Assembly (NCBI GenBank): GCA_963780545.1 | Contig: CAWACK010000016.1 | Location: 92,149 to 156,148, forward strand | Reading direction: 5' to 3' | Length of the DNA: 64,000 nucleotides | From: Candidatus Bathyarchaeota archaeon | GTDB lineage: Archaea > Thermoproteota > Bathyarchaeia > TCS64 | Part shown: piece by piece, positions 1 through 64,000 of the stretch | Position numbering within the stretch: the first letter of the stretch is position 1 | How the letters are laid out: each line of letters starts with the position of its first letter | Position numbers and translations under genes: made by a program | Notes under the pieces: generated by a model | What the model was told of the DNA's origin: nothing | Database searches by the model: none | The model's input: the letters and a program-made list of their open reading frames with translations, nothing else

Positions 1-86
1 GGGAGGTCCGCGCCATAGGCATCGGTGAGGATGAGGTCAGGAAGATATTTTACGGAAACGCCGCGAGGCTACTCAAACTTAATTGA
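1..86 (+). CDS. 3' end of an amidohydrolase-family protein (partial; start lies upstream of the window)
   Basis: A frame-3 ORF runs from the window edge to TGA at 84-86. Its C-terminus ...EDEVRKIFYGNAARLLKLN resembles the conserved C-terminal helix of TIM-barrel metal-dependent amidohydrolases. Confidence 0.35.
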   Translation, partial: EVRAIGIGEDEVRKIFYGNAARLLKLN

Positions 87-173
87 GTTTGATATGAAAA
101 ATTTTTTATGCGCTTAAGATAATTCTCGCGCTCACTGAATAGGGTTTATACCAATCGATCCTTTTAGAACTAT

Positions 174-542
174 TTGATTATTATGGGTAGTCCTGAGTCA
201 TCCTTCACGAGAGTCGCTGAAACCTCCGAAATTCCAACAGGAAAGATGAAGATGGTGAAGATTAGGGATGAAGAGATCCTGATCATTAATTTAGATAATG
301 TTTTCTATGCTATCGCTAACCGCTGCTCACATAGAGGTGGAGATCTCTCCAAGGGATCTTTGGAGGGTAAAATTCTTACGTGCCCCGTTCACGGCTCAAG
401 GTTTGACGTTACAAGTGGGAAAAACGTCTTGGGGCCAAAACTCTTTATGTTTAGGGGCAACACGAGTGGTTTGAAAACTTACGAATTAAAGGTAGATGGA
501 AACAACATCCTAGTTTACCAACGAAGTTCATGGGGAGTATAA
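174..542 (+). CDS. Rieske [2Fe-2S] domain protein (small ferredoxin-like subunit)
   Basis: CSHRGGDL ... CPVHGSRFD gives the CxH...CxxH Rieske signature at about the usual 17-residue spacing. Size is 122 aa. Confidence 0.75.
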   Translation: MIIMGSPESSFTRVAETSEIPTGKMKMVKIRDEEILIINLDNVFYAIANRCSHRGGDLSKGSLEGKILTCPVHGSRFDVTSGKNVLGPKLFMFRGNTSGLKTYELKVDGNNILVYQRSSWGV

Positions 543-763
543 AATTATTTAAAAAAATTAATGAGAAGTGAGGGAAGGAAATAAGAATTTTTAGAAAAGA
601 AGCTTCCTTTCTCCATATTTCACGCCTTCTATTTGCGTGCGCACATGAATACGGAGCCTATAGAATACAGGCGAATTGCATTTATGAGAAAAATCACGGA
701 TCCTTTCAGTTATTTAGATTAATTAAATCCTCCCGCTAACGCGATTATTTTAAATTGGTCTAA

Positions 764-1936
764 TTATTGTGAAGAGTCGACGTTTCTCTCACTTTTCGCT
801 AGCATCCAAGCTAATGGAAGCATAGTTAGTGCAAGAACCGCGAGAAGCCGATATAGAATAGCTGGACTGTAGTTTTCAGCTATCGCCCCCCCAATAGCTG
901 GACCAAGCAACATCCCTAATCCATAGATGCCCTCATGCATTCCCATGGCGGAGCCAAGGGCGGATCTGTCACAGTTTGCAGCAATATAGTTCATCATTAA
1001 GGGAGTCATGATGCCTGAGGCAAGGCCGTACATCGCAAGTGAGATAGCATAGCCCACAACAGATCCTGCAAATGAGAAGATTAACATTCCACTGAACAAC
1101 AGCAAAGAGGAAATGATGATGGATTTTTTTACACCTAACGTGACGAATCTCTTAGAGTTTAGGAAGCCGATCCCTCTAACTCCGTTGGTCATCGTTATTA
1201 GGAAACCTACGAGGGCGGATGCCAGACCGATATTTTTTAGATAACCGGGCACGATGGCCATGTATATCCCTAAGATTGTTGAGAAAGGAAGTAAAACTGC
1301 ATAGGCAAGCATTAGGGGCCTTAGAGGTGCCAGGTTAAACCCCATAGATCCAGTTTTGTTCCTTAGCTTGATGGATGGCCTAATTCTGAAATATACTATG
1401 GTTACGCTGATTATTATGAGGGCTGATAAAGAGACGAACAGCGTCAGCCAGCCGAAAGCGTCGGAGATTAGTCCACCAATATATGGTCCAACTATGAAGC
1501 CGAGAATCCACGAGATGTTATAATTACTCATCGACTGGCTTAGGCGTTCGGGGGGAGATATGTCTGCAGTCATGGTTTCGGCTGACACCCAGAACGATGC
1601 GGACACTAATCCCGCGAGTGCGCTCCAAGCGATGAGTAGGGCAACCTGCCTCATAGCACCGAAGAGAACGACTACTAATGCCCCAACAACCATGAAGCCG
1701 AGGTATATCTTCACCCTCTCGAACCTGTCGAGCAGGTAACCCAAGGTTAATGTGGCGACCATATAGATGAGATTCCGTGAAAGTCCTATGAGGCCTAGGT
1801 CGACGTAGTTGGCTCCCAAAATAGATGCATATACGGGGAGAAGGAAGGTTACTGTGCCGAGCCCCGTCGCGGTGAGAAATACAGTCAGGTTTAGGGTTCG
1901 CAGGAGTTTTATCTTGTCATCATCGGTCAAAGCCAT
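764..1936 (-). CDS. MFS transporter
   Basis: 390 aa with about 12 hydrophobic spans. G/A-rich helices and a D/R loop motif between TM2 and TM3 are typical of the major facilitator superfamily. Confidence 0.8.
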   Translation of the reverse strand: MALTDDDKIKLLRTLNLTVFLTATGLGTVTFLLPVYASILGANYVDLGLIGLSRNLIYMVATLTLGYLLDRFERVKIYLGFMVVGALVVVLFGAMRQVALLIAWSALAGLVSASFWVSAETMTADISPPERLSQSMSNYNISWILGFIVGPYIGGLISDAFGWLTLFVSLSALIIISVTIVYFRIRPSIKLRNKTGSMGFNLAPLRPLMLAYAVLLPFSTILGIYMAIVPGYLKNIGLASALVGFLITMTNGVRGIGFLNSKRFVTLGVKKSIIISSLLLFSGMLIFSFAGSVVGYAISLAMYGLASGIMTPLMMNYIAANCDRSALGSAMGMHEGIYGLGMLLGPAIGGAIAENYSPAILYRLLAVLALTMLPLAWMLAKSERNVDSSQ

Positions 1937-1998
1937 AGGTTACATGGTAATTGATTCGGGTATAAGCTCTAGGGGACGGTATTTCCGATGCAATTATA

Positions 1999-3315
1999 TT
2001 ACAAACTTGGCGCGTGCGATTGGTTTGGGGGAATGCGCTTATGTTCTAATATTCTGATAATGAGCGCTGTCAATGCTGTGATACCAACTGCAGCGGCTGC
2101 TGCAGCCGCCCATGAAGCACTTAGACTTGTTACCTTGTTAACTGATGAGTATTTCAGGAGGAATGCCTGCGAGTCGTTGCCTTCGCTGTACGTTATGCCA
2201 GAAACATAGATGTCATTCCCGTCTGTAGCCACTGAGCGGGCCGACTCCGCCTCTCTGCCGCCCCAGGTCACATTCCAAATGGATGTCCCATCTGCTGAGA
2301 ATTTGACAACCAGGACGTCGTTGCTGAAGCCTGTTTTGTATATATATCCGACTATGTAGATGTAGTCGCTGTTTTTGGCGACTCCCCATACATATTTATC
2401 CTCCGAGTTCCCCCAAGTGACGTTGAACCTGAGACTGCCTGAGGGATCATAATCCCGTAGGACCGCGCTAGATTTTCCAGACTGATCCATTGTGGTTCCA
2501 GCCTGGTAGATGTCTCCTCCGTTGACCGATATGGACCAGCAGTCGTTTACTGGGTTACTCCCCCACTCGCGGCTCCAGAGGATGTTGCCAGCATCATCAA
2601 ACTTCGTTAGAAACATCTTAGAGCGCCACAGGTTATTCTCGATGGATTCATTTGTGCCATCAACATAGACGCCGTTACCGACACCCACGCCGAGTGCGTT
2701 AACCCCCTCTACACCGAAGGTCCTGTTCCAGGTTAGTTCCCCCGACTGATCGTACTTTAGCAAGAATGACTTCTTCGTAGTGTCATTTCCCCTGATGTAG
2801 CCTGTCACATATACTGCTCCCTCCTTATCGATTGCTATGGCCCTACCCAATGCGTCATTTACGCCTCCCCAAATTTTTGCCCACACAAGGTTTCCTTCGA
2901 AGTCATACTTGAGGAGGGCGACGTTTGCGTTGGTGTTTTCGCCAGTATAAGTATAGCCTGCTACATAGACTCCTTCAGCGTCCGCGGCCGTGGCAAAGCA
3001 CCCATTGTAGGATGGGCCTCCCCAGGTTCTATTCCAATCGAGCTCCCCGTCTCCGCTGTACTTCAATAGAAATATATTTGAGAGGCTGCCGGGGGAGCTC
3101 GTTGTTCTTCCAGCGACGTAGATGGCTCCACCGTACATGGCCACTGCATTGGCGCTTTCGTAATATTTTCCACCCCATGTTGCGGCCCAGTCTAGGTGAG
3201 TTGAATAGGGTTCATTCTCCGCTGCTCTCCACTCTGCTTGATTGATGTATATTAGGCCGCCCTCCGCCAACAACACTAGCGTGATGGCTAAGAGGACTCG
3301 TCTTGAGATATTCAT
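1999..3315 (-). CDS. Secreted/surface beta-propeller repeat protein (SBBP-type repeats) with N-terminal signal peptide and C-terminal TM anchor
   Basis: The N-terminus MNISRRVLLAITLVLLA looks like a signal peptide. There are at least 6 repeats of the form ...G(D/N)..W..TWGG...A.A...IYV(A/T)G(Y/T)T... (YVAGRT, YVAGYT, YVTGYI, IYQAGTT, IYIVGYIY, IYVSGITY), matching the PF06739 beta-propeller repeat. The C-terminal poly-Ala plus hydrophobic stretch is followed by a basic tail. Confidence 0.6.
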   Translation of the reverse strand: MNISRRVLLAITLVLLAEGGLIYINQAEWRAAENEPYSTHLDWAATWGGKYYESANAVAMYGGAIYVAGRTTSSPGSLSNIFLLKYSGDGELDWNRTWGGPSYNGCFATAADAEGVYVAGYTYTGENTNANVALLKYDFEGNLVWAKIWGGVNDALGRAIAIDKEGAVYVTGYIRGNDTTKKSFLLKYDQSGELTWNRTFGVEGVNALGVGVGNGVYVDGTNESIENNLWRSKMFLTKFDDAGNILWSREWGSNPVNDCWSISVNGGDIYQAGTTMDQSGKSSAVLRDYDPSGSLRFNVTWGNSEDKYVWGVAKNSDYIYIVGYIYKTGFSNDVLVVKFSADGTSIWNVTWGGREAESARSVATDGNDIYVSGITYSEGNDSQAFLLKYSSVNKVTSLSASWAAAAAAAVGITALTALIIRILEHKRIPPNQSHAPSL

Positions 3316-3475
3316 CTAATTTCTCGCCTTTTGAGCCCCCATTATCTGAGGGTTCGATGACGCTCTTCTATTTTATGTTAAACCTTTTTCTTTGCATCTT
3401 AGTAAGCCAGGATAAGAGCTTGAATCGATCAGTTTGTGTATGAGTCCCGACATCTTCCACGCTTACGTACGTTCT

Positions 3476-4477
3476 CTATCGCTGCGCGAGCGAAGGGTAT
3501 GTTTTTTCGATGCTCTCCGCGAGACCTCTCATGTAACCTAGGGCGTATACTTTGCCCAGCAGGTAGTAGCCCGGTTTACCCTCCTCGTATAATTCGTCTC
3601 CCTCCATCTTGGGGGCATGATCAGGTCTGATAGGGCCCTCGAATCCGGCTTCATAGTAGGCCTTCATGGCTTCGAGCATGTCCGTTGGTCCTTCACCGTG
3701 GAAGCTTTCTTGAAATCTAGGCACACTTCCAAGGACATCCCTAAAGTGGGCGAAGAAGATTTTGCCCATTCTCCCGAAGTGGCGGATCGTCGCAGGTATG
3801 TCTACCCCCATTTCGGAGAAGCAGCCTTGGCAGAAAAGTAGCCCGATATTTTTGCTGGGATAAATTTCAAGCATACGGTCGAAGGCCTCAACACTTCTCA
3901 GGATCCTAGCGAAGCCCAGTATCGGCGAGATTGGTGGATCATCCGGGTGAAGAGCAACTCTGACATCCGCCTCCTCAGCTGTGGGCAAGACGCCCTCTAG
4001 GAAATACCTGAGGTTATCCCAGGTCTGTTCTTCACCTACCACACCATACTTTGTAGGTGGAAGGTCTTTGACTAGCTCGAAGTCGAAGACCCTTGACTCC
4101 GCTCCGCCTCTGGTTCGTGATTCGGATGTGGTCATGATCTCCTCCCAGCCTGGTGGCATGTGTTGAGGTTTTATGGTTCTGATTCCAGCTCTGCCCAGGT
4201 TCTCCAGAGACTTGCAGAAGTTCTCCAGCTGCTCATTTCTGCCCGGTAGCCCCAACATTATCTTATCGATCTTCGGCCCATCTTCTAGTACATCTAGCCT
4301 TAGACCAAAATTCTCGACTCGCCTCTTCATTTCAACTAGATCCTGATATCCCCAGACCTCACCTTTGTTTGATGGTCCGTGACCTATTACATCAGTGCAA
4401 CCAAGCTGCTTTACAAGTCTCAGACTTTTGGTGGAGTAGCAGTCACCAAAGATCTCCGCAAACCTCATCTTCACCAT
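3476..4477 (-). CDS. uxuA: Mannonate dehydratase-like (UxuA family, xylose-isomerase-like TIM barrel)
   Basis: 333 aa. N-terminal ...LGCTDVIGHGPSNKGEVW... and the overall pattern resemble UxuA. It sits next to an RraA-like aldolase and an MFS permease, giving a sugar-acid catabolism context. Confidence 0.55.
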   Translation of the reverse strand: MVKMRFAEIFGDCYSTKSLRLVKQLGCTDVIGHGPSNKGEVWGYQDLVEMKRRVENFGLRLDVLEDGPKIDKIMLGLPGRNEQLENFCKSLENLGRAGIRTIKPQHMPPGWEEIMTTSESRTRGGAESRVFDFELVKDLPPTKYGVVGEEQTWDNLRYFLEGVLPTAEEADVRVALHPDDPPISPILGFARILRSVEAFDRMLEIYPSKNIGLLFCQGCFSEMGVDIPATIRHFGRMGKIFFAHFRDVLGSVPRFQESFHGEGPTDMLEAMKAYYEAGFEGPIRPDHAPKMEGDELYEEGKPGYYLLGKVYALGYMRGLAESIEKTYPSLAQR

Positions 4478-5310
4478 CCTCTCAGCACCGCCTGATGTCC
4501 TTCAACCATTCTTGGAAGTCTTTCTCTATTCGAGGCGTCCAGGACTCGGTCGATTTCGCCTGATGAGTATCGACCTTCGCTGAGTCTCAACTTGCCGAAT
4601 CGGTCACGCATACGTATATCCTCGGACCTCTCGACTACCTCCTTCGCTAGATGTGGAGGGATGAAGATTACTCCCGTTGCTGTCCCAAGAACGACGTCTC
4701 CAGGCAACACAGTGGCGCTTCCTATACGGATCGGTGTGTTGATGCCAACCAGCGTCATCTCGTTGATCGCTGTTGGGTGTAATCCTCGGCAGAAAATAGT
4801 GACATCTTTCAACTTTGACACGCCTTGATAATCTCGGATTCCTCCATCGATCACTGCGCCTGCCTTTGTCTTCGCCATTAAGGATGTCGAGAGGTTGTCG
4901 CCGATGAAGGTCCCATCTTTGATCTTGCCATAACAGTCCACAACCATGACGTCATCTTTTTGTAGCGTGTCAATAACCCACGAGTTCTGGCCACCTATCC
5001 TACCCTCTGCTTTACCGATGTTCTCTATGATCTCGTTTAAGTCTGGTCTACTGGGAACCATCCAAGCCGTGACTGCTCTACCAACGAGGTTTCGTCCGGG
5101 ATTTGTGCAGATCCAGTTACCCTCAAATTGATTATCGTAGCCTCTCGCGTGTAACACTCCCCACGCCTCCTCGGTTGTAACTAGCTTCATGCGTTCAATC
5201 AGGTCGTCGGGTACCTTCGGTCGACCATCGGAAAATCTTTCGAAAGGGTTCAGGCGAGTTAATTCAATAATCGACTTTGAGGGGTTTACTATATACATTG
5301 AATAATACAC
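4471..5310 (-). CDS. RraA-like / 4-hydroxy-4-methyl-2-oxoglutarate aldolase family protein
   Basis: Motif ...VVDCYGKIKDGTFIGDNLSTSLMAKTKAGAVIDGGIRD... fits the RraA-family G-x-A...G..G.V.DG..RD pattern. It overlaps the uxuA-like start by 7 nt, so the two are probably an operon. Confidence 0.55.
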   Translation of the reverse strand: MYYSMYIVNPSKSIIELTRLNPFERFSDGRPKVPDDLIERMKLVTTEEAWGVLHARGYDNQFEGNWICTNPGRNLVGRAVTAWMVPSRPDLNEIIENIGKAEGRIGGQNSWVIDTLQKDDVMVVDCYGKIKDGTFIGDNLSTSLMAKTKAGAVIDGGIRDYQGVSKLKDVTIFCRGLHPTAINEMTLVGINTPIRIGSATVLPGDVVLGTATGVIFIPPHLAKEVVERSEDIRMRDRFGKLRLSEGRYSSGEIDRVLDASNRERLPRMVEGHQAVLRGW

Positions 5311-5360
5311 TTAAGCTCCACGTTTAAGAAATCCTTTGGTTTTATTGCGCAAACTCAAAG

Positions 5361-6662
5361 CTAGACCTCTATCTTCCGTGGTTCTCTTATCCTGTAACGC
5401 GCATAGATGGCGACGGGAATCATACCCACCGCCATGACTATGAAGGGCATACTAGGAGCGACCTCGTAAAGAGCACCTCCTATGATTTGGGCGATGGCAA
5501 GCGGAACAAAGAGGAGTACTCCTCCACCCCATATGGTTCCCTGAATATCGATATAGAAGCTCCCGCTTCCTACCGCGGATGTGACGCGGCCCCTCCGGTT
5601 CCTAGGCGTAAAGTCGGCGAGGAGGGACTGAAAACCGGGCAAGAGGAATGCATTTACAATGGCCACCAAAACAACAAAGACCATGAGAGTATAACTGCTG
5701 TGTAGAAACAGGAAGATGATGGAGAAGAGAGGTGCAAGAGTTAACAGTGGTATGAGTAGCTTCTTTCTGCCGATCCTATCCATCAGCCTCCCCGCTGGTA
5801 TGGCAAGGAGCATGTTGACACCCCCCTGTAGCGCTGAGGTTAACCCCCAGAAAATGACACTTACCCCTATGAAAGTGGTCGCGTAGACTACCCAGAAGGA
5901 TGAAGCTATTCCTATAAAGAACACCTGCATCACTTGTAACACTGCTAGAGCCCTAACTTCGGGGGGCATCCACCTGAGGGTCTCTATGAAGCTCCCGTAA
6001 CTGTCCTTTAAGAATCCGACGAAGTCTCGGTAGTTTATTTTCTGTATTTGCTTGGGATCGAGAGTCTCTTTGAGAGTAGCGAGCCTTAGGAAGGCGACGA
6101 TTATGCCTGCTCCGAAGCCGGTGAGGTAGATGAGGTTCATAGCGGGTATGATACCCATTTTGTCGACTAGGTAGCCTCCTATGAAGGGAGAGACGACTCC
6201 TAAGGCGGCGGGTATGCTAATTGCAAGAGCGAAGCCCTGTCCTCTCATCCCCACAGGCATCGAGTCGGCCATGAGGACAGTCAGGATTGGAGAGTAGAAG
6301 AGCACGAAGTTCTGGAAGAAGCTGGCGAAGGCAAGTGTCTCCCAGTTGGGGGCATAGGCGAAGGGGATGAAGCTGAAGGCGTAGACAAAGGTTGCTAGAC
6401 TGACGAGTCGGACCCTCCCCTGCTTATCTGCGATGTAGCCCCCCAAGGGGTAGAGGAAGAGGCCTGCAAGTGCCGCTGCAGACTTTACGAACCCTATGTC
6501 GATGGGGGACCCTCCAAGCTTCTCTATGTAGAGAGGCAAGTAAGTGGTTGGAATGTTAGTTGTGAATTGCCAGATGCAACTGCAGACTACGAGCCAGAGG
6601 AGATTGCCCCTAAGAAGCCCTATTCCGAACTCGCGCTTTGTGGATGGACTCCCCTCGGCCAT
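5361..6662 (-). CDS. MFS transporter (putative sugar-acid permease)
   Basis: 433 aa with 12 predicted TM segments of MFS style. It lies directly upstream and co-directional with the RraA-like and uxuA-like genes. Confidence 0.75.
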   Translation of the reverse strand: MAEGSPSTKREFGIGLLRGNLLWLVVCSCIWQFTTNIPTTYLPLYIEKLGGSPIDIGFVKSAAALAGLFLYPLGGYIADKQGRVRLVSLATFVYAFSFIPFAYAPNWETLAFASFFQNFVLFYSPILTVLMADSMPVGMRGQGFALAISIPAALGVVSPFIGGYLVDKMGIIPAMNLIYLTGFGAGIIVAFLRLATLKETLDPKQIQKINYRDFVGFLKDSYGSFIETLRWMPPEVRALAVLQVMQVFFIGIASSFWVVYATTFIGVSVIFWGLTSALQGGVNMLLAIPAGRLMDRIGRKKLLIPLLTLAPLFSIIFLFLHSSYTLMVFVVLVAIVNAFLLPGFQSLLADFTPRNRRGRVTSAVGSGSFYIDIQGTIWGGGVLLFVPLAIAQIIGGALYEVAPSMPFIVMAVGMIPVAIYARYRIREPRKIEV

Positions 6663-6988
6663 TGTTCTGCCTTCGGTTGACTCCCCAATGAAGTGTATCG
6701 ACTATTTTAAACAGTCGAAATAGAAGCTGCCGAGTTGGATTTTATACCCATTAAAATGATTGCTATTTCGGATCAGTGCGTGCGATATCGGAAGGAGAAC
6801 TCGCAAATAACGCGCGTTACGATAACAACCTTAAGAGTAACCACTAAAACCGATGATGTTCTTGAAAAACATAATGCTCATTGATTGTTTATTAATGGTT
6901 AGCTCCATGGAATATCAACATTTTCTTAGCCAGATAATATTTGCAAGCGCGAGTTATGCGCATGTCTCTCGAGAGTTTAGGCTAGGTA

Positions 6989-7285
6989 TCATTTCTTCAG
7001 TGACTTTATCAGTTCCTCGAGTGTGATTGTTGGCATGCTGGTTATTTCGATTGTTCCTCTGCTGCCCAGCTCCACCGATATCTTGAATATTGACTCGTTG
7101 TTGGGTGCTTCGACTATGTTTACGAAGTCATATGAGCCCATTACCGCGTATTGTTCAAGGACCTTGACTCCGTAGGCCTCCAGCTCCTTGTTCACTTCCA
7201 TTATTCTCTCAGGTCGCTTCTTCAGGGTCTTTCTTCCATCACCTGTCAGCTTTGATAGGAGTACGTACTTCGCCAATGCATTCAC
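6989..7285 (-). CDS. GYD-domain protein
   Basis: 98 aa with ...MGSYDFVNIVEAPNNESIFKISVELGSRGTIEITSMP..., which fits the GYD fold (PF08734): about 100 aa with a G-x-YD core. Confidence 0.45.
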   Translation of the reverse strand: MNALAKYVLLSKLTGDGRKTLKKRPERIMEVNKELEAYGVKVLEQYAVMGSYDFVNIVEAPNNESIFKISVELGSRGTIEITSMPTITLEELIKSLKK

Positions 7286-7372
7286 CTGTTATTAATTGAT
7301 GAGAGATAGGTAATATCCTTTTTCTCTATATGTGTAACGTGTGCGCCACCATATCGCGCATTTGAAAGGTTC

Positions 7373-7798
7373 TTATTTTTTCAGCTTCTTCGTGGTGAAG
7401 GCGTCCATGAGCTTCGTTCCTACTGCATGGTATGTGCCTGTGGAGGAGGTGAAGATTATTGGCTTCACCTTCTCGATGTCTATTGCTCCTTTCTCGTTTA
7501 GGACTCTTTCATCGGCTTTGACATCTATGATCTCGCCCACAAATTCGGTGTGGAGACCTAGCTCTAAAATATCCTTTACGCGGCACTCGATTACGACTGG
7601 GAACTCTTCAACATATGGAGCATCGACCTTGCTTCCTCTTACTGGTGTGAGGTGTGCCATCGCAAATTTGTCGGTGTCGCGTCCGGAAGATAACCCTATC
7701 CAATCCGCCTCCATGACATGCCGCTCGGATGGTATGCTCATCACAACTATGTTGCGCAATTCAAATTTGTTGAAAACATCAAAGCCTCGCCTCCCCAC
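7373..7798 (-). pseudogene. Flavin reductase-like (Flavin_Reduct / FMN-binding split barrel) gene, C-terminal fragment; its 5' part, upstream of 7740, is derived from the inserted island
   Basis: From ...SIPSERHVMEADWIGLSSGRDTDKF... to ...HTEFVGEIIDVKADERV... it matches the C-terminal half of flavin reductase domain proteins. The N-terminal half lies 4 kb away at 11745-12008 on the same strand. Confidence 0.6.
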
Positions 7799-7900
7799 AC
7801 GCGAGAAAATTCGACCCCCTTTACTATGATATTATATATAAAAGGGGTAGTAAAAAAACAAAATTTAGTTATTATGCGTTATCGGGACATTTAGTATTAT

Positions 7901-8365
7901 TTGATTTTTATGTTTTGCCTTAATTCCTCATATGCAATACTTCACACTATAATCAATCAAGTGTTGCACAATTTGGTGAAGCGCGGTAGAAAAGCGAAGA
8001 TAACCGCCGAGATTTTTATAAATGTTGTAAAGAAGAAGCGAACATTATCTGATTCAGTTTTATGTGAAGTTCTAGGAATCAATAGATCCACCATTTACAG
8101 ATTTAAAATGAATAATCCAATTATTATAAAAGAGATGGATGATTTTATCAAGCAATATGAGAATGTAGTATTTAATGGTAAAGTAAGTATAGATGTATTT
8201 TATAACATATCAGAAATAAAAGATTGGATTGAGATACTTAAACAAAGGCAAGTTAGTTCTAGAGAGATACAAACATCAGTTAGGTCTTTATATAATGTAT
8301 GTAACGCTTTACAGGTTCCTCCTAAAAATCTGAATGTGGAATTAGTAAGTAACTTTAGTGAATAA
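7901..8365 (+). CDS. Small HTH DNA-binding protein of the island (excisionase/regulator-like)
   Basis: 154 aa. The segment ...RTLSDSVLCEVLGINRSTIYRFK... is a classic helix-turn-helix. It sits just upstream of the integrase. Confidence 0.45.
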   Translation: MIFMFCLNSSYAILHTIINQVLHNLVKRGRKAKITAEIFINVVKKKRTLSDSVLCEVLGINRSTIYRFKMNNPIIIKEMDDFIKQYENVVFNGKVSIDVFYNISEIKDWIEILKQRQVSSREIQTSVRSLYNVCNALQVPPKNLNVELVSNFSE

Positions 8366-8502
8366 TATAAAAATGCTGAAAAGAGATGGTTTAGAAGTAC
8401 CTAATGGATTGGCTTATACATCAATTAGAAGTGCAATTAGAAGCTTCTTTACATTAGTGTTAGGCATTAGTGGTGAGATACTAGTCCGCTAAAGGAATTG
8501 AT

Positions 8503-9215
8503 ATGAGTGCTAGTGAAGGAAGCGGATTATTCAGCAAAGAGAGAGTTACATCAGAACAAAGAAATATATTAGAGAATAGTTTAAAGACTGTAATAGAAAA
8601 GGCTTCAAATGGTGGAATTGAATATATTAATAAAAGATGGAAAACAAAATATAATTATTATAAATCTTATATGTTATCCCAGATATATGATGAATTATTA
8701 TCTCTGTGTCAATTCTGCTATTATACAGGTACTAGAAAAACGGCTGCAATAGTAACGACTAATTTATCAAATCAAAGAATAAATATACTAAAAAAGTTTG
8801 GACAATAAATATTCTAGATAAAGGGAAAAAGGGCGGTCATAAATGGGAGAAAATATTGACTGATTGGAGTCTAATTACTTTCAGGGAATATGTGAAAAAA
8901 CGATTCAATGTAACTGACGATATATTAGAGGAAAAAGTAAGAGAATTAGGTCTAGCTTTTCCATCTGCGTATAAGAGAGAACATAGTCATAAAGATATTT
9001 CAACCATAATAAGGATAGCTCTACATCTGGCTGGTAAAGACACTGAAATACCTACACATATATGGAGGCATACATTTGCACAAGATGGATTAGAGGCAAC
9101 AAATTATAATTATGAATTAATAGCGTCATTAGGTGGATGGGAGTCAACAACAATATTAAAGAAACATTACGGTAATATGTCGGATTTAGCTAAATTAAAT
9201 GGATTAAACGAATGA
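8503..9215 (+). pseudogene. Tyrosine recombinase / integrase (XerC/D-like), split into two ORFs (8503-8808, 8856-9215) by a frameshift in a G3A5G3 run
   Basis: The first ORF ends ...CYYTGTRKTAAIVTTNL, where TG-x-R is the first catalytic Arg box. The second has HIWRHTFAQ (H-x-x-R box) and LGGWESTTILKKHYGN (catalytic Tyr). The frames differ by one, and the gap contains gggaaaaaggg. Confidence 0.6.
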
Positions 9216-10161
9216 TGGGAATAGAGATAAAAGAGGAAAAGCCTAGACCTCTAAAATGGTGATTAGATAAAAGATGTATTTTTAAGGAATCAACTGAGAT
9301 ATTCGCGCGCGCGAAGTTTCTGAATAAAATCACAGTTAATATATTATTAGTGTTATTAAATTTATATATTCAATGACGTTATTTTTCATTACGATGATTA
9401 ATAACGAATAAGGGTAAAACGATCTAAGGTTAGGTCATTGAGGTGCTTCTTGAGTACTTTATTTGTTGTAATTATAGTGATTCTTATTTCGCGCTATTTT
9501 CAATTTTTAGCAAATTACCCCCAACCATGGCTAAATAGTCACAGACGGCTCTGAGATCAAAAGTAGTAAAAAATAATTTAGAACTGTGATCGTTCACCAT
9601 CGAGGTCCTAGGAGACGCTGGTTCGCGAGTCATCAGGTTCAATTTTCGACTCGTAAATCTCAGTGATGGCAATTACAGCTCTTCACACTGGGTACAACTA
9701 ATTCGACATGTACCTTTATTCTATTTTCGGGGGAGGCTCAAACAAGTAAATAAGCCTTACTAATTCCGAGCCAATGGTTAGTATCGTAGTCATCATTCCA
9801 CCGGGTGTAGATTACACATGGCAGTTCACCTGGACTGAGTGAGTCGTTGAGTATGATCGATCTTCTTCTACCTGGCCACTATAATATTACTGGAGTACTA
9901 CATCCGGGATCAAATATAATGATAGAGACCCCAAAGACTAAGTCTAAATCTCGATACTATGAAACTATAATTATAAAAAATAATTTCTATTTTCAAGACG
10001 AATAAGGATAATTATAGAACGAGGTTTCAGATTAACCTCTAAATCCCCGTTTTTCCTATCCTTGGATATTTCGCGCGCAGCTTGGAGAGCTGTATCGGAG
10101 GAGATCCAAGGGCTTTTCGATCAATATTTATATTAATTTTAAATTTAACTAGGATCTAGAT

Positions 10162-10431
10162 TCACTTTAAATTATTCAAAATAGTTTTTCCTTTAGCTGT
10201 TAAGCAAGTTCTTTTCAATGAATGACTATAAAATATCATATCTCTTTTATATAACATTCTTTTATTGCCTACATTAATGTTATAATGTAATCCTTTATCT
10301 AATTTATTTAATTCTTCTTTATTGTAATTAACTAAATTGATATCACTAATATATTCAATTTCTTTTAATGAATCTATTTCAATTAATCCTATATTTACGC
10401 TTAACCCTCTTCCCATAATTCCTCTAGTCAT
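10162..10431 (-). CDS. Hypothetical island protein
   Basis: 89-aa ORF in AT-rich DNA with no recognisable motif. Confidence 0.25.
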   Translation of the reverse strand: MTRGIMGRGLSVNIGLIEIDSLKEIEYISDINLVNYNKEELNKLDKGLHYNINVGNKRMLYKRDMIFYSHSLKRTCLTAKGKTILNNLK

Positions 10432-10549
10432 TAAATATTAATAGAGTTTGATGCGCTTATGCTTTTCGATTGAAATAGTTTAGATAAATGCTACCAGTTA
10501 TCAGATGACTTTTATCCTCTAAGCTTCATCGGTGGTACTATGATGCAAT

Positions 10550-10792
10550 TTATTCTTTCTTTTTATTCTCCTTTTTAATATTTGGTTTATGTCGATTATA
10601 TTTTCTCCATTCAATTATAAAATGTTCTGATACACCAGATATTTCATGAATTTCAATATCTGTTTTACCATAAGCATACAAACGTGTTATTTCTTTAATC
10701 TCATATTTAGGATTTCGAGGATATCCATTTCTATATATCCATGATTGTTTCATTCTTTTAATCATAGATGATTTAAGATATTCATTTTCCAA
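10550..10792 (-). CDS. Small HTH-containing island protein
   Basis: 80 aa. ...GKTDIEIHEISGVSEHFIIEWRKYN is HTH-like. It is basic and K-rich. Confidence 0.4.
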   Translation of the reverse strand: MENEYLKSSMIKRMKQSWIYRNGYPRNPKYEIKEITRLYAYGKTDIEIHEISGVSEHFIIEWRKYNRHKPNIKKENKKKE

Positions 10793-10895
10793 GTCACCAT
10801 GAAAATATAGAGATGCTATTTCTTTAATTAATTTACTTGTAGGCCAATATCTATGTTTTTCCTTTAATGTAGATTCTTTATTACTTTTATTAGAA

Positions 10896-11231
10896 TTAGG
10901 TTTTAATGGACATACTATTTCTCCATTGCTGTATTGTACTATATGGTATATCTAGCTTATTAGCTATTTTAATATCTGAATAGCCTCTTAGATAAAGTTT
11001 AATTCTTTCAGCATTTTCCATTGCTTGCTTATATTCATGTTCTTTATATTTTATTGGATTGTATTTAACTTTATAATTACGCTTAATTTCAAGGTGTCGC
11101 ATTCTCCATCTATACATTGATGGTTGAGATACACTACATCGTTTAGCAACTTCAGTATCGGTTAGACCTTCTGAATATAGTTCTATTCTCTTATCATTTT
11201 CCTCTGCTGTAATTCGTGGCGTTTTATTCAT
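10896..11231 (-). CDS. HTH DNA-binding protein with two HTH-like segments (sigma-70 region-4 / transposase-N-terminal-like)
   Basis: The two segments are ...LTDTEVAKRCSVSQPSMYRWRMRH... and ...YSDIKIANKLDIPYSTIQQWRN.... The repeat cluster lies immediately upstream at 11399-11530. Confidence 0.5.
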   Translation of the reverse strand: MNKTPRITAEENDKRIELYSEGLTDTEVAKRCSVSQPSMYRWRMRHLEIKRNYKVKYNPIKYKEHEYKQAMENAERIKLYLRGYSDIKIANKLDIPYSTIQQWRNSMSIKT

Positions 11232-11398
11232 CTTTCTTTTCAGTCTCCTTTATCCAAATTGAAGGCGCGCACTGGCTGGAATTATTCAATCTAAGCTGTA
11301 TGAGGTATTAAAATATTAGTAGACTTAAAGATGCATTTTTTAATCGAGTTGAAAGTATATTTAGGGCTAAATTCTTGATAAGAGTGTGGATATTTACA

Positions 11399-11530
11399 CC
11401 TAGAGTTGACGGATATCCAGCGTCTACAATCCTAGAGTTGACGGATAACCAGTAAACTGGGGCGAATTAGGGGTTAAAATGCCTTGATTCCTAGAGTGGT
11501 GGTTATCCATTTCTAGAGTGGCTGTAACGT
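11399..11530. repeat. Iteron-like repeat cluster: CCTAGAGTTGACGGATA(T/A)CCAG x2 plus two CTAGAGTGG partial copies; GGATAACC / GGTTATCC inverted pair
   Basis: The direct copies are at 11399-11420 and 11431-11452. CTAGAGTGG half-sites are at about 11491 and 11513. ggataacc in copy 2 is the reverse complement of ggttatcc at about 11502. Confidence 0.5.
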
Positions 11531-11614
11531 AGCGCATTTATGATTTAGAAGCTATTATAAATGACTCTTTAACCAAGAGGAAACATTTTAGGGGGTAAAA
11601 ATTTTAGCCTTCTA

Positions 11615-11693
11615 GGAGGCTCGGTATACCCAAAATAATTATGCACACAATTTGCAACATCTAGATAGTGCGTAATGAGGCTCTTCGGTATAC
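11615..11693. repeat. Second direct-repeat pair GAGGCTC(TT)CGGTATAC near the island's right end
   Basis: ggaggctcggtataccc is at 11615-11631 and gaggctcttcggtatac at 11677-11693. Both lie about 100-160 bp from the right junction core, as expected for arm-type recombinase sites. Confidence 0.4.
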
Positions 11694-11744
11694 AACGATA
11701 TGCCATATAAAGGATCCATTTGCCAAAAGGGGCATAAATAAGGC

Positions 11745-12008
11745 TCAAACAAAATTAACACTTTTATGTAAATTTATTATGCTCACCGTGTACGCTCTTC
11801 TCAACATAATGTTCCCATGGCTGTAGGTTGCTTTCCTTAGACTCACATAGATGCAGGGTGGGCGAGAATTACAAATGCCTCCCCATGCTGCTGTCATTAT
11901 GTTTGGTTTCCCTGAAGCATCATAGGTTCCTACAACCCAGACTGGCGAAGGAAGTGTATATGTCCCAGCACCTAGTGACTTCTTCGAACCTTTAATCCCC
12001 ATTTCCAT
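11745..12008 (-). pseudogene. Flavin reductase-like gene, N-terminal fragment (3' end past ~11786 replaced by island sequence)
   Basis: ...[59 protein letters not shown]... is the conserved N-terminal half of the Flavin_Reduct domain. The ORF then terminates 13 codons into AT-rich island DNA. Confidence 0.6.
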
Positions 12009-12167
12009 TTCTACATACCTTCAAGCACTATGCCTTATTGAGAGTCTTTGATAACCTCATTGTAAAAATTACGAATACACCTTTCGCGTGTAAATGCTGC
12101 AATATTCGCTATAGTGGACCCATTTACATTCTAATATTAGTGTTACAAAAAATAAGATGGATCAACC

Positions 12168-13094
12168 ATGTCTTTGGCATTCAATGGAGCGAAGTTCTGC
12201 TGGATGGATGGAAGTGTCGTTGAGACCGATCGAGCGCTGGTCTCGGCGATGGAGCCGATATACCTCGGGATATTCGAGGGGATAAAGGCGTATACAAAGG
12301 GCAATGTAGGCGGCGAGGGGAGACTCCAAGTATTCTCCTGGGATCAGCATATGGACAGGCTATGGAGGAGTGCGGCGATAGATGGCTTGAAGATGCCCTA
12401 CAGCAGGGACGAGTTGTTGAAGGGACTCCGAGAAGTAGTGGAAACGAATGGCTTTAGTTCCAACATCTACATACAGCCCAGGATCTGGCCTAAAGCTGGG
12501 GAACCCGAGGAAGTCCACGTAGTGATTCCTGTCTGGAAGTTCAGCACTCTCCTGCCATCAGTTAACCCGGAGTTCTCGAAGACGAGGAGGTTCATGGTAA
12601 GCAGCTGGAGACGGATCTCGAGCGATGCCCTGCCACCCCAGGCTAAGAGCTGGGCGAACTACGCGAACAGCAACCTCGCCGCTAGGGAAGCTAAGAGGTG
12701 TGGCTACGACTCCGCGATATTCCTTGATAGCAGGGGTTTTGTGTCGGAGGGTACGGGGGCTTGTCTAATGTGCGTCCGCGACGGTGAGCTGATTACTCCA
12801 CCAGTGACGGCCAGCATACTCGAGTCCGTTACGAGAAACCTCTTTCTGGAGTTTGTCCCCTATGACCTTGGTATAGCAACTGAGGTTAGGGACCTCACCC
12901 GAGCTGAGCTCTATGCATCCGAAGAAGTATTCTTATGCGGCACAGGAGGCGAAGTAACTCCGATAACCAGCATCGACGATATTAAGATTGGCATAGAGTA
13001 CCCGGGGCCTATAACTAAGAAGATAGCCGACTATTACTCGGAGGTTCTAACGGGGAACGTGGATAAGTATAGCAGTAGATTAACCCCAATTTAG
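12168..13094 (+). CDS. ilvE: Branched-chain amino acid aminotransferase (PLP fold type IV)
   Basis: 308 aa. The N-terminus ...FCWMDGSVVETDRALVSAMEPIYLGIFEGIKAYTKGN... matches the BCAT pattern (MDG.ivp...A..sv.d.gl.YGdgvFEG.kAY). Confidence 0.8.
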   Translation: MSLAFNGAKFCWMDGSVVETDRALVSAMEPIYLGIFEGIKAYTKGNVGGEGRLQVFSWDQHMDRLWRSAAIDGLKMPYSRDELLKGLREVVETNGFSSNIYIQPRIWPKAGEPEEVHVVIPVWKFSTLLPSVNPEFSKTRRFMVSSWRRISSDALPPQAKSWANYANSNLAAREAKRCGYDSAIFLDSRGFVSEGTGACLMCVRDGELITPPVTASILESVTRNLFLEFVPYDLGIATEVRDLTRAELYASEEVFLCGTGGEVTPITSIDDIKIGIEYPGPITKKIADYYSEVLTGNVDKYSSRLTPI

Positions 13095-13190
13095 CCTTCG
13101 AATGTTCCATAGACGCGTAATTTGCTCCCTCTTACAGATCGCGCACCTACGAGATTTTTAATCCATACTAAAGAATTATATTACGATGAT

Positions 13191-13577
13191 ATGACCGCTC
13201 CTGATGATCAGCTAGCTAGTGAAAGAAAGGATCCCGCTTCAAGCAGCAGAAACGTGATCGATTGGGTTACATTCTCAAGAAAAAGAGGTCTTGGGATGTG
13301 GGCTTGGATGCTGCAAAGGTTGTCAGCCATTATACTAATCGTATGTGGAATTCTTCACATTATGGATAACCAATTTGGATTCATAATCCCTGGGGGAGAT
13401 TTCGTGACAGTGGATTTACTGGTGTTCTCATTCGCATTCCATACTTTCAATGGCGTCCGTGTTATGTTGATTGAATCTGTGGGATTACTAGCGAAGTACG
13501 AGAAGGCTCTCTTTTACCTAGTTATCCTCGGTGAACTAGTCTTTGTGTTTTGGTGGGCATTTACAGTCGGTCTATGA
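13191..13577 (+). CDS. sdhC: Succinate dehydrogenase membrane anchor / cytochrome b-like subunit (SdhC-like); alternative TTG start at 13122
   Basis: Hydrophobic helices (...WAWMLQRLSAIILIVCGILHI...) lie immediately upstream of sdhA and overlap it by 4 nt. Confidence 0.55.
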   Translation: MTAPDDQLASERKDPASSSRNVIDWVTFSRKRGLGMWAWMLQRLSAIILIVCGILHIMDNQFGFIIPGGDFVTVDLLVFSFAFHTFNGVRVMLIESVGLLAKYEKALFYLVILGELVFVFWWAFTVGL

Positions 13578-15289
13578 GGTATTACACATTGGATAGGCAC
13601 GAGATCATTGTTGTAGGCGGAGGATTATCCGGTTTAAGGGCAGCCATCGAAGCTAAGATCCGAGGCGCTGATGTTGCTATTCTATGTGAAACATATCCGA
13701 TGAGGTCGCATTCAGTGGCGGCGCAAGGCGGGATAAATGCCTCATTGGGGAACTCAGATCCATCAGACAGCGTCGAGAAGCATGCGTTTGATACGGTAAA
13801 AGGGTCTGATTACCTAGCGGATCAAGATTCAGTTATTGAACTCTGTGAGGACGCGATTATCAGGGTTCGAGAGCTAGATGCTTGGGGTTGTCCTTTCAGT
13901 AGGTACGATGATGGTAGAATCGCACAAAGACCGTTTGGGGGGGCCGAGTTCCCCCGAACTTGTTTCGCTGCCGATAAGACTGGCCACGCAATCACACACA
14001 CAGTTTATCAGCAGGCTCTGAGACTTGGCGTCGTTATCCTCAACGAGAAGATTGCCCTTCGCCTAGCGGTAGATGCGGTTGGGGTTCGAGGTTTGGTTGC
14101 TCTTGATTTAAAGAGTGGTCAAATTGAATCATTACAGGCGAAAGCCGTTATTATTGCCACAGGTGGCGCAGGTAGAGTCTATTCTCGTACAACCAATGCG
14201 CATCAGAGTAATGGATACGGAATCGCTATGGCAAGTTGGGCCGGGGTACCTATAGAGGATATGGAGTTTGTGCAATTCCATCCTACAACACTCTTGGGAA
14301 GCAACATCCTCATCACTGAGGCGGCGAGAGGGGAAGGAGGATTGCTCTACAATGCTTCTGGGGAACGTTTCATGCAGAGATATGCACCAGAGAAGATGGA
14401 ACTTGCCCCCAGAGACATCGTGGCACGAGCGATTTGGAGGGAGATCCTCGAGGGCAGAGGCTTCGAAGGTGGTTATGTCAATTTGGACATAACACATCTT
14501 GGAGAACAAACGATAATGAAGAAATTACCCCAAATACAGGAACTTGCCTTAAGGATGGCTGGTGTTGACGCCACGAAAGAGCCGATTCCTGTACAACCAG
14601 GTCAACACTACACCATGGGGGGCATTGAGACAGATTCCGTTGGTCGAACTCGGTTATCCGGATTGTTCGCTGCCGGTGAATGTGCATGTGTGAGTATTCA
14701 CGGTGCCAATCGACTCGGTGGGAATTCGCTCTTAGATTGTCTCGTCTTCGGAGCTAGGGCAGGATATGCTGCAGCTGGGTCCTTAAAGGAGTCACAATTT
14801 GGAGGAGAAGCCGCCATAGAAAAAGCATCGAAGCATGTAGATTCTCTAATCAAGTCACTGATCAAGCGCGGGTCCGAAGAAGGCAGCGTAAATCATCATC
14901 ATATTCGTAAAGAGCTTCAAAGCGTCATGTGGGAAGATGCAGGTATATTCAGAGACGGGGATAGGTTGACTAATGGGTTATCGAAGATCAAGCTTCTCAA
15001 AGAGAATTTTTACAGCAATTCTGGAGTATCTAGGGAACATGGTTCCTTCAACCTCGATTTAGTCGACGCCCTGATGTTATCAGGGATGCTTGACGTATCT
15101 TTAGCAATAGTTGGAGGCGCTCTGTTGAGACGGGAGAGCAGGGGGAGCCACTACAGGTTAGACTATAACAAGAGGAACGACGAAGAGTGGCTAAAACATA
15201 CACTAGCCTTCCATACAAGTGAGGGGCCGCGTTTCGAATACAAGCCCGTTCAACTTTCTAGGTGGTCCGTTAAAGAGAGGGAGTACTAA
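13574..15289 (+). CDS. sdhA: Succinate dehydrogenase / fumarate reductase flavoprotein subunit
   Basis: It has an FAD Rossmann motif (HEIIVVGGGLSGLRAAIEA), the covalent-FAD region (RSHSVAAQGGINA), an HPTTL motif and a C-terminal LRRESRGSHYR motif. The ORF listed from 13550 most plausibly starts at ATG 13574. Confidence 0.9.
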   Translation: MRYYTLDRHEIIVVGGGLSGLRAAIEAKIRGADVAILCETYPMRSHSVAAQGGINASLGNSDPSDSVEKHAFDTVKGSDYLADQDSVIELCEDAIIRVRELDAWGCPFSRYDDGRIAQRPFGGAEFPRTCFAADKTGHAITHTVYQQALRLGVVILNEKIALRLAVDAVGVRGLVALDLKSGQIESLQAKAVIIATGGAGRVYSRTTNAHQSNGYGIAMASWAGVPIEDMEFVQFHPTTLLGSNILITEAARGEGGLLYNASGERFMQRYAPEKMELAPRDIVARAIWREILEGRGFEGGYVNLDITHLGEQTIMKKLPQIQELALRMAGVDATKEPIPVQPGQHYTMGGIETDSVGRTRLSGLFAAGECACVSIHGANRLGGNSLLDCLVFGARAGYAAAGSLKESQFGGEAAIEKASKHVDSLIKSLIKRGSEEGSVNHHHIRKELQSVMWEDAGIFRDGDRLTNGLSKIKLLKENFYSNSGVSREHGSFNLDLVDALMLSGMLDVSLAIVGGALLRRESRGSHYRLDYNKRNDEEWLKHTLAFHTSEGPRFEYKPVQLSRWSVKEREY

Positions 15290-15290
15290 A

Positions 15291-16034
15291 ATGGCTATGA
15301 AATTTAAATTAAATGAAGCTGAGAACGTTGAGTTCCTGGTTTACAGGTTTGACCCCCTCAAGGATAAAAGACACTACTACGTGATTTACGATGTACCTTT
15401 CCATAGGGGAATGACCGTTTTAGATGGTCTCCTATATGTTCTAGAGGAACTTGATCCAACAATTTCGCTTCGATACAGCTGCAGATTCAAAGTCTGTGGG
15501 TCTTGTGCTATGATGATTAATGGCTTACAGCGGTTAGCCTGTGAGACGCAGGTGTCCAATTTAGGTAAGCGCATTAAGGTTGAGCCCCTCGCACACTTCA
15601 AAGTCATTAAAGACTTGGTGGTGGATATTGAGCCATTCTTGGAAAAGATGAATGCAGTGAAACCCTGGGTTAATCCAAAAACTTGGCTAGAGCCCCCAAG
15701 GGTTACACCATTGGAGTTGGCGAGGTACCTTTCCCCCTCCGATTGCATTTGGTGTGGCGCATGTATGTCTGCCTGCCCAATCGTTGGCACCGAACCATAT
15801 TATTTGGGGCCTGCTCCCCTCGTTCAACTCTTCAGGTTTAATGTCGATGAGAGGGAGCTCGTTGAGGAGAAGTATCTTAGACTCCTGGTCGCGGATAGCG
15901 ATCTATCTGGGGTTTGGAGGTGTCATCAGGTTTTTGCTTGCACGACTGTTTGTCCGAAGAACATTGATCCTGGTCGTCACATCGCTGAGTTGAAGAGGAT
16001 GGTTGTGAAAAACCGGTTTAAGGGCAATATTTAG
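15291..16034 (+). CDS. sdhB: Succinate dehydrogenase iron-sulfur subunit
   Basis: Cys clusters are present for the [2Fe-2S] (CRFKVCGSCAMMING..C), [4Fe-4S] (CIWCGACMSACP) and [3Fe-4S] (CHQVFACTTVCP) centres. ATG at 15291 lies 1 nt after the sdhA stop. Confidence 0.9.
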   Translation: MAMKFKLNEAENVEFLVYRFDPLKDKRHYYVIYDVPFHRGMTVLDGLLYVLEELDPTISLRYSCRFKVCGSCAMMINGLQRLACETQVSNLGKRIKVEPLAHFKVIKDLVVDIEPFLEKMNAVKPWVNPKTWLEPPRVTPLELARYLSPSDCIWCGACMSACPIVGTEPYYLGPAPLVQLFRFNVDERELVEEKYLRLLVADSDLSGVWRCHQVFACTTVCPKNIDPGRHIAELKRMVVKNRFKGNI

Positions 16035-16062
16035 GTTATCAGCCACTACGCTGGCGCATCAC

Positions 16063-16470
16063 TTATGGGTGAAGTGTGAGTCCCTTGCAGACGGTATCTA
16101 TCTGCCTCTTCGTGTTCCTTATGGCCAACCCGACGAGGTTCAGATCTTCGCTCTTCACATTCGCGACCTCTGCGCGGTTGTCCTCATCATTATAGGTCTT
16201 GAAAAGCTCCTCTGTGTAGATGCTGATCCTCATGTTTCTCTTCATAGCCCGTTCGTAGACTTCCCTTATCTTCTCCCTGTTGGCGCTGAAGATGAGTATA
16301 GGCTGCCTACTCATGGGGAGATAGACGTTGCCGGAGGCATCGATGTAGTTCTCGCCAACTATCTGCTCTGTACCGGCGATCCCGCTGATTGTGAAGGCGG
16401 TGACGTTCAACTTCTGCCAGGTGGCGAGGTCATCTCTCAGAATCACTACAATCTTAGTGTCGAAATCCAT
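16063..16470 (-). CDS. Uncharacterised conserved protein (DUF2000-like)
   Basis: 135 aa. ...KIVVILRDDLATWQKLNVTAFTISGIAG... resembles the N-terminal signature I recall for DUF2000-family proteins. This is a tentative call. Confidence 0.4.
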   Translation of the reverse strand: MDFDTKIVVILRDDLATWQKLNVTAFTISGIAGTEQIVGENYIDASGNVYLPMSRQPILIFSANREKIREVYERAMKRNMRISIYTEELFKTYNDEDNRAEVANVKSEDLNLVGLAIRNTKRQIDTVCKGLTLHP

Positions 16471-16599
16471 GTCCAGTGGTTGTGTTTTCTTATTTTAAAA
16501 GGGATCCTACCTGTGTAACCCTAAAGTAGCGTACAAAACATTAGAGAAATTTCACAGTGAATAAGTCTTTTTTAGGATACAATTATATCGCCTAACCGC

Positions 16600-17334
16600 A
16601 TGGTGGAGACTGTTATGACCCTCACTGAGAAGGAAATTATCGAAAAACTCGAGAAGATCGATACCCCGACGATAAGCAACGTCGTGGCGACCTACCCACG
16701 CGCTGATAGCTGCATGAAGCTCTATGATGCTTGGTATGGCGCATGGTACACGGATCAAACGATCAAATGTATGTACCCTGAGATGGGGCCCAAGGTTGGA
16801 TATGTCTCAACCGTGGTTTTTTGCGAAAAGTCTGAGAAGTACACGGGTATGAACAGATGGGCTCTTCCGGAGCATATAGATCGCACTAAGAAGCCCGTCG
16901 TCCTCGTCGCGGAGCAGCAGTTCCCCCCAGAGTTAGCGAATAGGGTTGGGCTCTTCGGCGAGATCATGACGACGCAGTATAAGGCCCTCGGCGTCATCGG
17001 AGTGATCACAAACGGCCCCATGAGGGACATCGACGCCATAAAGCCGATGAACTTCCAGTACTACTCCACTGGCGTAACACCTGGCCACGGCGACTTCATG
17101 GTTAAGGAGGTCGACGTGCCCGTAACGGTGGGTGGAATGACTGTAATGCCGGGTGACATGGTTCACATGGATCTGCATGGTGTGGTCAAGTTCCCTGCTG
17201 CTAAGATGGAGGAGATCCTTGAGCGAGCGACTAAGCTTCTGGAGTCTGAGTCGTCGATCACCAAGATCTATAAGGACCCCGAGTTTACACTTAAGAAGTG
17301 GAAGCAGAGCGTCGACGGGACGAAGTCTTATTGA
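16600..17334 (+). CDS. RraA-like / 4-hydroxy-4-methyl-2-oxoglutarate aldolase family protein (second paralog in window)
   Basis: ...GVIGVITNGPMRDIDAI...GGMTVMPGDMVHMDLHGVVKFP... fits the RraA G..G.V.DG..RD...V.PGD.v..D.dGVV motif set. Confidence 0.65.
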   Translation: MVETVMTLTEKEIIEKLEKIDTPTISNVVATYPRADSCMKLYDAWYGAWYTDQTIKCMYPEMGPKVGYVSTVVFCEKSEKYTGMNRWALPEHIDRTKKPVVLVAEQQFPPELANRVGLFGEIMTTQYKALGVIGVITNGPMRDIDAIKPMNFQYYSTGVTPGHGDFMVKEVDVPVTVGGMTVMPGDMVHMDLHGVVKFPAAKMEEILERATKLLESESSITKIYKDPEFTLKKWKQSVDGTKSY

Positions 17335-17347
17335 TTGGAGTTGAGAT

Positions 17348-18337
17348 GTGTTGAAGATACTTTTTGTGGCTGGGCGGTGGGCCCAGGATATTGAAAAATC
17401 TGAGAGGCTAAAAGAGCTGAGGAAGCGCGCCACCGTTGATGTGGCTCTATCCGGTGAGGAGAAAGAGCTGATCGAAAAGGTGGGGGACGTCGAAGTCATC
17501 ATTACCGGTGGCCCAATCACCGCCGCTGTCATCAAAGCAGCCCCGAAACTGAAGATGATTCAGACTACGAGCGTCGGCTTCGACTACATCGACGAGGCAG
17601 CAGCCGCAGCCAAGGGTGTGATCATCTGCAACGTCGCCGGAGTCAACGCCAACAGCGTCGTCGAGCTCGACTTCGGAATGATACTGGATATTGCCCGAAG
17701 AATAGGCGCCCACAACCGCCTCATGAGGGAGGGGGGCTGGGGTAGGGTTGATGTTGAGCGACAGGTCGAGATTCGAAACAGCACGATCGGCATCGTTGGC
17801 TTGGGAGCGATCGGTAGTAGGATGGCGCAGTTCGCCAAGGCGGCCTTCAACATGAAGGTACTTGCTTACGACCCCTATATCACGGAGGCTAGGGCTCAAC
17901 AGTTTAATGCAGAGCTTGTTGATATCGAAACCTTGTTTAAGAAGTCGGATATCGTGTCGATTCACGTACCCCTCAACGATGAGACCCGCCATATGATTGG
18001 CGAAAGGTTGCTGAGGCTTATGAAGCAGACCGCAATCTTCGTCAGCAGTGCCAGAGGCCCAATAGTCGACGAGGAGGCTCTAATCAAGGTCCTGCAGGAG
18101 AAGAGGATCAGTGGGGCCTGTATAGATGTATATGAGATGGAGCCGCTCCAGAGGGATAGCCCCCTAAGAAGCCTTAACAACGTCTCCATAGTCCCGCACA
18201 TAGGTAGTACGCCTGGTATCATGGTTGAGATGAGGGAAACGGCTGTTTGGAACGTGCTAAGGGTTGCGAATGGTGAGGCGCCTCTGAACATTCAGACGCC
18301 GAAGGTCTACTACACTAGCCCAAAGTGGGCTCTTTAA
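17348..18337 (+). CDS. D-isomer-specific 2-hydroxyacid dehydrogenase (PGDH/glyoxylate-reductase family), GTG start
   Basis: The NAD-binding motif is GIVGLGAIGSRMAQFAKAAFNMKVLAYDPY, and the catalytic region ...SIHVPLNDETRHMIGE...VPHIGSTP is typical of the family. Confidence 0.85.
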   Translation: MLKILFVAGRWAQDIEKSERLKELRKRATVDVALSGEEKELIEKVGDVEVIITGGPITAAVIKAAPKLKMIQTTSVGFDYIDEAAAAAKGVIICNVAGVNANSVVELDFGMILDIARRIGAHNRLMREGGWGRVDVERQVEIRNSTIGIVGLGAIGSRMAQFAKAAFNMKVLAYDPYITEARAQQFNAELVDIETLFKKSDIVSIHVPLNDETRHMIGERLLRLMKQTAIFVSSARGPIVDEEALIKVLQEKRISGACIDVYEMEPLQRDSPLRSLNNVSIVPHIGSTPGIMVEMRETAVWNVLRVANGEAPLNIQTPKVYYTSPKWAL

Positions 18338-18339
18338 TT

Positions 18340-18390
18340 TGCAATATTGCAGCTTTCGATCTTTAAAAAGCGCCATTCAACCTTTTTTTT
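18340..18390 (+). terminator. Palindrome TGCAATATTGCA followed by a T8 run downstream of the dehydrogenase gene
   Basis: A 12-bp perfect palindrome lies at 18340-18351 and a T8 tract at 18383-18390, in archaeal oligo-T terminator style. Confidence 0.35.
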
Positions 18391-18646
18391 ATCTTAATTA
18401 AATATTTCCACTCCACAAAGGACTATTTGTATTTTCCATTTTTTATATCGGCAGCTTCGACACATTTGAGATCGCGCCAAAGACCTTTAGGAAGACCCGT
18501 TTTGATTGAATATCCAAAATTCCAGGGAATCGATATTGTTTATTTAAATGTGGAAGGATTCACGCGCGCCGTTGAGAAGCATGAACATTAGTTTCACTTT
18601 TATATCCCTATAAGTTCTTATTTTATGACATTATAATAGTGAAGGC

Positions 18647-18655
18647 TTTTTATAA
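18647..18655 (+). promoter_or_regulatory. TATA-like box (TTTTATAAT) ~26 bp upstream of the CBS-gene ATG (leaderless-type promoter)
   Basis: An A/T box preceded by a purine-rich stretch (gtgaaggc). Its distance to the ATG is consistent with TSS at or near the start codon. Confidence 0.3.
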
Positions 18656-18676
18656 TGTAAATCAGAGATTATAACC

Positions 18677-19102
18677 ATGTCATACAAGGTAAAGGACTAT
18701 ATGGAGAGCTTCTTGGTCACTGACCTTGAGACATCTATCCACGAGGCTGCTGATATTATAGCCGGAGGAGTAAATGATCTCATCGTCATAATGGAGAAGG
18801 GGATACCTAGGGGTTTTATCTCCGCGGCTGACATAGTGTCCAAAGTCATTGCGGTTGGCTCCGACCCAACCAATGTCAAGGTTAAGGATGTGATGACGAC
18901 GCCTTGCGTGATGATAGACCCTGACGATGATCTGATGCATGCCTCAGATATGATCCGGAGAGGAAATCACAATCTGCTTGTAGTCATAAAAAACGGTATA
19001 ATCTACGGTGTGATCACCCCCGGAAGCATAGCTATGAGGTTTGGCGAATACGTGGATAAGGCAGTAAAGGATGTTGTTCGATATAGCGTGTCCTTCCGTT
19101 AG
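18677..19102 (+). CDS. CBS-domain pair protein
   Basis: 141 aa with two CBS motifs (...VKDYMESFLVTDLETSIHEAADII... and ...VKDVMTTPCVMIDPDDDLMHASDMI...). Confidence 0.8.
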   Translation: MSYKVKDYMESFLVTDLETSIHEAADIIAGGVNDLIVIMEKGIPRGFISAADIVSKVIAVGSDPTNVKVKDVMTTPCVMIDPDDDLMHASDMIRRGNHNLLVVIKNGIIYGVITPGSIAMRFGEYVDKAVKDVVRYSVSFR

Positions 19103-19177
19103 TTCCTAATCACTTATTCTATAGTGAATCGCATATGCGAATCCTACATATGCGAGGTTAAAGATTAGTTTTTAATT

Positions 19178-22100
19178 TTAATTTGTGGCTATTGATAGGA
19201 TTTCTCCTATCTGACTTATTCTCTTTTCACCTAGCATTTCCTCCATCTCCGACTCGAGTATTTTGTTGGTTTTCGTTGTCTGTCTAGCCCAGAAGATGTT
19301 GACGGTTTCCAATAATAGGGATTCTCGGCTTAGACCCATAGAGTGGCTTAGAATAAGTAACATCGCTGCCTGTATCTCCTCCGATGAAATGTATTCGAGG
19401 GGCCTGATCTCCGCTTCGGACCCGTTCACAGGGATCCTCACTTTGATTGCTGTGGAGTTGTTGGGCCAGAGGAATTCTCCGCGTCTTTGAAATCTGCCTT
19501 TTTTAATCATATCCTCAATCGTCGCCCAGTAAGCTTTGTGGAAGGAGGACGGGGCAGGTCTTAGGTTGATAGCCTTGTTAATACGTTTGAATGCGTACTC
19601 TTGGTGTATAGGTCCCTCTATATGGACTAGTTTAGGTAGCAGATTTCTTAGTTCGAGGTGGTAAAGGTCTAGGTAGAGTTCTCTTTGACTTTGGGGAATT
19701 TTGTTGAAGGTTTGTCTTGGCTCGAGGGATGCTCTCAGGTACGGCTCCGAGCCGGGGAGTTCATCACTTCTTTTCTCGGTTACTTTTTGTTCAAGGATTC
19801 TTTTTTTTTGAGCGGTTCTCTTGAGTTGGCTGCTTTCGGGGCGTTTTTCGTATGTTTCAGCCCACTTGAGTGCTTGGTCGAGGCGCTGTATCTCGGTTGA
19901 TCGTCTCTGAACCCACTCGGGCGACCAAATTCTATGGAGGTTCCACCCCATTCCTTCGAGTACCTGAGCTCTGAGTCTGTCCCTGTCCCTCGCTGTCGCT
20001 GTTGATCGGTAGCCCTCGCCATCGAGGATTATTCCGAGTATGAACTTCTCAGGGTTCTCAGGAACCTTTACACCTATGTCTACTCTCAGTGAGCTTTCCC
20101 CAACCTGGAGCACTGCCACGTAGCCGAGTCTGCGGATCTCTTCAGCGACTTCTTTCTGTATTTCTGATTGTATTGTCACTTCTCCTTCTAGTTTCTCAGG
20201 TTTTGTTGTCTGCTCCGTGTATGCCAGATAGTTGTGCAGACATTTCACTCCAAAGGATTTTGTTGAGGATAAGTCGATGTCACTTGACTTGATGGAGCTA
20301 ACAAGTATAACCTTCTCGCGTGCCCTCGTCACAGCGACGTTCAGCCTGCGCTCCCCGCCCTCCATGTTTAGTGGGCCGAAGTTCATGGTCATGACGCCTC
20401 CCTTATCATAACCATATCCCACGCTGATCACCATGACATCTCTCTCATCTCCTTGAACGTTCTCGAGGTTCTTGACGAAGAAACCTCGGAGGCGGTCCTC
20501 CTGCAGGAGCTTCCCATACTCGGGGCTCTTAGCTAAGCGGGTCTCGATCTCGTCCTTTACTGTGTTCATCTGGCTGATGCTGAAGGTCATGACTCCGAGG
20601 GATTTTTCTGGGTGCTCTTTTAGTTGTCTGAACACGATGTCAGCAACCACTTCTGCCTCCCTCAAATTGTTGCGAGCCCCTCCGCGGTCGTAGACTCCGT
20701 CTGGAACATATGTGAACTCTATTCCGAGTCCGCCTCCCTTATCAGTGGCTGAGGGGAATAGGATGAGTTTGTCGTCGTAGAACTCCCTGTTTGAGAATAC
20801 GATGAGTGAGTCGTGTTTGCTCCTGTAGTGCCAGCGAAGCATGCTGACTGGGAGTCCCATTCCCATACACTCGTCCAGGACGCTGTCATAGACCCCCACT
20901 TCGTCGCTTGCCTCCTCCCACTCGAAGTCATTTTCAGCAACGTACTGGAAAAATGGTGTAGGTGGTAGCTGCTTGTTGTCGCCGGCCACAATCAGTGTGT
21001 CCCCCCTGTATATGGATCCCACCGCGTCCTCGGTGAATATCTGTGAAGCCTCGTCGAAGACTACGAGGTCAAAATGTAGCCGCTCGGGGAGGATGAACTG
21101 GCTAACGGAGATAGGGCTCATAAGGAGGCAGGGTTTAAGCCTTCGAATGAGGTTGGGTATTCTGTTGAAGAGGTGGCGGAGTGGCATCTGCCTCCGCTTC
21201 TTGGCCGCCTCCTTGAGGAGGATGGTAATCTCAGAGTCGGGGGCCTCAACGAAGACTCCTTGGGGCTTTTTAGTGTTAGCTGCTTCGATGACTTTTTTCG
21301 GCGACTCCTCTATCAGTCTTGCGTCGAGGGATCTGAAGTCATCGACTGCCTGATCATGTTCCTTCGACCTGAAAGAGCCAAGATTTGAGTCCTCCTCCGC
21401 GAAGTGGTTTAGGAGGCCGCTGTAGATGGATTTCCTGTAGATGTCGATTAGTAGTTCTCTGTTGTACTTCTTCTCAACGAGTTCTTTGACGAGGTTTCCT
21501 AGTCCCTCTTCTATGAGTCTCTTAAATGAATTATTGTAATCGACCCAAGCTTGAAGATCATCTATCCTTTGGGCAAGTTTCTTCGAGACGAGTAAAACCT
21601 CATCGACACTGAGGCTCTGGGCTCGTTTATCCCAGAGGGGGTAGCTGAATCTTGAGTTCAGTTCGTCGATTAGACGATAAATTTCTCGGAGGTGCTTCTG
21701 GGTCTCAAGTTTGGGTCTCCCAAGTGCGGGGTCGGTGGCGAAGTTGATGGTTTCCGCTGAAGGCTTCAGCGGTAGTGCCTGCAGGAGGCTGCGTGTCCAG
21801 TTTATGGCTCCAATTACCTTCAGCCAGTCGGTGGAAACCCCCTCATAGAGTCTCCCATACGTCTCTCTTTGTTGGGGAGCCAGCTCAACTTCAGCTTCCT
21901 CGAAGACTCGTAGCATTTCCGTCTTCCTGATGTCTGAGAGGAGCCGGGAGAGGGTCTTCGGGGGGTCTATGATCGCTGTAATGAGGGCAGGTTGAATGTT
22001 TTCTCGGAGGATGTCTAATCGTTTGTTGAGCTCAACAGCCCATTCTTTCAGGTGATGCAACTGAATGTTCATAATCCTAGTTTCTTCGCCTGGAAGATTC

Positions 22101-24724
22101 TCAGGTAGGATCACACGCAACGGTTTTTGGGCTGCTCTCCAGCTCTGAAGTGAATTGCCTAAGCTTTGGGATTTGGTAAGGAGTTCTTCACTCGGTTTCG
22201 TGGCGACGCAGAGGTTGTCTTTCAGCAACTTCGGGGCCCTTGAGGCGCCTATAAGGCGCAGGGTCTCCCTAGCGGTCTTCATGGCTTCTCCGATCACTTC
22301 GAAGTCAGGGTTCTCTTCCTTGTAGTAGGACCCTAGTCTGCTTTTGGCTTCATCTTGCTCGGAGGCGATTGTTTTTGTCAGCTCCTTCAGCTCTGATGCC
22401 ATCTTGAGGTCCTGTAGGATTTTGGTTGGTATCTCGCCAGTCTTTGTTACTCTTGATATTTCGCGTCTGATGTTGTAGTAACTCGGTCTCAGGTACCTAA
22501 GGGGGGATGACCCTGGTCCCTCAAAGAAAGTAATCAAGGTTTGAAGATCTAGGGTTGTGATCTCGTCTTTGTAGGCGGCTAGTTTTACCCTGAGTTCGTC
22601 TCTTCTCCGGTGTTCTGTCTTGGCTTTATCGAGATATTTCTCCGCCTGTTCAAGGCTCGTTTTGTCGAGCCAACTTCTTTCAGGTCTGATGGTTGCTTTA
22701 CAGAACTCTGTGATGCGTTGGAGTCGCCTTGCCCTGTTGATTGTCTGTGGGTCGGTGGGTAGTCCGAGGATCTCTGAGATCTTTTCTATTTGTTCCCCCC
22801 ATCCGTCAGCGTCCCTTATTGTTTGGTCTAGGAATTTACCTAGGTCGTCTATTCGTTTTAGGAGGCCCCCGTCACCCTTCGGGTTGGGTTTGAGGAGCTC
22901 GGCGGCCCTCTTCCACGTTTCCTCGACTCTGTCGGCCGTACCTCTTGGGAGTGCCCTGAATCTGTTGTCGTATCTGCTTTCAAGGTTGGCTCGTATGGTC
23001 CAGTACTCGTCCCACGCCCGCTTATGCGCTTCAGCCTCAAGCTGGAGTTTGGTGAGGTCCGTGTCCTGGAGCCATCTTGATGGGGGGTAGGGTGTGGATT
23101 CGATGATTTTTGCAAGTTTCTGGGTTGAGTCGTAGTCGTCGAGGCTCTTCGGAGCTTCGAGTTTGAGCTTTTCGCAGTAATAGTGGGTTTCCAGGCTGAG
23201 CTGTTTAGTTGAGTCGATTAGTGTGGTGAGCAGGTTGGTCCACTCGGTGCGGACATCTATAGTGTATGTTGTAGATTTGCAGCCTTTCCAAGGGAAAGAT
23301 GTGCCCTCCTCTACAACGACCCAAGAGTTCAGGAGGTGCCTCAACTGTTCCTCAAGGCCGAAGATGTTCTTCTGGTCGAGGGTGCTGAAGCTCGGGTAAC
23401 CAGATGGGATGTCTGGAATTGACTCGAGCTTGGAGATCTCGTTCAAGAGCTTGTAAGCACTTGTGTTTGATGGTTGCCTCGTCTTGTGTAGGGCCTCTAC
23501 GTAGGTGTTTAGCTGGGTTCTTCTATGCTTCAGTCGGTCTATCTCATCCTCGCTCATCCCTTTGCCGGGTTTTAGGTGCTCCGTGAGGGCCCTGCTTAAT
23601 TCGTTGATGACTTCGCGTTTATTCGCCTTATAGCTATGGAGTTCGAGACAGTATTCGTCGAGGTCTTTTTCCTTCAGACGGTTGTAGACTACCTCGAGGG
23701 CTGCCATCTTCTCGCTAACGAATAGAACACTTCTGCCGGCGGCGATGTATTCGGATATTATGTTAGCTATTGTCTGGCTCTTTCCCGTGCCTGGTGGGCC
23801 GTGCATCACATAGGATTGTCCCCTGAGTGCGTACTGGATGCAGAGTTGTTGGCTGCTATCAGCATCCAAAATCTGGAATGTTTTGCCGGGGTCCACGACG
23901 GTGTCCAGGTCCTCAACACTCGGTAGGCCTTTCTGGATGAGTCCCTCTACGGGTACACCGGCTAAGGCTCTAAGTGTGGGGTGTTCTGTGATGCGGCTTA
24001 GGTTGTCAGTCAGATCTTGATAAATAGCGAGTTTGGCGAAGCTGAAGAGTCCGAGGTATACGGTGGGCTCAACTGTCCACCCAAGTTCCTTCACGACTTC
24101 TTGAATGGCTGCCAGGTAGCTTGATGGTGTCTGCTCCTCTTCCTCTGGGAGGGTTGGGAGGTCAACACTGTGCTCGTACTTCAGCTTTAGCATTAAGGCT
24201 GGGTTGACGAGTATCTCATCCTCTATTGGTGGTATTTTGATCTGGTATGGTTCCCGTGTTGAGTCTCTGGTGAGTTCGACTGGGGTCAGAAGCAGGGGTG
24301 ATACGACTTCCTGTTTAGTATCCTTCTCTGTCCACTTCAACTGCCCGAATGTTATGTAGAGGATCCTTATGCCTCGTTCTGTGTACTCTGATTGGGAGCG
24401 TCTGCTCAGGTTTCTCAGGGTTCTGTCGAGCTGGTTTGGATCGGACCAGCCCGGTGTGATCTCTGTGCTCTTCGGCGGCCTAATTTTGGGCGGCGTATCT
24501 CCAGGCCTCGTAAGGGGAGGTTGCCTGATCTCCCAGCCTCTCCCCCTTACTACGAGTCGGCCGTACACTGTTTCCATATCTGGGGAGACTATTGTGAGGT
24601 GTGAGGTCTTGGTTGGTTGGAAGTAGATCGCCTTGTTCCTCTTTGTTAGGTCTATTAAGCGGAGCTTCCAGTCCTCTACGCGTCTGGCTACCCTAAGGGA
24701 TTCTGGAGATTCCAAGAAGACCAT
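19178..24724 (-). CDS. Giant DUF4011 / SF1 (Upf1-like, AAA_11+AAA_12) helicase / Vsr(DUF559)-like endonuclease / DUF3320 protein with ~700-aa coiled-coil insertion; Hhe-like candidate defence protein
   Basis: 1848 aa. The N-terminal 290 aa are DUF4011-like (...ILYITFGQLKW...SPLLLTPVEL...). Walker A is VMHGPPGTGKSQT, motif II DLVVFDEASQI, motif III TLIVAGDNKQLPPT, and motifs V/VI are ENVQGDERDVMVISVGY and RLNVAVTRAREKVILVSS. A PD-(D/E)xK/Vsr-like segment (...LRVDIGV...ILDGEGYRSTATARDRDRLRAQVLEGMGWNLHRIWSPEW) follows. The C-terminal 250 aa are DUF3320-like. Confidence 0.85.
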   Translation of the reverse strand: MVFLESPESLRVARRVEDWKLRLIDLTKRNKAIYFQPTKTSHLTIVSPDMETVYGRLVVRGRGWEIRQPPLTRPGDTPPKIRPPKSTEITPGWSDPNQLDRTLRNLSRRSQSEYTERGIRILYITFGQLKWTEKDTKQEVVSPLLLTPVELTRDSTREPYQIKIPPIEDEILVNPALMLKLKYEHSVDLPTLPEEEEQTPSSYLAAIQEVVKELGWTVEPTVYLGLFSFAKLAIYQDLTDNLSRITEHPTLRALAGVPVEGLIQKGLPSVEDLDTVVDPGKTFQILDADSSQQLCIQYALRGQSYVMHGPPGTGKSQTIANIISEYIAAGRSVLFVSEKMAALEVVYNRLKEKDLDEYCLELHSYKANKREVINELSRALTEHLKPGKGMSEDEIDRLKHRRTQLNTYVEALHKTRQPSNTSAYKLLNEISKLESIPDIPSGYPSFSTLDQKNIFGLEEQLRHLLNSWVVVEEGTSFPWKGCKSTTYTIDVRTEWTNLLTTLIDSTKQLSLETHYYCEKLKLEAPKSLDDYDSTQKLAKIIESTPYPPSRWLQDTDLTKLQLEAEAHKRAWDEYWTIRANLESRYDNRFRALPRGTADRVEETWKRAAELLKPNPKGDGGLLKRIDDLGKFLDQTIRDADGWGEQIEKISEILGLPTDPQTINRARRLQRITEFCKATIRPERSWLDKTSLEQAEKYLDKAKTEHRRRDELRVKLAAYKDEITTLDLQTLITFFEGPGSSPLRYLRPSYYNIRREISRVTKTGEIPTKILQDLKMASELKELTKTIASEQDEAKSRLGSYYKEENPDFEVIGEAMKTARETLRLIGASRAPKLLKDNLCVATKPSEELLTKSQSLGNSLQSWRAAQKPLRVILPENLPGEETRIMNIQLHHLKEWAVELNKRLDILRENIQPALITAIIDPPKTLSRLLSDIRKTEMLRVFEEAEVELAPQQRETYGRLYEGVSTDWLKVIGAINWTRSLLQALPLKPSAETINFATDPALGRPKLETQKHLREIYRLIDELNSRFSYPLWDKRAQSLSVDEVLLVSKKLAQRIDDLQAWVDYNNSFKRLIEEGLGNLVKELVEKKYNRELLIDIYRKSIYSGLLNHFAEEDSNLGSFRSKEHDQAVDDFRSLDARLIEESPKKVIEAANTKKPQGVFVEAPDSEITILLKEAAKKRRQMPLRHLFNRIPNLIRRLKPCLLMSPISVSQFILPERLHFDLVVFDEASQIFTEDAVGSIYRGDTLIVAGDNKQLPPTPFFQYVAENDFEWEEASDEVGVYDSVLDECMGMGLPVSMLRWHYRSKHDSLIVFSNREFYDDKLILFPSATDKGGGLGIEFTYVPDGVYDRGGARNNLREAEVVADIVFRQLKEHPEKSLGVMTFSISQMNTVKDEIETRLAKSPEYGKLLQEDRLRGFFVKNLENVQGDERDVMVISVGYGYDKGGVMTMNFGPLNMEGGERRLNVAVTRAREKVILVSSIKSSDIDLSSTKSFGVKCLHNYLAYTEQTTKPEKLEGEVTIQSEIQKEVAEEIRRLGYVAVLQVGESSLRVDIGVKVPENPEKFILGIILDGEGYRSTATARDRDRLRAQVLEGMGWNLHRIWSPEWVQRRSTEIQRLDQALKWAETYEKRPESSQLKRTAQKKRILEQKVTEKRSDELPGSEPYLRASLEPRQTFNKIPQSQRELYLDLYHLELRNLLPKLVHIEGPIHQEYAFKRINKAINLRPAPSSFHKAYWATIEDMIKKGRFQRRGEFLWPNNSTAIKVRIPVNGSEAEIRPLEYISSEEIQAAMLLILSHSMGLSRESLLLETVNIFWARQTTKTNKILESEMEEMLGEKRISQIGEILSIATN

Positions 24725-24837
24725 CCCTCTTTGAACGGAATAGTTACCCTCATCGAATAAGACTTTATACGGCGGGGCATACCGAAAGCAATCATTTATC
24801 GTAATGAATTACTTCATGGTGAGCGCGTGACTGCCAT

Positions 24838-26175
24838 TTACCTTTTGCTCAGTTTCTCCAGTGGAATCCTCGGCGTATCGTTGTACTTATAACCTCCAGG
24901 TGGGGTCCATCCGCCAAATTCAGCCATAGCTTTACCCAGCCAGTGACCTGAGGGCTTCTCAGGATTGAAGAGAGAGTGGCAGAAGGCTGATTCATCATCC
25001 GACACTGGGGGAAGCAGTAGCTCGTACTCCTTAGATCCAACGCCGAGCACGCTGCATGTGTTTGGGGTAATCCACTGACTCATACCTATTATGCCAGTGA
25101 ACTTCTCCTGCCCCGGCTCCATCACGCCTTTCTCTTCGGCTACTGAACCTGGAATCCCGTGGGCCTGCACGGACATGTCAAGAGCCGCTAAATCTATAGA
25201 GACGATGTCCCTTGAGGAGAAAACTCCGAGGTTCGGGATAACGGGTCTATCGGAGCCTGGTACGCAGTCGCATGCGGGGGCTATATCGAGGGCGTAGGTG
25301 ATGTAGCCAACGTGCTCCCTGCCTATGTGGCGGAGGTAACCGGCAGCGGCATCTCCCATGGCCACGAGGAACCAGTTTCTCCAATCCTCATATTTTTCCC
25401 TACCCCATAGATCGCATCTGAATAGGGGTCTCTGGTGGCCAAAACAGCCTATGCACTTCAATCCATCCCAGGTGGCTCTGTCTTTAGTAATTTTGAAAGC
25501 CCCAACGGGGCAGAGATTATTGCAGAGGGCAGCGTCGGGGCATTCCTCACCGGGGCAATTCTCCCCGTTGAAGCTCCAAGAGTTCCAGCCAACCTTCTGG
25601 TGGGTGCAGAGATGGACGTTGAATTTACCCCTCTTGGAGCTGCATCCGATGGCGACGTTCTTGATGCTGCCTCCGTAGACTCCGTTGCCGTGGCCTTTGA
25701 AGTGGCTCACAACTATGACGGAGTCGGCGTCTGCGATTCCCTTCGCAAGGTAGCCCTCTTTCAAAAGGAGGCCGTCGGGTATGTCGACTTTGACGTCGTC
25801 GGTGCCGTACATGCCGTCACTTATTATGATGGGGCATCCCATCGTCTCTGACGTGAAACCGTTGCGCGCCGCGGTCTCAAGGTAGAGGTCAGCTGTGCTT
25901 CGAGTCCCATAGTAGTAGTATGGTGCAGTCGTCGTATCGGTTACGAAGGGCCTGCCACCCTTTTCCTTGACCTTGTCGACGATGACTCTTACGAGTATGG
26001 GTCGCAGATAAGCTGAGTTGAACCACTCCCCCATGTGACATTTGATCGCAACCGAGTCCCCTGGTTCAAAACAGTCTCCGAGGCCCGCGTGGTCGAATAG
26101 CTGCATCGCCTTCGCAGGTATGCTCGACGACATCCTCTGGTAGCGATCATCCATAAAGTAAACCTTGCTAACCAT
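24838..26175 (-). CDS. DUF362-domain protein with ferredoxin-like Cys-rich insert (putative Fe-S protein)
   Basis: The N-terminus MVSKVYFMD...VAIKCHMGEW... and ...VIVVSHFKGHGNGVYGGSIKNVAIGCSS fit DUF362. The insert C-x-x-x...CPGEECPDAALCNNLCPVG...CIGCFGH resembles 4Fe-4S ligands. Confidence 0.55.
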   Translation of the reverse strand: MVSKVYFMDDRYQRMSSSIPAKAMQLFDHAGLGDCFEPGDSVAIKCHMGEWFNSAYLRPILVRVIVDKVKEKGGRPFVTDTTTAPYYYYGTRSTADLYLETAARNGFTSETMGCPIIISDGMYGTDDVKVDIPDGLLLKEGYLAKGIADADSVIVVSHFKGHGNGVYGGSIKNVAIGCSSKRGKFNVHLCTHQKVGWNSWSFNGENCPGEECPDAALCNNLCPVGAFKITKDRATWDGLKCIGCFGHQRPLFRCDLWGREKYEDWRNWFLVAMGDAAAGYLRHIGREHVGYITYALDIAPACDCVPGSDRPVIPNLGVFSSRDIVSIDLAALDMSVQAHGIPGSVAEEKGVMEPGQEKFTGIIGMSQWITPNTCSVLGVGSKEYELLLPPVSDDESAFCHSLFNPEKPSGHWLGKAMAEFGGWTPPGGYKYNDTPRIPLEKLSKR

Positions 26176-26257
26176 CTCAAGTTCCCCCCAAAAACCTTAG
26201 GTTAAAGTGGTCTTCGACACTATTTAAGACTCAACTTGACTTTTCGATGACAAGTTG

Positions 26258-26593
26258 CTAGGTGACTACCATGTTACGGCGTCTGCTCTCCTCATCGATC
26301 CTTGTGGCTTTTCTCTCGACTTCCTTAATCTTCTCCTCGAAATTCTTTAAGGTCGAGCCCTCGTTTTCGAGTGACCTAATTGCATCATCTAATGCTTCCT
26401 GTAGATCCTTTAACATTGGCTCCCCGATCTTCGTCCTTAGCCAAATTGTTGACTCATTCTCAGTCACAATATTCGTCACTTTCGCGACTCTGATTTGAAG
26501 ACTATTTGCGTACCCCTCGTTACCCTTCATCACGCCTAGCAACGATTTGATTTTGGTTAACTTTTCTTTTACGGCTGGGAGCCTTGTGCTCAT
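26258..26593 (-). CDS. Small coiled-coil protein (hypothetical), immediately downstream of epimerase
   Basis: 111 aa with heptad-rich, K/E-rich sequence. Its start lies 4 nt from the upstream stop. Confidence 0.35.
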   Translation of the reverse strand: MSTRLPAVKEKLTKIKSLLGVMKGNEGYANSLQIRVAKVTNIVTENESTIWLRTKIGEPMLKDLQEALDDAIRSLENEGSTLKNFEEKIKEVERKATRIDEESRRRNMVVT

Positions 26594-26597
26594 TTTA

Positions 26598-27446
26598 TCA
26601 CCTTAACCCATATTCTTTCCCTAGCATCTTCAATCTTTCCTCGAGTTGTTCGAAAGGTGTCCTCTGGTAACCAAGACGCCTGCTTTTATGTGTATTATAC
26701 CAATCAATGGCCGTGAACACATTCGAGAACGTTGGATCTACCTCGACTCCAAGCGCCGCGTAGAACCTCTGCACGTATTCGTGGCCCAGCATCCGCCAGG
26801 ACTCACCCCCCGCAATGTTGAATGTCTCTTTTTCTTCAACCACTTTTAATGCAGCCACAATTGCGTTGGCAGCGTCCTCAACGAAGATGAACTCGACTCT
26901 CTGATTCCCATGATATGGTATCGTGGGAGGTAGCTCCACGACGTCGGCTATGCTTATCGGGGCGATCCTGAGGATTGTATAGGGATTACCAGACTCAGCG
27001 ACCGCGGTTTCTCCAAGGATTTTACTCATCGAGTAATTATCGTGTGCTGCGAGGTGGTGTTGCTCGTCTATAATCTGTTTCTCACTGGCGGTCACCCCAT
27101 AAACTGATATCGAGGAGGCTAAAACCATCGGGGTTCCTTGCTTTGAGGTCCTCAGCAGGTTTCTAGTTCCTTCAATGTTCACCTTCGACGTTAGTCTCTC
27201 ACTCTCTTCACTCTTAGGGGGCATTATTGCAGCTAGGTGGATAATCGCCTCCACACCTTCACAAGCGCGTGATACATTCTCCGGGTCGGTTATGTCACCT
27301 TTAAGGAGTTCAACTCTGCTGAGGGCTTCAAGGAGAGCCCAATTGACTACTGGTAGATCGAAGACTCTCACCTTTTCACCCTCCTTTATTAACAGTTTTA
27401 CGACTTCGTAGCCTAGACGACCCGCGCCGCCGGTGACAAGAATCAT
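26598..27446 (-). CDS. NAD-dependent epimerase/dehydratase (SDR family)
   Basis: MILVTGGAGRLGYEVVKLL is a Rossmann GxxGxxG motif at the N-terminus. Length is 282 aa. Confidence 0.8.
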   Translation of the reverse strand: MILVTGGAGRLGYEVVKLLIKEGEKVRVFDLPVVNWALLEALSRVELLKGDITDPENVSRACEGVEAIIHLAAIMPPKSEESERLTSKVNIEGTRNLLRTSKQGTPMVLASSISVYGVTASEKQIIDEQHHLAAHDNYSMSKILGETAVAESGNPYTILRIAPISIADVVELPPTIPYHGNQRVEFIFVEDAANAIVAALKVVEEKETFNIAGGESWRMLGHEYVQRFYAALGVEVDPTFSNVFTAIDWYNTHKSRRLGYQRTPFEQLEERLKMLGKEYGLR

Positions 27447-27907
27447 TTTCTCGCCCTAAATCTAGTGAGTATCCCTAGAAATCTTTTTACCCACTCGATG
27501 GTGCTTCGACGCGTGTGCGCGCAATGTATTTTTAGACTTAATGGATATGACTCGTATTTTTGGTAAGCGGGGAAAAGAGTTCTTAGTGGTTATCTATGGC
27601 GGATGTAGCCAAAGTAGATTACGACGACGCATATCTTTACGGTCAAAAGACCGCCGATGAATAGTCCCTCCCCCAAAGTCAGCTTAGGATGGTAACTCGT
27701 GCACCGACTTACATTGGCGTCGACGATCTTGAGCCATATACGTTCAATACAACTATCTAGTACTCGCCTGTTGTGGTGCGCGCATGCGATTATGGTTAGT
27801 AAAATTGCACGAAAGGGTTGGAAACTGATCAATTAATCAAGAGGCACAAATATGATGTGGGTAGCCCTTTTTATAGGGCCCTCATGAGAGGTTTCCTGGT
27901 GAACTAA

Positions 27908-28450
27908 TTGAAGGTCCTAGGTATAGTTGGCGGGGCTAAGAGAGATGGAAACACTGCTAAGCTCGTTGAGGAGGTCCTCGCTGGGGCTAGGGAGGCGGGA
28001 CACGAGACTATTCTCTTCAAGCTCGGGGAATTGGAGATCGGTCACCTCGGGGATAAGGATGGGGAGACGACGTTTCCTAACGACGACTTCGAGAAGATAA
28101 AGCCCCATATCGAGTCAATGGGGGCCCTCGTCCTCGGCGCGCCCATCTGGTTCAGCACCGTCGACTCTCGTACACACGCCTTCATCCAACACCTCTACTG
28201 GTACAGCAGCTACTATAGTGAGGAGAACAAGGCTAAGTTGCCCAAAGGGGCGAAGGCCATTAACTGCATAACCTACGGTTGGGATAAGCCCCACATTTAT
28301 GATGACGTCCTAGACTGGCTCAAGGAAATGGAGAAGGGCTTCGGCATGAAGAAAATCAAGGGCATCGCCGCTTCGAACACCGGCGAGAAACCAGTCGAGA
28401 CCCGTAAAAACCTACTCAAGAAGGCTCGCGATGCTGGAAGAAATCTTTAA
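27908..28450 (+). CDS. NADPH-dependent FMN reductase / flavodoxin-like fold protein, TTG start
   Basis: MKVLGIVGGAKRDGNTAKLVEEVL...LVLGAPIWFSTV... is typical of the NADPH-dependent FMN reductase and iron-sulfur flavoprotein family. Confidence 0.6.
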   Translation: MKVLGIVGGAKRDGNTAKLVEEVLAGAREAGHETILFKLGELEIGHLGDKDGETTFPNDDFEKIKPHIESMGALVLGAPIWFSTVDSRTHAFIQHLYWYSSYYSEENKAKLPKGAKAINCITYGWDKPHIYDDVLDWLKEMEKGFGMKKIKGIAASNTGEKPVETRKNLLKKARDAGRNL

Positions 28451-28623
28451 CCACCAGGAATGGGTGTTCCCTAAGCGCGTACGTATGGTAATTAACATTT
28501 CTTAAAAGCGCCACATCAATATATAGTGTTTTAAGGGACAGCCGCGTGCGGAATCGATGTTGTTCATTTAAATGTTGAACGCGTCGATTTGTCTCTAATC
28601 CTAGTCGATGAGGCGCTGCTAAC

Positions 28624-29877
28624 GTGCTAGATGTGGAGAGGAATGTCCTCGAAGAGATTGATGAAGACGCTATTGTAAAGACTGCGAGTGAATTAATTCA
28701 GATCCCCAGTGTAACAGGGAATGAATCAGATGCTCAGAGATATATTTCTAAGCTGATGATGGGCATCGGTCTCCAGACGGATGTCTGGGAGATCGATATC
28801 CCGGAGATGAGGAAGCATCCGGACTTCAGTATGGGTGTTGACAGAAAAGAGGGCCTCGGAGTCGTGGGAAGGCTCGCCTGTGGGAGTGGTAGGAGCCTCA
28901 TCCTCAACGGCCACATAGATGTAGTGTCTGCTGGTGACGAGTCGAATTGGACTTATCCTCCTTGGGGAGGTACCGTCGAGTCTGAACTGCTTTATGGCAG
29001 AGGCTCAGTCGACATGAAGGGTGGGCTCAGCTGCGCTCTCCACGCAGTGAAGGCCGTTGTCGAGTCGGGGGTGGACTTAGGAGGCGACGTTTTCGTCGAA
29101 AGCGTCGTAGGTGAGGAGGATGGCGGCATAGGCGCATTAGCCACGATTCTGCGAGGTTATAAGGCCGATGGGGCTGTAGTCGTTGAACCCACCGAGCTGA
29201 AGGTTGCCCCGGCGCAGGCTGGTTCACACTGCTTCAGGATCACCGTGAGGGGGAGTTCCGCTCACGCCTGCGTCAGAGAGGAGGGAGTGAGTGCCCTGGA
29301 GAAGTTTATGCCAATCTACGAGGCATTGATGAGGCTGGAGAGGAGACGCAACTCTGCTGTGGATGATCCTCTTTACTCTAGGTATCGTCTGCCGATTCCT
29401 TTGAATCTCGGTGTTGTTAAGTGTGGGAACTGGCCCTCATCCGTGCCGGAGGAGCTGGTTCTCGAAGGCCGATACGGGATAGGTGTAGACGAGGATGTCG
29501 CATCAGCTCATACGGTATTTATTAAGGCGGTGGCAGACGCGGTGGCCTCGGATGACTGGCTACGGAGTCACCCGCCTTTAGTTGAGTGGCGTGGAGGCCA
29601 ATTTAATCCTGCTAGAACGCCTACGGGGCATCGCCTGACGACTACGGTGGCGACTGCATACAGGGATGCCGCGGGGGTGGTACCGGTGTATGAGGGTGTT
29701 ACATATGGATCTGATATGCGTCACCTCGTTAATGTGGGTAATATTCCCACTGTTCTATTTGGGCCTGGGGATGTTAGGCTCTGTCACAGATCTGACGAGC
29801 ATGTGCCAATAAGCGATTTGGTCACGGCGACAAGGACTCTTGCCTTAACAATTCTTCGCTTCTGCTGCGGTTTATAA
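28624..29877 (+). CDS. M20-family metallopeptidase (ArgE/DapE/acetylornithine deacetylase-like)
   Basis: Metal-binding motifs are present: LNGHIDVV, GSVDMKGGLSCALHAV and VGEEDGGIG. The ORF uses a GTG start. Confidence 0.85.
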   Translation: MLDVERNVLEEIDEDAIVKTASELIQIPSVTGNESDAQRYISKLMMGIGLQTDVWEIDIPEMRKHPDFSMGVDRKEGLGVVGRLACGSGRSLILNGHIDVVSAGDESNWTYPPWGGTVESELLYGRGSVDMKGGLSCALHAVKAVVESGVDLGGDVFVESVVGEEDGGIGALATILRGYKADGAVVVEPTELKVAPAQAGSHCFRITVRGSSAHACVREEGVSALEKFMPIYEALMRLERRRNSAVDDPLYSRYRLPIPLNLGVVKCGNWPSSVPEELVLEGRYGIGVDEDVASAHTVFIKAVADAVASDDWLRSHPPLVEWRGGQFNPARTPTGHRLTTTVATAYRDAAGVVPVYEGVTYGSDMRHLVNVGNIPTVLFGPGDVRLCHRSDEHVPISDLVTATRTLALTILRFCCGL

Positions 29878-29912
29878 TGTGCTTGGATTGTGAATTGGTT
29901 AAATGAGGATAC

Positions 29913-30695
29913 CTATCTACCCTTGAAGACCGGCTTCCTCTTTTCTAGAAAAGCCTTCATTCCCTCTGCTTTGTCCTCGGTGTCGAAGCACATCGCGTAG
30001 AACTCCGCCTCCAACCTGTTTCCTTCTTCGAGGTTTCCATAGGAGCTGAAGTTTATGAGTCGCTTGCAATAGCCAATGGCTATAGGCGCACGCTCAAGTA
30101 TCTTCCCCGCTAACTTTTTAGTTTCCTCTAGAAGTTCCGCATGTTTAACCACCTTATTGGCGAGCCCAAACTTGAGTGCCGTCTCAGCGTCTATGCTTTC
30201 CCCAGTGAAGAATAGCTGTTTGGCCCTCTTCGGGCCAATTATCCTCGGTAGTCTTTGGGTTCCACCGAATGGTGTTGTTATGCCTAACCCTGGAGGGGGC
30301 TCACCAAAAAGCGCTTTCTCGGAAGCCACGACGATGTCACATGCGATGGCGAGGTCGCAGCCGGCTCCAAGGGCAAGACCATTGACGGCGGCGATTATAG
30401 GTTTAGGGAGGTTCTCCAACTTGTTGAGGATCCTGTGCGTCATATTAGCGAAGGAGGCTGCGTCGCTGCTATTCATGCCCAATAGAGCCCTTACGTCGCC
30501 GCCTGCCGAGAATGCCCGATCACCCTTCCCTGTGATTATCATCACCATCATTTCGTCTGTACTCGAAAAATCGTCAAGGGCTTGCTCGATCTCTTGGAAT
30601 GTGTCTCCGCGGAGAGCATTAAGCACGTCAGGCCTATTTATTTTGACTATAAGGGTTCTATTCTCTCTTTCTACGATTAGATCCTTGTATTGCAT
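29913..30695 (-). CDS. Enoyl-CoA hydratase/isomerase (crotonase superfamily)
   Basis: ...NRPDVLNALRG..., ...AFSAGGDV... and ...AAVNGLALGAGCDLAIACDI... are the oxyanion-hole signatures. Confidence 0.85.
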   Translation of the reverse strand: MQYKDLIVERENRTLIVKINRPDVLNALRGDTFQEIEQALDDFSSTDEMMVMIITGKGDRAFSAGGDVRALLGMNSSDAASFANMTHRILNKLENLPKPIIAAVNGLALGAGCDLAIACDIVVASEKALFGEPPPGLGITTPFGGTQRLPRIIGPKRAKQLFFTGESIDAETALKFGLANKVVKHAELLEETKKLAGKILERAPIAIGYCKRLINFSSYGNLEEGNRLEAEFYAMCFDTEDKAEGMKAFLEKRKPVFKGR

Positions 30696-30826
30696 AGTAT
30701 TCCAGTAAAGTAATTTGGTGTATCTATTATATTGTAATTCTGATGCATATGATATTCCAGCTAGTTGCGAGGATAATAGTTTAGAGATTTTTCGCGGAGA
30801 ATTGATTAGACGATCCAGACTCCATT

Positions 30827-32008
30827 ATGATTATGGGAATGTGGTCTTTAGAGTCTTTCCCCAGGATAGCGGTGGTCGTTGCCATCCTCGCTTTTCTGTC
30901 GGATTTCTGTAATAACGCCACTTCCCCAACGGTCTCCATTCTGGCCGTGAATCTAGGCGCTTCCTATGCATATGTTGGAACAATGGCAGCCGCCGCCTCC
31001 CTAACGAGTCTCATCTTAACCCAACCGGTTGGCATCCTGAACGACAGGCTGGATAAGCGGATCTTCCTAGTAACAGGATTCATGTGCTACGTAGTCTATT
31101 TCCTTCTCCTGATTATTGCGAGAAGCCCAACTGAGATCTTATTGGGGAAGGTCGCCTATGGTCTAGGTGCAGCGTTCTTCTACACAACAGCCGTTGCACT
31201 CGTCCTGACTGAGCGGGGGATCAGTAGGGGAACTTCGGTTGGGCTGTATGCAACCCTCATGGGAGCTGGCTTCTCATTAGGGCCCTTAGTCGGCGGTTTC
31301 GTTGCTGAGAAGGTGAGCTACTCGGCGAGTTACATGCTTTCAATCGCTTTCGCAGTAGTAGCCCTACCCCTAGCTTGGTGGGGAATCAGTAGGGAGGCAG
31401 CAGCGCCACCTCGAGTAAAAGAAGTCCGGACCATGAACATGCTTGAACTCGCACGGAATAGGGAGCTTCTACTGTCGTGTGTCGGAGGCTTCTTCGCGGC
31501 TGAGGCCATCGGGGTCGACATGAACTTCTTTCCAGTATACGGTAAGGGCCTCCTGCTCTCTGTAGGCTTAATTGGAACCATACTAGGCCTGAGAGCGGCT
31601 CTCTCAACCGTAGTCAGACTTCCCGTCGGCGGCGCGATGAGGCGTTTCGGAGTGAGGAAGTTTATGGCGGTCTCCCTCTTTCTTTGTGCTTTAGGTTTAT
31701 TCATGGTCCCACTCTTCGACCAAGTTTGGCTCCTCATCCTCTCCTTGGGTTTGGAAGGGATCGGATATGGAATGTTCCTAACAGCGTCGAACACGTATAT
31801 TGGCGAGGTTGTGCCGGAGGGGAGCAGGGGAAGTGCGGTGGGGTTCTATTACACGTTCTCAAACGTCGGAGGGGTAGTAAACATGACGATGATTGGGTTG
31901 ATCGCGAGTGCCTTCGGAGTTAACAACACCTTTAGGTACACTTCAGCAACTATCGTCTTAGGACTTATCATAATGTTTGTGCTGATGCGAAAAAGGGGCT
32001 CCAATTAG
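30827..32008 (+). CDS. MFS transporter
   Basis: 393 aa with 12 TM helices and MFS loop motifs. Confidence 0.75.
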   Translation: MIMGMWSLESFPRIAVVVAILAFLSDFCNNATSPTVSILAVNLGASYAYVGTMAAAASLTSLILTQPVGILNDRLDKRIFLVTGFMCYVVYFLLLIIARSPTEILLGKVAYGLGAAFFYTTAVALVLTERGISRGTSVGLYATLMGAGFSLGPLVGGFVAEKVSYSASYMLSIAFAVVALPLAWWGISREAAAPPRVKEVRTMNMLELARNRELLLSCVGGFFAAEAIGVDMNFFPVYGKGLLLSVGLIGTILGLRAALSTVVRLPVGGAMRRFGVRKFMAVSLFLCALGLFMVPLFDQVWLLILSLGLEGIGYGMFLTASNTYIGEVVPEGSRGSAVGFYYTFSNVGGVVNMTMIGLIASAFGVNNTFRYTSATIVLGLIIMFVLMRKRGSN

Positions 32009-32091
32009 CATCCACGTGATAGCGCTATTGACTCAATTGGTAACTTTTTGATAATTATAGTAATCAGAGCTTCTCGTGTGCTTGAATGGGA

Positions 32092-32409
32092 CTACTCGGC
32101 ATAATGACCAATTAGCTTCTGAATCAGTTTCGTACCCTTTTCCGTGATTTTCGTTTTGATGTAGGCGTTGTGGCGGGTGTACTTCCACTCAAGGTCAATT
32201 AGACCGGCGCTGGAGAGGCTCTCCAGAATCCTCTCTCGTCGAGTCATCTCTGATGACTCAACGCCCTGAAACCACAAAATAAAAGTCTCTGTTCCCTTAC
32301 TGGCGATATCAATTAATAATTCCTTGATCTGTGAAAGTTCGTCATCGAGTATCCTTTCTCTCATAGCGATCTTTCTATAGATCCCGTTAAGATCTTCCAA
32401 ACAAATCAC
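32092..32409 (-). CDS. Small winged-helix-like putative regulator (hypothetical)
   Basis: ...RERILESLSSAGLIDLEWKYTRHNAYIKTKITEKGTKLIQKL has a wHTH-like pattern. Confidence 0.35.
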   Translation of the reverse strand: MICLEDLNGIYRKIAMRERILDDELSQIKELLIDIASKGTETFILWFQGVESSEMTRRERILESLSSAGLIDLEWKYTRHNAYIKTKITEKGTKLIQKLIGHYAE

Positions 32410-32723
32410 TAGATTGATCTCAATGGATAGGCGAAGTTAAGCCTTCCTTCACGAGGGATCTTAAAAAACGAGATGATTAGACCCGAATTGGTGTCCTTTT
32501 TAGGAAGCGATAAGGTTACAGTGAGTTACTCTCAAATTTTAATTGTAAGGATATTTGAAGTTAAAATCTCCTCGCCGCTTGAATTTAACTTTAATAAAAT
32601 AACTACGCTTCCAAAAAACCACATGATGTAGTCTCTGATCTCACGTATCTAAGCAATAATGAAAGATCTTTCAACTTAGATTAAGAGCAAGCGCTTCGGG
32701 TACTCCGTTCGTTGTTTAATTGT

Positions 32724-34415
32724 TTAACAGCCAACGGCCCTTGATTCAAAGTTTGTGAGAGTGGTAGTAACGCCTCCATGGAGTAGCTTCGTCGCTGGGT
32801 CTCTGACGATCCCAACGGGTCTCGCCCAGCTTCTTAACTCCTCGTCAACCCAATCTAAGTCGTGGCCCATAGAGGAAAGCCTGTCCCTGACTGATGGTAG
32901 GAATCTGCTATCGATGAAGAGTCGCCCGGTCTCCCTTGTGCACCTCGGCGCCTCGATGGCCTCCTGTATTCCCATGCCGAAGTCGACTACGTGAAGTATT
33001 ACCTGGAGGACAGCTACTGGTATGTTTCTGCCGCCTGGTGCGCCGACGACGAGGATGGGTTCGCCGCCTCTGAGTAGGATTGTTGGGCAGACGTTCTGAA
33101 TCCTTCTCTTTCGACCATTAATTGAGTTGGCGTGCCCAGGCTCTGGGTTGAGCCCATACATCGCGTTGTTAAGTGTTATACCGGTCTTCGGAACGACGAC
33201 GCCTGAGCCAAAGATGTTTACGAGGGTATGGTTTACGCAGACCATGTTCCCCGCCTTATCTGCTGCTGCGAGGGCTGTTGTGTGGTCGGGCTCGAAGGGC
33301 CATGGTTTGCCGAAGTCGATCTTCGCCGCCTTATCGGGGCTCATTACTCGCCTAAGTTCGGATGCGTAGGGTTTCGATGCCAGTGCTCTCTGAGGCACCT
33401 TCACGTAATCTGGATCGCCTAGGTACTCGAAGCGGTCAGCGTAGGCTAGCCCGATGGTGTCACCTACGAGGTGGATGTGCTCTGCTGACCCGAAACCACA
33501 GTCGCGTAAGTCGTATCCCTCGAGGATGTTGAGCATCTCAATGAGAGTTGTTCCCGCGTGGGTTGGATCGTAGACGACGTTGTAGCCCCTGTAGTTGCCC
33601 GGCTCCGGCTCCGAGACTATTGGCTCGTACATAGCGAGGTCCTCACGGCTGATGAGGCCACCGTTTTTCGCCATCTCCTCGGCTATCGCTTCTGCTATCC
33701 ACCCCCTGTAGAAGACATCCCTTCCGCCCTCAGAGATGGCTTTTAGGCTTTTCGCTAGGTCCTTCTGTATGAGCATTTCGGGTTTAGGTATATCAGATGT
33801 GAATGGGATGTATGGGAACTGGCTGTCGTGTAGGAAAGTCTTCCTCCATTCTGGTAGGTGCCAGAAGGTTTTCATGCATTGGAATATGACGCCGGCTGTC
33901 CACCAGCCTACGGGGAAGCCTTCTTCGGCGATGCTTATTGCTGGTGCCATGACCTCCGAGAGCTTCATCGTGCCATGTCTTTCAAGTGCCTCCGTTAATC
34001 CCGCGACAGTGCCTGGTGTTACACACGCCTTGTGGCCAATCACATTCTCGTCTCCGATGACGCGTCTCCACCCCATCCAGCCGGGTTCCTTGTCTTCGGA
34101 GAGTGTGTACATGTTGGGTCTGCAGTCCTTCGAGGGCCTTCCGACGTAGTCTACTATCACGTTCTCGCCGGAGGCCATATGGATCGCCATGACTCCCTCG
34201 CCGCCAATTCCATTCATGGCGGGTTCGACTACGCAGTCCATGAAGGCGGCTGCCACCGCGGCGTCGACTGCGTTGCCACCGCGTCTGATCATTTTGCATC
34301 CTGCTTCACCGATTAGGGTGTGCTTCGAGGCGATCATCCCATTCGGGGCCACGGCATCGCGTCTACCGGGGCCACCCCAGCGCCTAAGTTGGTAGATGAG
34401 TTGAGAATCAGACAT
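32724..34415 (-). CDS. ggt: Gamma-glutamyltranspeptidase
   Basis: 563 aa. The autoprocessing and catalytic region ...AAADKAGNMVCVNHTLVNIFGSGVVVPKTGITLNNAM... matches the GGT T-nucleophile segment and glycine-rich motif. Confidence 0.85.
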   Translation of the reverse strand: MSDSQLIYQLRRWGGPGRRDAVAPNGMIASKHTLIGEAGCKMIRRGGNAVDAAVAAAFMDCVVEPAMNGIGGEGVMAIHMASGENVIVDYVGRPSKDCRPNMYTLSEDKEPGWMGWRRVIGDENVIGHKACVTPGTVAGLTEALERHGTMKLSEVMAPAISIAEEGFPVGWWTAGVIFQCMKTFWHLPEWRKTFLHDSQFPYIPFTSDIPKPEMLIQKDLAKSLKAISEGGRDVFYRGWIAEAIAEEMAKNGGLISREDLAMYEPIVSEPEPGNYRGYNVVYDPTHAGTTLIEMLNILEGYDLRDCGFGSAEHIHLVGDTIGLAYADRFEYLGDPDYVKVPQRALASKPYASELRRVMSPDKAAKIDFGKPWPFEPDHTTALAAADKAGNMVCVNHTLVNIFGSGVVVPKTGITLNNAMYGLNPEPGHANSINGRKRRIQNVCPTILLRGGEPILVVGAPGGRNIPVAVLQVILHVVDFGMGIQEAIEAPRCTRETGRLFIDSRFLPSVRDRLSSMGHDLDWVDEELRSWARPVGIVRDPATKLLHGGVTTTLTNFESRAVGC

Positions 34416-34717
34416 GATAACTGATCATCTCTTGTGTTTAAACCCCTTACTAGCGCGCACATTACTTATGGAGGCTCTGCCCGATAAGAATAGCAAAATG
34501 GCAATCCTAGCGCGCGCTTACACCAGCAGCTTTCCTCTGCCCACAATTGCCATATCATCTACTGTAACAGCCGTATTGGCGATAGATGACCACCATTGGT
34601 CAGTTGCAACGTTTTTTCCATCTATTACTTCATCGCTGCCGAAACCAATAGCAACCCCACCTAGGACCTTATCATCTTGTGTGAAACCATACCGAATGTT
34701 CGGGTTCAGACCTAATC

Positions 34718-35043
34718 CTAAGAAGGCGGATCGCCCGGCATCCCTCCCACTTCCTCTAAGTATCTTTCTAATACCTTGGCTCCTCGAGTTGCATTGAACT
34801 GGAAGATCCGCCCATTCTTCACATTAATCACAAGGTTCTCAATCACTTCATTGCCCAGACGAACAGAGGCATCGTATACTATTCTACCCTCGACACTTTC
34901 TTCATCCATCGAGACTTCTAGTGATCCTGCGGGAAGAAATGTGATCTTTCCATCCAGAGCCATTTGATGCGTGGCAATTCCATCGGATATTTCAAGAGGC
35001 CTATGGTCGAGAGTAAGGCTCATTTGTGCCGCGCGCGCCATCT
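34718..35043 (-). CDS. Hypothetical protein (ATG at 35041-35043 embedded in a GCGCGCGC motif; ORF track extends to 35119)
   Basis: MARAAQMSL... gives a 108-aa ORF. The start is uncertain and no confident family could be assigned. Confidence 0.3.
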
Positions 35044-35832
35044 TCGCAAATACTTGAGTTACTTTGTAATTTATTGTTCTGGTTGTTTGATCTCTACGCA
35101 TTTTTCTATTTGGTTGCATTTTACAGCCAAGTTTCCCCCGTGTTCAGGGGTAGAATGGAAGGTATATACGCAGCTCCCCGCCTCATCAAGCTGTAGCTCG
35201 GAGAAGGCTGTAATCTTGATTGTTACGTTTGAGGCTCCATGGTAATGCTGTTCCATTAAGTTTGACGTTGTAGGTTCCCTTTGGAACATCTTTTAGAGTG
35301 TATTGTGCCACGCCATTCACTACCTCGGCTTCTTTAGAGATCCAGAGTAGAAATTTGGCGGCTATTTTCATTGTCTCCACGTTTTTTGCCTCGATAAATA
35401 GTCGGTTTTTCGGCCAAGGTACGTGAACTTTATTGATTTGCATATGAATGTTTCTATCTACGATTGGTAATGTTTGCTCGTAATTGATCTCAACTGGAAC
35501 CCTCTCTTCGCATTCCCCTTTAATTTTTATATCGATTTGGTCCCCCGGTTTTGGGTTTTTGGTGTGATTTCTATTTCTTGAACCAAAGGCATGAATTTAT
35601 ATTGCGTCGCGAGCATTATAACTGAGCCCTTTTTAAATGACGTTAAAATATTGCCAGCGTTTATCTGTTTGTGTTGAGTTCTTAATTAAGATAGAGAGAT
35701 AACCGCACAGCATTCGAACTACTTCTTTACATAAATCAATATGCCGTTTATTGTCCCTCTGGGTGCCTCAGATGTCCCTTCAATTTTCTCGCGGCACTCG
35801 ATTTAAACACTGGGACTCCAATCTGACAACCA

Positions 35833-37356
35833 TTGGCTCCCCCTATAATGCGGCTTAAGGAAATTGCTTCTATACTATCGAGGTATGGCTTCGAGATCAC
35901 GATACGCGACGTGATCCCGATGAGGGTAAGAGGGAAACTCAATAAACAAGATCAAGAGATTGTGAACCTTAACATCTACAGGCGTTTTCGCCTCGCAATC
36001 CAGGAGTTGGGTCCGGTATTCGTTAAGTTTGGTCAGATAATGAGCACACGTCCGGAATTGATGCCAGCTGAATTGATACAAGAGTTGAAGATGCTCAACG
36101 ACAAGGTCGAGCCTGTTCCATTCGGAGAAATCAGGTCACTTATAGAGGCGCACACTGGCCCCATTGAAGATCGCTTTATATATCTTAATGAGCGCGCCTT
36201 CGCAGCGGCTAGCCTCAGCCAGGCACACCAAGGGAAGCTGAAGGACGGATCGGTCGTTGTCTTGAAGGTACAACGTCCAGGGATAAGGAAGCAAGTTGCT
36301 GTCGATCTAAGTATACTCAAGTACTTAGCGGATAAAGTCGACTCGGCGTTTGTTGATTTAAAAATATACAATTTCCCCGGAATAGTTGAGGACTTCTCGA
36401 GGCAGATTGCAGCTGAGCTTGATTTCATACGAGATGGGAAAAACGCGGATCTTTTGGCTAAAAACATGAGGGGAGTAAAGGGTATCCGTGTACCCAAGAT
36501 CTACTGGGAGTACTCGGGGCGCAGCATCCTGGTTATGGAGTACATCCGCGGTGTTCGCATTGACTATATTTATGGGCTGAAAAAGATGGGGGTGGACACT
36601 CATGAGATCGCCCTCACCGGATTACACGCTTATTTGAAGCAGATATTCCAGGATGGATTCTTCCACGGTGATCCTCACCCAGGCAACTTGTTGGTGACGC
36701 CGAAGGGGGACATCGTCTTCCTTGATTTTGGTCTGGTGGGCATCCTTCGACCCGAGAAAAGGGATCTGTTGCTGAGAATGCTGCTCGGAGTCATCAACTC
36801 GGATGTGAACGATCTAGTTCGAGTCTTTGATGAGTTGGGGATGAAGATTAATGACCAATGGGTGGACTCCTTCAAGGATGATCTATACCTCGGCCTGATG
36901 GAGAGTGAGAATTCTGACCCAGGGAAGCCAAGTACGGATGCATTCGTGGGTGTTACAGATACGATGAGGAAGTATCATCTCCAGGTTCCGAAGGTGGCGG
37001 TGCTCATGATCAAGGTGATCATGATGCTTGGCGATGATATCTCAAAGCTCTATCCTGAGTTCAACTTCTTGGTCGAGGTTCGCCCCTATTTAGGGGATAT
37101 TTTGAGGGATAGTGTTCTAAGCCAAGCGAGAAAGACTGTTAATGACCTTTCAGGCATGCAGCAGGAGATTTTTGAATTCCCACAAAATCTAAATGAGGCT
37201 AGTAAGAGAATTTCGATCGGTGGTTTCAGGTTCAGATTCGTGAAAGATGACATTTATCAATTCGAAAGAAGAATCGATAGAGCTGGTTACAGGATTCTAC
37301 TTGGCTTGGTTCTCGCCTCTGTTTTAATTGGTCTAAGTTCAATGGTTTTTACGTGA
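35833..37356 (+). CDS. ubiB: ABC1/UbiB-family atypical kinase
   Basis: ...FAAASLSQAHQGKLKDGSVVVLKVQRPGI... is the aarF-domain VAIK-like lysine region. HGDPHPGNLLV is the catalytic loop and DFGLVG the DFG motif. A C-terminal TM helix is present. Confidence 0.85.
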   Translation: MAPPIMRLKEIASILSRYGFEITIRDVIPMRVRGKLNKQDQEIVNLNIYRRFRLAIQELGPVFVKFGQIMSTRPELMPAELIQELKMLNDKVEPVPFGEIRSLIEAHTGPIEDRFIYLNERAFAAASLSQAHQGKLKDGSVVVLKVQRPGIRKQVAVDLSILKYLADKVDSAFVDLKIYNFPGIVEDFSRQIAAELDFIRDGKNADLLAKNMRGVKGIRVPKIYWEYSGRSILVMEYIRGVRIDYIYGLKKMGVDTHEIALTGLHAYLKQIFQDGFFHGDPHPGNLLVTPKGDIVFLDFGLVGILRPEKRDLLLRMLLGVINSDVNDLVRVFDELGMKINDQWVDSFKDDLYLGLMESENSDPGKPSTDAFVGVTDTMRKYHLQVPKVAVLMIKVIMMLGDDISKLYPEFNFLVEVRPYLGDILRDSVLSQARKTVNDLSGMQQEIFEFPQNLNEASKRISIGGFRFRFVKDDIYQFERRIDRAGYRILLGLVLASVLIGLSSMVFT

Positions 37357-37505
37357 AGAACATCTTGTCACCCCAGTACCTTGGAGCAATGATTGGGGTC
37401 TATATTGCGTCGATCCTTATCGCAGCCATTTCAGCATTTTATATGTTGAAAAGTAGATAAGGTCGTTGTCTTCTTTAGGCGATCTTGTTTTCTGAGGGTC
37501 AGGTT

Positions 37506-38012
37506 TCATCTGGTGAATTCACTTACGGCTAAGACCTTTTCTGCTAGCCTGTTTGCCTCCCTGAGATAGTCCTCTTCCTTGAGGTCGGTCCAATCGCGGC
37601 CTGGCAGCACTCCCTTAAGGTAGATTGTCTCAATGAAGTTGCATCCTCGTTCCATTGCTTTGCGTCGCAGTTTTTCAAGGGCTTTAGGGTTTGTTGCGTT
37701 AGCTCCAACTAGACCTAATACGACTCGTTTTCCTTTAAGATCTATCTTACTGAGTAATTCAATCATGGCTTGTGTGGGTTTTCCCTTCCAGATGGGAGTC
37801 AGTAAGATTATGGGGTCGAATTTAACAACAATCCCGTCGAGTTCTACCCCACTGTCTTTTCGAGCATAACGTCTTATGGGGAGTCTTCCCCTCCAGCCTT
37901 TTGGTTCACCTATTCTTCTGCTTTCGGCGTTAATAATTGGCAGAACGATCTCAACAATCTTAGCTGTTGTTCCTGTTTTGCTGTAGTAGATAATTAGTGG
38001 TTTTGAGATCAT
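37506..38012 (-). CDS. Flavodoxin-like fold protein
   Basis: MISKPLIIYYSKTGTTAKIVEIV is the flavodoxin N-terminal phosphate-binding loop. Length is 168 aa. Confidence 0.55.
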   Translation of the reverse strand: MISKPLIIYYSKTGTTAKIVEIVLPIINAESRRIGEPKGWRGRLPIRRYARKDSGVELDGIVVKFDPIILLTPIWKGKPTQAMIELLSKIDLKGKRVVLGLVGANATNPKALEKLRRKAMERGCNFIETIYLKGVLPGRDWTDLKEEDYLREANRLAEKVLAVSEFTR

Positions 38013-38225
38013 TATAATGACTAATTTGCCCGCAATGGTAATAATATGTTTATCTTAGGCTCGAGTGCGAAGTTGGAAGTTAACTAGCTCACTGGTACCT
38101 TATTAAATCGATATACATTTGTTTGTAAAGACCTTCCAGAATTGTGTATCCTTCAACCTATGTTAGAATAATCTTCAAACGCAAGCTTGGTTAAGGATAT
38201 AGGAAAATGTAGATAGGTCTGGGCA

Positions 38226-39426
38226 ATGAAATCTCTGAAACTACGTGAAGTGTCGATACTTTTCTTTGTCGGTTCGACTCATTTTCTTATCCACGTTCTC
38301 AGCCAATTGTTGCCAGCTGTTTTACCGGTTATAAGAAGTGAGATGGGTTTAACTTTGACTCAGGCGAGCTTACTCATCTCAATCCCCTTAATGGTCCAGG
38401 TATTTGCCTATCTGCCGGTTGGTTTCGCATCTAGGAAAAATGGAACATTTCTCCTCACTTTAAGCTTGGTATTGACTGCAGTTGGGGCGGTAATCATCCC
38501 TTTAGCCAGTAGTTATGGGATCATCTTACTCGGTTTTGGGCTTCTCGGATTAGGACAGACCATGTATCATCCACCAGCTTTCCAGATTGCTGGCGAAACT
38601 GAACCTAGCAGACTTGGATTAGTCATGGGTGTACAGATGGCGGGGGGAAGTCTAGGTTCAGCAGTTGGTCCCATCACGCTAGGTATCATCCTTTTTGCGT
38701 GGGGTTGGAGGGCTGGTTTCTATATTTGGGTTCCTTTGATACTCCTAGGTACTGTTTACGTCTTTTATTTCATGCATCGAACCTTAAAACCCAAAGTCGT
38801 CGATACTTCTCAGGCCTCACTTGGAAATGTTTCACGATTCCTTCTTAACAGAGGTTTTCTGATGGTCGTTACCATAAGCGCAATAATTGAGGCTTCTTCT
38901 ATGATTTTGTTGACCTATCTGACTAGTTACTTGACTGCCGTTTTGGGATTATCTGCCTCTCTAGCGAGCTTAATCTTCGGGTTTGGAGCATTATTGGGCA
39001 TAGCGGGCTCCCTCTTAGGTGGGAGTTACCGGAGATACATTTGGGAATTACAGATCGATAACGTTGGTTGCGGTGTTGATGGTGGTTTCAGTGGCGCTAA
39101 TTCCTGTTTTCAGTAGCATTATTTTGGTTGCATTTTTCTTCGTAATCTGGAGGGGGCTCTACTCGGCTTCTATGCCAATTGTGAACTCTCTTGTTGTGTC
39201 TCATAGTGAACCTCAGACTAGGACGATGGCTTTTAGCGTCAATTTCTTAGTTTCAAGTCTCACAGATGCGATAGTTCCTGTTGCGACATCGATAGCTATA
39301 GAGGGTCGACTGGGAGCAATATTTCCAATATCTGTTCTGACTATGCTTCCAGGTATAGTGTTAGCTATATATCTTGGAGGACTAGCAAGGCGAAAAGGCA
39401 GTATACTGGCTTCGCACGCGATGTGA
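38226..39426 (+). pseudogene. MFS transporter interrupted by a +1 frameshift near 39020-39045 (two ORFs 38226-39116 and 39019-39426)
   Basis: Both ORFs have MFS-type TM helices. The conserved loop ...GSLLGG|VTGDTFGNYRSITLVAVLMVV is only continuous across the frame change. Confidence 0.5.
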
Positions 39427-39609
39427 GCATATCTTGTCTCCACGGGTGCTGATGCGCTTGGAAATGTTGATGTTTATGCTTGTGTTGCTAAGGATTCTAG
39501 CGGAGGATGAGTATTATCCATAAATTATATGAATTGCCCTAAGGGCTAGTTTAGTGGTTGGGTAATAGCATATCCGTACATGTATGAGTAAAACTCAGAA
39601 AATAAAATA

Positions 39610-39903
39610 GTGGAAAATATGTATAGAAATGGACAATCGCCGTCTAAAGATCGGTTGAAAGAATTTCAAGAAATCGTTGAGAAATTTAGGTTAAAGGGCG
39701 CTACTAGCAGTGATAGAGCAATGACCATCGAAGAAATTGGTTTGCCTCCGGTTTTTAAAGAGATGATGGGCAGACGCCTTGGTGGGTCAGGTATTATTGT
39801 AGAGGTTAACGGGAAGTACTATCTTTCTGAGCTGCGTTTGAAAGAAGTTAAGGATACGTTTTCAAGGCGTAGAAATGGCGGCTTTCAAGTTTCAGTTGAT
39901 TAA
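39610..39903 (+). CDS. Hypothetical small protein
   Basis: 97-aa ORF with no recognised motif. Confidence 0.3.
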   Translation: MENMYRNGQSPSKDRLKEFQEIVEKFRLKGATSSDRAMTIEEIGLPPVFKEMMGRRLGGSGIIVEVNGKYYLSELRLKEVKDTFSRRRNGGFQVSVD

Positions 39904-40026
39904 TTCATTTACTCTAATATTTGAGGCAACTTCCCTTTTTTTAGATAAAGGTGCCTGTGGCTAATCCCCGTTGAGCCAAATTATTTATAAAATTGGCCAA
40001 TATCCCTTAGACGATGTAAAATAGAT

Positions 40027-40572
40027 ATGAACAGCGATGAAATGAGTTCGGAGGATGTGCTCAAGGTAGCCAGGGATGCCTTCATAAAAAGGAAACTGAG
40101 TGACGTAATCGTTGCCTCGACGAGAGGCGAGACGGGTTTGGCTGCAGCCCGCATCTTCAAGGGCGCCAATGCGAACTTAGTTGTGGTGGGCCATTCTGTT
40201 GGCTTCAAGGAGCCTAACCTGAACTCCTTTAGTCAGGATGCTAGGAGGGAGATTGAGGCGCTGGGTGGGAAGGTACTCCAGAGCACGATGCCTTTTCACT
40301 CCATCAACGACGCTATCCGGGTGAAATCGGGGACCTCTATCGAGACGCTGATTGCTGACACTCTCCGCATGTTGGGTCAAGGAACGAAGGTTTGTGTTGA
40401 GATCGTTTCGATGGCCTGCGATAATGGTCTTTTAGAGAGTGGGAGGAATGTACTCTCGATTGCCGGCACTGGACAGGGTGCTGACACCGTTTTGGTCCTT
40501 AGATCCGCAAATAGTAAACGACTTTTCGACATACGGGTTATTGAGATCATAGTGAAACCCGAGAAAATATGA
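40027..40572 (+). CDS. Stand-alone pyruvate-kinase C-terminal (alpha/beta) domain-like protein (COG1751-like)
   Basis: ...VIVASTRGETGLAAARIFKGANANLVVVGHSVG... and ...GQGADTVLVL... parallel the PK C-terminal domain (...ivv.T.sG.tA..vsk.RP..pIia.T). This call is tentative. Confidence 0.4.
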   Translation: MNSDEMSSEDVLKVARDAFIKRKLSDVIVASTRGETGLAAARIFKGANANLVVVGHSVGFKEPNLNSFSQDARREIEALGGKVLQSTMPFHSINDAIRVKSGTSIETLIADTLRMLGQGTKVCVEIVSMACDNGLLESGRNVLSIAGTGQGADTVLVLRSANSKRLFDIRVIEIIVKPEKI

Positions 40573-40874
40573 AACGGTTCGCATTCGCTGTCTTAAGCTT
40601 CGTCTCAGTATAAGTGGTTTTGTTGTTTTCGGTCATTTAAGTCACGACTCTTGATGGGTCTGGGCTTTTATCCCATTTTATGCTAGGAATATTCCGATTG
40701 TGATGCTGATTATTAATAGGAGATAATTAGTGGCATCAACCTGAGGCTCCTCAGGCACCCGCGCTTGCGAAGATGGTAAGTTTATTAAAGGCATCATAGC
40801 TGTTTTGTTAAAGCGATTCGCGCGCGACTACTTCGTAGAGTATGCGTTCACGGCGCTGTGAACAGGGTGTAAAG

Positions 40875-41942
40875 ATGTCTCAACCTAGTGTACCAGGGAA
40901 AATCATAGGTGTCTTAACAGGCGGAGGAGACGCTCCGGGCTTAAACGCTGTGATTCGAGGAATAACCCTCGGCGCTCATTCACTCAACTACGATGTGATC
41001 GGGTTTAGGAATGGCTGGGCTGGTCTCCTTGGTGTGGGAGATGCTCTTCCACTTAATCCGAGGGGGTCGAGGGTATCCATATGATAGGTGGGACGATCCT
41101 CGGGACCTCTAGGACTAACCCATACAAACATCAGAACGGGATACATGAGTTGAGTCAGTAATTTGAGGAAGCATCACGTAGATCACTTGATCGCGATCGG
41201 GGGAGAGGACACGTTGAGCGTTGCCAAGAACCTGGTCTCGGAAGGCGTAGATGTTGTTGGTGTACCCAAGACGATCGATAATGATGTAAATTGTACAGAC
41301 TATACGGTTGGCTTCGACTCTGCACTTAATGTTGCTGCCGAGGCTATATCGAGGGTACACACGACTGCGAGTAGTCATAGGAGAACCATGATCGTTGAGG
41401 TGATGGGGAGGCACGCCGGCTGGTTAACCTTGTACGCAGGAATTGCTGGTGGGGCACATGTGATTCTTGTTCCAGAGCGGTCGTTTGATCTCGATGAGGT
41501 TTGCAGCGTTGTAAGTGAGAGAAAGGATATGGGGCTCGAATACACCATCATCGCTTGCAGTGAGGGGGCGACGACAAGAGACGGTGAGTTGATTCTGAGG
41601 AATGGGCAGGTGGATGAGTTCAACCATGTGCAGCTGGGTGGAATTGCTGAGCAACTCGCCCCACTGATAGAGAAGAGGACGGGTGTGGAGTGCAAGAGCG
41701 TTACGCTTGGTTACCTTCAGAGGTCGGGGCCCCCGTCTGCGTTCGATCGGGTGCTGGGGACGAGATTTGGTTTTTCGGCTATCGAGGCTGTCGATAGGGG
41801 GGAATTCGGCAAGATGGTCGCCCTCAAGGGCACGGAGATAGTCACCGTGGGGTTGGATGAAGCGCTCGCAAGCCTGAAAACTGTCCCAGAAAACATGATA
41901 GATGATTTTGAACGATACTTAAGGATGGATCAACTAGGGTGA
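40875..41942 (+). pseudogene. pfkA: 6-phosphofructokinase (PfkA family) with two compensating frameshifts (~41062-41066 and ~41150-41156); ORFs 40842-41084 and 41163-41942 share frame 3
   Basis: The N-terminus KIIGVLTGGGDAPGLNAVIRG is the ATP/PPi-PFK signature. The substrate motif ...VEGIHMIGGTILGTSRTNP... is readable only in frame 2, between 41069 and 41158. Downstream motifs are ...LIAIGGEDT...VGVPKTIDNDV...MGRHAGWL.... Confidence 0.6.
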
Positions 41943-41951
41943 TATGAATCG

Positions 41952-42893
41952 ATGTTTGTGACGACTAGGCGTCTTCTCGAAGAGGCGATTAGGGGAGGAT
42001 TCGCTGTTGGTGCCTTCAATATTAACAACATGGAGCTCGTGCAGGGCATAGTTTCAGCGGCTAAGGAGCTCGAATCCCCACTCATACTCCAGGTTAGCCG
42101 AGGTGCCCGTGAGTATGCTGGGAGGAGGTACATCATGAAGCTCGCTGAGGCGGCAGAGGGTGAGTCGGGTCTACCCATTGCTGTTCACTTAGATCATGGA
42201 GACAGCTTCGAGCTCTGTAAATCAGTGATCGACGATGGCTTTACCTCCGTGATGATCGATGGCAGCCACCTGCCATTCGAGGAAAATATTGAGATCACTA
42301 AAAGGGTTGTAGACTATGCGCATGATAGGAGAGTCTCAGTCGAGGCGGAGCTTGGAAGGCTAGTCGGGGAGCAGCGTGATGCTGGTGAGGGGGGTGAGGT
42401 GTCGAGGGAGGCTGCCTATACCGACCCTGAGGAGGCGAAGATGTTCGTTGAGAGGACCTCCTGCGACTCCCTGGCGGTCGCAATAGGCACATCGCATGGT
42501 GCTTACAAGTTCAAGGGTGAACCTAGGCTTGATTTTGATAGGCTTACGCAGATCAGGAGACTTGTTCGTGTGCCGTTGGTTCTTCACGGCGCTTCCTCTG
42601 TTCTGCCCGAGTATGTTGAATTGTGTAATAGGTTTGGTGCAAGCATTAAGGGTTCCAGCGGTGTACCCGAGGATCAGATTAGGGAGGCTGTCAGGATCGG
42701 TGTGCAGAAGGTGAATATAGATACCGACCTCAGGATCGCGATGACCGCGGGTGTTAGGAGGGCCTTGTTCGAAAACCCAGGTGAGTTTGACCCACGCAAG
42801 ATCATCGGCCCGGGTAGGGCTCTTGTTAAGGAGGTTGTTATGGGTAAGATTAAGATCCTGGGCAGTGAGGGTAAGACGAAGCTCTTCGCTTGA
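41952..42893 (+). CDS. fbaA: Class II fructose-bisphosphate aldolase (FbaA/tagatose-bisphosphate aldolase family)
   Basis: ...GAFNINNMELVQGIV..., ...PIAVHLDHGDSFELCKSVIDDGFTSVMIDGSHLPFEENI... and ...LHGASSV... are class II Zn-aldolase motifs. Confidence 0.9.
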   Translation: MFVTTRRLLEEAIRGGFAVGAFNINNMELVQGIVSAAKELESPLILQVSRGAREYAGRRYIMKLAEAAEGESGLPIAVHLDHGDSFELCKSVIDDGFTSVMIDGSHLPFEENIEITKRVVDYAHDRRVSVEAELGRLVGEQRDAGEGGEVSREAAYTDPEEAKMFVERTSCDSLAVAIGTSHGAYKFKGEPRLDFDRLTQIRRLVRVPLVLHGASSVLPEYVELCNRFGASIKGSSGVPEDQIREAVRIGVQKVNIDTDLRIAMTAGVRRALFENPGEFDPRKIIGPGRALVKEVVMGKIKILGSEGKTKLFA

Positions 42894-42914
42894 TTTGCTA
42901 GAGAGTTGAGATTG

Positions 42915-42940
42915 AGGGGTCTCTTCGACCCCTGGTTTTC
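42915..42940 (+). terminator. Stem-loop (AGGGGTC-tcttc-GACCCCT) followed by GGTTTT downstream of fbaA
   Basis: A 7-bp perfect stem with a 5-nt loop precedes a T-rich tail, 22 nt after the fbaA stop. Confidence 0.4.
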
Positions 42941-43149
42941 TAACGGAGGGCTATGGGAATACTAGTCCTCAAATTTTGAAACCGATCGTAATATAAAAAT
43001 AGACTCAATTTTTAATATTATTTTCTAAATCGATTATGTTCATTCTCGAGATGGAGTTCTCAAATTCAATTCGTATACGCTTTGACATCCCGAGCAAGTA
43101 ATGGTTAAGAAATATATAGATATTAAATTATTGCTATTAATGTTGGATT

Positions 43150-44205
43150 ATGCATAAAGAAGCTTATCATAGACTGGCTCACGCGCTGGATAAGTTACCT
43201 AATGGTTTCCCACGGACAAAATCTGGAGTAGAAATCGAGATACTGAGACACATATTCAAACCCGATGAGGCCGAGATTTTATCCCTTCTAACTAGAGACA
43301 TGCAGTCCTGCAGCGAGGTAGCCCTCAAGGCGAAGCTTGATGAAAAAGATGTCGAGCAGCAACTATCCAATTTGGCTAAGAGGGGATTAATTTGGAGTGG
43401 TGTCATGAATTGTAAACCACTTTACAGACTCGCACCTTGGATAGTCGGGGTTTACGAGTCACAAGTTGGGTCGATGGACCACGAGTTCGCACATTTGGTG
43501 GAGGAGTACTTCCAGGAGGGTGGCTTGGAGGAAATTATGAAGCCTCTGCCCTCCATTCACAGGGTGGTTCCAGCCCAGAGCGCTGTCAAGTCGGAGTGGA
43601 TCCTACCATTCGACGACGTTAAGGCTGTAATCGAATCGAGTAAAACATTTAGTGTCACAGATTGTATCTGCAGGAAGCAGCAGGACCTATTAGGCAACAG
43701 GAAATGCGACTTTCCTCTTGACGTCTGTATGGGGTTCTCGAAGTATGAACGCCCACCCCGTAAGGGGGATATTTCCAAGGAGGACGCTCTTGCCCTGCTA
43801 GACAAGGCTGAGAAGATTGGGCTGGTTCACACCGTAAGCAACGTGATGGAGGGACTAACCTACATGTGTAATTGCTGTGGCTGTTGCTGTGGCATCCTAA
43901 GGGGTGTCACCGAGTTTGGCGTAAAGAACTCGGTAGCAGTGGCCAACTACTTTGCATACATAGATCCTGATACCTGCATCGGGTGTGGGTTATGCGCGAA
44001 GAGGTGTCAGGTCAAGGCAATCCAGCTTCGGGAGAATGTTGCTGTAGTTGACTTGGAGAAGTGCATAGGGTGTGGATTATGTGCAACGGGGTGTCCAGTG
44101 GGTGCTGCGAAGCTCCAGCTGAAGCCTGAGGATAAGATTGTTGATCCTCCAAAGGATTTTCGTGTTTGGGAGGATAAGCGATTACGGAATAGAGAAATTC
44201 CATAA
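43150..44205 (+). CDS. Cys-rich Fe-S protein: N-terminal winged-helix-like region, C-x-C-R-K...C...C module, unusual CNCCGCCCG motif, then two CxxCxxCxxxCP ferredoxin motifs
   Basis: The modules are ...DCICRKQQDLLGNRKCDFPLDVCMGF..., ...YMCNCCGCCCGILRGVTEFG..., ...CIGCGLCAKRCQV... and ...CIGCGLCATGCPV.... A paralog lies at 62274-62963. Confidence 0.6.
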   Translation: MHKEAYHRLAHALDKLPNGFPRTKSGVEIEILRHIFKPDEAEILSLLTRDMQSCSEVALKAKLDEKDVEQQLSNLAKRGLIWSGVMNCKPLYRLAPWIVGVYESQVGSMDHEFAHLVEEYFQEGGLEEIMKPLPSIHRVVPAQSAVKSEWILPFDDVKAVIESSKTFSVTDCICRKQQDLLGNRKCDFPLDVCMGFSKYERPPRKGDISKEDALALLDKAEKIGLVHTVSNVMEGLTYMCNCCGCCCGILRGVTEFGVKNSVAVANYFAYIDPDTCIGCGLCAKRCQVKAIQLRENVAVVDLEKCIGCGLCATGCPVGAAKLQLKPEDKIVDPPKDFRVWEDKRLRNREIP

Positions 44206-44283
44206 AATTTTCTCGTTATAATTCAAGCTATTCCTTTAGTTTATGGTTAAGAGCCACATGGAGTTTATGCCTCTCGTGAGCTT

Positions 44284-44532
44284 GTGTGCTTATGCTTTAA
44301 TAGAACAATTCATATTCACACTGTCAAAGCGGGATTAAATTGGATATCCCCCAAAAGTTGTATCGATCGAAAAAGAGGTTGGCTCGGTGGTGTCTGTGGT
44401 GGGATTGGTGAATATCTTAACTTGGACCCCACCATCATTAGGGTGATTTGGGGCGTCTTTTCGTTGGCATTCGGCATTGGTATAGTGGCTTACATAATAG
44501 CCTGGCTCTTGATTCCTAAAAGTCCAAACTGA
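44284..44532 (+). CDS. PspC-domain membrane protein
   Basis: ...RKRGWLGGVCGGIGEYLNLDPTIIRVIWGVFSLAFGIGIVAYIIAWLLIP fits the PspC domain consensus plus a TM helix. It uses a GTG start. Confidence 0.6.
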   Translation: MCLCFNRTIHIHTVKAGLNWISPKSCIDRKRGWLGGVCGGIGEYLNLDPTIIRVIWGVFSLAFGIGIVAYIIAWLLIPKSPN

Positions 44533-44663
44533 TTATTAAAAGCTTGAATTTTCGTGCTAGAGGTTGTCCGAACAGTCGCAGAATGCACGCATGTATACCA
44601 TAGTTTGGTTTTCTTTTATGTGAAGAGCATTCAATTATGAAATAATAGTAACCGATCTAATAT

Positions 44664-45155
44664 ATGATGAAGTTCAATAATGATCCCCATTTCGTTGGTT
44701 ATAAGATATTAAAGACTAGACAGAGGGAACAGTTAGAATCCTTCGAGGTATGGGCTTTCAATAACCGGTGGATTAGCTTTCATGTCAACCACTACGACTG
44801 GTGGATGTTCCCAATCGATGAGCCGAGCAGATACGATTACGCTTGGACTGTGTACGAAGGCGATGTAGCTGAGCTCGTGAAGGATGAAATATACATCCGT
44901 AATTATCTGCGCGGAGCCGAGTTACTCGCCCTCTCATGGGGGTGGGACCTGTATAAAGGGAAACAGATCGTTGGCCCCGATAGGGATCAGGTCTGGCAGG
45001 ATTGGCCAATTAGGCTATACAAGGCGTCAAAGTCGCTGAGGCTGTTTGGTTTCGACCTCCTCTTTGAGTCGATGAGGACCTATGCGAGGAACTTGATTGA
45101 GAATGGTGAAAGCATGGAGTATAACGGGAGGGACCTCGGCATCCTATTCCAATGA
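44664..45155 (+). CDS. Hypothetical protein, possibly OGFr-N-like conserved domain family
   Basis: ...HVNHYDWWMFPIDEPSRYDYAW... resembles the H-x-Y-I-Q-W-x-F-P core of the OGFr_N-like family. This is a tentative call. Confidence 0.35.
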   Translation: MMKFNNDPHFVGYKILKTRQREQLESFEVWAFNNRWISFHVNHYDWWMFPIDEPSRYDYAWTVYEGDVAELVKDEIYIRNYLRGAELLALSWGWDLYKGKQIVGPDRDQVWQDWPIRLYKASKSLRLFGFDLLFESMRTYARNLIENGESMEYNGRDLGILFQ

Positions 45156-45266
45156 GGTTAATCACGTGAATTAGTTTGTTTATAAGTCTAATAATTTTTG
45201 AATGCATGACAAATGAAAGATAAACAGATTTCTTAAAAGGTGAAAAATTAGTCGCATGAATGGTGC

Positions 45267-45497
45267 TCAGGGGTAAAGAGTCTGTGCTTGTGCCCTTCTC
45301 ACGATTATTAGTGGTCTGTCCTCTATGCCTTTTAGATACTTCTCGTCGGCTACCACCTCTAACTCCAGCTCTTCACTCCTTAGGAAGTTCTTGACCTTCG
45401 GGTCGATTGACCATGGTGGTACTTTAGCGTTTAATGTTGATACTGCGCGTGTTTTTCTCATTACCATCAATAAAACTTGCAACTGACCTATCTTCAT
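45267..45497 (-). CDS. Hypothetical small protein
   Basis: 76-aa ORF with no recognised motif. Confidence 0.25.
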   Translation of the reverse strand: MKIGQLQVLLMVMRKTRAVSTLNAKVPPWSIDPKVKNFLRSEELELEVVADEKYLKGIEDRPLIIVRRAQAQTLYP

Positions 45498-45585
45498 GTG
45501 TATGTTTCACGGGGGATACAAATACCATATTAATCAGCTGACCCTTGGTCGAGTAGTATGGTTGCGCATACGAATGGAAGAGGTT

Positions 45586-46518
45586 TTAGGGGAAGTAGTC
45601 GATCTTTACTTCTCTAGCCACCATATCTAACTCATTTTGCTCCTCTCTGGTGAGTTGTATATCGGCTGAATGCGCGTTCTCTTCGGCCTGAGCCGCGTTC
45701 TTCGCTCCGGGTATTGGTATAACGATGGGGTTCGAGGCGAGCCAACTGAGAGCCACCTGTGCATTCGTTTTTGAGTGTCTTCGGGCAATCTCCGCAAGGT
45801 GGGAGTTTAGCCTCTCCACCTGATCGATGTTCCTGGGTGAGAAGAGGCGGTTGGATCCCCTGGGATCGCCACTTGGGACGGCGTCTCTTCTGTACTTACC
45901 CGTTAAAGCGCCCTGCGCTAGTGGGCTCCAGGCCATTATCGAGATTCCCTCCCTCTTACAGTAGGGAAGCACCTCCTCCTCTATGTTCCTCTGAAGCATG
46001 TTGTATCTCACCTGGTTGGAGACGATGTCGGTTCTAGATAGGTATGAGCGGGCCTCCTCTAGGTCCCTGACAGCGAAGTTGCTGACTCCTATCGCCCTGA
46101 TTCTCCCCTCCATGTAGAGCTTCTCGAGCGCCCTCATCGTCTCCCTTAGGGGGATCTGCTCCCACGGGTCCGGCCAGTGGACTTGATAGAGATCGATCTC
46201 CTTTACACCGAGCCTTGAGGCACTCGCTAGGCATGCTCTCTGAAGTTCATCGTATCTTAGGTGTGCGTCTTTCACTTTTGTTGCTATCACGAACTCGTCG
46301 CGTCCTATCTCCTTCACCGCACGGCCGAGAACCTCCTCGCTATGTCCGTTTCCATAGGCCTCAGCCGTGTCGACGAGGTTTACGCCTAGCTCGTGGGATC
46401 GCTGTATTGCCTTGGTGATGGCTTCATCGTCGCCCTTCCACTCTGCGCTTGCCTGCCAGACACCTAACCCGATTTTAGAGACCTTGATATCGCTTTTTCC
46501 GAGAAACATGTTGTCCAT
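45586..46518 (-). CDS. Aldo/keto reductase
   Basis: ...LVDTAEAYGNGHSEEVLG..., ...IATKV..., ...IGVSNF... and ...IPIPGAKNAAQAEEN... are AKR family signatures. Confidence 0.85.
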   Translation of the reverse strand: MDNMFLGKSDIKVSKIGLGVWQASAEWKGDDEAITKAIQRSHELGVNLVDTAEAYGNGHSEEVLGRAVKEIGRDEFVIATKVKDAHLRYDELQRACLASASRLGVKEIDLYQVHWPDPWEQIPLRETMRALEKLYMEGRIRAIGVSNFAVRDLEEARSYLSRTDIVSNQVRYNMLQRNIEEEVLPYCKREGISIMAWSPLAQGALTGKYRRDAVPSGDPRGSNRLFSPRNIDQVERLNSHLAEIARRHSKTNAQVALSWLASNPIVIPIPGAKNAAQAEENAHSADIQLTREEQNELDMVAREVKIDYFP

Positions 46519-46615
46519 AATTCAGATTGTGCACGCGAATCATTAAATATGATGTAGACGAGCCAGTCGATGACTCTTTATTATCTCGCGAGAGTCATCG
46601 ATCGAGGCTGAATAG

Positions 46616-47518
46616 TTGAAACCTAACTGGCACGGGATGGTTCCCGCTTTGAGCACAGCGACAGATGAAAGAGGAGACTTCGACGAGGAGAGCCAGAGGA
46701 GGCAGGTTAGGAAGAACATAGAGTGGGGTGCACACGGGCTAGCCCCCAGCATAATGGCAGGGGAATTCTACAAGTTCACGGATGAGGAACGCATCAAGTG
46801 CATCGAAGCTGTAATCGACGAGGCAGACGGCAAGGTTCCCGTCATCGCAGGAGTCAGCCACAGCGGCACCGAGCCTGCTGTCAGACTCGCCCTCAAAGCA
46901 AAGGACCTCGGAGCAGACGGCATCATAGTCATGGCACCATACTTCGGCAGGGGCGTGAAGCGGGGCGTCCTACAGAGGCACATCGGCGCCATAGCCCGCA
47001 GATGCGACCTACCAATCATGATCCAGGACGCGGAAGATGTTGTCGGCACCCACATGTGTACAACCCTATACATGGACCTCGCTGAAGAGTACAGCAACAT
47101 TATATCCGTTAAGGTTGAGGGCGCCAACACGCTGGAGAAGATCAGGGACATCAACCGCCTAATGGGGGACAGGCTCATCGTCTTCGGAGGCGAGGCCGCC
47201 AGAACAGTCTTCGAGGAGATGGAGCTGGGCGCAGCGGGAAACATCCCCGACGCCTGCTTAACCGACCTGCTCGTCTCAGTCTACGAGAATATCCGCGCCA
47301 AGAGGATGAATGAGGCTCGCAGCGTCTTCACCCGCTACAAGGTCTGGCTCGACTTCCTCAGCGCCAACAGCTACGCGGCCGCGGAGATTGAGAAGGAGAC
47401 GCTCAGACTCAGAGGGATGCTAAAGAGCTCCAACACGCGGGGGCCCAACCAGCCCCTCGGAGACGCTGAGAAGGGGAGGCTGAAGGAGCTTCTCAAGGGT
47501 ATAGGTGTAACTTTCTGA
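46616..47518 (+). CDS. DapA-family aldolase (dihydrodipicolinate synthase / 2-keto-3-deoxy-sugar-acid aldolase-like)
   Basis: ...GLAPSIMAGEFYKFTDEERIKCIEAVIDEADGKVPVIAGVSHSGTEPAVRLALKAKDLGADGIIVMAPYF... fits the DapA/KDG-aldolase pattern. The likely start is MVPAL at about 46637. Confidence 0.8.
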   Translation: MKPNWHGMVPALSTATDERGDFDEESQRRQVRKNIEWGAHGLAPSIMAGEFYKFTDEERIKCIEAVIDEADGKVPVIAGVSHSGTEPAVRLALKAKDLGADGIIVMAPYFGRGVKRGVLQRHIGAIARRCDLPIMIQDAEDVVGTHMCTTLYMDLAEEYSNIISVKVEGANTLEKIRDINRLMGDRLIVFGGEAARTVFEEMELGAAGNIPDACLTDLLVSVYENIRAKRMNEARSVFTRYKVWLDFLSANSYAAAEIEKETLRLRGMLKSSNTRGPNQPLGDAEKGRLKELLKGIGVTF

Positions 47519-47698
47519 GCTGCTCCACGGAAACGTAAAGTCAACTTCTCCGCACCACTCCTCTTCGTCTGCACCATGCACTGCACCTGTGCGTTTCTGC
47601 GTCGCGTCTACGGTGTCTACGCCTAAACCATGGTGCATCTGCTTCCTATAGTTAGTAGTGTTGAGAGTGACAACTTGTAAAAGCCACACGCTTCTGCA

Positions 47699-47796
47699 CT
47701 CCGCACAGGTTAACAGAGTTAACATACTTGACAACGGAGTTGACAGAGTTAACACTCAACTTAACAGAGTTAGCTGTCAGATTAACACCTAACTTA
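47699..47796. repeat. Array of four or five imperfect direct repeats, consensus (G/C)TT(A/G)ACAGAGTTA(A/G)C, in a 480-bp non-coding gap between convergent genes
   Basis: Units are gttaacagagttaaca (47699-47714), gttgacagagttaaca (47729-47744), cttaacagagttagc (47750-47764) and cttaacagcttaag (47783-47796), plus a gattaacac partial at about 47770. Confidence 0.45.
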
Positions 47797-47999
47797 ACAG
47801 CTTAAGAGGCACGTATGAAAGAAGAGCGAGAACGGAGAGAATAACGAGAGTTCAACACCACATAGTGTACAATCATGAGAGGCTTCATAGTCCTGTGACT
47901 TGTTTTAGCTTCGGCTTGTGTAGAGATTCTAGATCTAGACATCATTACTATCAACTTATTTAGGCGGCTGCGTACGAATGTACGATTTGTCAATGATTT

Positions 48000-49134
48000 T
48001 TATCGGCTTCTTTTTTCCCATCCATCATCAAACAATCGCATGAAATAATCCTGACCATAGGGATGCTTCAATAACTCGGCTTCATCCAGCTCGACACCCA
48101 GTCCCGGTGCGTCAGAAGCCTCCAGGTAGCCATCCTTCACCTTTGGTACACCATGCATTATCTTTCGCGCCCACGGCACCAGCCAATCATCGAAGCACTC
48201 CTGGATCAAGAAGTTGGGGATGCTGGCGTGGATATGAGCGTTAATGGCCGTATTCAATGGGCTCTGCGCCTGATGCAATGCGATGAAGGCCTCCGATGCT
48301 TCCGCGATGGCACTTACCTTACGAGCGCCAGATACTCCACCTATGTAAAGAGTATCACATTGGACAATATCCACAACACGGTGAGTGAACAAGTTCAGAG
48401 ACTTGTGCCAGGCGGCTGAAACGTTCACCCGTGGCCACAGGTACTGGGATAGCGCGAGCCACCTCCACCGTTGCGGGGATATCGGTGGACATCACCGGCG
48501 TCTCGAACCACAGTGGGTGGAACTCCTCCAGTTTCCGCCCAATCCGGATCGCTGTAGAAACACTGAATCGATCATGCCCCTCGATACACAAGTCCACGTC
48601 ATCACCCACCGCATCCCGTACCGCCCGGATAATCTCCAGCGAAAGCCTTTCCTCCGATGAATCAAGAAAGCGATAAGCCGATCCAAATGGATCAAACTTC
48701 AGCGCAGTGTACCCCATCTCCTTCACCCGCACCGCAGCTTCCGCGAAGAAACCTGGCTCACGAGGGCCCTGATACCAGCCATTAGCGTAAACCCTCAGAC
48801 GGGGACGCTGTTTGCCTCCCAACAACTGCCATAATGGTGCCTTCAAGGTTTTCCCAAGGAGATCCCAGCAGGCTATCTCGATGGCGTTCACGCCTACATT
48901 CGATCCTAGAAAAAGGCCCTTGTACATTTTCTGCCACAGCCACTCAGGCTGAAGAGGATCCTCGCCTATGACAAATCGCTCCAACTCGTGGACTTGTGCC
49001 TCACCTGGTTTCGCACTTAGCCCACTCGTCGCTTCCCCGATTCCACTGATACCCTCATCGGTGAGAACCTTAACGAATACCCAATTCTTCCAAGGGTTAC
49101 CAACCACGAAAGTTTGCAGTTCAGTTATTTTCAT
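48000..49134 (-). pseudogene. Enolase-superfamily (mandelate racemase / sugar-acid dehydratase) gene with a single-nt frameshift near 48405-48410 (ORFs 48355-49134 and 48000-48428)
   Basis: The N-terminal ORF has ...KALKFDPFG... and ...CIEGHDRFS... and ends at ATGERF. The C-terminal ORF continues ...SAAWHKSLNLFTHRVVDIVQCDTLYIGGVSG.... The join GER|SAAW matches the GERLYSRWDF-type region of D-galactonate and mannonate dehydratases. Confidence 0.65.
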
Positions 49135-49253
49135 AGGAATCTAGAGAACTTCGTTTAATGCTTTTAATAATTATGGGTTTGCACGTACTTGACAATAAAT
49201 GGTGCCGATGTGGATATTACCGAACGCACGTGCATGGCTCATTACTTACGAAC

Positions 49254-50546
49254 TTAGGTCGGTTTAGTCATATCAAACCTGGAGAGTATCGGGATAACGA
49301 GTAATGCTATGAACGATGCGAGTACAAACCCTACCGTATACCCGTAGGCATTTATCACCAGACCTCCAATTGCCGAGCCAACTGCGCCGGCTAGTGCAGT
49401 GGCTGAGAGAAGCTCTCCTTGAACACTTCCTTTAAGATCTGAGGGAGCCTGCGAGATGGCGAAGGTAGTTATCGGAAGCCAGATCAGTGAGTAGAGGACG
49501 TTGAAAACTATGGAGAGCACTAGAGGAAGCATAAATATTAGGGGAATTGGATGGATTAGGAAAAATGGGAGTGCTGCCCAGCACAGTATTAGGCTACATC
49601 TGGCGATCACGATGAGGTTGAGTGATCGTTTGTGGCCCGACTCTATTCGCGGGGCTATCCACGCGAATGCGATAGCCGCTGTTACGCCGGTTACGACATT
49701 TATGGCAAGTATCAGGCTGTCCGTCAGCCCGAGGGCCTTCATCAATGGAGTTTGACCTAAACCGAACAAACTAATTCCGGTCCAGTGAATGAAGGCAGCT
49801 AGGAAAAGTAGCTGAAGAGGACTCATCTGCTTCAAGTTCTTGGGAAGCTTAATTCTCCTTAAGTCTAGGTAATGCAGGAAAGGCCTAGGAGAGAGAAACT
49901 TCTCTGCGTCACGGAGACTCTTCACGGGGAATGAGTGCCTCTCCAGAGTCATTTCTGGTTCTTGTCCCAGTATCCAGAGGAAGAGAGCGGAGGAGAAGCA
50001 TGTTGCCGCTGATATGTAGAAGAGCCAACGTGTCTCGATAAACGAGGCAGTGACTGAAAATATTAGAAGTCCTAAGATGTTGCCTATGCTAGTGATTGAT
50101 GTGTACCTCGCGACTCCGTTTTGCCAATCCTCGAGCCTACAGCACTCCACAGTGTACATCACCGCTATTGGGGCTACGCCAGCGGTGATCGCGGATGCGA
50201 GAGTGTAGATTATTATAACCTGTTGAACCGAGTTTGCCATGCTTAAAAATAGGAAAATTGGGCCTAGGGCGATCGTGAAGAATAGGAGGTATCTTTTTCT
50301 TATTCCTGAGAAGTCGGATAATTTTCCCCATATTATTGAGAATATGAATGTGGCGATGGCTCCTGCAGTAGTCATTAAGCCGATTTCAGCGATGTTCGCC
50401 CCAAGTGATAGTGCCACCAGTGTCGCGAGGAGTCCAGGGCTGCCGATTGCCATGTAGAGTGGTATTATGGAGAGGTGCCAGCGGGTTTCCAATTCGTGAG
50501 GTTGTCTTGGAGTAACTGCTGTACCCATCTGCCTCACTATTTTCAC
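49254..50546 (-). CDS. MFS transporter
   Basis: 430 aa with 12 TM helices. Confidence 0.75.
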   Translation of the reverse strand: MKIVRQMGTAVTPRQPHELETRWHLSIIPLYMAIGSPGLLATLVALSLGANIAEIGLMTTAGAIATFIFSIIWGKLSDFSGIRKRYLLFFTIALGPIFLFLSMANSVQQVIIIYTLASAITAGVAPIAVMYTVECCRLEDWQNGVARYTSITSIGNILGLLIFSVTASFIETRWLFYISAATCFSSALFLWILGQEPEMTLERHSFPVKSLRDAEKFLSPRPFLHYLDLRRIKLPKNLKQMSPLQLLFLAAFIHWTGISLFGLGQTPLMKALGLTDSLILAINVVTGVTAAIAFAWIAPRIESGHKRSLNLIVIARCSLILCWAALPFFLIHPIPLIFMLPLVLSIVFNVLYSLIWLPITTFAISQAPSDLKGSVQGELLSATALAGAVGSAIGGLVINAYGYTVGFVLASFIALLVIPILSRFDMTKPT

Positions 50547-50693
50547 CGGTCTAAATAAATCGTGCTTGCGGTAGGGAGGAACCTGTTTCTGGACCGTTCT
50601 CCAACTTTAAAAAACACGTACATAACATTGTACTTTCGCACACGGCATGCGCAGCCCTCGTCGAACTCAAATAGCTTGAAGCATCGTCTAACC

Positions 50694-51550
50694 TTGATCG
50701 AATTGGGTAACTCATTCTTTATCGTGGACGTCTTCGCGGAGTCGAAGCTTGAGGGAAACCAGCTTGCGGTAGTCATCGAGCGGGAGGGATGGTCGAGTGA
50801 GAAGATGCAGAAGTTCGCCAGGGAGATGAACTTCAGCGAGTCGACATTCATCACAGGCTCAGATCTGGATAAGCGAGTTTTCAAGGTCCGCATCTTCACG
50901 CCACCTGGTGAGCTTCCCTTCGCGGGTCATCCTACCTTAGGCACCGCTTACGTCGCTGCGAAGGAGCTGCTCAAAAAGGAGGTTCCTGACCTTACACTGG
51001 ATTTGAAAGCGGGGATGATTCCCGTTACTTTCCAGAAGGCTGAGGATGGGCAGACGCTTCTATGGATGAAGCAGCTTAACCCTGTGTTCGGAGCCATACA
51101 CAGGGCCGAGGATATTGCCCCGATGTTCCACCTCAGCCCAAGCGATATCGATACGCGCTTCCCGATTCAGGAAGTCTCAACGGGCGTCTGGTTTTACATG
51201 GTTCCCCTCAAGACCCGTGAGGCACTGAAGAAGATCAAACTAGACGCAGATAGAATAATTGCTTACTCGGCGGATAAGAATGCGAAGTGGCCTCTCCTAT
51301 TCTGCCCCGAGCCAGAGGCTAAGGGTAACCATTTGAAGGTTCGTATGGTTAATGATTGGACGGAGGATCCGGCGACTGGAAGCGCAAACGGATGCTTAGC
51401 GGGTTACTCTAGTGAAGTATAGGTACTTCGGCTCACCCAAGATCGATATCCGTGTCGAGCAGGGGGCTGAGATAAATCGGCCAAGTCTCCTCTACCTCAG
51501 GGCTGAGGAGATGAAGGAAGGTATCGATGTTCGGGTCGGGGGTAAGGTGG
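50694..51550 (+). pseudogene. PhzF-family isomerase with +1 frameshift near 51400-51410 (ORF 50562-51422 plus a 51400-51550 tail); start probably TTG 50694
   Basis: ...FFIVDVFAESKLEGNQLAVV..., ...FSESTFI... and ...FAGHPTLGTAY... are PhzF motifs. The C-terminal ...EDPATGSANGCLAGY continues in frame 1 as ...IDIRVEQGAEINRPSLLYL.... Confidence 0.55.
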
Positions 51551-51877
51551 CGATGGTTGCACGTGGGGAACTCGTCTAATGCGATAATGTGTACGTCTAC
51601 CCATCTTTTGGTGTGTGTACGCGCGCTTGAGTATGGGCTTCTTCCCGAATATTCTTCTCATCTGAACAAAAATACCTTGCTGCCACTGGGCAACATATCT
51701 TAGTTTTGGCTTCCCTGCTTCAACTGCTTTTACTATTGCGTCAACGGCTGTTTTCGTTGAGTTCAACTCTGTTCTGCTGAAGAACGCGTGCGCGACTTCA
51801 TCATTGGCTATGCCATTGGTCGTAATGAGCCAAGAGAAATATCCGTAAGCGGGAGATTAGTATAGCGTGATTCACGA

Positions 51878-53527
51878 ATGTCTTCGTCTAATTCCAAATC
51901 ACGAACTCCGCCTCCTGGTGCATGCACAAATCTACTTGGCGAGGTTAAGTGTTTGGACCGGCAGTCGCCAGCGTGGTTGCGTCATGCGGTGATTTATCAG
52001 GTTTATCCGCAAAGTTTCTACGACACCAACGGTGATGGGATTGGTGATCTCCCCGGCGTTATCGCTAAACTGGATTACATAAAGTCACTTGGCTGCACAG
52101 CGCTTTGGCTCAACCCCGTTTTTGACTCGCCTTTCGGCGATGCCGGATACGACGTGAGCAATTACGAGAAGATTGCGCCGCGATATGGTACAAATGAAGA
52201 TGCGAAGCGTCTGTTTTCGGAAGCCCACCAACGTGGCTTGCGGGTAATTTTCGACTTAGTGGCGGGACACACCTCTGTGGAACATCGTTGGTTCATAGAA
52301 TCATCGAAGACTAAATCAAATATTTACAGCGGGTTTTATCTCTGGGTGCCGGCGTCCGAAAAAGGTTCGGTTCCGCATATAGGAGGCAGGCCGGAGCACT
52401 TCATAAAGAACTTTTTTGAGTTCCAACCCGCGCTCTACTATGGCTCGGCTAATCCCGATCCCATAAAACCGTGGGAGCGAAGTCCCTATGACCCAAAAAG
52501 CTTGGCGGTACGTGAGGCTATGCGCCATGTTATGAAATACTGGCTCGATTTGGGCTGCGATGGTTTTCGGGTGGACATGGCCTTCTCACTCATTAAGAAC
52601 CCCGATCGGGATGGCGGCGTCGCATTGAGTGAACTTTGGAAAGACTATCGAGACTGGCTGAACGAGAACTACCCTGAAGCGGTTCTGATCTCCGAATGGT
52701 CAGATCCGGTGAAGGCGATCCTGGCGGGTTTCGATGTTGATTTCCTCATCCACTTTAATGAGACGCCCTATCAGCACCTGCTTAACCCATGGGTTGGCCA
52801 TGACACTGACCCGATGCCATTCTTCGCCCGCGAAGGTTGTGGCAACATCAGGGAGTTTTTGGATGGCTACCTACGGCTTTATCAAGCCACATGTCACCTC
52901 GGTTACATCGCTTTACCCACTGGTAACCATGACTTCAGCCGACCCCATTTTCACCGACGCAGTGAAAACGATCTAAAGGTCATCTACACCATGTTGTTCA
53001 CTATGCCTGGCGTGCCTTTCCTTTACTACGGCGACGAGATCGGGATGCGCTATTTTCCTGACTGGCCAAAAAAGGAAGGAGCCATGTGGCGGGGAGGCTG
53101 CCGGACGCCCATGCAATGGGACGCTTCGCCGGGAGCCGGCTTCTCCACTGCACCAATCAAAGACTTCTATTTGCCGCTGGACCCTGATCCCCAGCGTCCC
53201 AACGTAGCTGCTCAAGAGGGAAAACGTGACTCACTATTGAATTTTGTCCGTAGCTTGATCGCGTTGCGGCACGCGAATCCTTCCCTCGACAATCTCGGTG
53301 GTTTTCAACCACTCTACGCCGAGAAAAACAAATTTCCATTTGTCTATAGCCGCACAGGTGGTCCTCGTGACTTCATTATCGCAGTGAACCCCACCGACGC
53401 CCCACAAAGCTGTTCTGTTGACGCTTTGGGTGGAGCCCAGCTAGTCATGACAAATGGCGCTAGCGTTGATGAAACTAGAATTGTCATGCCTTCTATTTCT
53501 TATGCAATCTATGAATTTTTACCCTAG
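51878..53527 (+). CDS. GH13 alpha-amylase-family enzyme (trehalose synthase / alpha-glucosidase-like)
   Basis: ...VIYQVYPQSFYDTNGDGIGDLPGVIAKLDYIKSLGCTALWLNPVFDSP...GYDVSNY... is GH13 region I. ...GFRVDMA... holds the catalytic Asp region, and ...YYGDEIGM... is also present. Confidence 0.85.
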   Translation: MSSSNSKSRTPPPGACTNLLGEVKCLDRQSPAWLRHAVIYQVYPQSFYDTNGDGIGDLPGVIAKLDYIKSLGCTALWLNPVFDSPFGDAGYDVSNYEKIAPRYGTNEDAKRLFSEAHQRGLRVIFDLVAGHTSVEHRWFIESSKTKSNIYSGFYLWVPASEKGSVPHIGGRPEHFIKNFFEFQPALYYGSANPDPIKPWERSPYDPKSLAVREAMRHVMKYWLDLGCDGFRVDMAFSLIKNPDRDGGVALSELWKDYRDWLNENYPEAVLISEWSDPVKAILAGFDVDFLIHFNETPYQHLLNPWVGHDTDPMPFFAREGCGNIREFLDGYLRLYQATCHLGYIALPTGNHDFSRPHFHRRSENDLKVIYTMLFTMPGVPFLYYGDEIGMRYFPDWPKKEGAMWRGGCRTPMQWDASPGAGFSTAPIKDFYLPLDPDPQRPNVAAQEGKRDSLLNFVRSLIALRHANPSLDNLGGFQPLYAEKNKFPFVYSRTGGPRDFIIAVNPTDAPQSCSVDALGGAQLVMTNGASVDETRIVMPSISYAIYEFLP

Positions 53528-53862
53528 AATATGTCATCAGAATAAGACTAAGATCTCTCGCTTGAGACAAATGATAATAGGAGGTTCTTTTGCCCCCTGA
53601 TGCTGGCGTCACGCGCGCGATTCGTGAGGTGATGAACCGTGGTTGGGGAGATCTGCAGAAACTGTGTCATTACGTTGAGGGTTAAATGGTTCCCATGGTC
53701 ACGCGCTTATAAGATGTATTTCAGGTCATTGTAGAATGCACACATTTTGCCGACTCGGAGAATGGTCGTGGACGTACCGCATCATGCGCGCTCATATGGT
53801 ACGTTCCTAACCCCAAATAAGCACATTTGCAATAAACCTTTTTCCCTAAAATTTTTTTTATA

Positions 53863-54114
53863 TTGATGATGCAATACTTGGTTGGAAATAACATGTCTGA
53901 AACGAAGAAAAAGAAGACGATTGAAGAGAGGGCTGAAAAAGCTGGAGAAGCAATAGAAAAGGGCGCGAAGAAGGAAGTCGAGAAATCCGAGAAGGCGTTA
54001 AAGATCGGTTCCAAAAAAGCATCCGATGCAGCTAGAGCTTTCGAAAAGGGTGTTAAGGAGGGAATAGATGAGGAGAAAAAACGCATTCGCGGTGAAAAAG
54101 AGAGACTCCCTTAA
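53863..54114 (+). CDS. Small K/E-rich low-complexity protein (hypothetical)
   Basis: 83 aa, highly charged (EKAGEAIEKGAKKEVEKSEKALK...). The minus-strand ORF 53721-54086 overlapping it is judged spurious. Confidence 0.3.
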   Translation: MMMQYLVGNNMSETKKKKTIEERAEKAGEAIEKGAKKEVEKSEKALKIGSKKASDAARAFEKGVKEGIDEEKKRIRGEKERLP

Positions 54115-54240
54115 ATTGTGGGTGGGCAATAGGTTCATTAAAAATTTTCGTCAATCAAAATCTCAAAATTAATTTTAGCTTTTAATGTGGAAAATACTTT
54201 ATCCTGTGATTCGAGTGCTTTTTAGCTCTTGATCTGCAAG

Positions 54241-54660
54241 CTACAGAGGCATAAATCTATAAAGACTCCTCGCTAGCCTATCCTCAAGCTCCTCAAAGTG
54301 GTCCACGAGGTCCTTAGCAGTGAATACCCCGTAGATTATGGTCTCCTTAACAACTGGCAGCCTCCTGAAGCCGTGTTTCTTCATTACCTCAACCGCTTCT
54401 TCGATGCTCTTATCGGGGTCAATGGTAACGAGAGGCGAAGACATGCAGTCTATGATCTTTACTTCATTCGGATTCTTGTCTTCGGCCATGATTTTCAGGA
54501 CCAGGTCCCTTTCAGTCACTATGCCGACGGGTCGACCCTTCTCAAGAACGATGACGTAGCCCACTTTGTCGGTTGACATTGTCTTAGAGGCTTCTATAGC
54601 TGATGCCTCGGTGCTGATTGTTGGGATGTCTTTTCTCATGTAGTCCTTAACTGATGTCAT
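54241..54660 (-). CDS. CBS-domain pair protein
   Basis: 139 aa with two CBS motifs (...VKDYMRKDIPTIS..., ...IIDCMSSPLVTIDPDKSIEEAVEVM...). Confidence 0.8.
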   Translation of the reverse strand: MTSVKDYMRKDIPTISTEASAIEASKTMSTDKVGYVIVLEKGRPVGIVTERDLVLKIMAEDKNPNEVKIIDCMSSPLVTIDPDKSIEEAVEVMKKHGFRRLPVVKETIIYGVFTAKDLVDHFEELEDRLARSLYRFMPL

Positions 54661-55109
54661 TCGTCTCTACGTTTTTCAGTAGGTCAACCTTCTTTATACC
54701 TCTTTATGACTCTAAAAATGCTAAGAAAGTAATGAATGTAAACTAATCGTAGGATCATAATCGAGCAAATAGCCTCGTTGCGCGCGCGACGAGGCAATAA
54801 GGGCCATGTCGAAGATCGCTCGGTCAGTATGATTAACGCGTATTCTAGAATCCTATTACCTGGCGAACAATTACAACAGTGCAACGACCCGGAGTTCTCT
54901 CTTGATTGATGATGAGGATCTTGGAAACCGAACTTGGCATTCCACTCGCATCGCGGATCCTAACATCCTCCAACGGATAGCTATAGGTTTGGATTCGGCG
55001 CATGGAGGTCTCAAGGTCGGGAACCACCTTCTGAGACCCAACGACCCAAAACACTTTGCTAGCGCGCGCTTGAGTTTTCGTGGCACACTAGTAATTTAAG
55101 TCGTTTTCC

Positions 55110-55679
55110 TCAAGGGCTCTGCTTGTTAGGCCACTCTACCTCGATCTCTATCTCCATGCCGTCGCCCTCGGGGGCGTAGAGGAACTTGAACATAACATTT
55201 TCAGGTACTTCGATCTTCATGGACTCTAAATCTGGCATCACGTCCGAGACATCGAAGGAGGCTCCTCTCAACGACTCTCCCAATCTAATAATTACTTCGG
55301 CCAAGTCCTTCTGCGTCATCTCCTCCTTAAGCCTCCTCAGGGCTCGGTGTCTCTCGCCAAAGAGTTCGACATATTCCATGACCTGGCTCCAGCAATCCAT
55401 CCCCTTCCTTAGGGCCTCCTCTCCCCTTGGCGTAATGGTGTAGTTTCTCCTGTCCAATCCCTCCTCCCTGTGTTCGTGGCTTCTCGACACGAGGCCCTCA
55501 TTCGTGAGCTTATCCAGAGCTGGATATACTGTTCCGGCTTTTGGCTTCCAGTACCCCAGAAACATACGATCTAGGCGATGAATCAGATTGTAACCGTAGT
55601 CTGGTCCGTCGGAAAGTATGAATAGTAGCCACATCTGCACGGGGCTGATACCGGATTCTCTTGGTAGAATGGTAGTCAT
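55110..55679 (-). CDS. PadR-family transcriptional regulator
   Basis: ...WLLFILSDGPDYGYNLIHRLDRMFLGYWKPKAGTVYPALDKLTNEGLV... is the PadR winged helix. It is divergent from the ABC exporter operon. Confidence 0.8.
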   Translation of the reverse strand: MTTILPRESGISPVQMWLLFILSDGPDYGYNLIHRLDRMFLGYWKPKAGTVYPALDKLTNEGLVSRSHEHREEGLDRRNYTITPRGEEALRKGMDCWSQVMEYVELFGERHRALRRLKEEMTQKDLAEVIIRLGESLRGASFDVSDVMPDLESMKIEVPENVMFKFLYAPEGDGMEIEIEVEWPNKQSP

Positions 55680-55741
55680 GCTAAACCACGACTAGTATGA
55701 AAATCTACATATATCTCTAATATATCTATCTTGAGTCAGGT

Positions 55742-57574
55742 TTGGGTAGTTTGTCGGATTACAACCCTAGTAGTTGGACTCTGACGAAGCGCCTGCTGGG
55801 ACAGATCAAGCCCTACATGGGGACCTATCTCTTGATCAATCTCACGGCGTTCGGTAGAGAAGGCGTTTATAGTTTACTTGCTCCGCTCCTCGTCCTGCTA
55901 ATTATCGACTACGTTTTGGTGCCTGTTCCCGGTGATAAGAACTGGTTCCTAGAGCTGGTCAAACAGTGGACGGGCGTCACGAATCCGTATGGTTTGTTGG
56001 TCATACTTGTCAGCCTCATCGTTTTACTCGCTATCACGAGGTTCGTGTTCTTTGTAATCCACAGATACTACCGTGGAGTTCTAAGCCAGAACATTCTACG
56101 TGATCTGCGCCGGGACTTATACAACGCCCTGATCAACAAGTCGTTCAGCTACCTAAGCCAAGTCAGGACGGGTCAGATCATCAGTCGAGTTACCAGCGAC
56201 ATGAATGCCATTGATCTCTTCTACTCGGAGACGCTCAGGGAGATCTTCAGGATGACCCTCCAGCTGGTCATCGCGGTCATTATTCTGCTGTTCATCAACC
56301 CTGGCTTAACGGGCATCACCCTGCTTACTCTTCCTTTCATCTTCTTGGCGACGAGGCTCTACCTGCCGAGGGTCAGGAGCCGCATGCTATCTGCAAAGTC
56401 TCAATTTGACACACTAAACGGCGTCCTGGTAGAGGGGATCACGGCTCAGAAGCTCATCAAGGGCTTCGGCCAGGAGGAAACTTTTGGCGGTAGGTTTGAG
56501 AAGGAGAACCAGGGATACGTCGAGAAGAGCCTTAGGACCCTCAAGCTGCAGGCCGCATACACACCCTCCGGCACGCTGATCAGCGCAGTCGGTATAGCCC
56601 TGGTATTGGTTTTTGGTGGAACCTTGGTGGTTGGGGGTAGCCTCACACTGGGTGAATTGGTGCTCTTCGGCACCTACTTTACCCAACTTGTTGGGCCCGT
56701 TAGGATGTATGCTCGACTCCTCGATTTCTACCAGGATGGATTGGTGAGTGCTCGCCGCGTTTACGAGGTCATTGATGTCGGCAGGGACGTACCCGAGCCC
56801 GAACACCCCATCGAACTCCCGAGGCTCAAAGGAGATGTAGAGTTCAGGAACGTATCCTTCAGCTATGGCGCAGCTGAGACTCTGAAGGATGTGAATTTCA
56901 AGGTCGAATCGGGGGAGAAGGTTGCTATTATTGGCTTCGTCGGCTCCGGTAAGAGCGCATTGACGGAGCTTGTACCACGGTTCTACGATGTGACCGCCGG
57001 CCAAGTCTTGATCGATGGCTTCGACGTACGCGATGGATCATTAAAGTCTCTTCGCAGCCAGATTGGAATCGTTCTTCAAGACATCTACATGTTCTCAACA
57101 ACCATCAAGGAGAACATCACGTTCGGTAAGCCGGATGCATCGGATGAGGAGGTCGTCTCAGCCGCTAAGGCTGCGCAGATTCACGACTACATAGCTTCTC
57201 TGCCAAAAGGATACGAGACGGAGGTTGGGGAAAGGGGAATCACACTCAGTGGGGGCCAGAGGCAGAGGGTCGCCATCGCCCGAGTGTTGCTCATGAATCC
57301 ATCTATTCTGATACTCGACGATTCAACCAGCAACGTCGACGCTGAGACGGAGGTTCTCATCCGGAAGGCCATCGACGCACTTCTGGAGAGTAGAACAGCG
57401 TTGATAATCACACAGCGCGCCTCAACATGCGAGAACGCCGACAAGGTGGTTGTAGTCGATGAGGGACACATCGCTGCCATCGGCAAGCACACTGAGCTCC
57501 TTAGGTCGAGTGAGAAGTATCGTAGCCTGATCGAGTCACAGACCCTCACCATGGACCAGGAGGCTGAGGACTGA
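55742..57574 (+). CDS. ABC transporter permease/ATP-binding protein (exporter half, MsbA/MdlB-like)
   Basis: A 6-TM N-terminal domain is followed by Walker A (GFVGSGKS), the LSGGQRQR signature, Walker B (ILILDD) and an H-loop. Confidence 0.9.
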   Translation: MGSLSDYNPSSWTLTKRLLGQIKPYMGTYLLINLTAFGREGVYSLLAPLLVLLIIDYVLVPVPGDKNWFLELVKQWTGVTNPYGLLVILVSLIVLLAITRFVFFVIHRYYRGVLSQNILRDLRRDLYNALINKSFSYLSQVRTGQIISRVTSDMNAIDLFYSETLREIFRMTLQLVIAVIILLFINPGLTGITLLTLPFIFLATRLYLPRVRSRMLSAKSQFDTLNGVLVEGITAQKLIKGFGQEETFGGRFEKENQGYVEKSLRTLKLQAAYTPSGTLISAVGIALVLVFGGTLVVGGSLTLGELVLFGTYFTQLVGPVRMYARLLDFYQDGLVSARRVYEVIDVGRDVPEPEHPIELPRLKGDVEFRNVSFSYGAAETLKDVNFKVESGEKVAIIGFVGSGKSALTELVPRFYDVTAGQVLIDGFDVRDGSLKSLRSQIGIVLQDIYMFSTTIKENITFGKPDASDEEVVSAAKAAQIHDYIASLPKGYETEVGERGITLSGGQRQRVAIARVLLMNPSILILDDSTSNVDAETEVLIRKAIDALLESRTALIITQRASTCENADKVVVVDEGHIAAIGKHTELLRSSEKYRSLIESQTLTMDQEAED

Positions 57575-59445
57575 TGGCGGAGTACTCAGGCAGATACGAT
57601 GTAGGTTCCCTGGAGTCGACGCAGAGGAAGTTCACCGACTGGCAGCTGATCAAGAGAATAGTGAAGGATTACATGTTCCGGCACAGGCCTCTCGTCGGCG
57701 GCGTCGGCCTCATCATAGTCCTGAAGACGATTCTAGTCTTGGCCGGGCCGTTCATCTACATGGTCACCCTAGATAACTTCATCAGCAATCAGCCCCAGGC
57801 GAACGAGCAGTGGCTCGTTAGAATAATACTGGGAATCTCCTCATTCATCAGCGGTAGCTCACCGAACGTCTGGACGAACATCGTGTCCGCTGGGCTGGTC
57901 TATGTGGGTGTCGGTGTTCTGCTCTGGATCGTAATGAGCCTTCAGGAATACTACATAAACAAACTCGGTTTCCACATGATAGCCGACATAAGGTCGGACT
58001 TCTTCAGTCACCTTGAGAAGTTGAGCCAGAACTTCTTCGAGTACGGTAACACTGGTAAGCTTGTATCGAGGGTCACGAATGACGCGGAGGCCATGAGGAC
58101 GCTCGTCTCCTCGGGCATGATCGGCGTCGTCGCTGACCTGTTGACCGCAGTTGCGATACTTGTGACGATGTTCTTCCTGGATGTCCAGCTTGCCCTAGTA
58201 GCGATAGCTTTGGCGCCGATCATAATGATCGTCACGTGGACTCTGAACAAGTATGTGCGCGACAGGTGGAGGGTTGCCAGGCTAAACATCGCCTCCATGA
58301 CAGCGAAGGTTCAGGACCTGATGTACGGCGCCAAGGTAACGAAGGCTATGGCTCAGGAGGAGAAAAGCCTCACCGACTTCAACAAGGTGAATCAGGCTAA
58401 CGCATCGGCTCAGATCAGGGCCGAGGTGACCGCGAACATCTACGAGGCCACCGTCGGATTCTTCACAGCGATCATCAGCGCCCTAATCTGGTTCGTCGGA
58501 GGTCAGCAGGTCGTCGCCTTGGCGAGGAGCCTCGGCAACCTTGTAGCCTTTACTCAATACAGTGACAGCTTCCTGACCCCAATCAACAACATCAGCACCT
58601 TCTACGGCGGAATACAGGCTGCGTTGGCGGGCGCGGAGAGAATCTTCGTCGTGCTGGACATCAACCCCGATGTGAGTGAGGCTCCTGATGCTGTCGATTT
58701 TCCAGTGGGCGAAGGGATCATCGAGCTGCGGGACGTGAAGTTCAGCTACGTTAAGGATCAGCCGGTTCTCAAGGGGATCAACTTCAAGACGAGACCAGGT
58801 GAGCGCCTCGCGATCTTCGGCCCAACCGGCTCCGGGAAGTCAAGCATAATCAACCTCGTCGGCCGCTTCTACGACCCGGACTCCGGTGATGTGCTGATAG
58901 ACGGGCTGGATCTCAAGAAGGTGAAGCTGAAGTCGCTCCGCCACAAGGTTGGCATAGTGCTTCAGGAGCCCTACCTCTTTCAGGGGACGCTTAGATATAA
59001 CCTCAAGTTTGGTCGCCCGGAGGCCTCCGATGAGGATATGCTTAGGATCACCAAACTTGTGGGAATCCACGATCCTATCATGAAGCTGCCTATGGGTTAC
59101 GATGAGGAGGTGCGTGAGAGGGGGAGCAACCTGAGCTATGGGCAGCGCCAGCTGGTCTGCTTGGCCCGCGCCCTCATCGTTGACCCGAAGATACTCATAC
59201 TTGACGAGGCTACGAGCAGCGTCGACCCATACACCGAGCAACTGATCCAGAATGCTCTGAAGGCCGAGATGGAGAATAGGACCATCCTCATAGTGACGCA
59301 TCGTGTGAGCACTGTGCGTGACGCTGACCGCATAATCGTCCTGTATCAGGGTGAGGTCCAGGCTGAGGGAACCCACTCTCAGCTACTCAAGAAAAACGAT
59401 CTGTATAGGCGTTTGTGCGAGATGCAGCTCGTAAAGATAGCTTGA
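57574..59445 (+). CDS. ABC transporter permease/ATP-binding protein (second half of heterodimeric exporter)
   Basis: It has Walker A (GPTGSGKS), the signature LSYGQRQL and Walker B (ILILDE). The ATG overlaps the upstream TGA (ATGA). Confidence 0.9.
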   Translation: MAEYSGRYDVGSLESTQRKFTDWQLIKRIVKDYMFRHRPLVGGVGLIIVLKTILVLAGPFIYMVTLDNFISNQPQANEQWLVRIILGISSFISGSSPNVWTNIVSAGLVYVGVGVLLWIVMSLQEYYINKLGFHMIADIRSDFFSHLEKLSQNFFEYGNTGKLVSRVTNDAEAMRTLVSSGMIGVVADLLTAVAILVTMFFLDVQLALVAIALAPIIMIVTWTLNKYVRDRWRVARLNIASMTAKVQDLMYGAKVTKAMAQEEKSLTDFNKVNQANASAQIRAEVTANIYEATVGFFTAIISALIWFVGGQQVVALARSLGNLVAFTQYSDSFLTPINNISTFYGGIQAALAGAERIFVVLDINPDVSEAPDAVDFPVGEGIIELRDVKFSYVKDQPVLKGINFKTRPGERLAIFGPTGSGKSSIINLVGRFYDPDSGDVLIDGLDLKKVKLKSLRHKVGIVLQEPYLFQGTLRYNLKFGRPEASDEDMLRITKLVGIHDPIMKLPMGYDEEVRERGSNLSYGQRQLVCLARALIVDPKILILDEATSSVDPYTEQLIQNALKAEMENRTILIVTHRVSTVRDADRIIVLYQGEVQAEGTHSQLLKKNDLYRRLCEMQLVKIA

Positions 59446-59709
59446 CCCTATTCCTCTTTTTTAGCTTCTTTTAATTCCTCCACGATGACAGACAATTTGG
59501 TATGATGCGTTTTTTTAGAAACGTTTTATCCAAGAACACCACGCTCGACCATCTAGTTAACCAATTTAACACTAACAAATCCAACTACCCCAAATCACCA
59601 ATTAAATACCAAGCCCCAACCAGCGGTTGCGATTGCGATCTAATTGTCTGTATATAATTGAGACATTCAAATGGGTATATGTTAAAAAAAATAGTAAAAC
59701 TAGTCGGCT

Positions 59710-62180
59710 TTGGCTCCCTCAGGTAGACCCATAGAGATTCTACACGTCGACGATGACCCAATGGTACTCGAGTTCGTCAAAGAGTTCATAAAGCCTCTAT
59801 ACCCGGAAATGACCTTCACAACCGTTGAGTCTCCCAAAGCCGCCCTCGAGCTGCTAGACAAAAGGAGCTTTGACTGTATCATTTTAGACTACAAGATGCC
59901 CGAGATGGATGGCTTAGCCTTCGCCGCGAAAGTTCGTGAGTTCAGTGACACCCCGATCATTCTCTACACGGGGCAGGGAAGCGAGGAGGTAGCGGAACAG
60001 GCATTTGCAGTTGGGGTGGATGATTACATAAGGAAGGAGAATAACCCGGCCCACTACCAGGTTCTTGCGAAGCGGATCGCCTCCGTCGTGGAGAAAAAAC
60101 GGATGGAGGCCAGGAACTATACTTTGGAGAAGAGCACTAGGGAGAAGCTTGAGGCCCTCCATAGGCACGTCACGGGCCTCGCGAACTTCGACACACTCGA
60201 GGGAGTAGCGGAGTATAGCTTCGACATAATTGAGAGGTTACTCGGCTACACTGTGGGATCATTTGGCGTCGTCGAGGATGAATATCTGAAGTTCATCTAT
60301 GCTAGAACTGTCCCATTGGAACACTTACCGCAATATGCCTCTGAACGGAAGAGGGATCACAGTCAGAGCCGTCAAAACCGGCGAGACCCAAATGGTATCG
60401 GATATCCGCTTTGACAGGGATTTTGTGCACCACATTGAGTTATCCGACCTTATATCCGAGCTCGATGTTCCAGTGAAGATCGGAGGTAAAGTAGTCGCTG
60501 TGATAAATCTGGAGAAGGAGCGTCTTAACGCCTTCTCCGATGAGGATAGACGGATAATCGAGATTCTGGGAGAACACGTGGCATCAGCAATTTCCAGAAT
60601 CGAGCATCTTAAGGCAATTAAGGTCTCCGGGGAAACATATCGGAGGCTTCTTGATTCATCTCTTGACTCAGTGCTCCTTTTTTCTGGCACAAAGATCCTC
60701 TACGTGAACCGAAACATGGCTAAGCTCCTCGGCTACGATGATGTATCAGAGCTTATCGGTCAGGATATGACGAACACCGTAACGGATGATGAGAAGGAAC
60801 AGATAAGACAAAGGACGTTGAGCAGGCAGAGGGGAGAGCCTCAGCCTGATAGGTATGAGCTTAAGTTACTCAGAAAAGACGGGAAGATAGTTGAAGCTGA
60901 AGCTGCCGTTTCACTGACGGAATACGAAGGCAAACCGGCTGTCCTGTCATTCGTGAGGGATATCTCCGACAGGAAACGCTACCAGACGAAGCTGTTTCAG
61001 CTTCACGAGACCGCTAAGAAGCTCGCAGGAGCTTCAACTAGAGACGAAATATGGGACACAGCCATAGAAACTGTGAGCCAGATACTCGGCTTCGACTTCG
61101 CCGGGATCGGAATGGTCGAAGGGAACGCTGTCAAGTACATCAGAGCTGTTGGCGTCGATCTCCCAAAGGACTGGAGAATAGACCTCTCCAAGCCAAGCAT
61201 AACCTCTAGGACAATTGAAACGGGAATACCGCAGCTCATCAGAGACACGAGTCTCGACCCTGATTATTTATCTGGGCCAGGGATGGAGAGACGTTCCTCC
61301 GAGCTGGCGACACCAATCATAGTCGATGGGCGTCCAATCGCTATATTGAACATTGAGGGCAACCAGCCATCCATGTTTACTGAGGCCGACCTGAGCCTCA
61401 TACAAATACTTGTTGGCCAAATCTCCTCGGCTCTAGATCGGGTAACTCACTATGAGGAGGATTTCAAAAGAAGGGAGGCTCACCAGCGGAAGCTTCTCGA
61501 GGGTATGGATAGGATGAGCAGCATGGTCCGCCATGACCTCAGGGGGCCACTTCAGACGATTCAGTCGGCCTCCTATATGTTGCGACATAGACCTGATCGA
61601 GCTGAGGAACTTACGCGGAAGATAGATGAGGGTGTAGATTACGCGGTGAGGGTACTCAACGATCTGAATACTATGACTAAGCCCGAGGCGCTAAACAGGG
61701 TCTCGACGAATCTCAGTGAACTGGTTGAGAAGTCCATTGATAACGCGAACATCCCGGCCACTTTAAGGGTTGAGAAGAGATCTGCCTCTCCTAAAACTGG
61801 AGGTTGACCAGTATCGAATCCGTCGATGCATTGACAACCTAATAAAGAACGCAGTCGAGGCAATGCCAGACGGGGGCACTCTAACGTTGAAGGTCGAATC
61901 TATGGATGGAATGGCCCTAATTACGGTAAAGGACACTGGGCGGGGAGTATCAGAGAAGGCTGCCAGAAACATATTCACACCTTTCTATACGACGAAGCCA
62001 ATGGGAACCGGCCTCGGATTGGCTATTTGCAGGCAGGTAGTTGAAGCTCACGGTGGGAGTATTACGTTTGAGTCAAGAGTAGGGGAGGGTACGGAGTTTA
62101 AGGTGGCTCTGCCACTGACGGAGCGTGCTCCATCCGACGGCGAAGGAAGTGGTGAAGTTTCCTTGAGAAATCCGCATTAG
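59710..62180 (+). pseudogene. Hybrid sensor kinase: REC - GAF - PAS - HisKA - HATPase_c, broken into three ORFs (59710-60414, 60299-61807, 61770-62180) by two single-nt frameshifts
   Basis: The REC domain (ILHVDDDPMV...DCIILDYKMPEMDG) uses a TTG start. The GAF domain is split across the first frame change at about 60325-60337 (...YLKFIYARTVPLEH | ...YRNMPLNGRGITVRAVKTGETQMVSD). The PAS domain is ...SVLLFSGTKILYVNRNMAKLLGY.... The H-box is MVRHDLRGPLQTI. The N/G boxes (IDNLIKNAVEAMPDGG...KDTGRGV...GTGLGLAIC) follow the second shift at about 61745-61770. Confidence 0.6.
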
Positions 62181-62273
62181 GAAAAGTCAAACAATCGAAT
62201 AGAGATTACCTTTGGTTCGAGTTAGCGAACGATGTAGAGCTTTGATTTTACGTGCTTCAGTAATAGAAGTATG

Positions 62274-62963
62274 TTAGTCTTTTTTTCTCACTATTTTGAT
62301 TGCGTTGGTTGGACAGGTGCTTGCGCATAGACCGCAGCCGAAACAGTAATCACTGCTTAACGAGATCGAACCGGCGACTAGTTTTCTTGCGCCGAATTGG
62401 CATCGATCAACGCAGAGGCCACACCCAGTGCATATCGAATCATCCGTGACCGATGTCATTTCAGATTTAAGCGCCTGCGGCGCGATGCCGTAGCGGGTTA
62501 TCCCGCCAAGCACGTGACAGCAGCAGGAGCAGCAGCTACATATTATGTCAGGCCTGCCTGCGTTTTGGCTATCGTTGTAGATGTATGCCATGTGAACGAG
62601 GCCCGCATCGTGGGACTTTTTCAAGACAGTAAGTGCCTCATCCTTCGCAACCTCGCGGGGGTGGAGATCCTTATTTTTTTCTGATGTGAGGAACTGCTCC
62701 GCCTTCTCGTCGAGTCCTATGCAGGTTTCGAGTGGATTGTCGCAGTGTTTGAGCTTCTTGCGGCAGCTGCATTCCATCAGCGATATCTTCGTAGCGTCGT
62801 TTAGAAAGTCTTTAACTTTATCGAAGTTCAGGACCACATGATCGGCTTTTATTTCGACGTTAATCGGAACGACTAGTCTGGATTTTATCTTTATTTCCCT
62901 TTCCCTTAACTCTTCGCGTGACCAGTCGTTCTCGAACTTGTATCCTTGTTTTCTGTGGGCCAT
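62274..62963 (-). CDS. Cys-rich Fe-S protein, paralog of 43150-44205 (lacks the N-terminal wHTH-like region)
   Basis: ...ECSCRKKLKHCDNPLETCIGL..., ...IICSCCSCCCHVLGGITRYG..., ...CTGCGLCVDRCQ... and ...CFGCGLCASTCPT... are the same modules in the same order as the 43150 protein. Confidence 0.6.
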   Translation of the reverse strand: MAHRKQGYKFENDWSREELREREIKIKSRLVVPINVEIKADHVVLNFDKVKDFLNDATKISLMECSCRKKLKHCDNPLETCIGLDEKAEQFLTSEKNKDLHPREVAKDEALTVLKKSHDAGLVHMAYIYNDSQNAGRPDIICSCCSCCCHVLGGITRYGIAPQALKSEMTSVTDDSICTGCGLCVDRCQFGARKLVAGSISLSSDYCFGCGLCASTCPTNAIKIVRKKD

Positions 62964-63099
62964 GTTGGGGTGTTAGAGTAACGCTTCTATTTAATCGATG
63001 GCTATTTAGCAATCTTGAGTTTTCCTGCTCATTCGTTGCACTCACTCTTATCAGGGTAACTCTAAAGCTGTGATCAATACTTGACAAGCGAGGAAATTT

Positions 63100-64000
63100 C
63101 TAATCGATTTGTATCGTTTCGCCGTCGTTTATCGGGATTGTTTTTTCGAATTGTTGTTTGAACCAGTCTTTGTTGGCTGTGTGAATTGGGATTATTTTGT
63201 CGGGGTCTATTTGGTCGATGACTTTTATGAGGTCTTCCTGTGATAGGTGGCCTGAGGCGTGGAAGCCCTTGATGAAGTAGGGCTTTTCGTCGTGCATGGT
63301 GTAGCCTACTGGTTTGAGGTTGAAGTATCTGAGCCACTGTGTGAGGCGCTGGAAGTCGAATGTCTGCTCCTCTGTGAAGGCTTCGCTTGAGGAGTAGATG
63401 TAGGATCCTCCGCTTGGCTTGATGTCGAGTAGGTGTTTGAGGTCGAAGAGTGAGAAGCATAGGAGGTACTTTTCTGGGTCTTGTCCTACGGTTAGGTGGC
63501 TTACGTATCGGTCTCCCCATCTCTTCGAGACTACTTCCGTCTCCCACTTGTCCCTAGTGTGGTTGCGGAGCTCGTTGTAGATGCTGATTTTGGAGGTGTC
63601 CATGAGGCACTTTCCGTCGGCGCAGCCGAGGGCATGCAGCATGTAGGCGTCCTTAGGGGTGACGAGGAGGGTCCTACCCGTGTGGTTGGCGATCTCTGTG
63701 AAGGTCTGTAGGCGCTCGAAGTTCCGCGCAGAGAAATCGGCGACAACGAGGCCCTTCTCGGCCTCGGTTGCCTCCTGGCAATTCCTGAGGACGTCCGCCT
63801 CGGTCACTTCCTCGTCGGACTCACGCCCCACACGCGTACCTTCCGTTATGAGGGTTGAGGAGTCCCTAGCAGCTGAGATGAATCTTCTCGTATCCTCTGC
63901 CCCGGATCCGTGTAGCCGGTAGTCTCCCGTGTAGGCTATTGTTGTTTCTCCCCTCAGGATGTATGCGACTGCGCCGAGGATGCTGTGATCGACTGCGTGA
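63100..64000 (-). CDS. MBL-fold / beta-CASP RNase J-like ribonuclease (partial; N-terminus beyond window end)
   Basis: The minus-strand frame continues to the window edge: ...HAVDHSILGAVAYILRGETTIAYTGDYRLHG... is the MBL motif region. ...VVADFSARNFERLQTF...GRTLLVTPKD..., ...GFHASGHLSQEDLIKVIDQIDPDKIIPIHT is the beta-CASP motif C. Confidence 0.7.
   Translation of the reverse strand, partial: HAVDHSILGAVAYILRGETTIAYTGDYRLHGSGAEDTRRFISAARDSSTLITEGTRVGRESDEEVTEADVLRNCQEATEAEKGLVVADFSARNFERLQTFTEIANHTGRTLLVTPKDAYMLHALGCADGKCLMDTSKISIYNELRNHTRDKWETEVVSKRWGDRYVSHLTVGQDPEKYLLCFSLFDLKHLLDIKPSGGSYIYSSSEAFTEEQTFDFQRLTQWLRYFNLKPVGYTMHDEKPYFIKGFHASGHLSQEDLIKVIDQIDPDKIIPIHTANKDWFKQQFEKTIPINDGETIQID

Follow-up and report, generated by a model that had tools for sequence, protein, structure and literature searches.

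The locus described here raises the question of whether a single, very large gene of a Bathyarchaeia genome encodes an antiviral protein, and to which known family such a protein would belong. The window, i.e. the whole stretch of 64,000 nucleotides that was analysed, had previously been interpreted from its letters and open reading frames only. In this sequence-only reading, the gene was regarded as a divergent, Hhe-like candidate antiviral gene of an apparently archaeal host, carrying an added DUF3320 domain and a giant coiled-coil insertion. Bathyarchaeia are a very abundant, uncultured sediment lineage, and to our knowledge almost nothing of their immunity has been characterised. As set out below, the gene is a fairly ordinary member of the large, already catalogued ProA/PDC-S37 family, with a few lineage-specific quirks.

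Gene and domain layout

The single open reading frame was confirmed as real by the ORF list, its translation and a database protein (P0001) with 100% identity. P0001 comprises 1845 aa and starts with a TTG three codons past the ATG, matching the alternative start at 24715; the stop codon lies at 19178–19180. A database search returned 6800 homologs at E ≤ 1e-10. Two upstream elements were read off the sequence, a TATA-box-like stretch and a GAGGG Shine–Dalgarno-like element, which directly precedes the ATG and stands 9 nt ahead of the TTG; they may represent the promoter and ribosome-binding signals of the gene. Scans of the whole window for tRNAs and Rfam families gave no matches. The features are as follows (window coordinates, strand):

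24760..24775 (−), TATA-box-like GTATAAAG, about 50 nt upstream of the start
19178..24724 (−), whole gene, 1848 aa from the ATG at 24724
23870..24724 (−), N-terminal alpha/beta region (residues 1–285), holding Pfam DUF4011 (22–181; window 24182–24661)
23465..23860 (−), first half of RecA1 (AAA_11, residues 289–420; Pfam), aligning to IGHMBP2 185–253
21335..23437 (−), all-alpha middle module of tandem helical repeats (residues ~430–1130), inserted in RecA1
20900..21277 (−), second half of RecA1 (residues ~1150–1275), aligning to IGHMBP2 361–407
20294..20884 (−), RecA2 (AAA_12, residues 1281–1477), with motif V QGDERD (1424–1429) and motif VI VAVTRAR (1463–1469)
19868..20158 (−), Vsr-like PD-(D/E)xK-fold nuclease (MTES_1575, residues 1523–1619; Pfam)
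19181..19867 (−), K/E-rich linker (1620–1680) followed by a winged-helix region (1681–1848), overlapping a sub-threshold Pfam DUF3320 match

The domain order proposed beforehand, DUF4011, split SF1 helicase, Vsr-like nuclease and a C-terminus weakly matching DUF3320, was correct. Both the DUF4011 and the Vsr-like module were recovered by Pfam (DUF4011 at 22–181, E 8e-29; MTES_1575, a Vsr-family REase, at 1523–1619, E 3.5e-26), along with AAA_11 (289–420) and AAA_12 (1281–1477). The N-terminal region was modelled with pLDDT values of 75–93 and contains the family-wide invariant residues D25, R29, N30, G118, W131, P143, N174, K231 and D237. Nothing meaningful was matched when PDB sequences were searched with the DUF4011 profile, and matches of the protein itself to PDB sequences were confined to helicase cores.

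The Walker A motif GPPGTGKS was located as quoted before (residues 309–316, window 23777–23800) and is invariant across 113 aligned sequences. The helicase core is indeed split by about 700 aa, the gap lying between Walker A/Ia and motif II. Motifs II to VI had all been assigned to AAA_12; according to the IGHMBP2 alignment, motif II (FDEASQ, 1223–1228, window 21041–21058) and motif III (GDNKQLPPT, 1248–1256) instead sit in the second half of RecA1 (AAA_11), where they are invariant or nearly so in family alignments. All ATPase and helicase motifs of the Upf1-like SF1B core are intact, and the motif set of the Upf1/Dna2/IGHMBP2 group as well as the RecA1/RecA2 fold are present. The structural neighbours of the motor are Dna2, Upf1, IGHMBP2, Sen1 and SETX, which places it nearest to the 5′–3′ Upf1-like helicases (Dna2, Upf1, IGHMBP2, Sen1/senataxin).

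The middle segment had been described as an unusually long coiled coil, and neither part of this description held. The structure model shows a confidently predicted all-alpha array with internal repeats. Residues 430–1130, used as query, retrieved 518 representatives (50% clustering), 260 of them at E ≤ 1e-10, almost all being proteins of about 1800–1950 aa with the match at the same position; a homologous module thus occupies this place in hundreds of representatives of the family, ProA and Hhe among them, and the alignment to the Hhe profile passes through it unbroken. For the C-terminus, the DUF3320 score was 17 bits with the whole protein and 21.6 bits with the isolated C-terminus, both below the Pfam cutoff of 25; the assignment is nevertheless favoured by a ProA-type alignment running through the C-terminus and by structural matches to winged helices. 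This part is probably not an addition to a known architecture but the ProA-type C-terminus. Judged by the module search and the comparison with bacterial ProA-like proteins, the giant insertion and DUF3320 are therefore the family norm and not signs of divergence.

Family placement and nuclease active site

The protein was recognised by both defence-oriented HMM libraries, PADLOC and NCBIfam, and in both Hhe ranked second, behind ProA or PDC-S37. NCBIfam ProA (NF058533) scored 1271.6 bits and NCBIfam Hhe (NF042953) 816.2 bits, their curated equivalog cutoffs being 1500 and 2000, respectively; in PADLOC, PDC-S37 reached 1359 bits and Hhe 528 bits. Since the ProA cutoff was not reached (1272 vs 1500), the protein is not a curated equivalog of this family either. 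A Ralstonia control protein passed the cutoff (1521.4 bits), other Bathyarchaeia proteins scored 1348–1428, and ProA ranked above Hhe for the relatives from Ralstonia, Vibrio, Halalkalicoccus and other Bathyarchaeia. The classification as Hhe-like thus holds for the superfamily of DUF4011, Upf1-like helicase and Vsr-like nuclease, while the nearest named family is ProA/PDC-S37.

That the gene is a true Hhe ortholog, the single-gene Hhe system in a diverged archaeal version, is highly improbable. The Hhe hallmarks are present (DUF4011, a split Upf1-like SF1 helicase with intact ATPase motifs, a Vsr-like nuclease after the helicase), the NCBIfam Hhe profile aligns over residues 96–1667 in one stretch (E 6e-245), and the 528 bits obtained with PADLOC Hhe also fit such a reading. 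The score ranking largely refutes it, as ProA and PDC-S37 score 1.6- to 2.6-fold above Hhe. Furthermore, BLASTP against the annotated Klebsiella Hhe gave alignments only at residues 96–548 and 1057–1604, without similarity past residue 1604, whereas the alignment with the Ralstonia protein that passes the ProA cutoff runs through residue 1845. In a crude NJ tree, Hhe was set on a separate long branch, and the Bathyarchaeia clade did not group with it.

NF058533, named "anti-phage protein ProA", is presumably, by its name, the Prometheus of van den Berg et al. 2024 (Cell Host Microbe 32:1427), an identification that, like its reported R-loop mechanism, draws on a secondary citation. Full-text literature searches for ProA, PDC-S37 and Prometheus, which did not cover van den Berg 2024, retrieved secondary mentions only and no paper describing the protein. 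A homolog search with the Ralstonia protein returned only older names ("DUF3320 domain-containing protein"), so that the ProA label was not independently confirmed.

The nuclease domain departs from the family consensus. The strings quoted for it beforehand were found at residues 1566–1604, and its motifs ARDRDRLR (1578–1585) and GWNLHRIWSPEW (1593–1604) are intact. The ProA/PDC-S37 consensus (IDLA...IECDGAxYHS) is not matched by the query (RVDIGV...IILDGEGYRS), in which Glu is changed to Ile, His to Arg, and a new Glu appears at +2; the residues in question are D1549, D1568, E1570 as the acid that has moved, and R1573, which stands where the family has His. The strand motif accordingly reads xxDGE..R and not ExDG..H. 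Within the query's clade, the canonical Glu at −2 is lost in 53/55 sequences and an acidic residue stands at +2 in 54/55, with D1549 retained in 53/55 and D1568 in 55/55. The sister clade shows the reverse pattern (Glu kept in 53/58; A, S or T at +2 in 50/58). The +2 acid is thus specific to the clade that lost the −2 Glu, which points to selection still acting on a two-acid site, and the metal-binding strand appears to have been re-registered from ExD to DxE. The His of the YHS motif, which we take to be aligned with Vsr His69, is Arg in the query and variable across Bathyarchaeia, and nuclease activity is therefore not assured.

A nuclease-dead translocase, in which the Vsr-like domain would merely bind DNA while the motor remodels or displaces its substrate at the expense of ATP, without cutting, was considered as well. 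It would account for the loss of the Glu of IECDG and of the His of YHS, a pair of losses also seen, independently, in Methanobrevibacter and in one homolog from Planctomycetia, L028 (the Glu is retained in L024, a relative of L028), and for the invariance of the non-catalytic motifs ARDRDRLR and GW..HRIWSPEW. However, the +2 acid in 54/55 sequences of the very clade that loses the −2 Glu resembles active-site migration and not decay, and both aspartates are kept. A simply dead nuclease was downgraded once this clade-specific relocation had been found, and is now quite improbable. An apparent deletion of the nuclease domain in the closest GTDB relative (L017) was discarded; the gap is a run of Ns.

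Inheritance, neighbourhood and possible function

The archaeal host is not exceptional, since relatives occur, among the matches listed, in Bathyarchaeia, Methanobrevibacter, Methanosarcina, Methanomassiliicoccales and haloarchaea. Relatives were collected by a genome scan (at least 80 loci). In the NJ tree, the Bathyarchaeia proteins form one clade, which splits deeply into two. The copies are syntenic within lineages; in clade 2, DUF1638 upstream and HAD downstream were found in 6 loci from several genera. Divergence of the gene is similar to that of its flanks (88.6% vs 82–95.5%). Taken together, monophyly, synteny and flank-like divergence form a pattern of stable inheritance, which is unusual for defence cargo. 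A viral origin was dismissed, as relatives were present on just 6 of 2.9 million IMG/VR contigs.

Clustering of neighbours over 86 loci revealed no shared neighbour family beyond lineage-level synteny, and a conserved partner or operon was rejected on this ground. Co-transcription with the adjacent DUF362 gene, small ORF and epimerase gene had been suggested; as a conserved trait it does not hold, these neighbours recur only beside the copy of the 89%-identical relative, other genes taking their place in relatives at 81%, 67%, 47% and 42% identity. DUF362 adjoins the gene in three loci, probably by chance.

Defence genes of note were not detected among the 123 neighbours (±4 genes) of 17 Bathyarchaeia loci. 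Only 30 PADLOC models were matched, mostly generic SMC/ABC-type or HTH, and Pfam assigned HAD hydrolases, DUF1638, ferredoxins, thiolases, PheRS and NreA. By contrast, the neighbours of 18 bacterial relatives matched 247 PADLOC models, including BrxHI (E = 0), PDC-S11, SngC, JetA/JetD, AbiD, AbiEii, dGTPase and DRT (BREX, Wadjet, Abi, DRT). DUF262 proteins are encoded beside both the annotated Hhe and a homolog on a Vibrio plasmid; the hhe gene also adjoins a type I RM subunit gene. In Methanobrevibacter intestini, whose genome carries a relative of the gene (L077), "Prometheus" is called by DefenseFinder (PMC13078230). The link of the family to defence is drawn from these bacterial neighbourhoods, from the position of Hhe beside RM and DUF262 genes and from the Prometheus call. 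Uniform housekeeping operons without defence-island association had been named beforehand as evidence against an antiviral function; close homologs indeed show no such association, but share no single conserved housekeeping operon. An antiviral role of the 1848-aa protein is plausible on grounds of homology, though the Bathyarchaeia context lends it no support.

We lean slightly towards a ProA-type (PDC-S37; sister to Hhe) stand-alone chromosomal helicase–nuclease that is fixed in its lineage and most likely directed against invading DNA. DUF4011, the helical array and the winged helices would select and hold a nucleic-acid substrate, candidates being R-loops, single-stranded 5′ tails, and intermediates of replication or transcription. 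ATP hydrolysis would power 5′–3′ translocation or unwinding, and the Vsr-like domain would nick or cut the DNA exposed by the motor. Judging from its homologs ProA and Hhe, the protein would most likely be aimed at a virus or plasmid, and in Bathyarchaeia it may act as a fixed, vertically inherited "core" guardian and not as a mobile defence-island cassette.

A domesticated housekeeping enzyme, i.e. a genome-maintenance helicase–nuclease and not an antiviral factor, is possible but rather unlikely; it might resolve R-loops or replication–transcription conflicts or process flaps and ends (cf. eukaryotic senataxin and Dna2). The monophyly with two deep subclades, the synteny over several genera of clade 2 and the metabolic or housekeeping neighbourhood without clear defence genes are what this reading would predict, and Dna2, Sen1 and SETX are the closest structural relatives of the motor. 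Within 2–9 kb, some loci contain either Mre11/Rad50, DNA ligase and a Rad51-like gene, or else NreA and PolX; these repair genes, however, are several genes away, possibly by chance, and no operon partner or repair-gene linkage is conserved across loci. Every isolate of Pseudomonas aeruginosa carries a large DUF4011 gene, which belongs to the core genes (PMC10250203). For Ralstonia, 105 records match overall, and in most of those listed the homolog occupies about the same megaplasmid place; the rarity on viral contigs fits as well. Against this stand the bacterial members, strongly embedded in defence islands, and the differing gene positions among relatives at 89%, 81% and 67% identity, which indicate that the gene has moved. 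A combination of the two, in which the Bathyarchaeia clade is a defence-derived or defence-ancestral helicase–nuclease that was fixed and repurposed for genome maintenance, its active site sliding from ExD to DxE and the catalytic His being dropped, is a tentative and unlikely proposal.

If the favoured antiviral reading is correct, the host range of the ProA/Hhe class gains Bathyarchaeia, and the DxE, His-less site is a natural variant for probing the Vsr-like domain. As a housekeeping factor, the protein would show a single family in two roles, as mobile defence cargo among bacteria and as a fixed factor of genome maintenance within one archaeal class; as a repurposed one, it would be a prokaryotic analogue of the senataxin/Dna2 class and imply that immune and housekeeping helicase–nucleases interconvert. 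Either way, both the 700-aa middle module and the DUF3320 tail are typical of the family rather than odd, and the annotation should read ProA-like, not Hhe.

Comparison with known systems

Upf1-like SF1B helicases carry their 1B/1C domains within RecA1. An accessory insertion within RecA1 is shared by the protein described here with this eukaryotic and viral group (Dna2, Upf1, IGHMBP2, Sen1/senataxin, Aquarius, ZNFX1). As in Dna2, the motor is joined to a PD-(D/E)xK nuclease; unlike in Dna2, where the nuclease is N-terminal, the Vsr-type nuclease follows the helicase. The likeness is limited to the motor (15–23% identity), and DUF4011, the 700-aa helical-repeat array and the winged-helix tail are absent from the eukaryotic and viral helicases. 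The nuclease belongs to the Vsr/DUF559/MTES_1575 REase-fold domains, a family of Anantharaman et al. 2013 (PMC3710099), and differs from their consensus by replacement of the conserved Glu and His and by an acid two positions after the invariant Asp.

Hhe, reportedly a single-gene system and said to go back to Gao et al. 2020, likewise has a DUF4011 domain, an Upf1-like helicase split by a long middle region, and a nuclease of the Vsr type, and acts as a single gene. Identity to hhe of the Klebsiella pneumoniae plasmid p1GR390 (1911 aa) is 29–35% over the two aligned segments; after the nuclease domain there is no similarity, the C-terminus of Hhe being unrelated to the DUF3320/wHTH region. 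Unlike the query gene, Hhe sits on conjugative plasmids beside type I RM and DUF262 genes. With ProA/PDC-S37, the protein shares the length class of about 1850–1900 aa (bacterial ProA-like proteins 1850–1880 aa), the helical module of about 600–700 aa splitting RecA1, the succession of DUF4011, split SF1B helicase and MTES_1575 nuclease, probably also the DUF3320/winged-helix C-terminus that follows, and the organisation as a single gene without conserved partner. At about 34% identity over alignable parts, it differs in the nuclease strand (IECDGAxYHS there, IILDGEGYRS here) and in its setting, the bacterial relatives lying in defence islands and the Bathyarchaeia copies outside them.

Domain architecture and the helical-repeat module

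The helicase gene was read from the ORF list and the translation as a single, uninterrupted minus-strand ORF of 1848 aa counted from ATG (window 19178–24724). Two candidate starts lie within window 24715–24724, the ATG at 24724 (1848 aa) and a TTG three codons downstream at 24715, the start of the identical database protein P0001 (1845 aa); the TTG is favoured, because a GAGGG element lies 9 nt from it and directly against the ATG. The motifs quoted in the sequence-only reading were found at their places in the query sequence, and Pfam recovered both DUF4011 and the Vsr-like module.

Domains and motifs of the query (gene on the minus strand; Pfam E-values in brackets)
Residues 22–181: DUF4011 (8e-29)
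Residues 289–420: AAA_11 (7.6e-13)
Residues 309–316: Walker A, GPPGTGKS
Residues 430–1130 (window 21335–23437): middle module
Residues 1223–1228: FDEASQ
Residues 1248–1256: GDNKQLPPT
Residues 1281–1477: AAA_12 (6e-16)
Residues 1424–1429: QGDERD
Residues 1463–1469: VAVTRAR
Residues 1523–1619: MTES_1575, Vsr-family restriction-endonuclease fold (3.5e-26)
Residues 1566–1604: ILDGEGYRS...ARDRDRLR...GWNLHRIWSPEW

Walker A and motif II are indeed separated by about 700 aa, as had been claimed, but the split falls within RecA1 (AAA_11) and not between AAA_11 and AAA_12, since alignment to IGHMBP2 placed motifs II and III in the second half of RecA1. The query has an intact Upf1-like SF1B helicase as its motor. 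A model of residues 1131–1848 (mean pLDDT 68.6; RecA2, nuclease and C-terminal domains 75–93) gave senataxin (8ftm) as best Foldseek match. Structural neighbours of the nuclease domain were I-Bth0305I (10.7), the endonuclease-like protein NGO0050 (3hrl, 9.9), Vsr (9.7) and RAP domains, and those of the tail were winged helices (cullin WHB, 9.7; linker histone, 9.4). After the motor comes a Vsr-fold domain in which the two-acid motif is re-registered, and then a tail that is probably of winged-helix type; DUF3320 scored 17 bits with the whole protein and 21.6 bits with the C-terminus alone (Pfam cutoff 25). Anantharaman et al. 2013 (PMC3710099) had already identified MTES_1575 as a REase of the Vsr type with wHTH domains after it that overlap DUF3320. 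For DUF4011, a sequence-profile search of solved structures detected no relative.

The middle module had been regarded as an unusually long coiled-coil insertion. Residues 430–1130 alone were searched against 1.84 billion cluster representatives and yielded 518 matches at E ≤ 1e-3 (260 at E ≤ 1e-10), nearly all of them proteins of ~1800–1950 aa aligned at the equivalent position (roughly 430–1160), and the Hhe NCBIfam profile (1797 positions) runs straight through it, spanning query residues 96–1667 in one stretch; the module is therefore not unusual. The ProA profile has 1903 positions, and bacterial ProA-like proteins are uniformly ~1850–1880 aa. A Sphingomonas/Sphingobium subgroup of these (P0304–P0384) is longer (~2040 aa), with PF04326 (AlbA_2) as an additional domain. 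In 50-residue block means over 113 full-length Bathyarchaeia sequences, identity to the query was 27–49%, so that the segment is less conserved than the motor, yet clearly constrained. An AlphaFold2 model of residues 1–1200, built from a 74-sequence alignment (mean pLDDT 80), showed ~25 helices of 10–35 residues joined by loops in this segment (pLDDT 85–92), and contained none of the >100-residue helices that an SMC-type coiled coil would have. Alignment of sub-segments with hhalign revealed internal repeats between 766–830 and 921–1000 (97.5%, E 7e-12) and between 485–548 and 617–682 (96.2%, E 2e-9), further pairs being weaker. Given the short modelled helices and these repeats, the best description of the module is not a coiled coil but a tandem helical-repeat array with ~130–155 aa per unit, and its sequence suggests that it arose when a helical unit was duplicated in tandem. 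The RecA1 helical-repeat array is a family-wide feature.

The nuclease active site

The nuclease consensus, taken over 86 family members of many phyla, was (F/Y)IDLA...LGIECDGAxYHS...ARDRDRLRQ..LE.LGW.IHRIWS.DW, against which the query reads RVDIGV...LGIILDGEGYRS. Residues were counted in 113 Bathyarchaeia sequences, divided into the query clade (≥45% identity, n = 55) and its sister clade (n = 58).

Clade-specific residues around the invariant Asp (window 20003–20029, minus strand; residues 1566–1574)
Canonical Glu site (−2): query clade M/L/I in 53/55; sister clade Glu in 53/58
Position +2: query clade E/D in 54/55; sister clade A/S/T in 50/58

The two positions covary by clade, ExDG(A/S/T) in the sister clade and (M/L/I)xDG(E/D) in the query clade; by these counts, the aligned sequences indicate that ExD has become DxE with unchanged spacing. 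We regard this shift as a lineage-specific feature of note. The family His, which we take to align with the catalytic His69 of Vsr, is R/K/Q/V in nearly all Bathyarchaeia sequences and kept in 9 of the 113, and Glu and His were both lost independently in Methanobrevibacter homologs and in one Planctomycetia homolog. Among four longer relatives (2040–2260 aa) from Methanobrevibacter/Methanobacteriaceae (L057, L069, L077, L083), three have neither residue (ITTDGKMYAS) and L069 keeps Glu (IETDGKIYAS). Such losses would suit a nuclease-dead translocase, a reading which we consider improbable for the query, where the acidic pair appears to have moved along by two residues, a pattern that suggests a selected migration of the active site, not its decay. 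An apparent nuclease-domain deletion in the closest GTDB relative (L017, Bathyarchaeota RBG_13_52_12) was dismissed, the gap being a 688-base run of Ns (~6900–7600).

Distribution and genomic context

The protein-database search gave 6800 matches at E ≤ 1e-10, of which the best 120 were 40–100% identical and ~1840–1900 aa long, all named ones being from Bathyarchaeota/Bathyarchaeia. A scan of GTDB species representatives located relatives in at least 592 species, comprising many bacterial phyla, Bathyarchaeia, Methanobrevibacter, Methanosarcina, Methanomassiliicoccales and Micrarchaeota. Plasmid records with relatives came from haloarchaea, Ralstonia (105 records, the gene at about the same megaplasmid position in most of those listed) and Klebsiella (241 plasmids, carrying Hhe); 6 of 2.9 million IMG/VR viral contigs had one. 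In a crude neighbour-joining tree without support values, all Bathyarchaeia proteins grouped in a single clade split into two subclades; the sequences closest to this clade were those of Planctomycetota, Obscuribacterales and Sporomusa, and Hhe stood apart on a long branch.

Clustering of neighbours at 86 loci linked no gene family to the helicase across the whole family, and the gene therefore acts as a single gene without conserved partner. Synteny was confined to lineages, as in six Bathyarchaeia clade-2 loci (DUF1638 upstream, HAD downstream) and a neighbour block shared by four to five Chitinophaga species. The window order (epimerase, 111-aa ORF, DUF362, helicase gene, convergent CBS, 2-hydroxyacid dehydrogenase, RraA-like) is conserved in the syntenic contig L003 (helicase 88.6%, flanking genes 82–95.5% identical) and differs in relatives at 81%, 67%, 47% and 42% identity. 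A same-strand DUF362 Fe-S gene is the immediate neighbour at three loci (window 24838–26175; L003 3900–5252; L023 7341–8381), upstream at two and downstream at one (41% identical); as DUF362 is common in Bathyarchaeia, this adjacency is probably coincidence. At window 13550–16034, a class IV aminotransferase gene and a DUF2000-like gene are separated by genes for the flavoprotein and Fe-S subunits of succinate dehydrogenase/fumarate reductase; the two outer genes stand side by side in L003 (13420–14928), indicating a local insertion or deletion.

The proposed co-transcription with DUF362, the small ORF and the epimerase was not borne out. The 113-bp spacer between DUF362 and the helicase gene contains GTATAAAG ~50 nt before the start as well as the GAGGG element, and the upstream genes are not conserved, which argues for a putative transcription unit of its own; read-through from upstream is possible.

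Neighbours (±4) were scanned with PADLOC at 17 Bathyarchaeia and 18 bacterial loci (123 proteins each). The bacterial neighbours matched 247 models, including BrxHI (E = 0), PDC-S11 (1e-150), SngC (3e-115), JetA/JetD, AbiD, AbiEii, dGTPase, DRT and CBASS-type effectors, whereas the Bathyarchaeia neighbours matched 30, mostly generic (Csa3-type HTH; SMC-like AriA/LmuB/DndD, which we infer to stem from Rad50/SMC proteins), the strongest others being mad3 (2 proteins, best E 1e-30), pVip (3e-26) and PDC-S45 (8e-24). By Pfam, the latter neighbours were HAD hydrolases, DUF1638, ferredoxins, thiolases, DUF362, CBS, NreA and PheRS. The sole mobile-element trace in the window, at least ~7 kb away from the helicase gene, is a low-GC patch (7300–12100; GC 0.32 vs ~0.50 elsewhere) with an integrase fragment (8856–9215, PF00589) and transposase-type HTH ORFs (7901–8365, 10896–11231), probably a decayed mobile element; tRNA and Rfam scans of the window gave no match. 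This non-island, vertically inherited context is a further lineage-specific feature of note.

Probable role and comparison with ProA and Hhe

DUF4011 may, together with the helical array and the wHTH tail, pick out a nucleic-acid structure, ATP-driven 5'–3' translocation would then uncover DNA for the nuclease, and foreign DNA is the probable target by homology with ProA and Hhe. We lean slightly towards a surveillance/antiviral protein. A domesticated genome-maintenance enzyme is less probable, albeit a serious alternative: it would suit the non-island setting, and repair genes lie a few kb from the helicase gene in distant Bathyarchaeia (DNA ligase, a Rad51-like gene and Mre11 + Rad50 at L006/L013, 1–7200; PolX and NreA at L005/L011, 400–9000), a loose linkage that is suggestive at most and possibly due to chance, while the defence genes beside bacterial relatives point towards the antiviral role.

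Profile scores of the query and of control homologs
PADLOC, query: PDC-S37 (best) 1359 bits; Hhe 528 bits; no cutoffs given for either
NCBIfam, query: ProA NF058533 (best) 1271.6 bits, cutoff 1500; Hhe NF042953 816.2 bits, cutoff 2000
ProA, Ralstonia megaplasmid homolog: 1521 bits, above cutoff
ProA, Vibrio plasmid homolog: 1391 bits
ProA, Halalkalicoccus homolog: 1364 bits
ProA, two other Bathyarchaeia proteins: 1348 and 1428 bits

The query belongs to an already known family. The earlier assignment as Hhe-like is corrected to ProA-like, just under the curated equivalog threshold as judged by the profiles, on the basis of the library ranking, the controls (ProA outranked Hhe in every one) and the C-terminal alignment. 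The insertion and DUF3320, formerly taken as marks of divergence, are hallmarks of the family. ProA presumably denotes the 'Prometheus' system; a secondary source (PMC13078230) names van den Berg et al. 2024 as its origin and calls it R-loop-dependent. The same source gives a DefenseFinder call of Prometheus in Methanobrevibacter intestini, and this fits, as the genome of that species contains a relative of the query gene (L077). For Hhe, phage genetics suggest a response to phage DNA-metabolism gene functions, not to one trigger protein (bioRxiv 10.1101/2024.10.10.617714). One annotated hhe gene (1911 aa), from a Klebsiella IncF plasmid, adjoins type I RM and two DUF262 genes. True Hhe orthology is very improbable: the Hhe profile does span most of the query, but far below its cutoff, and Klebsiella Hhe aligned only with query residues 96–548 and 1057–1604, whereas Ralstonia ProA aligned over 116–433 and 1048–1845, C-terminus included.

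Follow-up and report, generated by a model that had tools for sequence, protein, structure and literature searches.

An undescribed ten-cysteine domain fused to a 2x[4Fe-4S] ferredoxin domain in two paralogous proteins of a Candidatus Bathyarchaeota archaeon

Fe-S enzymes with unconventional cysteine motifs have repeatedly held new clusters and new chemistry, for example the non-cubane clusters of HdrB, the double-cubane cluster proteins and the cluster-plus-disulfide site of ferredoxin:thioredoxin reductase. In HdrB, HdrD and ferredoxin:thioredoxin reductase, a cluster with neighbouring or extra cysteines couples two one-electron steps to a two-electron reduction. The HdrB/HdrD-type CCG proteins, with their kin DsrK, GlpC and LutA, combine a non-ferredoxin, cysteine-rich Fe-S domain with a 2x[4Fe-4S] ferredoxin module, and the same combination is seen in the two proteins, ORF A and ORF B, that we describe here from a bathyarchaeal contig. 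Their cysteine-rich domain, which we call the Cys10 module, resembles HdrB as generally described in having adjacent cysteines within the motif and ten cysteines in total (two sets of five in HdrB), and like the HdrB-type proteins its family is found mainly in anaerobes. A logic in which single electrons are passed to a special cluster for two-electron thiol/disulfide chemistry is likely common to both. Ferredoxin:thioredoxin reductase, as generally described, shares with the module several C-x-C tripeptides and a nearby conserved histidine. In both cases the donor is a ferredoxin, fused in the module proteins and separate in the reductase, and both may hold a [4Fe-4S] cluster flanked by redox-active cysteines. 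However, the reductase has seven cysteines rather than ten and no similarity in sequence or fold to the alpha/beta module of about 140-160 residues, and no thioredoxin-type partner is encoded near the module genes.

The window, that is, the whole stretch of 64,000 nucleotides analysed, has no tRNA genes and no Rfam matches. A search of its six-frame translation with a module HMM found exactly two copies of the module. The features discussed below are as follows.

43150..44205, + strand: ORF A, 351 aa, intact; winged helix, Cys10 module, 2x[4Fe-4S] ferredoxin domain and conserved C-terminal tail, in this order
43150..43464, + strand: ORF A N-terminal winged-helix domain, aa 1-105, with an LPNGFPRT arm strongly conserved near the start and an RLAPxxVGxYExQ connector
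43471..43953, + strand: ORF A Cys10 module, aa 108-268, an alpha/beta domain in the modelled fold
43663..43728, + strand: ORF A first cysteine group, C172-x-C174-R-x10-C186-x6-C193, CICRKQQDLLGNRKCDFPLDVC
43819..43830, + strand: ORF A GLVH motif, G224-H227
43867..43890, + strand: ORF A cysteine hexad, C240-N-C242-C243-G-C245-C246-C247
43954..44124, + strand: ORF A 2x[4Fe-4S] ferredoxin domain, aa 269-325, motifs at 43975-44007 and 44062-44094
44284-44532: PspC-domain ORF, 3' of ORF A (Pfam PspC, E 2e-21)
62274..62963, - strand: ORF B, 229 aa, intact, Cys10 module and 2x[4Fe-4S] ferredoxin domain without a winged helix
62460..62963, - strand: ORF B Cys10 module, aa 1-168, from the alignment with ORF A
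62721-62771, - strand: ORF B first cysteine group, C65-S-C67-R-K...C74...C81
62592-62603, - strand: ORF B GLVH motif, residues 121-124
62517-62540, - strand: ORF B cysteine hexad, CSCCSCCC, C142-C149
62277..62459, - strand: ORF B 2x[4Fe-4S] ferredoxin domain, aa 169-229, motifs at 62400-62432 and 62313-62345

The original prediction, made from the DNA sequence, was of two paralogous Fe-S proteins with a common module, and this is borne out by BLASTP, which aligns ORF A with ORF B over 204 columns at 31% identity (E 2e-25). The alignment spans both domains, ferredoxin after module in each protein. The two are paralogs. Both proteins have homologs of matching length. Full-length homologs of ORF A have 350-352 aa (coverage 97-100%, identity 59-97%), homologs of ORF B have 220-250 aa at 48-59% identity, and a protein identical to ORF B (P0121) is present in public data. 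The C-terminal domain is a standard 2x[4Fe-4S] ferredoxin, as indicated by the fold and by Fer4, Fer4_21 or Fer4_9 profile matches above the curated threshold (Pfam Fer4, E 7e-13 in ORF B). Each protein has two CxxCxxCxxxC motifs, CIGCGLCAKRC (276-286) and CIGCGLCATGC (305-315) in ORF A and CTGCGLCVDRC (178-188) and CFGCGLCASTC (207-217) in ORF B. The second motif of each protein ends in C-P, as had been predicted for all of them, but the first ends in C-Q. This domain makes up only 16-25% of the module proteins, which sets them apart from clostridial-type 2x[4Fe-4S] ferredoxins and polyferredoxins. The names given to the family in databases, namely 'ferredoxin', '4Fe-4S binding protein', 'RnfB' (JGI), 'PreA subunit' and 'PorD', have to be read in this light, in that 'ferredoxin', 'RnfB', 'PreA subunit' and 'PorD' reflect the ferredoxin domain alone. 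RnfB itself is rejected, since the score with TIGR01944 (42.1 bits) falls short of the cut-off (68.7) and the alignment is limited to profile positions 100-169, which belong to the ferredoxin part; Pfam reports no RnfB-type N-terminal Fe-S domain. The NCBIfam models for PreA (score 29, cut-off 335), HdrA2, a further name applied by sources (48, cut-off 1100), and the PorD type (30-33, cut-offs 60-171) fail in the same way, with alignments confined to the ferredoxin domain.

The consensus of the module, C-x-C-(R/K)-x(5-10)-C-x6-C ... GLVH ... C-x-C-C-x-C-C-C, extends over about 140-160 residues. The first cysteine group had been predicted and is present, but its spacing is C-x-C-x(6 in B, 11 in A)-C-x6-C and not RK-x(7-11)-C-x5-C. 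Among 209 diverse relatives from archaea and bacteria, each of the ten cysteines is retained in at least 95.7%. In the first group (ORF A numbering) C172 and C174 are retained in 100%, C186 in 99% and C193 in 98.6%, with Glu in three relatives, while position 175 is R or K in 99%; in the GLVH motif G224 is retained in 97% and H227 in 89%. In the hexad C240 and C242 are retained in 100%, C243 in 99.5%, C247 in 99% (Asp in one), C245 in 96.7% (Asp in six) and C246 in 95.7% (Ser, Ala or Gly in nine). The rare replacements are thus mostly carboxylates (C245, C193, C247), with C246 as the exception, and carboxylates are the usual alternative ligands of iron. Of 240 close homologs 237 have the exact hexad, C.CC.CCC, as do 123 of the 149 representatives at 50% identity, a set that includes some fragments. 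The hexad is conserved across a very large family, and judging from these two counts the shared cysteine pattern is not due to chance.

That the hexad module lies outside known families had also been predicted, and none of our searches places it in one. Profile searches assign only the C-terminal 2x[4Fe-4S] domain. The module has no Pfam or NCBIfam match in either window protein and no Pfam match in 116 diverse relatives; these scans returned Fer4-type and winged-helix matches only. Searches of PDB chains by sequence, using phmmer with ORF A and a profile of the module, gave matches to ferredoxin domains only, apart from one spurious match of the profile to a repeat protein (E 0.63). The whole ORF A model (AF2) has a pLDDT of 85 and a pTM of 0.76, and the module modelled by itself is a single compact domain (pLDDT 90.1, pTM 0.83), for which a PDB fold search found no neighbour among solved structures; likeness to HdrB by structure is thus rejected as well. 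The distinction from the HdrB-type CCG domain, drawn in the original prediction, stands: PF02754 has no match in either window protein or in the 116 rows scanned, and the motif Cx31-39CCGx35-36CxxC is absent, the module being C-x-C-x6/11-C-x6-C ... C-x-CC-x-CCC. The catalytic subunit of ferredoxin:thioredoxin reductase is likewise rejected, as CPC-x16-CPC-x8-CHC is absent and there is no Pfam or structural match. Literature searches on the motif, on cysteine-rich Fe-S families and on winged-helix-ferredoxin fusions found nothing relevant. The ten-cysteine domain is therefore undescribed and lies outside any Pfam, NCBIfam or PDB family.

The near-invariance of the ten cysteines, their replacement by carboxylates, the confident single-domain fold and the fact that all 18 cysteines of ORF B fall within the module and the ferredoxin motifs suggest that the module ligates metal. 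ORF A and ORF B would be cytoplasmic, multi-cluster iron-sulfur redox proteins in which, judging from conservation, the ten module cysteines bind two Fe-S clusters, or one cluster together with redox-active thiols. The ferredoxin domain would act as a wire, passing single electrons between an external partner, a ferredoxin or a reductase, and the cysteine-rich site. One can ask whether such proteins are anything more than electron carriers or polyferredoxins, in which an unconventional motif binds one or two [4Fe-4S] or [2Fe-2S] clusters of the ordinary kind and the module lengthens the wire between varying partner enzymes without chemistry of its own. The fusion to a standard ferredoxin domain and the database names 'ferredoxin' and '4Fe-4S binding protein' are what a carrier would lead one to expect, as are the common paralogs and the varied neighbouring redox enzymes with no fixed partner that are described below. 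On the other hand, ten strictly conserved cysteines exceed the needs of two cubanes, a simple wire would be unusual in having invariant C-C and C-C-C runs with a conserved Arg/Lys and His beside the cysteine groups, and the domain of about 140-160 residues has a predicted fold that appears unlike that of any known carrier. We consider a plain carrier rather unlikely. The site looks specialised, since its motif differs in kind from that of a ferredoxin, R/K175 (99%) and H227 (89%) adjoin the cysteine groups and there are several C-x-C and C-C pairs. We therefore favour, tentatively and as something short of probable, ferredoxin-wired redox proteins whose module holds one or more extra, possibly non-standard, Fe-S clusters for reductase chemistry of the HdrB or ferredoxin:thioredoxin reductase type. 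By the logic of the motifs, a substrate would be reduced at the cysteine-rich site much as in HdrB/HdrD or ferredoxin:thioredoxin reductase, and two one-electron deliveries would add up to a two-electron reduction, for example of a disulfide, a persulfide or another small electrophile.

The family comprises about 2,590 clusters at 50% identity, from Bathyarchaeia, Asgard archaea, Chloroflexota, Desulfobacterota, Bacillota and others. Almost all of these lineages are known as anaerobes, which fits an oxygen-sensitive cofactor. Desulfosporosinus, Desulfosudis oleivorans and Desulfocarbo indianensis are cultured organisms that carry the gene. The N-terminal winged helix is found in about half of the members, ORF A included. 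Among 139 representatives the ferredoxin domain is present in 118 and the winged helix is absent from 51, and from these counts the module and the ferredoxin domain appear to form the functional core.

The winged helix raises the possibility that ORF A is a one-component transcription regulator sensing redox state, oxygen or metal, in which the state of the clusters gates DNA binding, and that ORF B is a sensor-only relative. The original prediction, too, had read the N-terminus as winged-helix-like and suggestive of DNA binding. The fold is that of a winged helix-turn-helix. ORF A itself matches TrmB weakly (E 0.034; 14.4 bits, where the cut-off is 25.6), and in the Pfam scan of the 116 relatives nine matched TrmB (best E 1.4e-7) and four MarR_2; one ORF A homolog is labelled an ArsR-type regulator fusion by JGI. 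DNA binding, however, is not supported by the surface of the domain, which in ORF A and its orthologs (43 sequences) is acidic, with a mean net charge of -2.4 and a mean pI of 5.7. Among 70 diverse long forms the median pI is 5.5, and 26% have a pI above 8. In the same 43 sequences helix 3, which would be the recognition helix, is close to neutral and for the most part less than 50% conserved, and it ranks with the most variable parts even when orthologs that are 60-80% identical are compared; the surface that is conserved is that of the LPNGFPRT arm. A basic, conserved recognition helix and wing was not found in ORF A orthologs or in the diverse long forms. An autoregulatory operator is rejected as well, as no palindrome is shared upstream of the ORF A orthologs and the inverted repeats upstream of ORF A itself are AT-rich and promoter-like only. 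For the winged helix of ORF A, a role in structure or partner binding is more likely than the reading of specific DNA sequences. Known regulators of this general kind, the Rrf2 proteins (IscR, NsrR, RsrR), ArsR/SmtB and MarR, have one cluster or metal site in or beside the DNA-binding domain, whereas in ORF A an acidic winged helix with an unconserved recognition helix is followed by a separate 160-residue module and a di-cluster ferredoxin. Ten cysteines and two ferredoxin clusters far exceed the redox machinery generally known from Fe-S sensors, and the 51 representatives without a winged helix keep everything else.

Gene neighbourhoods were sampled from ten homolog contexts in metagenomes and from 80 loci in GTDB species genomes, the latter clustered by all-against-all BLAST, with tightly linked neighbours then annotated. 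The original prediction was right that a PspC-domain gene follows ORF A and that ORF B lies tail-to-tail with a sensor kinase, a convergent REC-PAS-GAF-HisKA-HATPase gene. As a hint to function this context does not hold. The PspC gene is absent near four ORF A-type homologs and from the recurring clusters in the 80 loci, and neither it nor the kinase is conserved in homolog loci. We therefore treat both as incidental neighbours of no functional weight. The genes are solitary and have promoter-like and terminator-like signals of their own, and paralogs are frequent. Both observations agree with a regulator. Most of the neighbours that are informative encode redox enzymes acting on organic substrates, namely old yellow enzyme/2,4-dienoyl-CoA reductase-like proteins, aldo/keto reductase, nitroreductase, short-chain dehydrogenase/reductase, acyl-CoA dehydrogenase and also epoxyqueuosine reductase (QueG)-like proteins. 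One family member (P0373) is a fusion with an SCP2 (sterol carrier protein 2) domain, and at one locus (L044) the adjacent upstream gene encodes such a domain. Heterogeneous neighbours are a pattern common for regulators, and detoxification-type reductases (old yellow enzyme, nitroreductase, aldo/keto reductase) are among them here, but several loci already have an adjacent MarR, TetR or MerR gene. Taken with the acidic winged helix and the poorly conserved recognition helix, this leaves a regulator somewhat unlikely in our view.

One linkage points in another direction. In four loci of Desulfobacterota-type MAGs hypA lies directly downstream of the family gene (25-170 bp), with hypB adjacent in two of them at differing positions, and the family members at these loci share only 31-57% identity. 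The module might then bind nickel or another thiophilic metal instead of or besides Fe-S, as a Ni-Fe-S site of the CODH/ACS type or as a HypA/HypB-linked metallochaperone or store. Its C-x-C tripeptides and conserved histidine suit such a site, and its cysteine runs are metallothionein-like in a general way. The linkage, however, involves just four of 72 family genes in the fetched loci and none of the bathyarchaeal loci, this window included, none of the neighbours checked at the hypA loci was annotated as a hydrogenase or CODH gene, and there is no similarity in sequence or fold to CODH, ACS, HypA or metallothioneins. We regard nickel binding as very unlikely.

The ferredoxin-wired reduction that we favour also has points against it. 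The module is unlike HdrB and ferredoxin:thioredoxin reductase in sequence and predicted fold, so that the analogy is one of motif logic. A dedicated pathway enzyme usually shows some conserved gene linkage, and no general or conserved operon partner was found in the 80 loci or the ten metagenome contexts. Half of the family carries a winged helix of the transcription-factor kind. A bolder version, which we think fairly improbable, is that the module binds a cofactor of a type that has yet to be described. The family would then form a new class of reductases that depend on ferredoxin and are widely distributed among anaerobic archaea (Bathyarchaeia, Asgard) and bacteria. Candidates for the cofactor would be an Fe-S cluster of non-cubane type or of higher nuclearity or, with HypA/HypB serving it in some lineages, a Ni-Fe-S site.

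The Cys10 domain is a good candidate for an unusual metal cluster, and ORF B, with 229 residues and each cysteine within a motif, is a compact target on which to test this. The domain occurs in thousands of sequence clusters from globally abundant anaerobes of sediments and the subsurface, where it is annotated merely as '4Fe-4S binding protein'. With a defined function, metabolism would be better reconstructed for Bathyarchaeia and Asgard archaea, of which few or no members have been cultured.

The two Fe-S paralogs are built alike. Each joins a di-cluster ferredoxin domain to a compact and novel domain, the Cys10 module, marked by ten near-invariant cysteines together with a basic residue and a histidine:

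43150-44205, forward strand: ORF A, 351 aa, intact open reading frame; first Cys group C172-I-C174-R-K...C186...C193, GLVH at residues 224-227, Cys hexad CNCCGCCC at residues 240-247, two CxxCxxCxxxC ferredoxin motifs at residues 276-286 and 305-315
62274-62963, reverse strand: ORF B, 229 aa, intact open reading frame; first Cys group C65-S-C67-R-K...C74...C81, GLVH at residues 121-124, Cys hexad CSCCSCCC at residues 142-149, ferredoxin motifs at residues 178-188 and 207-217

A BLASTP alignment of the two proteins spans 204 columns (31% identity, E 2e-25) and runs through the central region and the C-terminal ferredoxin domain in identical order, which bears out the original prediction of a shared Fe-S module in paralogous proteins. 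The predicted motif positions also hold in both, but two details do not: the first Cys group is spaced C-x-C-x6-C-x6-C in ORF B and C-x-C-x11-C-x6-C in ORF A, and the first ferredoxin motif ends in C-Q, not C-P, in both. All 18 cysteines of ORF B fall inside these motifs. In a six-frame scan with the module HMM the window contains exactly two copies of the module, those of ORF A and ORF B.

The hexad pattern C.CC.CCC is exact in 237 of 240 ORF A and ORF B homologs. When 209 diverse family members were aligned to the module HMM (ORF A numbering), C172, C174, C240 and C242 were each present in 100%, C243 in 99.5%, C186 and C247 each in 99%, C193 in 98.6% (Glu in three), C245 in 96.7% (Asp in six) and C246 in 95.7% (Ser, Ala or Gly in nine). 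Outside the cysteines, residue 175 (R in ORF A) is R or K in 99%, and G224, P141 and H227 are kept in 97%, 93% and 89%, respectively. In general Fe-S biochemistry, replacement of cysteine by carboxylates and a single tolerant position are the pattern expected of metal ligands, and the module cysteines would fit such a role.

As Fe-S redox proteins with a ferredoxin domain, ORF A and ORF B are of a broad and familiar type; what is new is the module, which combines wide distribution and striking conservation with absence from Pfam, NCBIfam and PDB. Neither ORF has a Pfam or NCBIfam match in the module, a Pfam scan of 116 rows including both window segments gave none, and the module profile matched no PDB sequence. 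The HdrB CCG domain, ferredoxin:thioredoxin reductase and the RnfB N-terminal Fe-S domain were specifically considered and went unmatched. The suspicion that the Cys hexad lay outside known families, and differed from the CCG domain, was thus upheld, and as far as Pfam, NCBIfam and PDB show the domain is undescribed; literature searches found nothing relevant on the family. Source names of homologs (ferredoxin, RnfB, PreA subunit, PorD) derive from the ferredoxin domain alone, and NCBIfam models for RnfB/PreA/PorD-type identities scored far under their cut-offs, aligning to that domain only. A confident module-only AlphaFold2 model built from 116 sequences (pLDDT 90.1, pTM 0.83) has the predicted topology beta-alpha-beta-alpha-beta-alpha-beta-beta-alpha.

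We propose that the module binds one or more additional metal clusters, which the ferredoxin domain would wire to an external redox partner. With ten cysteines the module might hold two cubanes and leave a thiol pair, or hold two non-cubane clusters of five cysteines each, as HdrB does; other arrangements are conceivable too. It is unlikely that the protein is only a multi-cluster electron carrier: the C-x-C and C-C pairs, the conserved His together with Arg/Lys, the Asp/Glu replacements and the fused electron wire all speak for a specialised site. On the strength of these features we tentatively favour reductase chemistry like that of HdrB or ferredoxin:thioredoxin reductase.

Another reading, a redox-sensing winged-helix regulator, is somewhat doubtful. 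Of the 139 representatives whose module is near-complete, 70 carry the N-terminal winged-helix extension, 17 a shorter one and 51 none (as in ORF B); the ferredoxin domain is present in 118. The winged-helix domain is acidic (mean pI 5.7 in 43 sequences, ORF A and orthologs; median 5.5 in diverse long forms). Conservation of its third helix is low even between orthologs at 60-80% identity, and is highest in an N-terminal LPNGFPRT arm and in the connector RLAPxxVGxYExQ. These traits are not those of a typical DNA reader, so DNA binding, at which the original prediction hinted, is possible but not favoured.

Metagenomes contain thousands of ORF A homologs. The top 120 share 59-97% identity with it and are nearly all ~350 aa long; the few of them that bear an organism name are assigned to Candidatus Bathyarchaeota, which makes a bathyarchaeon the probable source of the window. 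ORF B homologs form a separate set (48-59% identity, 220-250 aa), and one public protein, P0121, is identical to ORF B. A module-only profile (alignment A2), searched against 1.84 billion representative proteins, matched 2,590 clusters (50% identity) at E <= 1e-3 and 1,379 at E <= 1e-10. A pattern scan across GTDB, with one genome for each species, gave at least 331 module stretches. Among the matches listed, carriers include Bathyarchaeia, Heimdall-, Promethe- and Jordarchaeia in the archaea, and Anaerolineales, Dehalococcoidia, Desulfobacterota (Desulfocarbo indianensis, Desulfosudis oleivorans, Syntrophobacter), Bacillota (Desulfosporosinus, Dethiobacter), Bacteroidales, Acidobacteriota, Pirellulales and Spirochaetes in the bacteria, overwhelmingly lineages known as anaerobes.

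In the window a class II fructose-bisphosphate aldolase gene precedes ORF A, the interval holding a hairpin with a T-run and then an AT-rich promoter-like stretch. A PspC-domain gene follows after ~80-135 bp, with a T-run at the start of the gap, and a REC-PAS-GAF-HisKA-HATPase kinase gene is convergent with ORF B. Both predicted neighbours are thus present, but neither recurs in the homolog loci examined. Downstream of the PspC gene is a 163-aa ORF (44664-45155, forward strand) with no Pfam or NCBIfam match, and a very long ORF of 1,848 aa occupies 19178-24724 on the reverse strand. Across the 64 kb, tRNA genes are absent and no Rfam family reaches the gathering score. Two genes are interrupted:

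40842-41942, forward strand: phosphofructokinase gene, broken
59710-62180, forward strand: hybrid sensor kinase gene (REC, then PAS-GAF-HisKA, then HATPase), split

The phosphofructokinase translation has in-frame stops at ~41082-41087 and ~41151, between which the expected segment 'GGTILGTSRTNP' is encoded in a different frame; this points to two compensating frameshifts, through assembly indel errors or in a pseudogene. The kinase consists of three overlapping ORFs in three frames (59710-60414, 60299-61807 and 61770-62180), which implies two frameshifts. Together the two genes suggest indel errors in the assembly, by which neither ORF A nor ORF B is affected.

All-against-all BLAST clustering of the ORFs of 80 GTDB loci revealed no general gene partner, and tightly linked neighbours are heterogeneous. 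An old yellow enzyme/2,4-dienoyl-CoA reductase-like gene adjoins the family gene in three loci; other linked organic-substrate redox enzymes are nitroreductase, short-chain dehydrogenase/reductase, acyl-CoA dehydrogenase and QueG-like epoxyqueuosine reductase. Small regulators (MarR, TetR, MerR) recur nearby, and about seven loci have a second family copy within 10 kb. An aldo/keto reductase gene is found no more than ~1.5 kb from the ORF A-type gene in three of five independent bathyarchaeal contexts, the window included, which may be chance:

window 45586-46518, reverse strand: aldo/keto reductase
locus L004, 3057-4214: aldo/keto reductase with a ferredoxin-like extension
locus L006, 2805-3665: aldo/keto reductase

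In one branch of the family (P0373, 446 aa, on 18 contigs) the N-terminus carries a fused SCP2 (sterol carrier protein 2) domain, of a type that binds lipids or hydrophobic ligands. The domain is also found in the gene at 3527-4597 of L044, immediately upstream of the family member, and the ligand or substrate may accordingly be hydrophobic. The most specific linkage is to hypA, which four loci from Desulfobacterota-type MAGs have directly downstream of the family gene:

L029, 4650-6969: family member and hypA, hypB downstream
L076, 3923-6150: family member and hypA, hypB upstream
L031, 4668-6128: family member and hypA
L044, 4671-6125: family member and hypA

The four members share only 31-57% identity. 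This linkage, with hypB adjacent in two of the loci, gives a hint of nickel or another thiophilic metal. Only a small minority of loci show it, however, and a site or chaperone for such a metal, linked to HypA/B, is a distinctly improbable reading. The ORF A/ORF B family, its function putative, is a well-defined and experimentally tractable candidate for an unusual cluster.

Follow-up and report, generated by a model that had tools for sequence, protein, structure and literature searches.

Short tracts of alternating C and G, of the form W-(CG)4-5-W, show a strong excess in the non-coding DNA of a Bathyarchaeia lineage. Where a close relative is informative, most of them stand at a junction or at a replaced segment. 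We lean towards regarding these tracts as lineage-specific junction marks, left where pieces of DNA were joined. Such joints would arise after a deletion, after the insertion of foreign or fragmentary DNA, or through the reshuffling of gene modules. The placement of the runs hints at an undescribed route by which breaks are rejoined; to our knowledge classical NHEJ is missing in most relatives, and break repair in this group is essentially undescribed. If the runs are indeed junction filler, they would provide a record of past deletions, insertions and module shuffling in abundant uncultured archaea.

Enrichment and anatomy of the runs

The window, that is, the whole stretch of 64,000 nt that was analysed, has a GC content of 48% and a CpG observed/expected ratio of 0.91. 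Its ABC transporter (55742-57574) shares 93-95% identity with proteins from Candidatus Bathyarchaeia MAGs, and the matches of its GGT (P0122) belong to Bathyarchaeia as well; because the window is thus archaeal, promoters are read in terms of BRE and TATA elements. According to Pfam the genes form an ordinary prokaryotic set, several of them broken: the PFK (40842-41942) is a pseudogene with in-frame double stops, the pyruvate kinase is represented by its C-terminal domain only (ORF 40027-40572), the integrase is a degraded fragment (8856-9215) and the M29 peptidase is shredded. Reassignment of a stop codon as the source of the split ORFs was rejected given the double stops, the frameshifts and the normal stop usage, and since stop-codon usage is normal we take the broken ORFs to be pseudogenes rather than cases of recoding. 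Long repeat families, tRNAs and Rfam matches were searched for in the window and none were found.

One gene stands apart. The alpha-amylase gene shows atypical codon usage and is 82% identical at the nucleotide level to that of a Verrucomicrobiota MAG (L001), with 85% identity for the protein. A bacterial origin of the window was considered and rejected, as this MAG shares the amylase alone, has 56% GC and lacks synteny. Given that nothing else is common to both, the amylase gene was probably acquired horizontally.

For comparison we used an ingroup of 495 kb of non-redundant related loci, selected by a transporter at least 65% identical, and an outgroup of 266 kb of unrelated loci that came from the same scan. 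Individual loci are denoted by L and a number. Genes were called with a coding-potential model trained on long ORFs; the calls are conservative.

The window contains seven maximal C/G alternations that reach 8 nt or more, where 0.68 would be expected, and none of the 300 dinucleotide-preserving shuffles reached this number; for runs of at least 7 nt the count is 10 against 2.9 in the shuffles. The initial annotation had given correct positions for all seven runs with at least (CG)4. It had assumed that about two would occur by chance, so the excess that it reported is real but larger than claimed. None of the seven lies inside an intact gene. This agrees with their earlier description as intergenic or overlapping a start, except that the 'ATG' at 35030 is part of an M29 remnant and no true start. 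Among dinucleotide repeats of at least four units, CG and GC occur five times each in the window and every other repeat zero to two times.

The enrichment is replicated in the ingroup, where 63 runs reach 8 nt or more and 12 would be expected, and is absent from the outgroup (1 against 7.5). Lineages such as L094, L101 and L124 show no such excess. It is confined to non-coding DNA: 55 ingroup runs are found there, against 1.3 expected from an order-1 Markov model or 2.4 from a within-segment dinucleotide shuffle, which amounts to an approximately 40-fold over-representation. Coding DNA has no excess (8 against 9.3), and most of its eight runs overlap a stop codon, are close to a start of doubtful status or belong to split genes. 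Both comparisons proposed earlier, intergenic against coding DNA and window against related genomes, thus came out in favour of a real enrichment. Within genes (CG)3 is even avoided under a codon-shuffling null (6-mers 32 against 54, 7-mers 2 against 13). Of the six possible alternations CG is the only one expanded in ingroup non-coding DNA; AT, AC, GT, AG and CT are at chance level. A survey of prokaryotes found general suppression of the GC6 and GC8 patterns (PMC4060949), and the lineage studied here is therefore unusual in its excess. We found no report in the literature of CG-repeat enrichment or CG filler in archaea.

The sites in the window are listed below, together with the two gene fragments that they adjoin; junction status was assessed for the sites at 34453, 34510, 35030, 54780 and 55062.

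9304-9313: TTCGCGCGCGCGAA, a 10-nt run that follows closely on the integrase fragment 8856-9215, in an AT-rich stretch poor in genes
10072-10078: CGCGCGC run in the gene-poor degraded region that also holds the 9304 run
18563-18569: CGCGCGC run between a 2-hydroxyacid dehydrogenase, whose stop lies 225 nt before it, and the CBS gene 18677-19102 (plus strand), 107 nt further on
34453-34458: GCGCGC, downstream joint of a 598-nt insertion; homology to L166, L167 and L168 resumes 2 nt on
34510-34517: GCGCGCGC run directly after the M29 stop codon, at the joint of the M29 fragment and a 51-nt piece
34518-35029 (minus strand): C-terminal fragment of an M29 aminopeptidase, frameshifted, with its own TAA stop (PF02073, from six-frame translations)
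35030-35038: CGCGCGCGC run, upstream joint of the 598-nt insertion; homology to L166 ends 10 nt off, at 35049
40819-40826: TCGCGCGCGA, between the pyruvate-kinase C-terminal-domain ORF 40027-40572 and the PFK pseudogene 40842-41942
51620-51626: CGCGCGC run after GTGTGTGTA, together a 16-nt R/Y-alternating tract, about 250 nt upstream of the alpha-amylase
53612-53619: CGCGCGCG run, 84 nt after the amylase stop
54780-54788: GCGCGCGCG run in the middle of a 22-nt near-palindrome, CCTCGTTGCGCGCGCGACGAGG; it precedes the CBS gene 54241-54660 (minus strand) by 119 nt
54848-55061 (minus strand): 5'-truncated remnant of a LUD-domain (LutC-like) gene, the last 74 codons or so, with its stop codon at 54845-54847
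55062-55069: GCGCGCGC run at the joint where the LUD remnant is truncated at its 5' end; it follows the PadR stop by 40 nt

The runs at 51620 and 53612 bracket the amylase gene, and those at 51620 and 55062 have the flank GCGCGCTTGAGT in common. The word CTAGCGCGCGCTT is present at both 34507 and 55059, as had been reported. A second shared word, the 13-mer CGCGCGCTTGAGT, does occur at 51620, but its other copy starts at 55063 and not at 55062. Two of the shorter sites that had been listed need correction: the letters at 634-645 are TGCGTGCGCACA, which alternate R/Y and do not contain (CG)3, and the GCGCGC placed near 27524 is located at 27517-27522. The run that had been placed about 50 bp upstream of 'pfk' was found again; this gene is a pseudogene with in-frame stops.

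The motif measures 8-11 nt and nothing wider could be recognized. The lengths of the 55 non-coding runs are 8 nt (27 runs), 9 nt (17), 10 nt (10) and 11 nt (1), with none longer, and the C-first and G-first registers are equally frequent. A bias in the flanks is limited to the adjoining position, which prefers A or T (on the 5' side T in 52% and A in 35%); from the second position outward complementarity between the flanks is at chance level. No half-sites or extended symmetry were found around the runs; the 22-nt near-palindrome at 54773-54794 stands by itself. The only flanking k-mer that recurs is TTGAGT, seen three times (51620 and 55062 in the window and 19667 in L113). An extended palindrome or flank motif was accordingly rejected, W at the positions directly adjoining the run being all that is shared. 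The CG core is unable to fold as a hairpin by itself, and a consensus of at least 20 nt with a stem-loop, as in REP or MITE elements, is lacking, as are a repeat family, a flank consensus and an Rfam match. A single mobile element between paired runs was rejected too, the segments between runs being mutually unrelated, and when these segments were inspected by eye for a C/D-box or other small RNA, no boxes were seen.

Run lengths are identical in near-identical loci, with no length polymorphism. In three cases both flanks could be aligned to a diverged relative: one run is conserved (flank identity 91%) and two show a CpG-to-CpA change. At older sites decayed R/Y relics are found, for example GTGCGTGCGCGTG and GCGCACGC. 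As judged from the letters, which alternate purine and pyrimidine as (CG)n with n of at least 4, the tracts should be Z-DNA-prone.

Runs at joints in the window and in relatives

Two places in the window allow the DNA on either side of a run to be traced. A minus-strand reading of 77 codons (54848-55078) corresponds to the last 74 residues of LUD-domain proteins, which are about 215-225 aa long and of which the full-length matches carry PF02589 (LUD_dom). A phmmer search against 1.84 billion proteins gave 128 matches below 1e-10; the best is 69% identical, with query residues 4-77 aligned to 151-224 of 224 (E = 2e-23). The homology begins at the codons of the run 55062-55069 and ends at the natural stop, and the run 54780-54788 follows 59 nt past the last codon. 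Since the homology starts at 55062 and 54780 lies beyond the stop, this pair of runs, which the initial annotation had flagged, brackets a 5'-truncated dead gene. In L086 a run is found at the same distance past PadR as the window run at 55062, and there the homology to L090 breaks.

The second place is upstream of GGT. In a blastn comparison with L166 (83-87% nucleotide identity) homology extends from 35633 to 35049 and resumes at 34450; between these blocks L166 has 108 nt and the window 598 nt. The outer part of the insertion consists of 10 nt, the run 35030-35038 and the M29 C-terminal fragment of approximately 510 nt with its own stop, and the rest of the run 34510-34517, 51 nt, the GCGCGC at 34453-34458 and 2 nt. 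The M29 fragment covers positions 241-304 of the 406 in PF02073; a PDB search for the boundary of its homology gave no match. The GGT core promoter contains a BRE/TATA element, GGGTTTAAAC, some 35 nt ahead of the ATG. All four loci (window, L166, L167 and L168) conserve it, but among them the CG runs upstream of GGT occur in the window only, as part of the insertion. For both places the ancestral state is deduced from one relative (L166) or from protein homology, and not from a near-identical strain.

Events in the relatives can be polarised more directly in about five cases, a small number, which add to the two patchworks of the window. In L135 a segment of 113 nt that is common to L103 and the more distant L106 has been replaced by CGCGCGCGAC. 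Approximately 200 nt away, in the PadR gene, 59 nt have been replaced in frame by CGCGCGCG; this replacement adjoins a CGCG that was there before, and its two flanks show 100% identity. Because the intact state is found in two diverged lineages and encodes a normal protein, the CG runs of L135 are derived and recent. Between L086 and L090, which are 94% identical at the nucleotide level, homology comprises exactly the PadR-ABC-ABC module and is bounded on both sides by CG runs of L086. L090 and L089 continue with a third ABC gene, starting with ccaATGgttgag; on the right side L086 keeps the ccaATG of this gene, followed by CGCGCGC and then unrelated DNA. More generally the regions 3' of PadR differ among the relatives; L171, considered as a closer comparator for the site past PadR, is arranged like L081 and adds no information.

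A comparable patchwork is seen in L168. Here an IS transposase reads ...ELPIAYTVA and is followed by CGCGCGC, 294 unrelated nucleotides, CGCGCGCGCG and a transposase C-terminus, and intact homologues read on with PCNENDK... at the first joint. Intact transposases are 86-95% identical to the N-terminal fragment and approximately 35-40% to the C-terminal one; given this difference, the locus is composed of fragments of two different IS elements and a third piece. Another run of L168 is located 9 nt after a tRNA-Arg. Taken together, most informative runs sit exactly at a breakpoint or indel boundary. In both events of L135, in L086 and in L168 the ancestral allele lacks the run, and neither flank can account for it, as would be expected of a scar.

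How general is this association? Of the runs of at least 8 nt, 11 have an informative close comparator; nine of these mark a junction or replacement, one is conserved and one has merely decayed. Starting from the other side, 18 of the 72 unique abrupt homology breakpoints in related loci lie no more than 15 nt from a run of 6 nt or longer, against an expectation of a few per cent, which is a rough estimate from run density and not a computed value. A stricter local control places pseudo-sites within 120 nt on either side of each run. Here eight runs of at least 8 nt fall within 15 nt of an alignment end (3.1 expected) and six within 8 nt (2.1 expected). The association under this control is moderate, with p about 0.01, and is limited by how few close comparators there are; the ends of BLAST alignments are fuzzy and non-coding DNA diverges fast, so that some of these 'junctions' may represent mere decay of similarity.

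If the runs are junction marks, it follows that they cluster at the edges of transcription units, bracket dead fragments and are rarely conserved. They would last almost only in non-coding DNA, since a joint inside a gene usually kills it; the few gene-internal runs are indeed located at gene edges or in pseudogenes.

Position relative to genes and rival explanations

Runs are found in about 15% of the spacers, at densities per kb of 0.88 in tandem, 0.73 in convergent and 0.50 in divergent spacers. Their position across the 495 kb of related loci was compared with random placement inside the same spacers. Upstream of starts, the nearest 60 nt are depleted of runs (4 against 9.7 expected), which contradicts the earlier remark that they are often near start codons. 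Enrichment is seen from 90 to 135 nt upstream of starts (15 against 7.9) and in the first 60 nt downstream of stops (17 against 9.6). The depletion and these two enriched zones together place the runs along the outer margins of transcription units, away from core promoters.

Some recurrent arrangements deserve mention. At 90-120 nt upstream of each of three CBS-domain genes there is a run; a conserved CBS-gene regulon was rejected, the three being paralogues with unrelated upstream DNA. Downstream of ABC2 the order is stop codon, oligo-T, 10-30 nt and then the run, and in about 10 of 27 lineages runs or R/Y-alternating relics occupy this same place. This recurrence, together with the one conserved run, could point to a function in addition to a scar. 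A role as terminator was rejected: no T-tract or T enrichment adjoins the runs, a hairpin followed by a T-run is missing, and after ABC2 the run lies beyond the T-tract. Spacings between paired runs tend to group around multiples of 30 nt, as was noted post hoc.

It might be argued that the runs are selected structural boundary elements, Z-prone or rigid tracts that would absorb supercoiling, stop read-through or phase archaeal histones. Modules would then travel with their boundaries, and placement at joints would be secondary. The bias to unit edges with its depletion in the 60 nt before starts agrees with this, as do the site past the oligo-T of ABC2 with its recurrence across lineages, the conserved site, the avoidance of (CG)3 in genes under the codon-preserving null, the A/T at the flanks, which easy B-Z junctions would have, and the post hoc spacings. 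Nonetheless we consider this explanation rather improbable. Runs are new in derived deletion alleles, one of them in frame in the PadR gene; they bracket dead gene fragments, for which insulation is unneeded; they are missing from the orthologous spacers of close relatives and most spacers do without them. The R/Y relics would be expected from CpG-to-TpG decay even without selection. A boundary or Z-DNA element and a scar are compatible with each other, and a pure scar model does not directly predict either the preference for W at the flanks or the avoidance of (CG)3 by genes.

The runs might also be the cores of site-specific recombination or mobile cassettes, integron-like, or else the target or target-site duplication of a mobile element. 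The L086 module with a run on both sides and L090 homology stopping at each, the bracketed insertions of L168 and the window, the integrase fragment next to the 9304 run and the tRNA-Arg just before a run of L168 all fit such an origin. It is an unlikely one, however, given that the pieces lying between runs show no relation to one another and comprise random fragments of genes, that single runs stand in for deleted DNA at places where no site pair existed in the ancestor, and that no arm sequence or structure is conserved beyond the core. Nor is a recombinase gene consistently nearby: in the window there is only the degraded integrase fragment close to one site. The variation in register and length is atypical for a recombinase core.

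Less probable still is the proposal of the initial annotation, in which a dimeric DNA-binding regulator recognizes the runs as operators of a regulon. The core is palindromic and intergenic, each of the three CBS-domain paralogues is preceded by a run at 90-120 nt, and there is a modest peak 90-135 nt before starts. Against this, half-sites and an extended palindrome are missing, register and length vary, the density is similar in convergent spacers and the core-promoter zone is avoided. The GGT promoter is conserved in four genomes and the runs are found in one of them; elsewhere runs flank pseudogene fragments or come right after stop codons, and the downstream genes have no common functional theme. 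The suggested dimeric binding site thus finds no support in the symmetry, the position or the conservation of the runs. Lowest of all we rate a neutral mutational by-product, either dinucleotide slippage or methylation of CGCG or GCGCGC with a repair bias (compare HIP1 in cyanobacteria). Such a process would leave runs that are non-coding, lineage-specific, poorly conserved and decaying via CpG transitions, as observed. Yet no other dinucleotide is expanded, run lengths peak at 8 and end abruptly at 11 instead of tailing off, near-identical loci differ in no run length, orthologues differ by substitutions, and neither slippage nor repair bias is able to swap 59-113 nt of flanking DNA for a run. 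A link with restriction-modification would predict avoidance, opposite to the 40-fold excess; explanations by slippage and restriction-modification are largely excluded.

A possible origin of the runs and known systems

For the formation of junction marks we infer the following mechanism from the structure of the joints. The ends of a break would be trimmed to a CG-rich seed, CGCG or GCG. Seeds of this kind are present at several breakpoints, for example ACGCG and GCGGCG directly before the break in L135 and the GCx-GGx-GCx codons at the LUD joint. Alternating CG would then be added by untemplated or slippage synthesis, or else be copied from another CG tract by microhomology-mediated template switching. 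Such switching would explain the flanks that several runs share (GCGCGCTTGAGT, CTAGCGCGC and GCGCGC-TTGAGT). The self-complementary (CG)n tails may subsequently anneal and be sealed, giving an all-G:C joint of 8-10 bp, and CpG transitions would wear old runs down to R/Y relics.

A bolder version, which we put forward as a tentative and on the whole improbable idea, is that this Bathyarchaeia lineage has a dedicated pathway for end joining and DNA capture. An enzyme would add alternating d(CG) tails to broken ends, so that any two could anneal and be ligated, with a CG linker of 8-10 bp at every deletion, every fragment insertion and every horizontally acquired block (for example the amylase, with its runs at 51620 and 53612). 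The tailing enzyme might be a polymerase, a primase-polymerase or a reverse-transcriptase-like protein. If true, a self-annealing, sequence-defined linker would be a new solution for joining unrelated ends and capturing foreign genes. It would also provide a sequence marker for pseudogenisation and for the boundaries of horizontal transfer in metagenome-assembled genomes. A more general caution is that striking intergenic palindromes may be historical scars and need not be regulatory.

Filler at joined ends is known from TdT in V(D)J joining, from alt-EJ by Pol-theta and from the LigD polymerase domain in bacterial and archaeal NHEJ. As with the CG runs, extra nucleotides that come from neither partner are found exactly at the joints, and the breakpoints often lie at short microhomology, here the CGCG or GCG seeds. 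Known filler is heterogeneous or copied from nearby, whereas the CG runs consist of one defined, self-complementary repeat of 8-10 nt that is lineage-specific. No sequence-defined filler in archaea was found in the literature.

In cyanobacteria the highly iterated palindrome HIP1 (GCGATCGC) is plentiful within genes, and orthologues often share it. It resembles the CG runs in being a GC-rich palindrome of about 8 bp that occurs in massive excess in one lineage and has no agreed function. The difference is that HIP1 has one fixed spelling, whereas register and length differ from one CG run to the next; moreover, the CG runs are kept out of genes, show little conservation and are located at junctions, and they do not form a fixed word spread over coding and non-coding DNA alike. 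REP/BIME and MITE elements measure 20-40 nt or more and have conserved imperfect stems and a family consensus. These too are extragenic palindromes, often just 3' of genes and sometimes clustered; unlike them, the CG runs have nothing conserved past the core and no hairpin of their own.

Tracts of Z-DNA-forming (CG)n and (CA)n are hot spots of instability, according to Freund et al. (1989) and Wang et al. (2006) as quoted in PMC13174585. There, as here, alternating purine-pyrimidine tracts are linked to deletions and rearrangements. In the hot spots, as that source describes them, a long pre-existing repeat provokes deletions that shorten or remove it. For the CG runs the order is different: the ancestral allele has no run or 3-4 nt of it, and the run arrives together with the deletion.

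A last comparison concerns DRT3b, which carries out protein-templated synthesis of strictly alternating poly(dC-dA) (PMC13174585). Unlike the CG runs it belongs to a bacterial anti-phage system and makes long free CA/TG polymers, for which chromosomal integration is not known (PMC13174585). It does set a precedent in that an alternating dinucleotide, Z-prone as DNA, is made without a nucleic-acid template and yields self-complementary products that anneal (PMC13174585).

Broken genes and their remnants

Remnants of several genes lie within the window, and the region that holds them looks to be in active gene decay:

40842-41942, PFK gene, broken by in-frame stops (one double, one single)
40027-40572, pyruvate-kinase ORF, C-terminal domain only
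8856-9215, integrase fragment
38226-39426, MFS transporter gene, apparently split

The AT-rich stretch 7300-12200 has few genes and contains short ORFs, the integrase fragment and two CG runs (alternating C/G tracts). It also carries a 22-nt direct repeat, whose copies at 11399-11420 and 11431-11452 share 95% identity. The stretch is probably an integrated element that has degraded.

Dead gene pieces and runs occur together in related loci as well. At L168 19632-21482 (and in L169) a CG run lies 9 nt past a tRNA-Arg, and beyond it comes a patchwork of IS fragments, 1.5 kb long and holding four runs; the DNA 3' of the orthologous tRNA-Arg in L167 differs from that in L168. This segment of L168 is an integration or decay hot spot adjoining a tRNA. 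A further dead gene piece flanked by two runs is found in L112 (1028-1502), where runs at 1028-1036 and 1495-1502 bracket a C-terminal transposase fragment (tblastn match 1160-1456).

A probable acquisition and other features of the window

The alpha-amylase gene (51878-53527) is 85% identical in amino acids and 82% in nucleotides to a gene of a Verrucomicrobiota MAG (L001 9609-11214), with no synteny around it between the window and L001. Its codon usage is atypical for the host archaeon, and a recent inter-domain horizontal transfer is likely. CG runs at 51620 and 53612 bracket the gene. Codon usage is atypical too for SdhA (13574-15289).

Three other features were recorded:

19178-24724, minus strand, 1848-aa protein with DUF4011, superfamily-1 helicase (AAA_11/AAA_12) and MTES_1575 restriction-endonuclease-like domains
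47709-47768, tandem repeat of two 30-nt units (GTTAACAGAGTTAACA..., 70% identical) in the spacer 3' of the gene ending at 47518
34431-34450, minus strand, GGT core promoter GTAAGGGGTTTAAACAC, approximately 35 nt 5' of the ATG

The 1848-aa protein is a putative large helicase-nuclease. The GGT promoter is conserved, being common to the window, L166, L167 and L168, and is a clean BRE/TATA example for this archaeal lineage.

Decay and spacing of the CG runs

Two tracts in the window show perfect purine/pyrimidine alternation:

634-645, TGCGTGCGCACA
51611-51626, GTGTGTGTACGCGCGC

Tracts resembling these, namely GTGCGTGCGCGTG, are present 3' of ABC2, the second ABC gene of the PadR-ABC-ABC module, in L094, L097, L104 and L128. 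All three sequences look like CG runs after CpG-to-TpG decay.

Start-to-start distances between neighbouring runs in the ingroup (related) loci are 57, 57, 58, 62, 85, 88, 91, 118, 153 and 155 nt. Examples of such pairs are:

window, 34453 and 34510
L086, 4133 and 4190
L105, 1637 and 1695
L098, 2593 and 2655

These spacings group near multiples of 30 nt, a post hoc observation on a small sample. With the same reservation, they are reminiscent of archaeal histone polymers, whose step is 30 bp.
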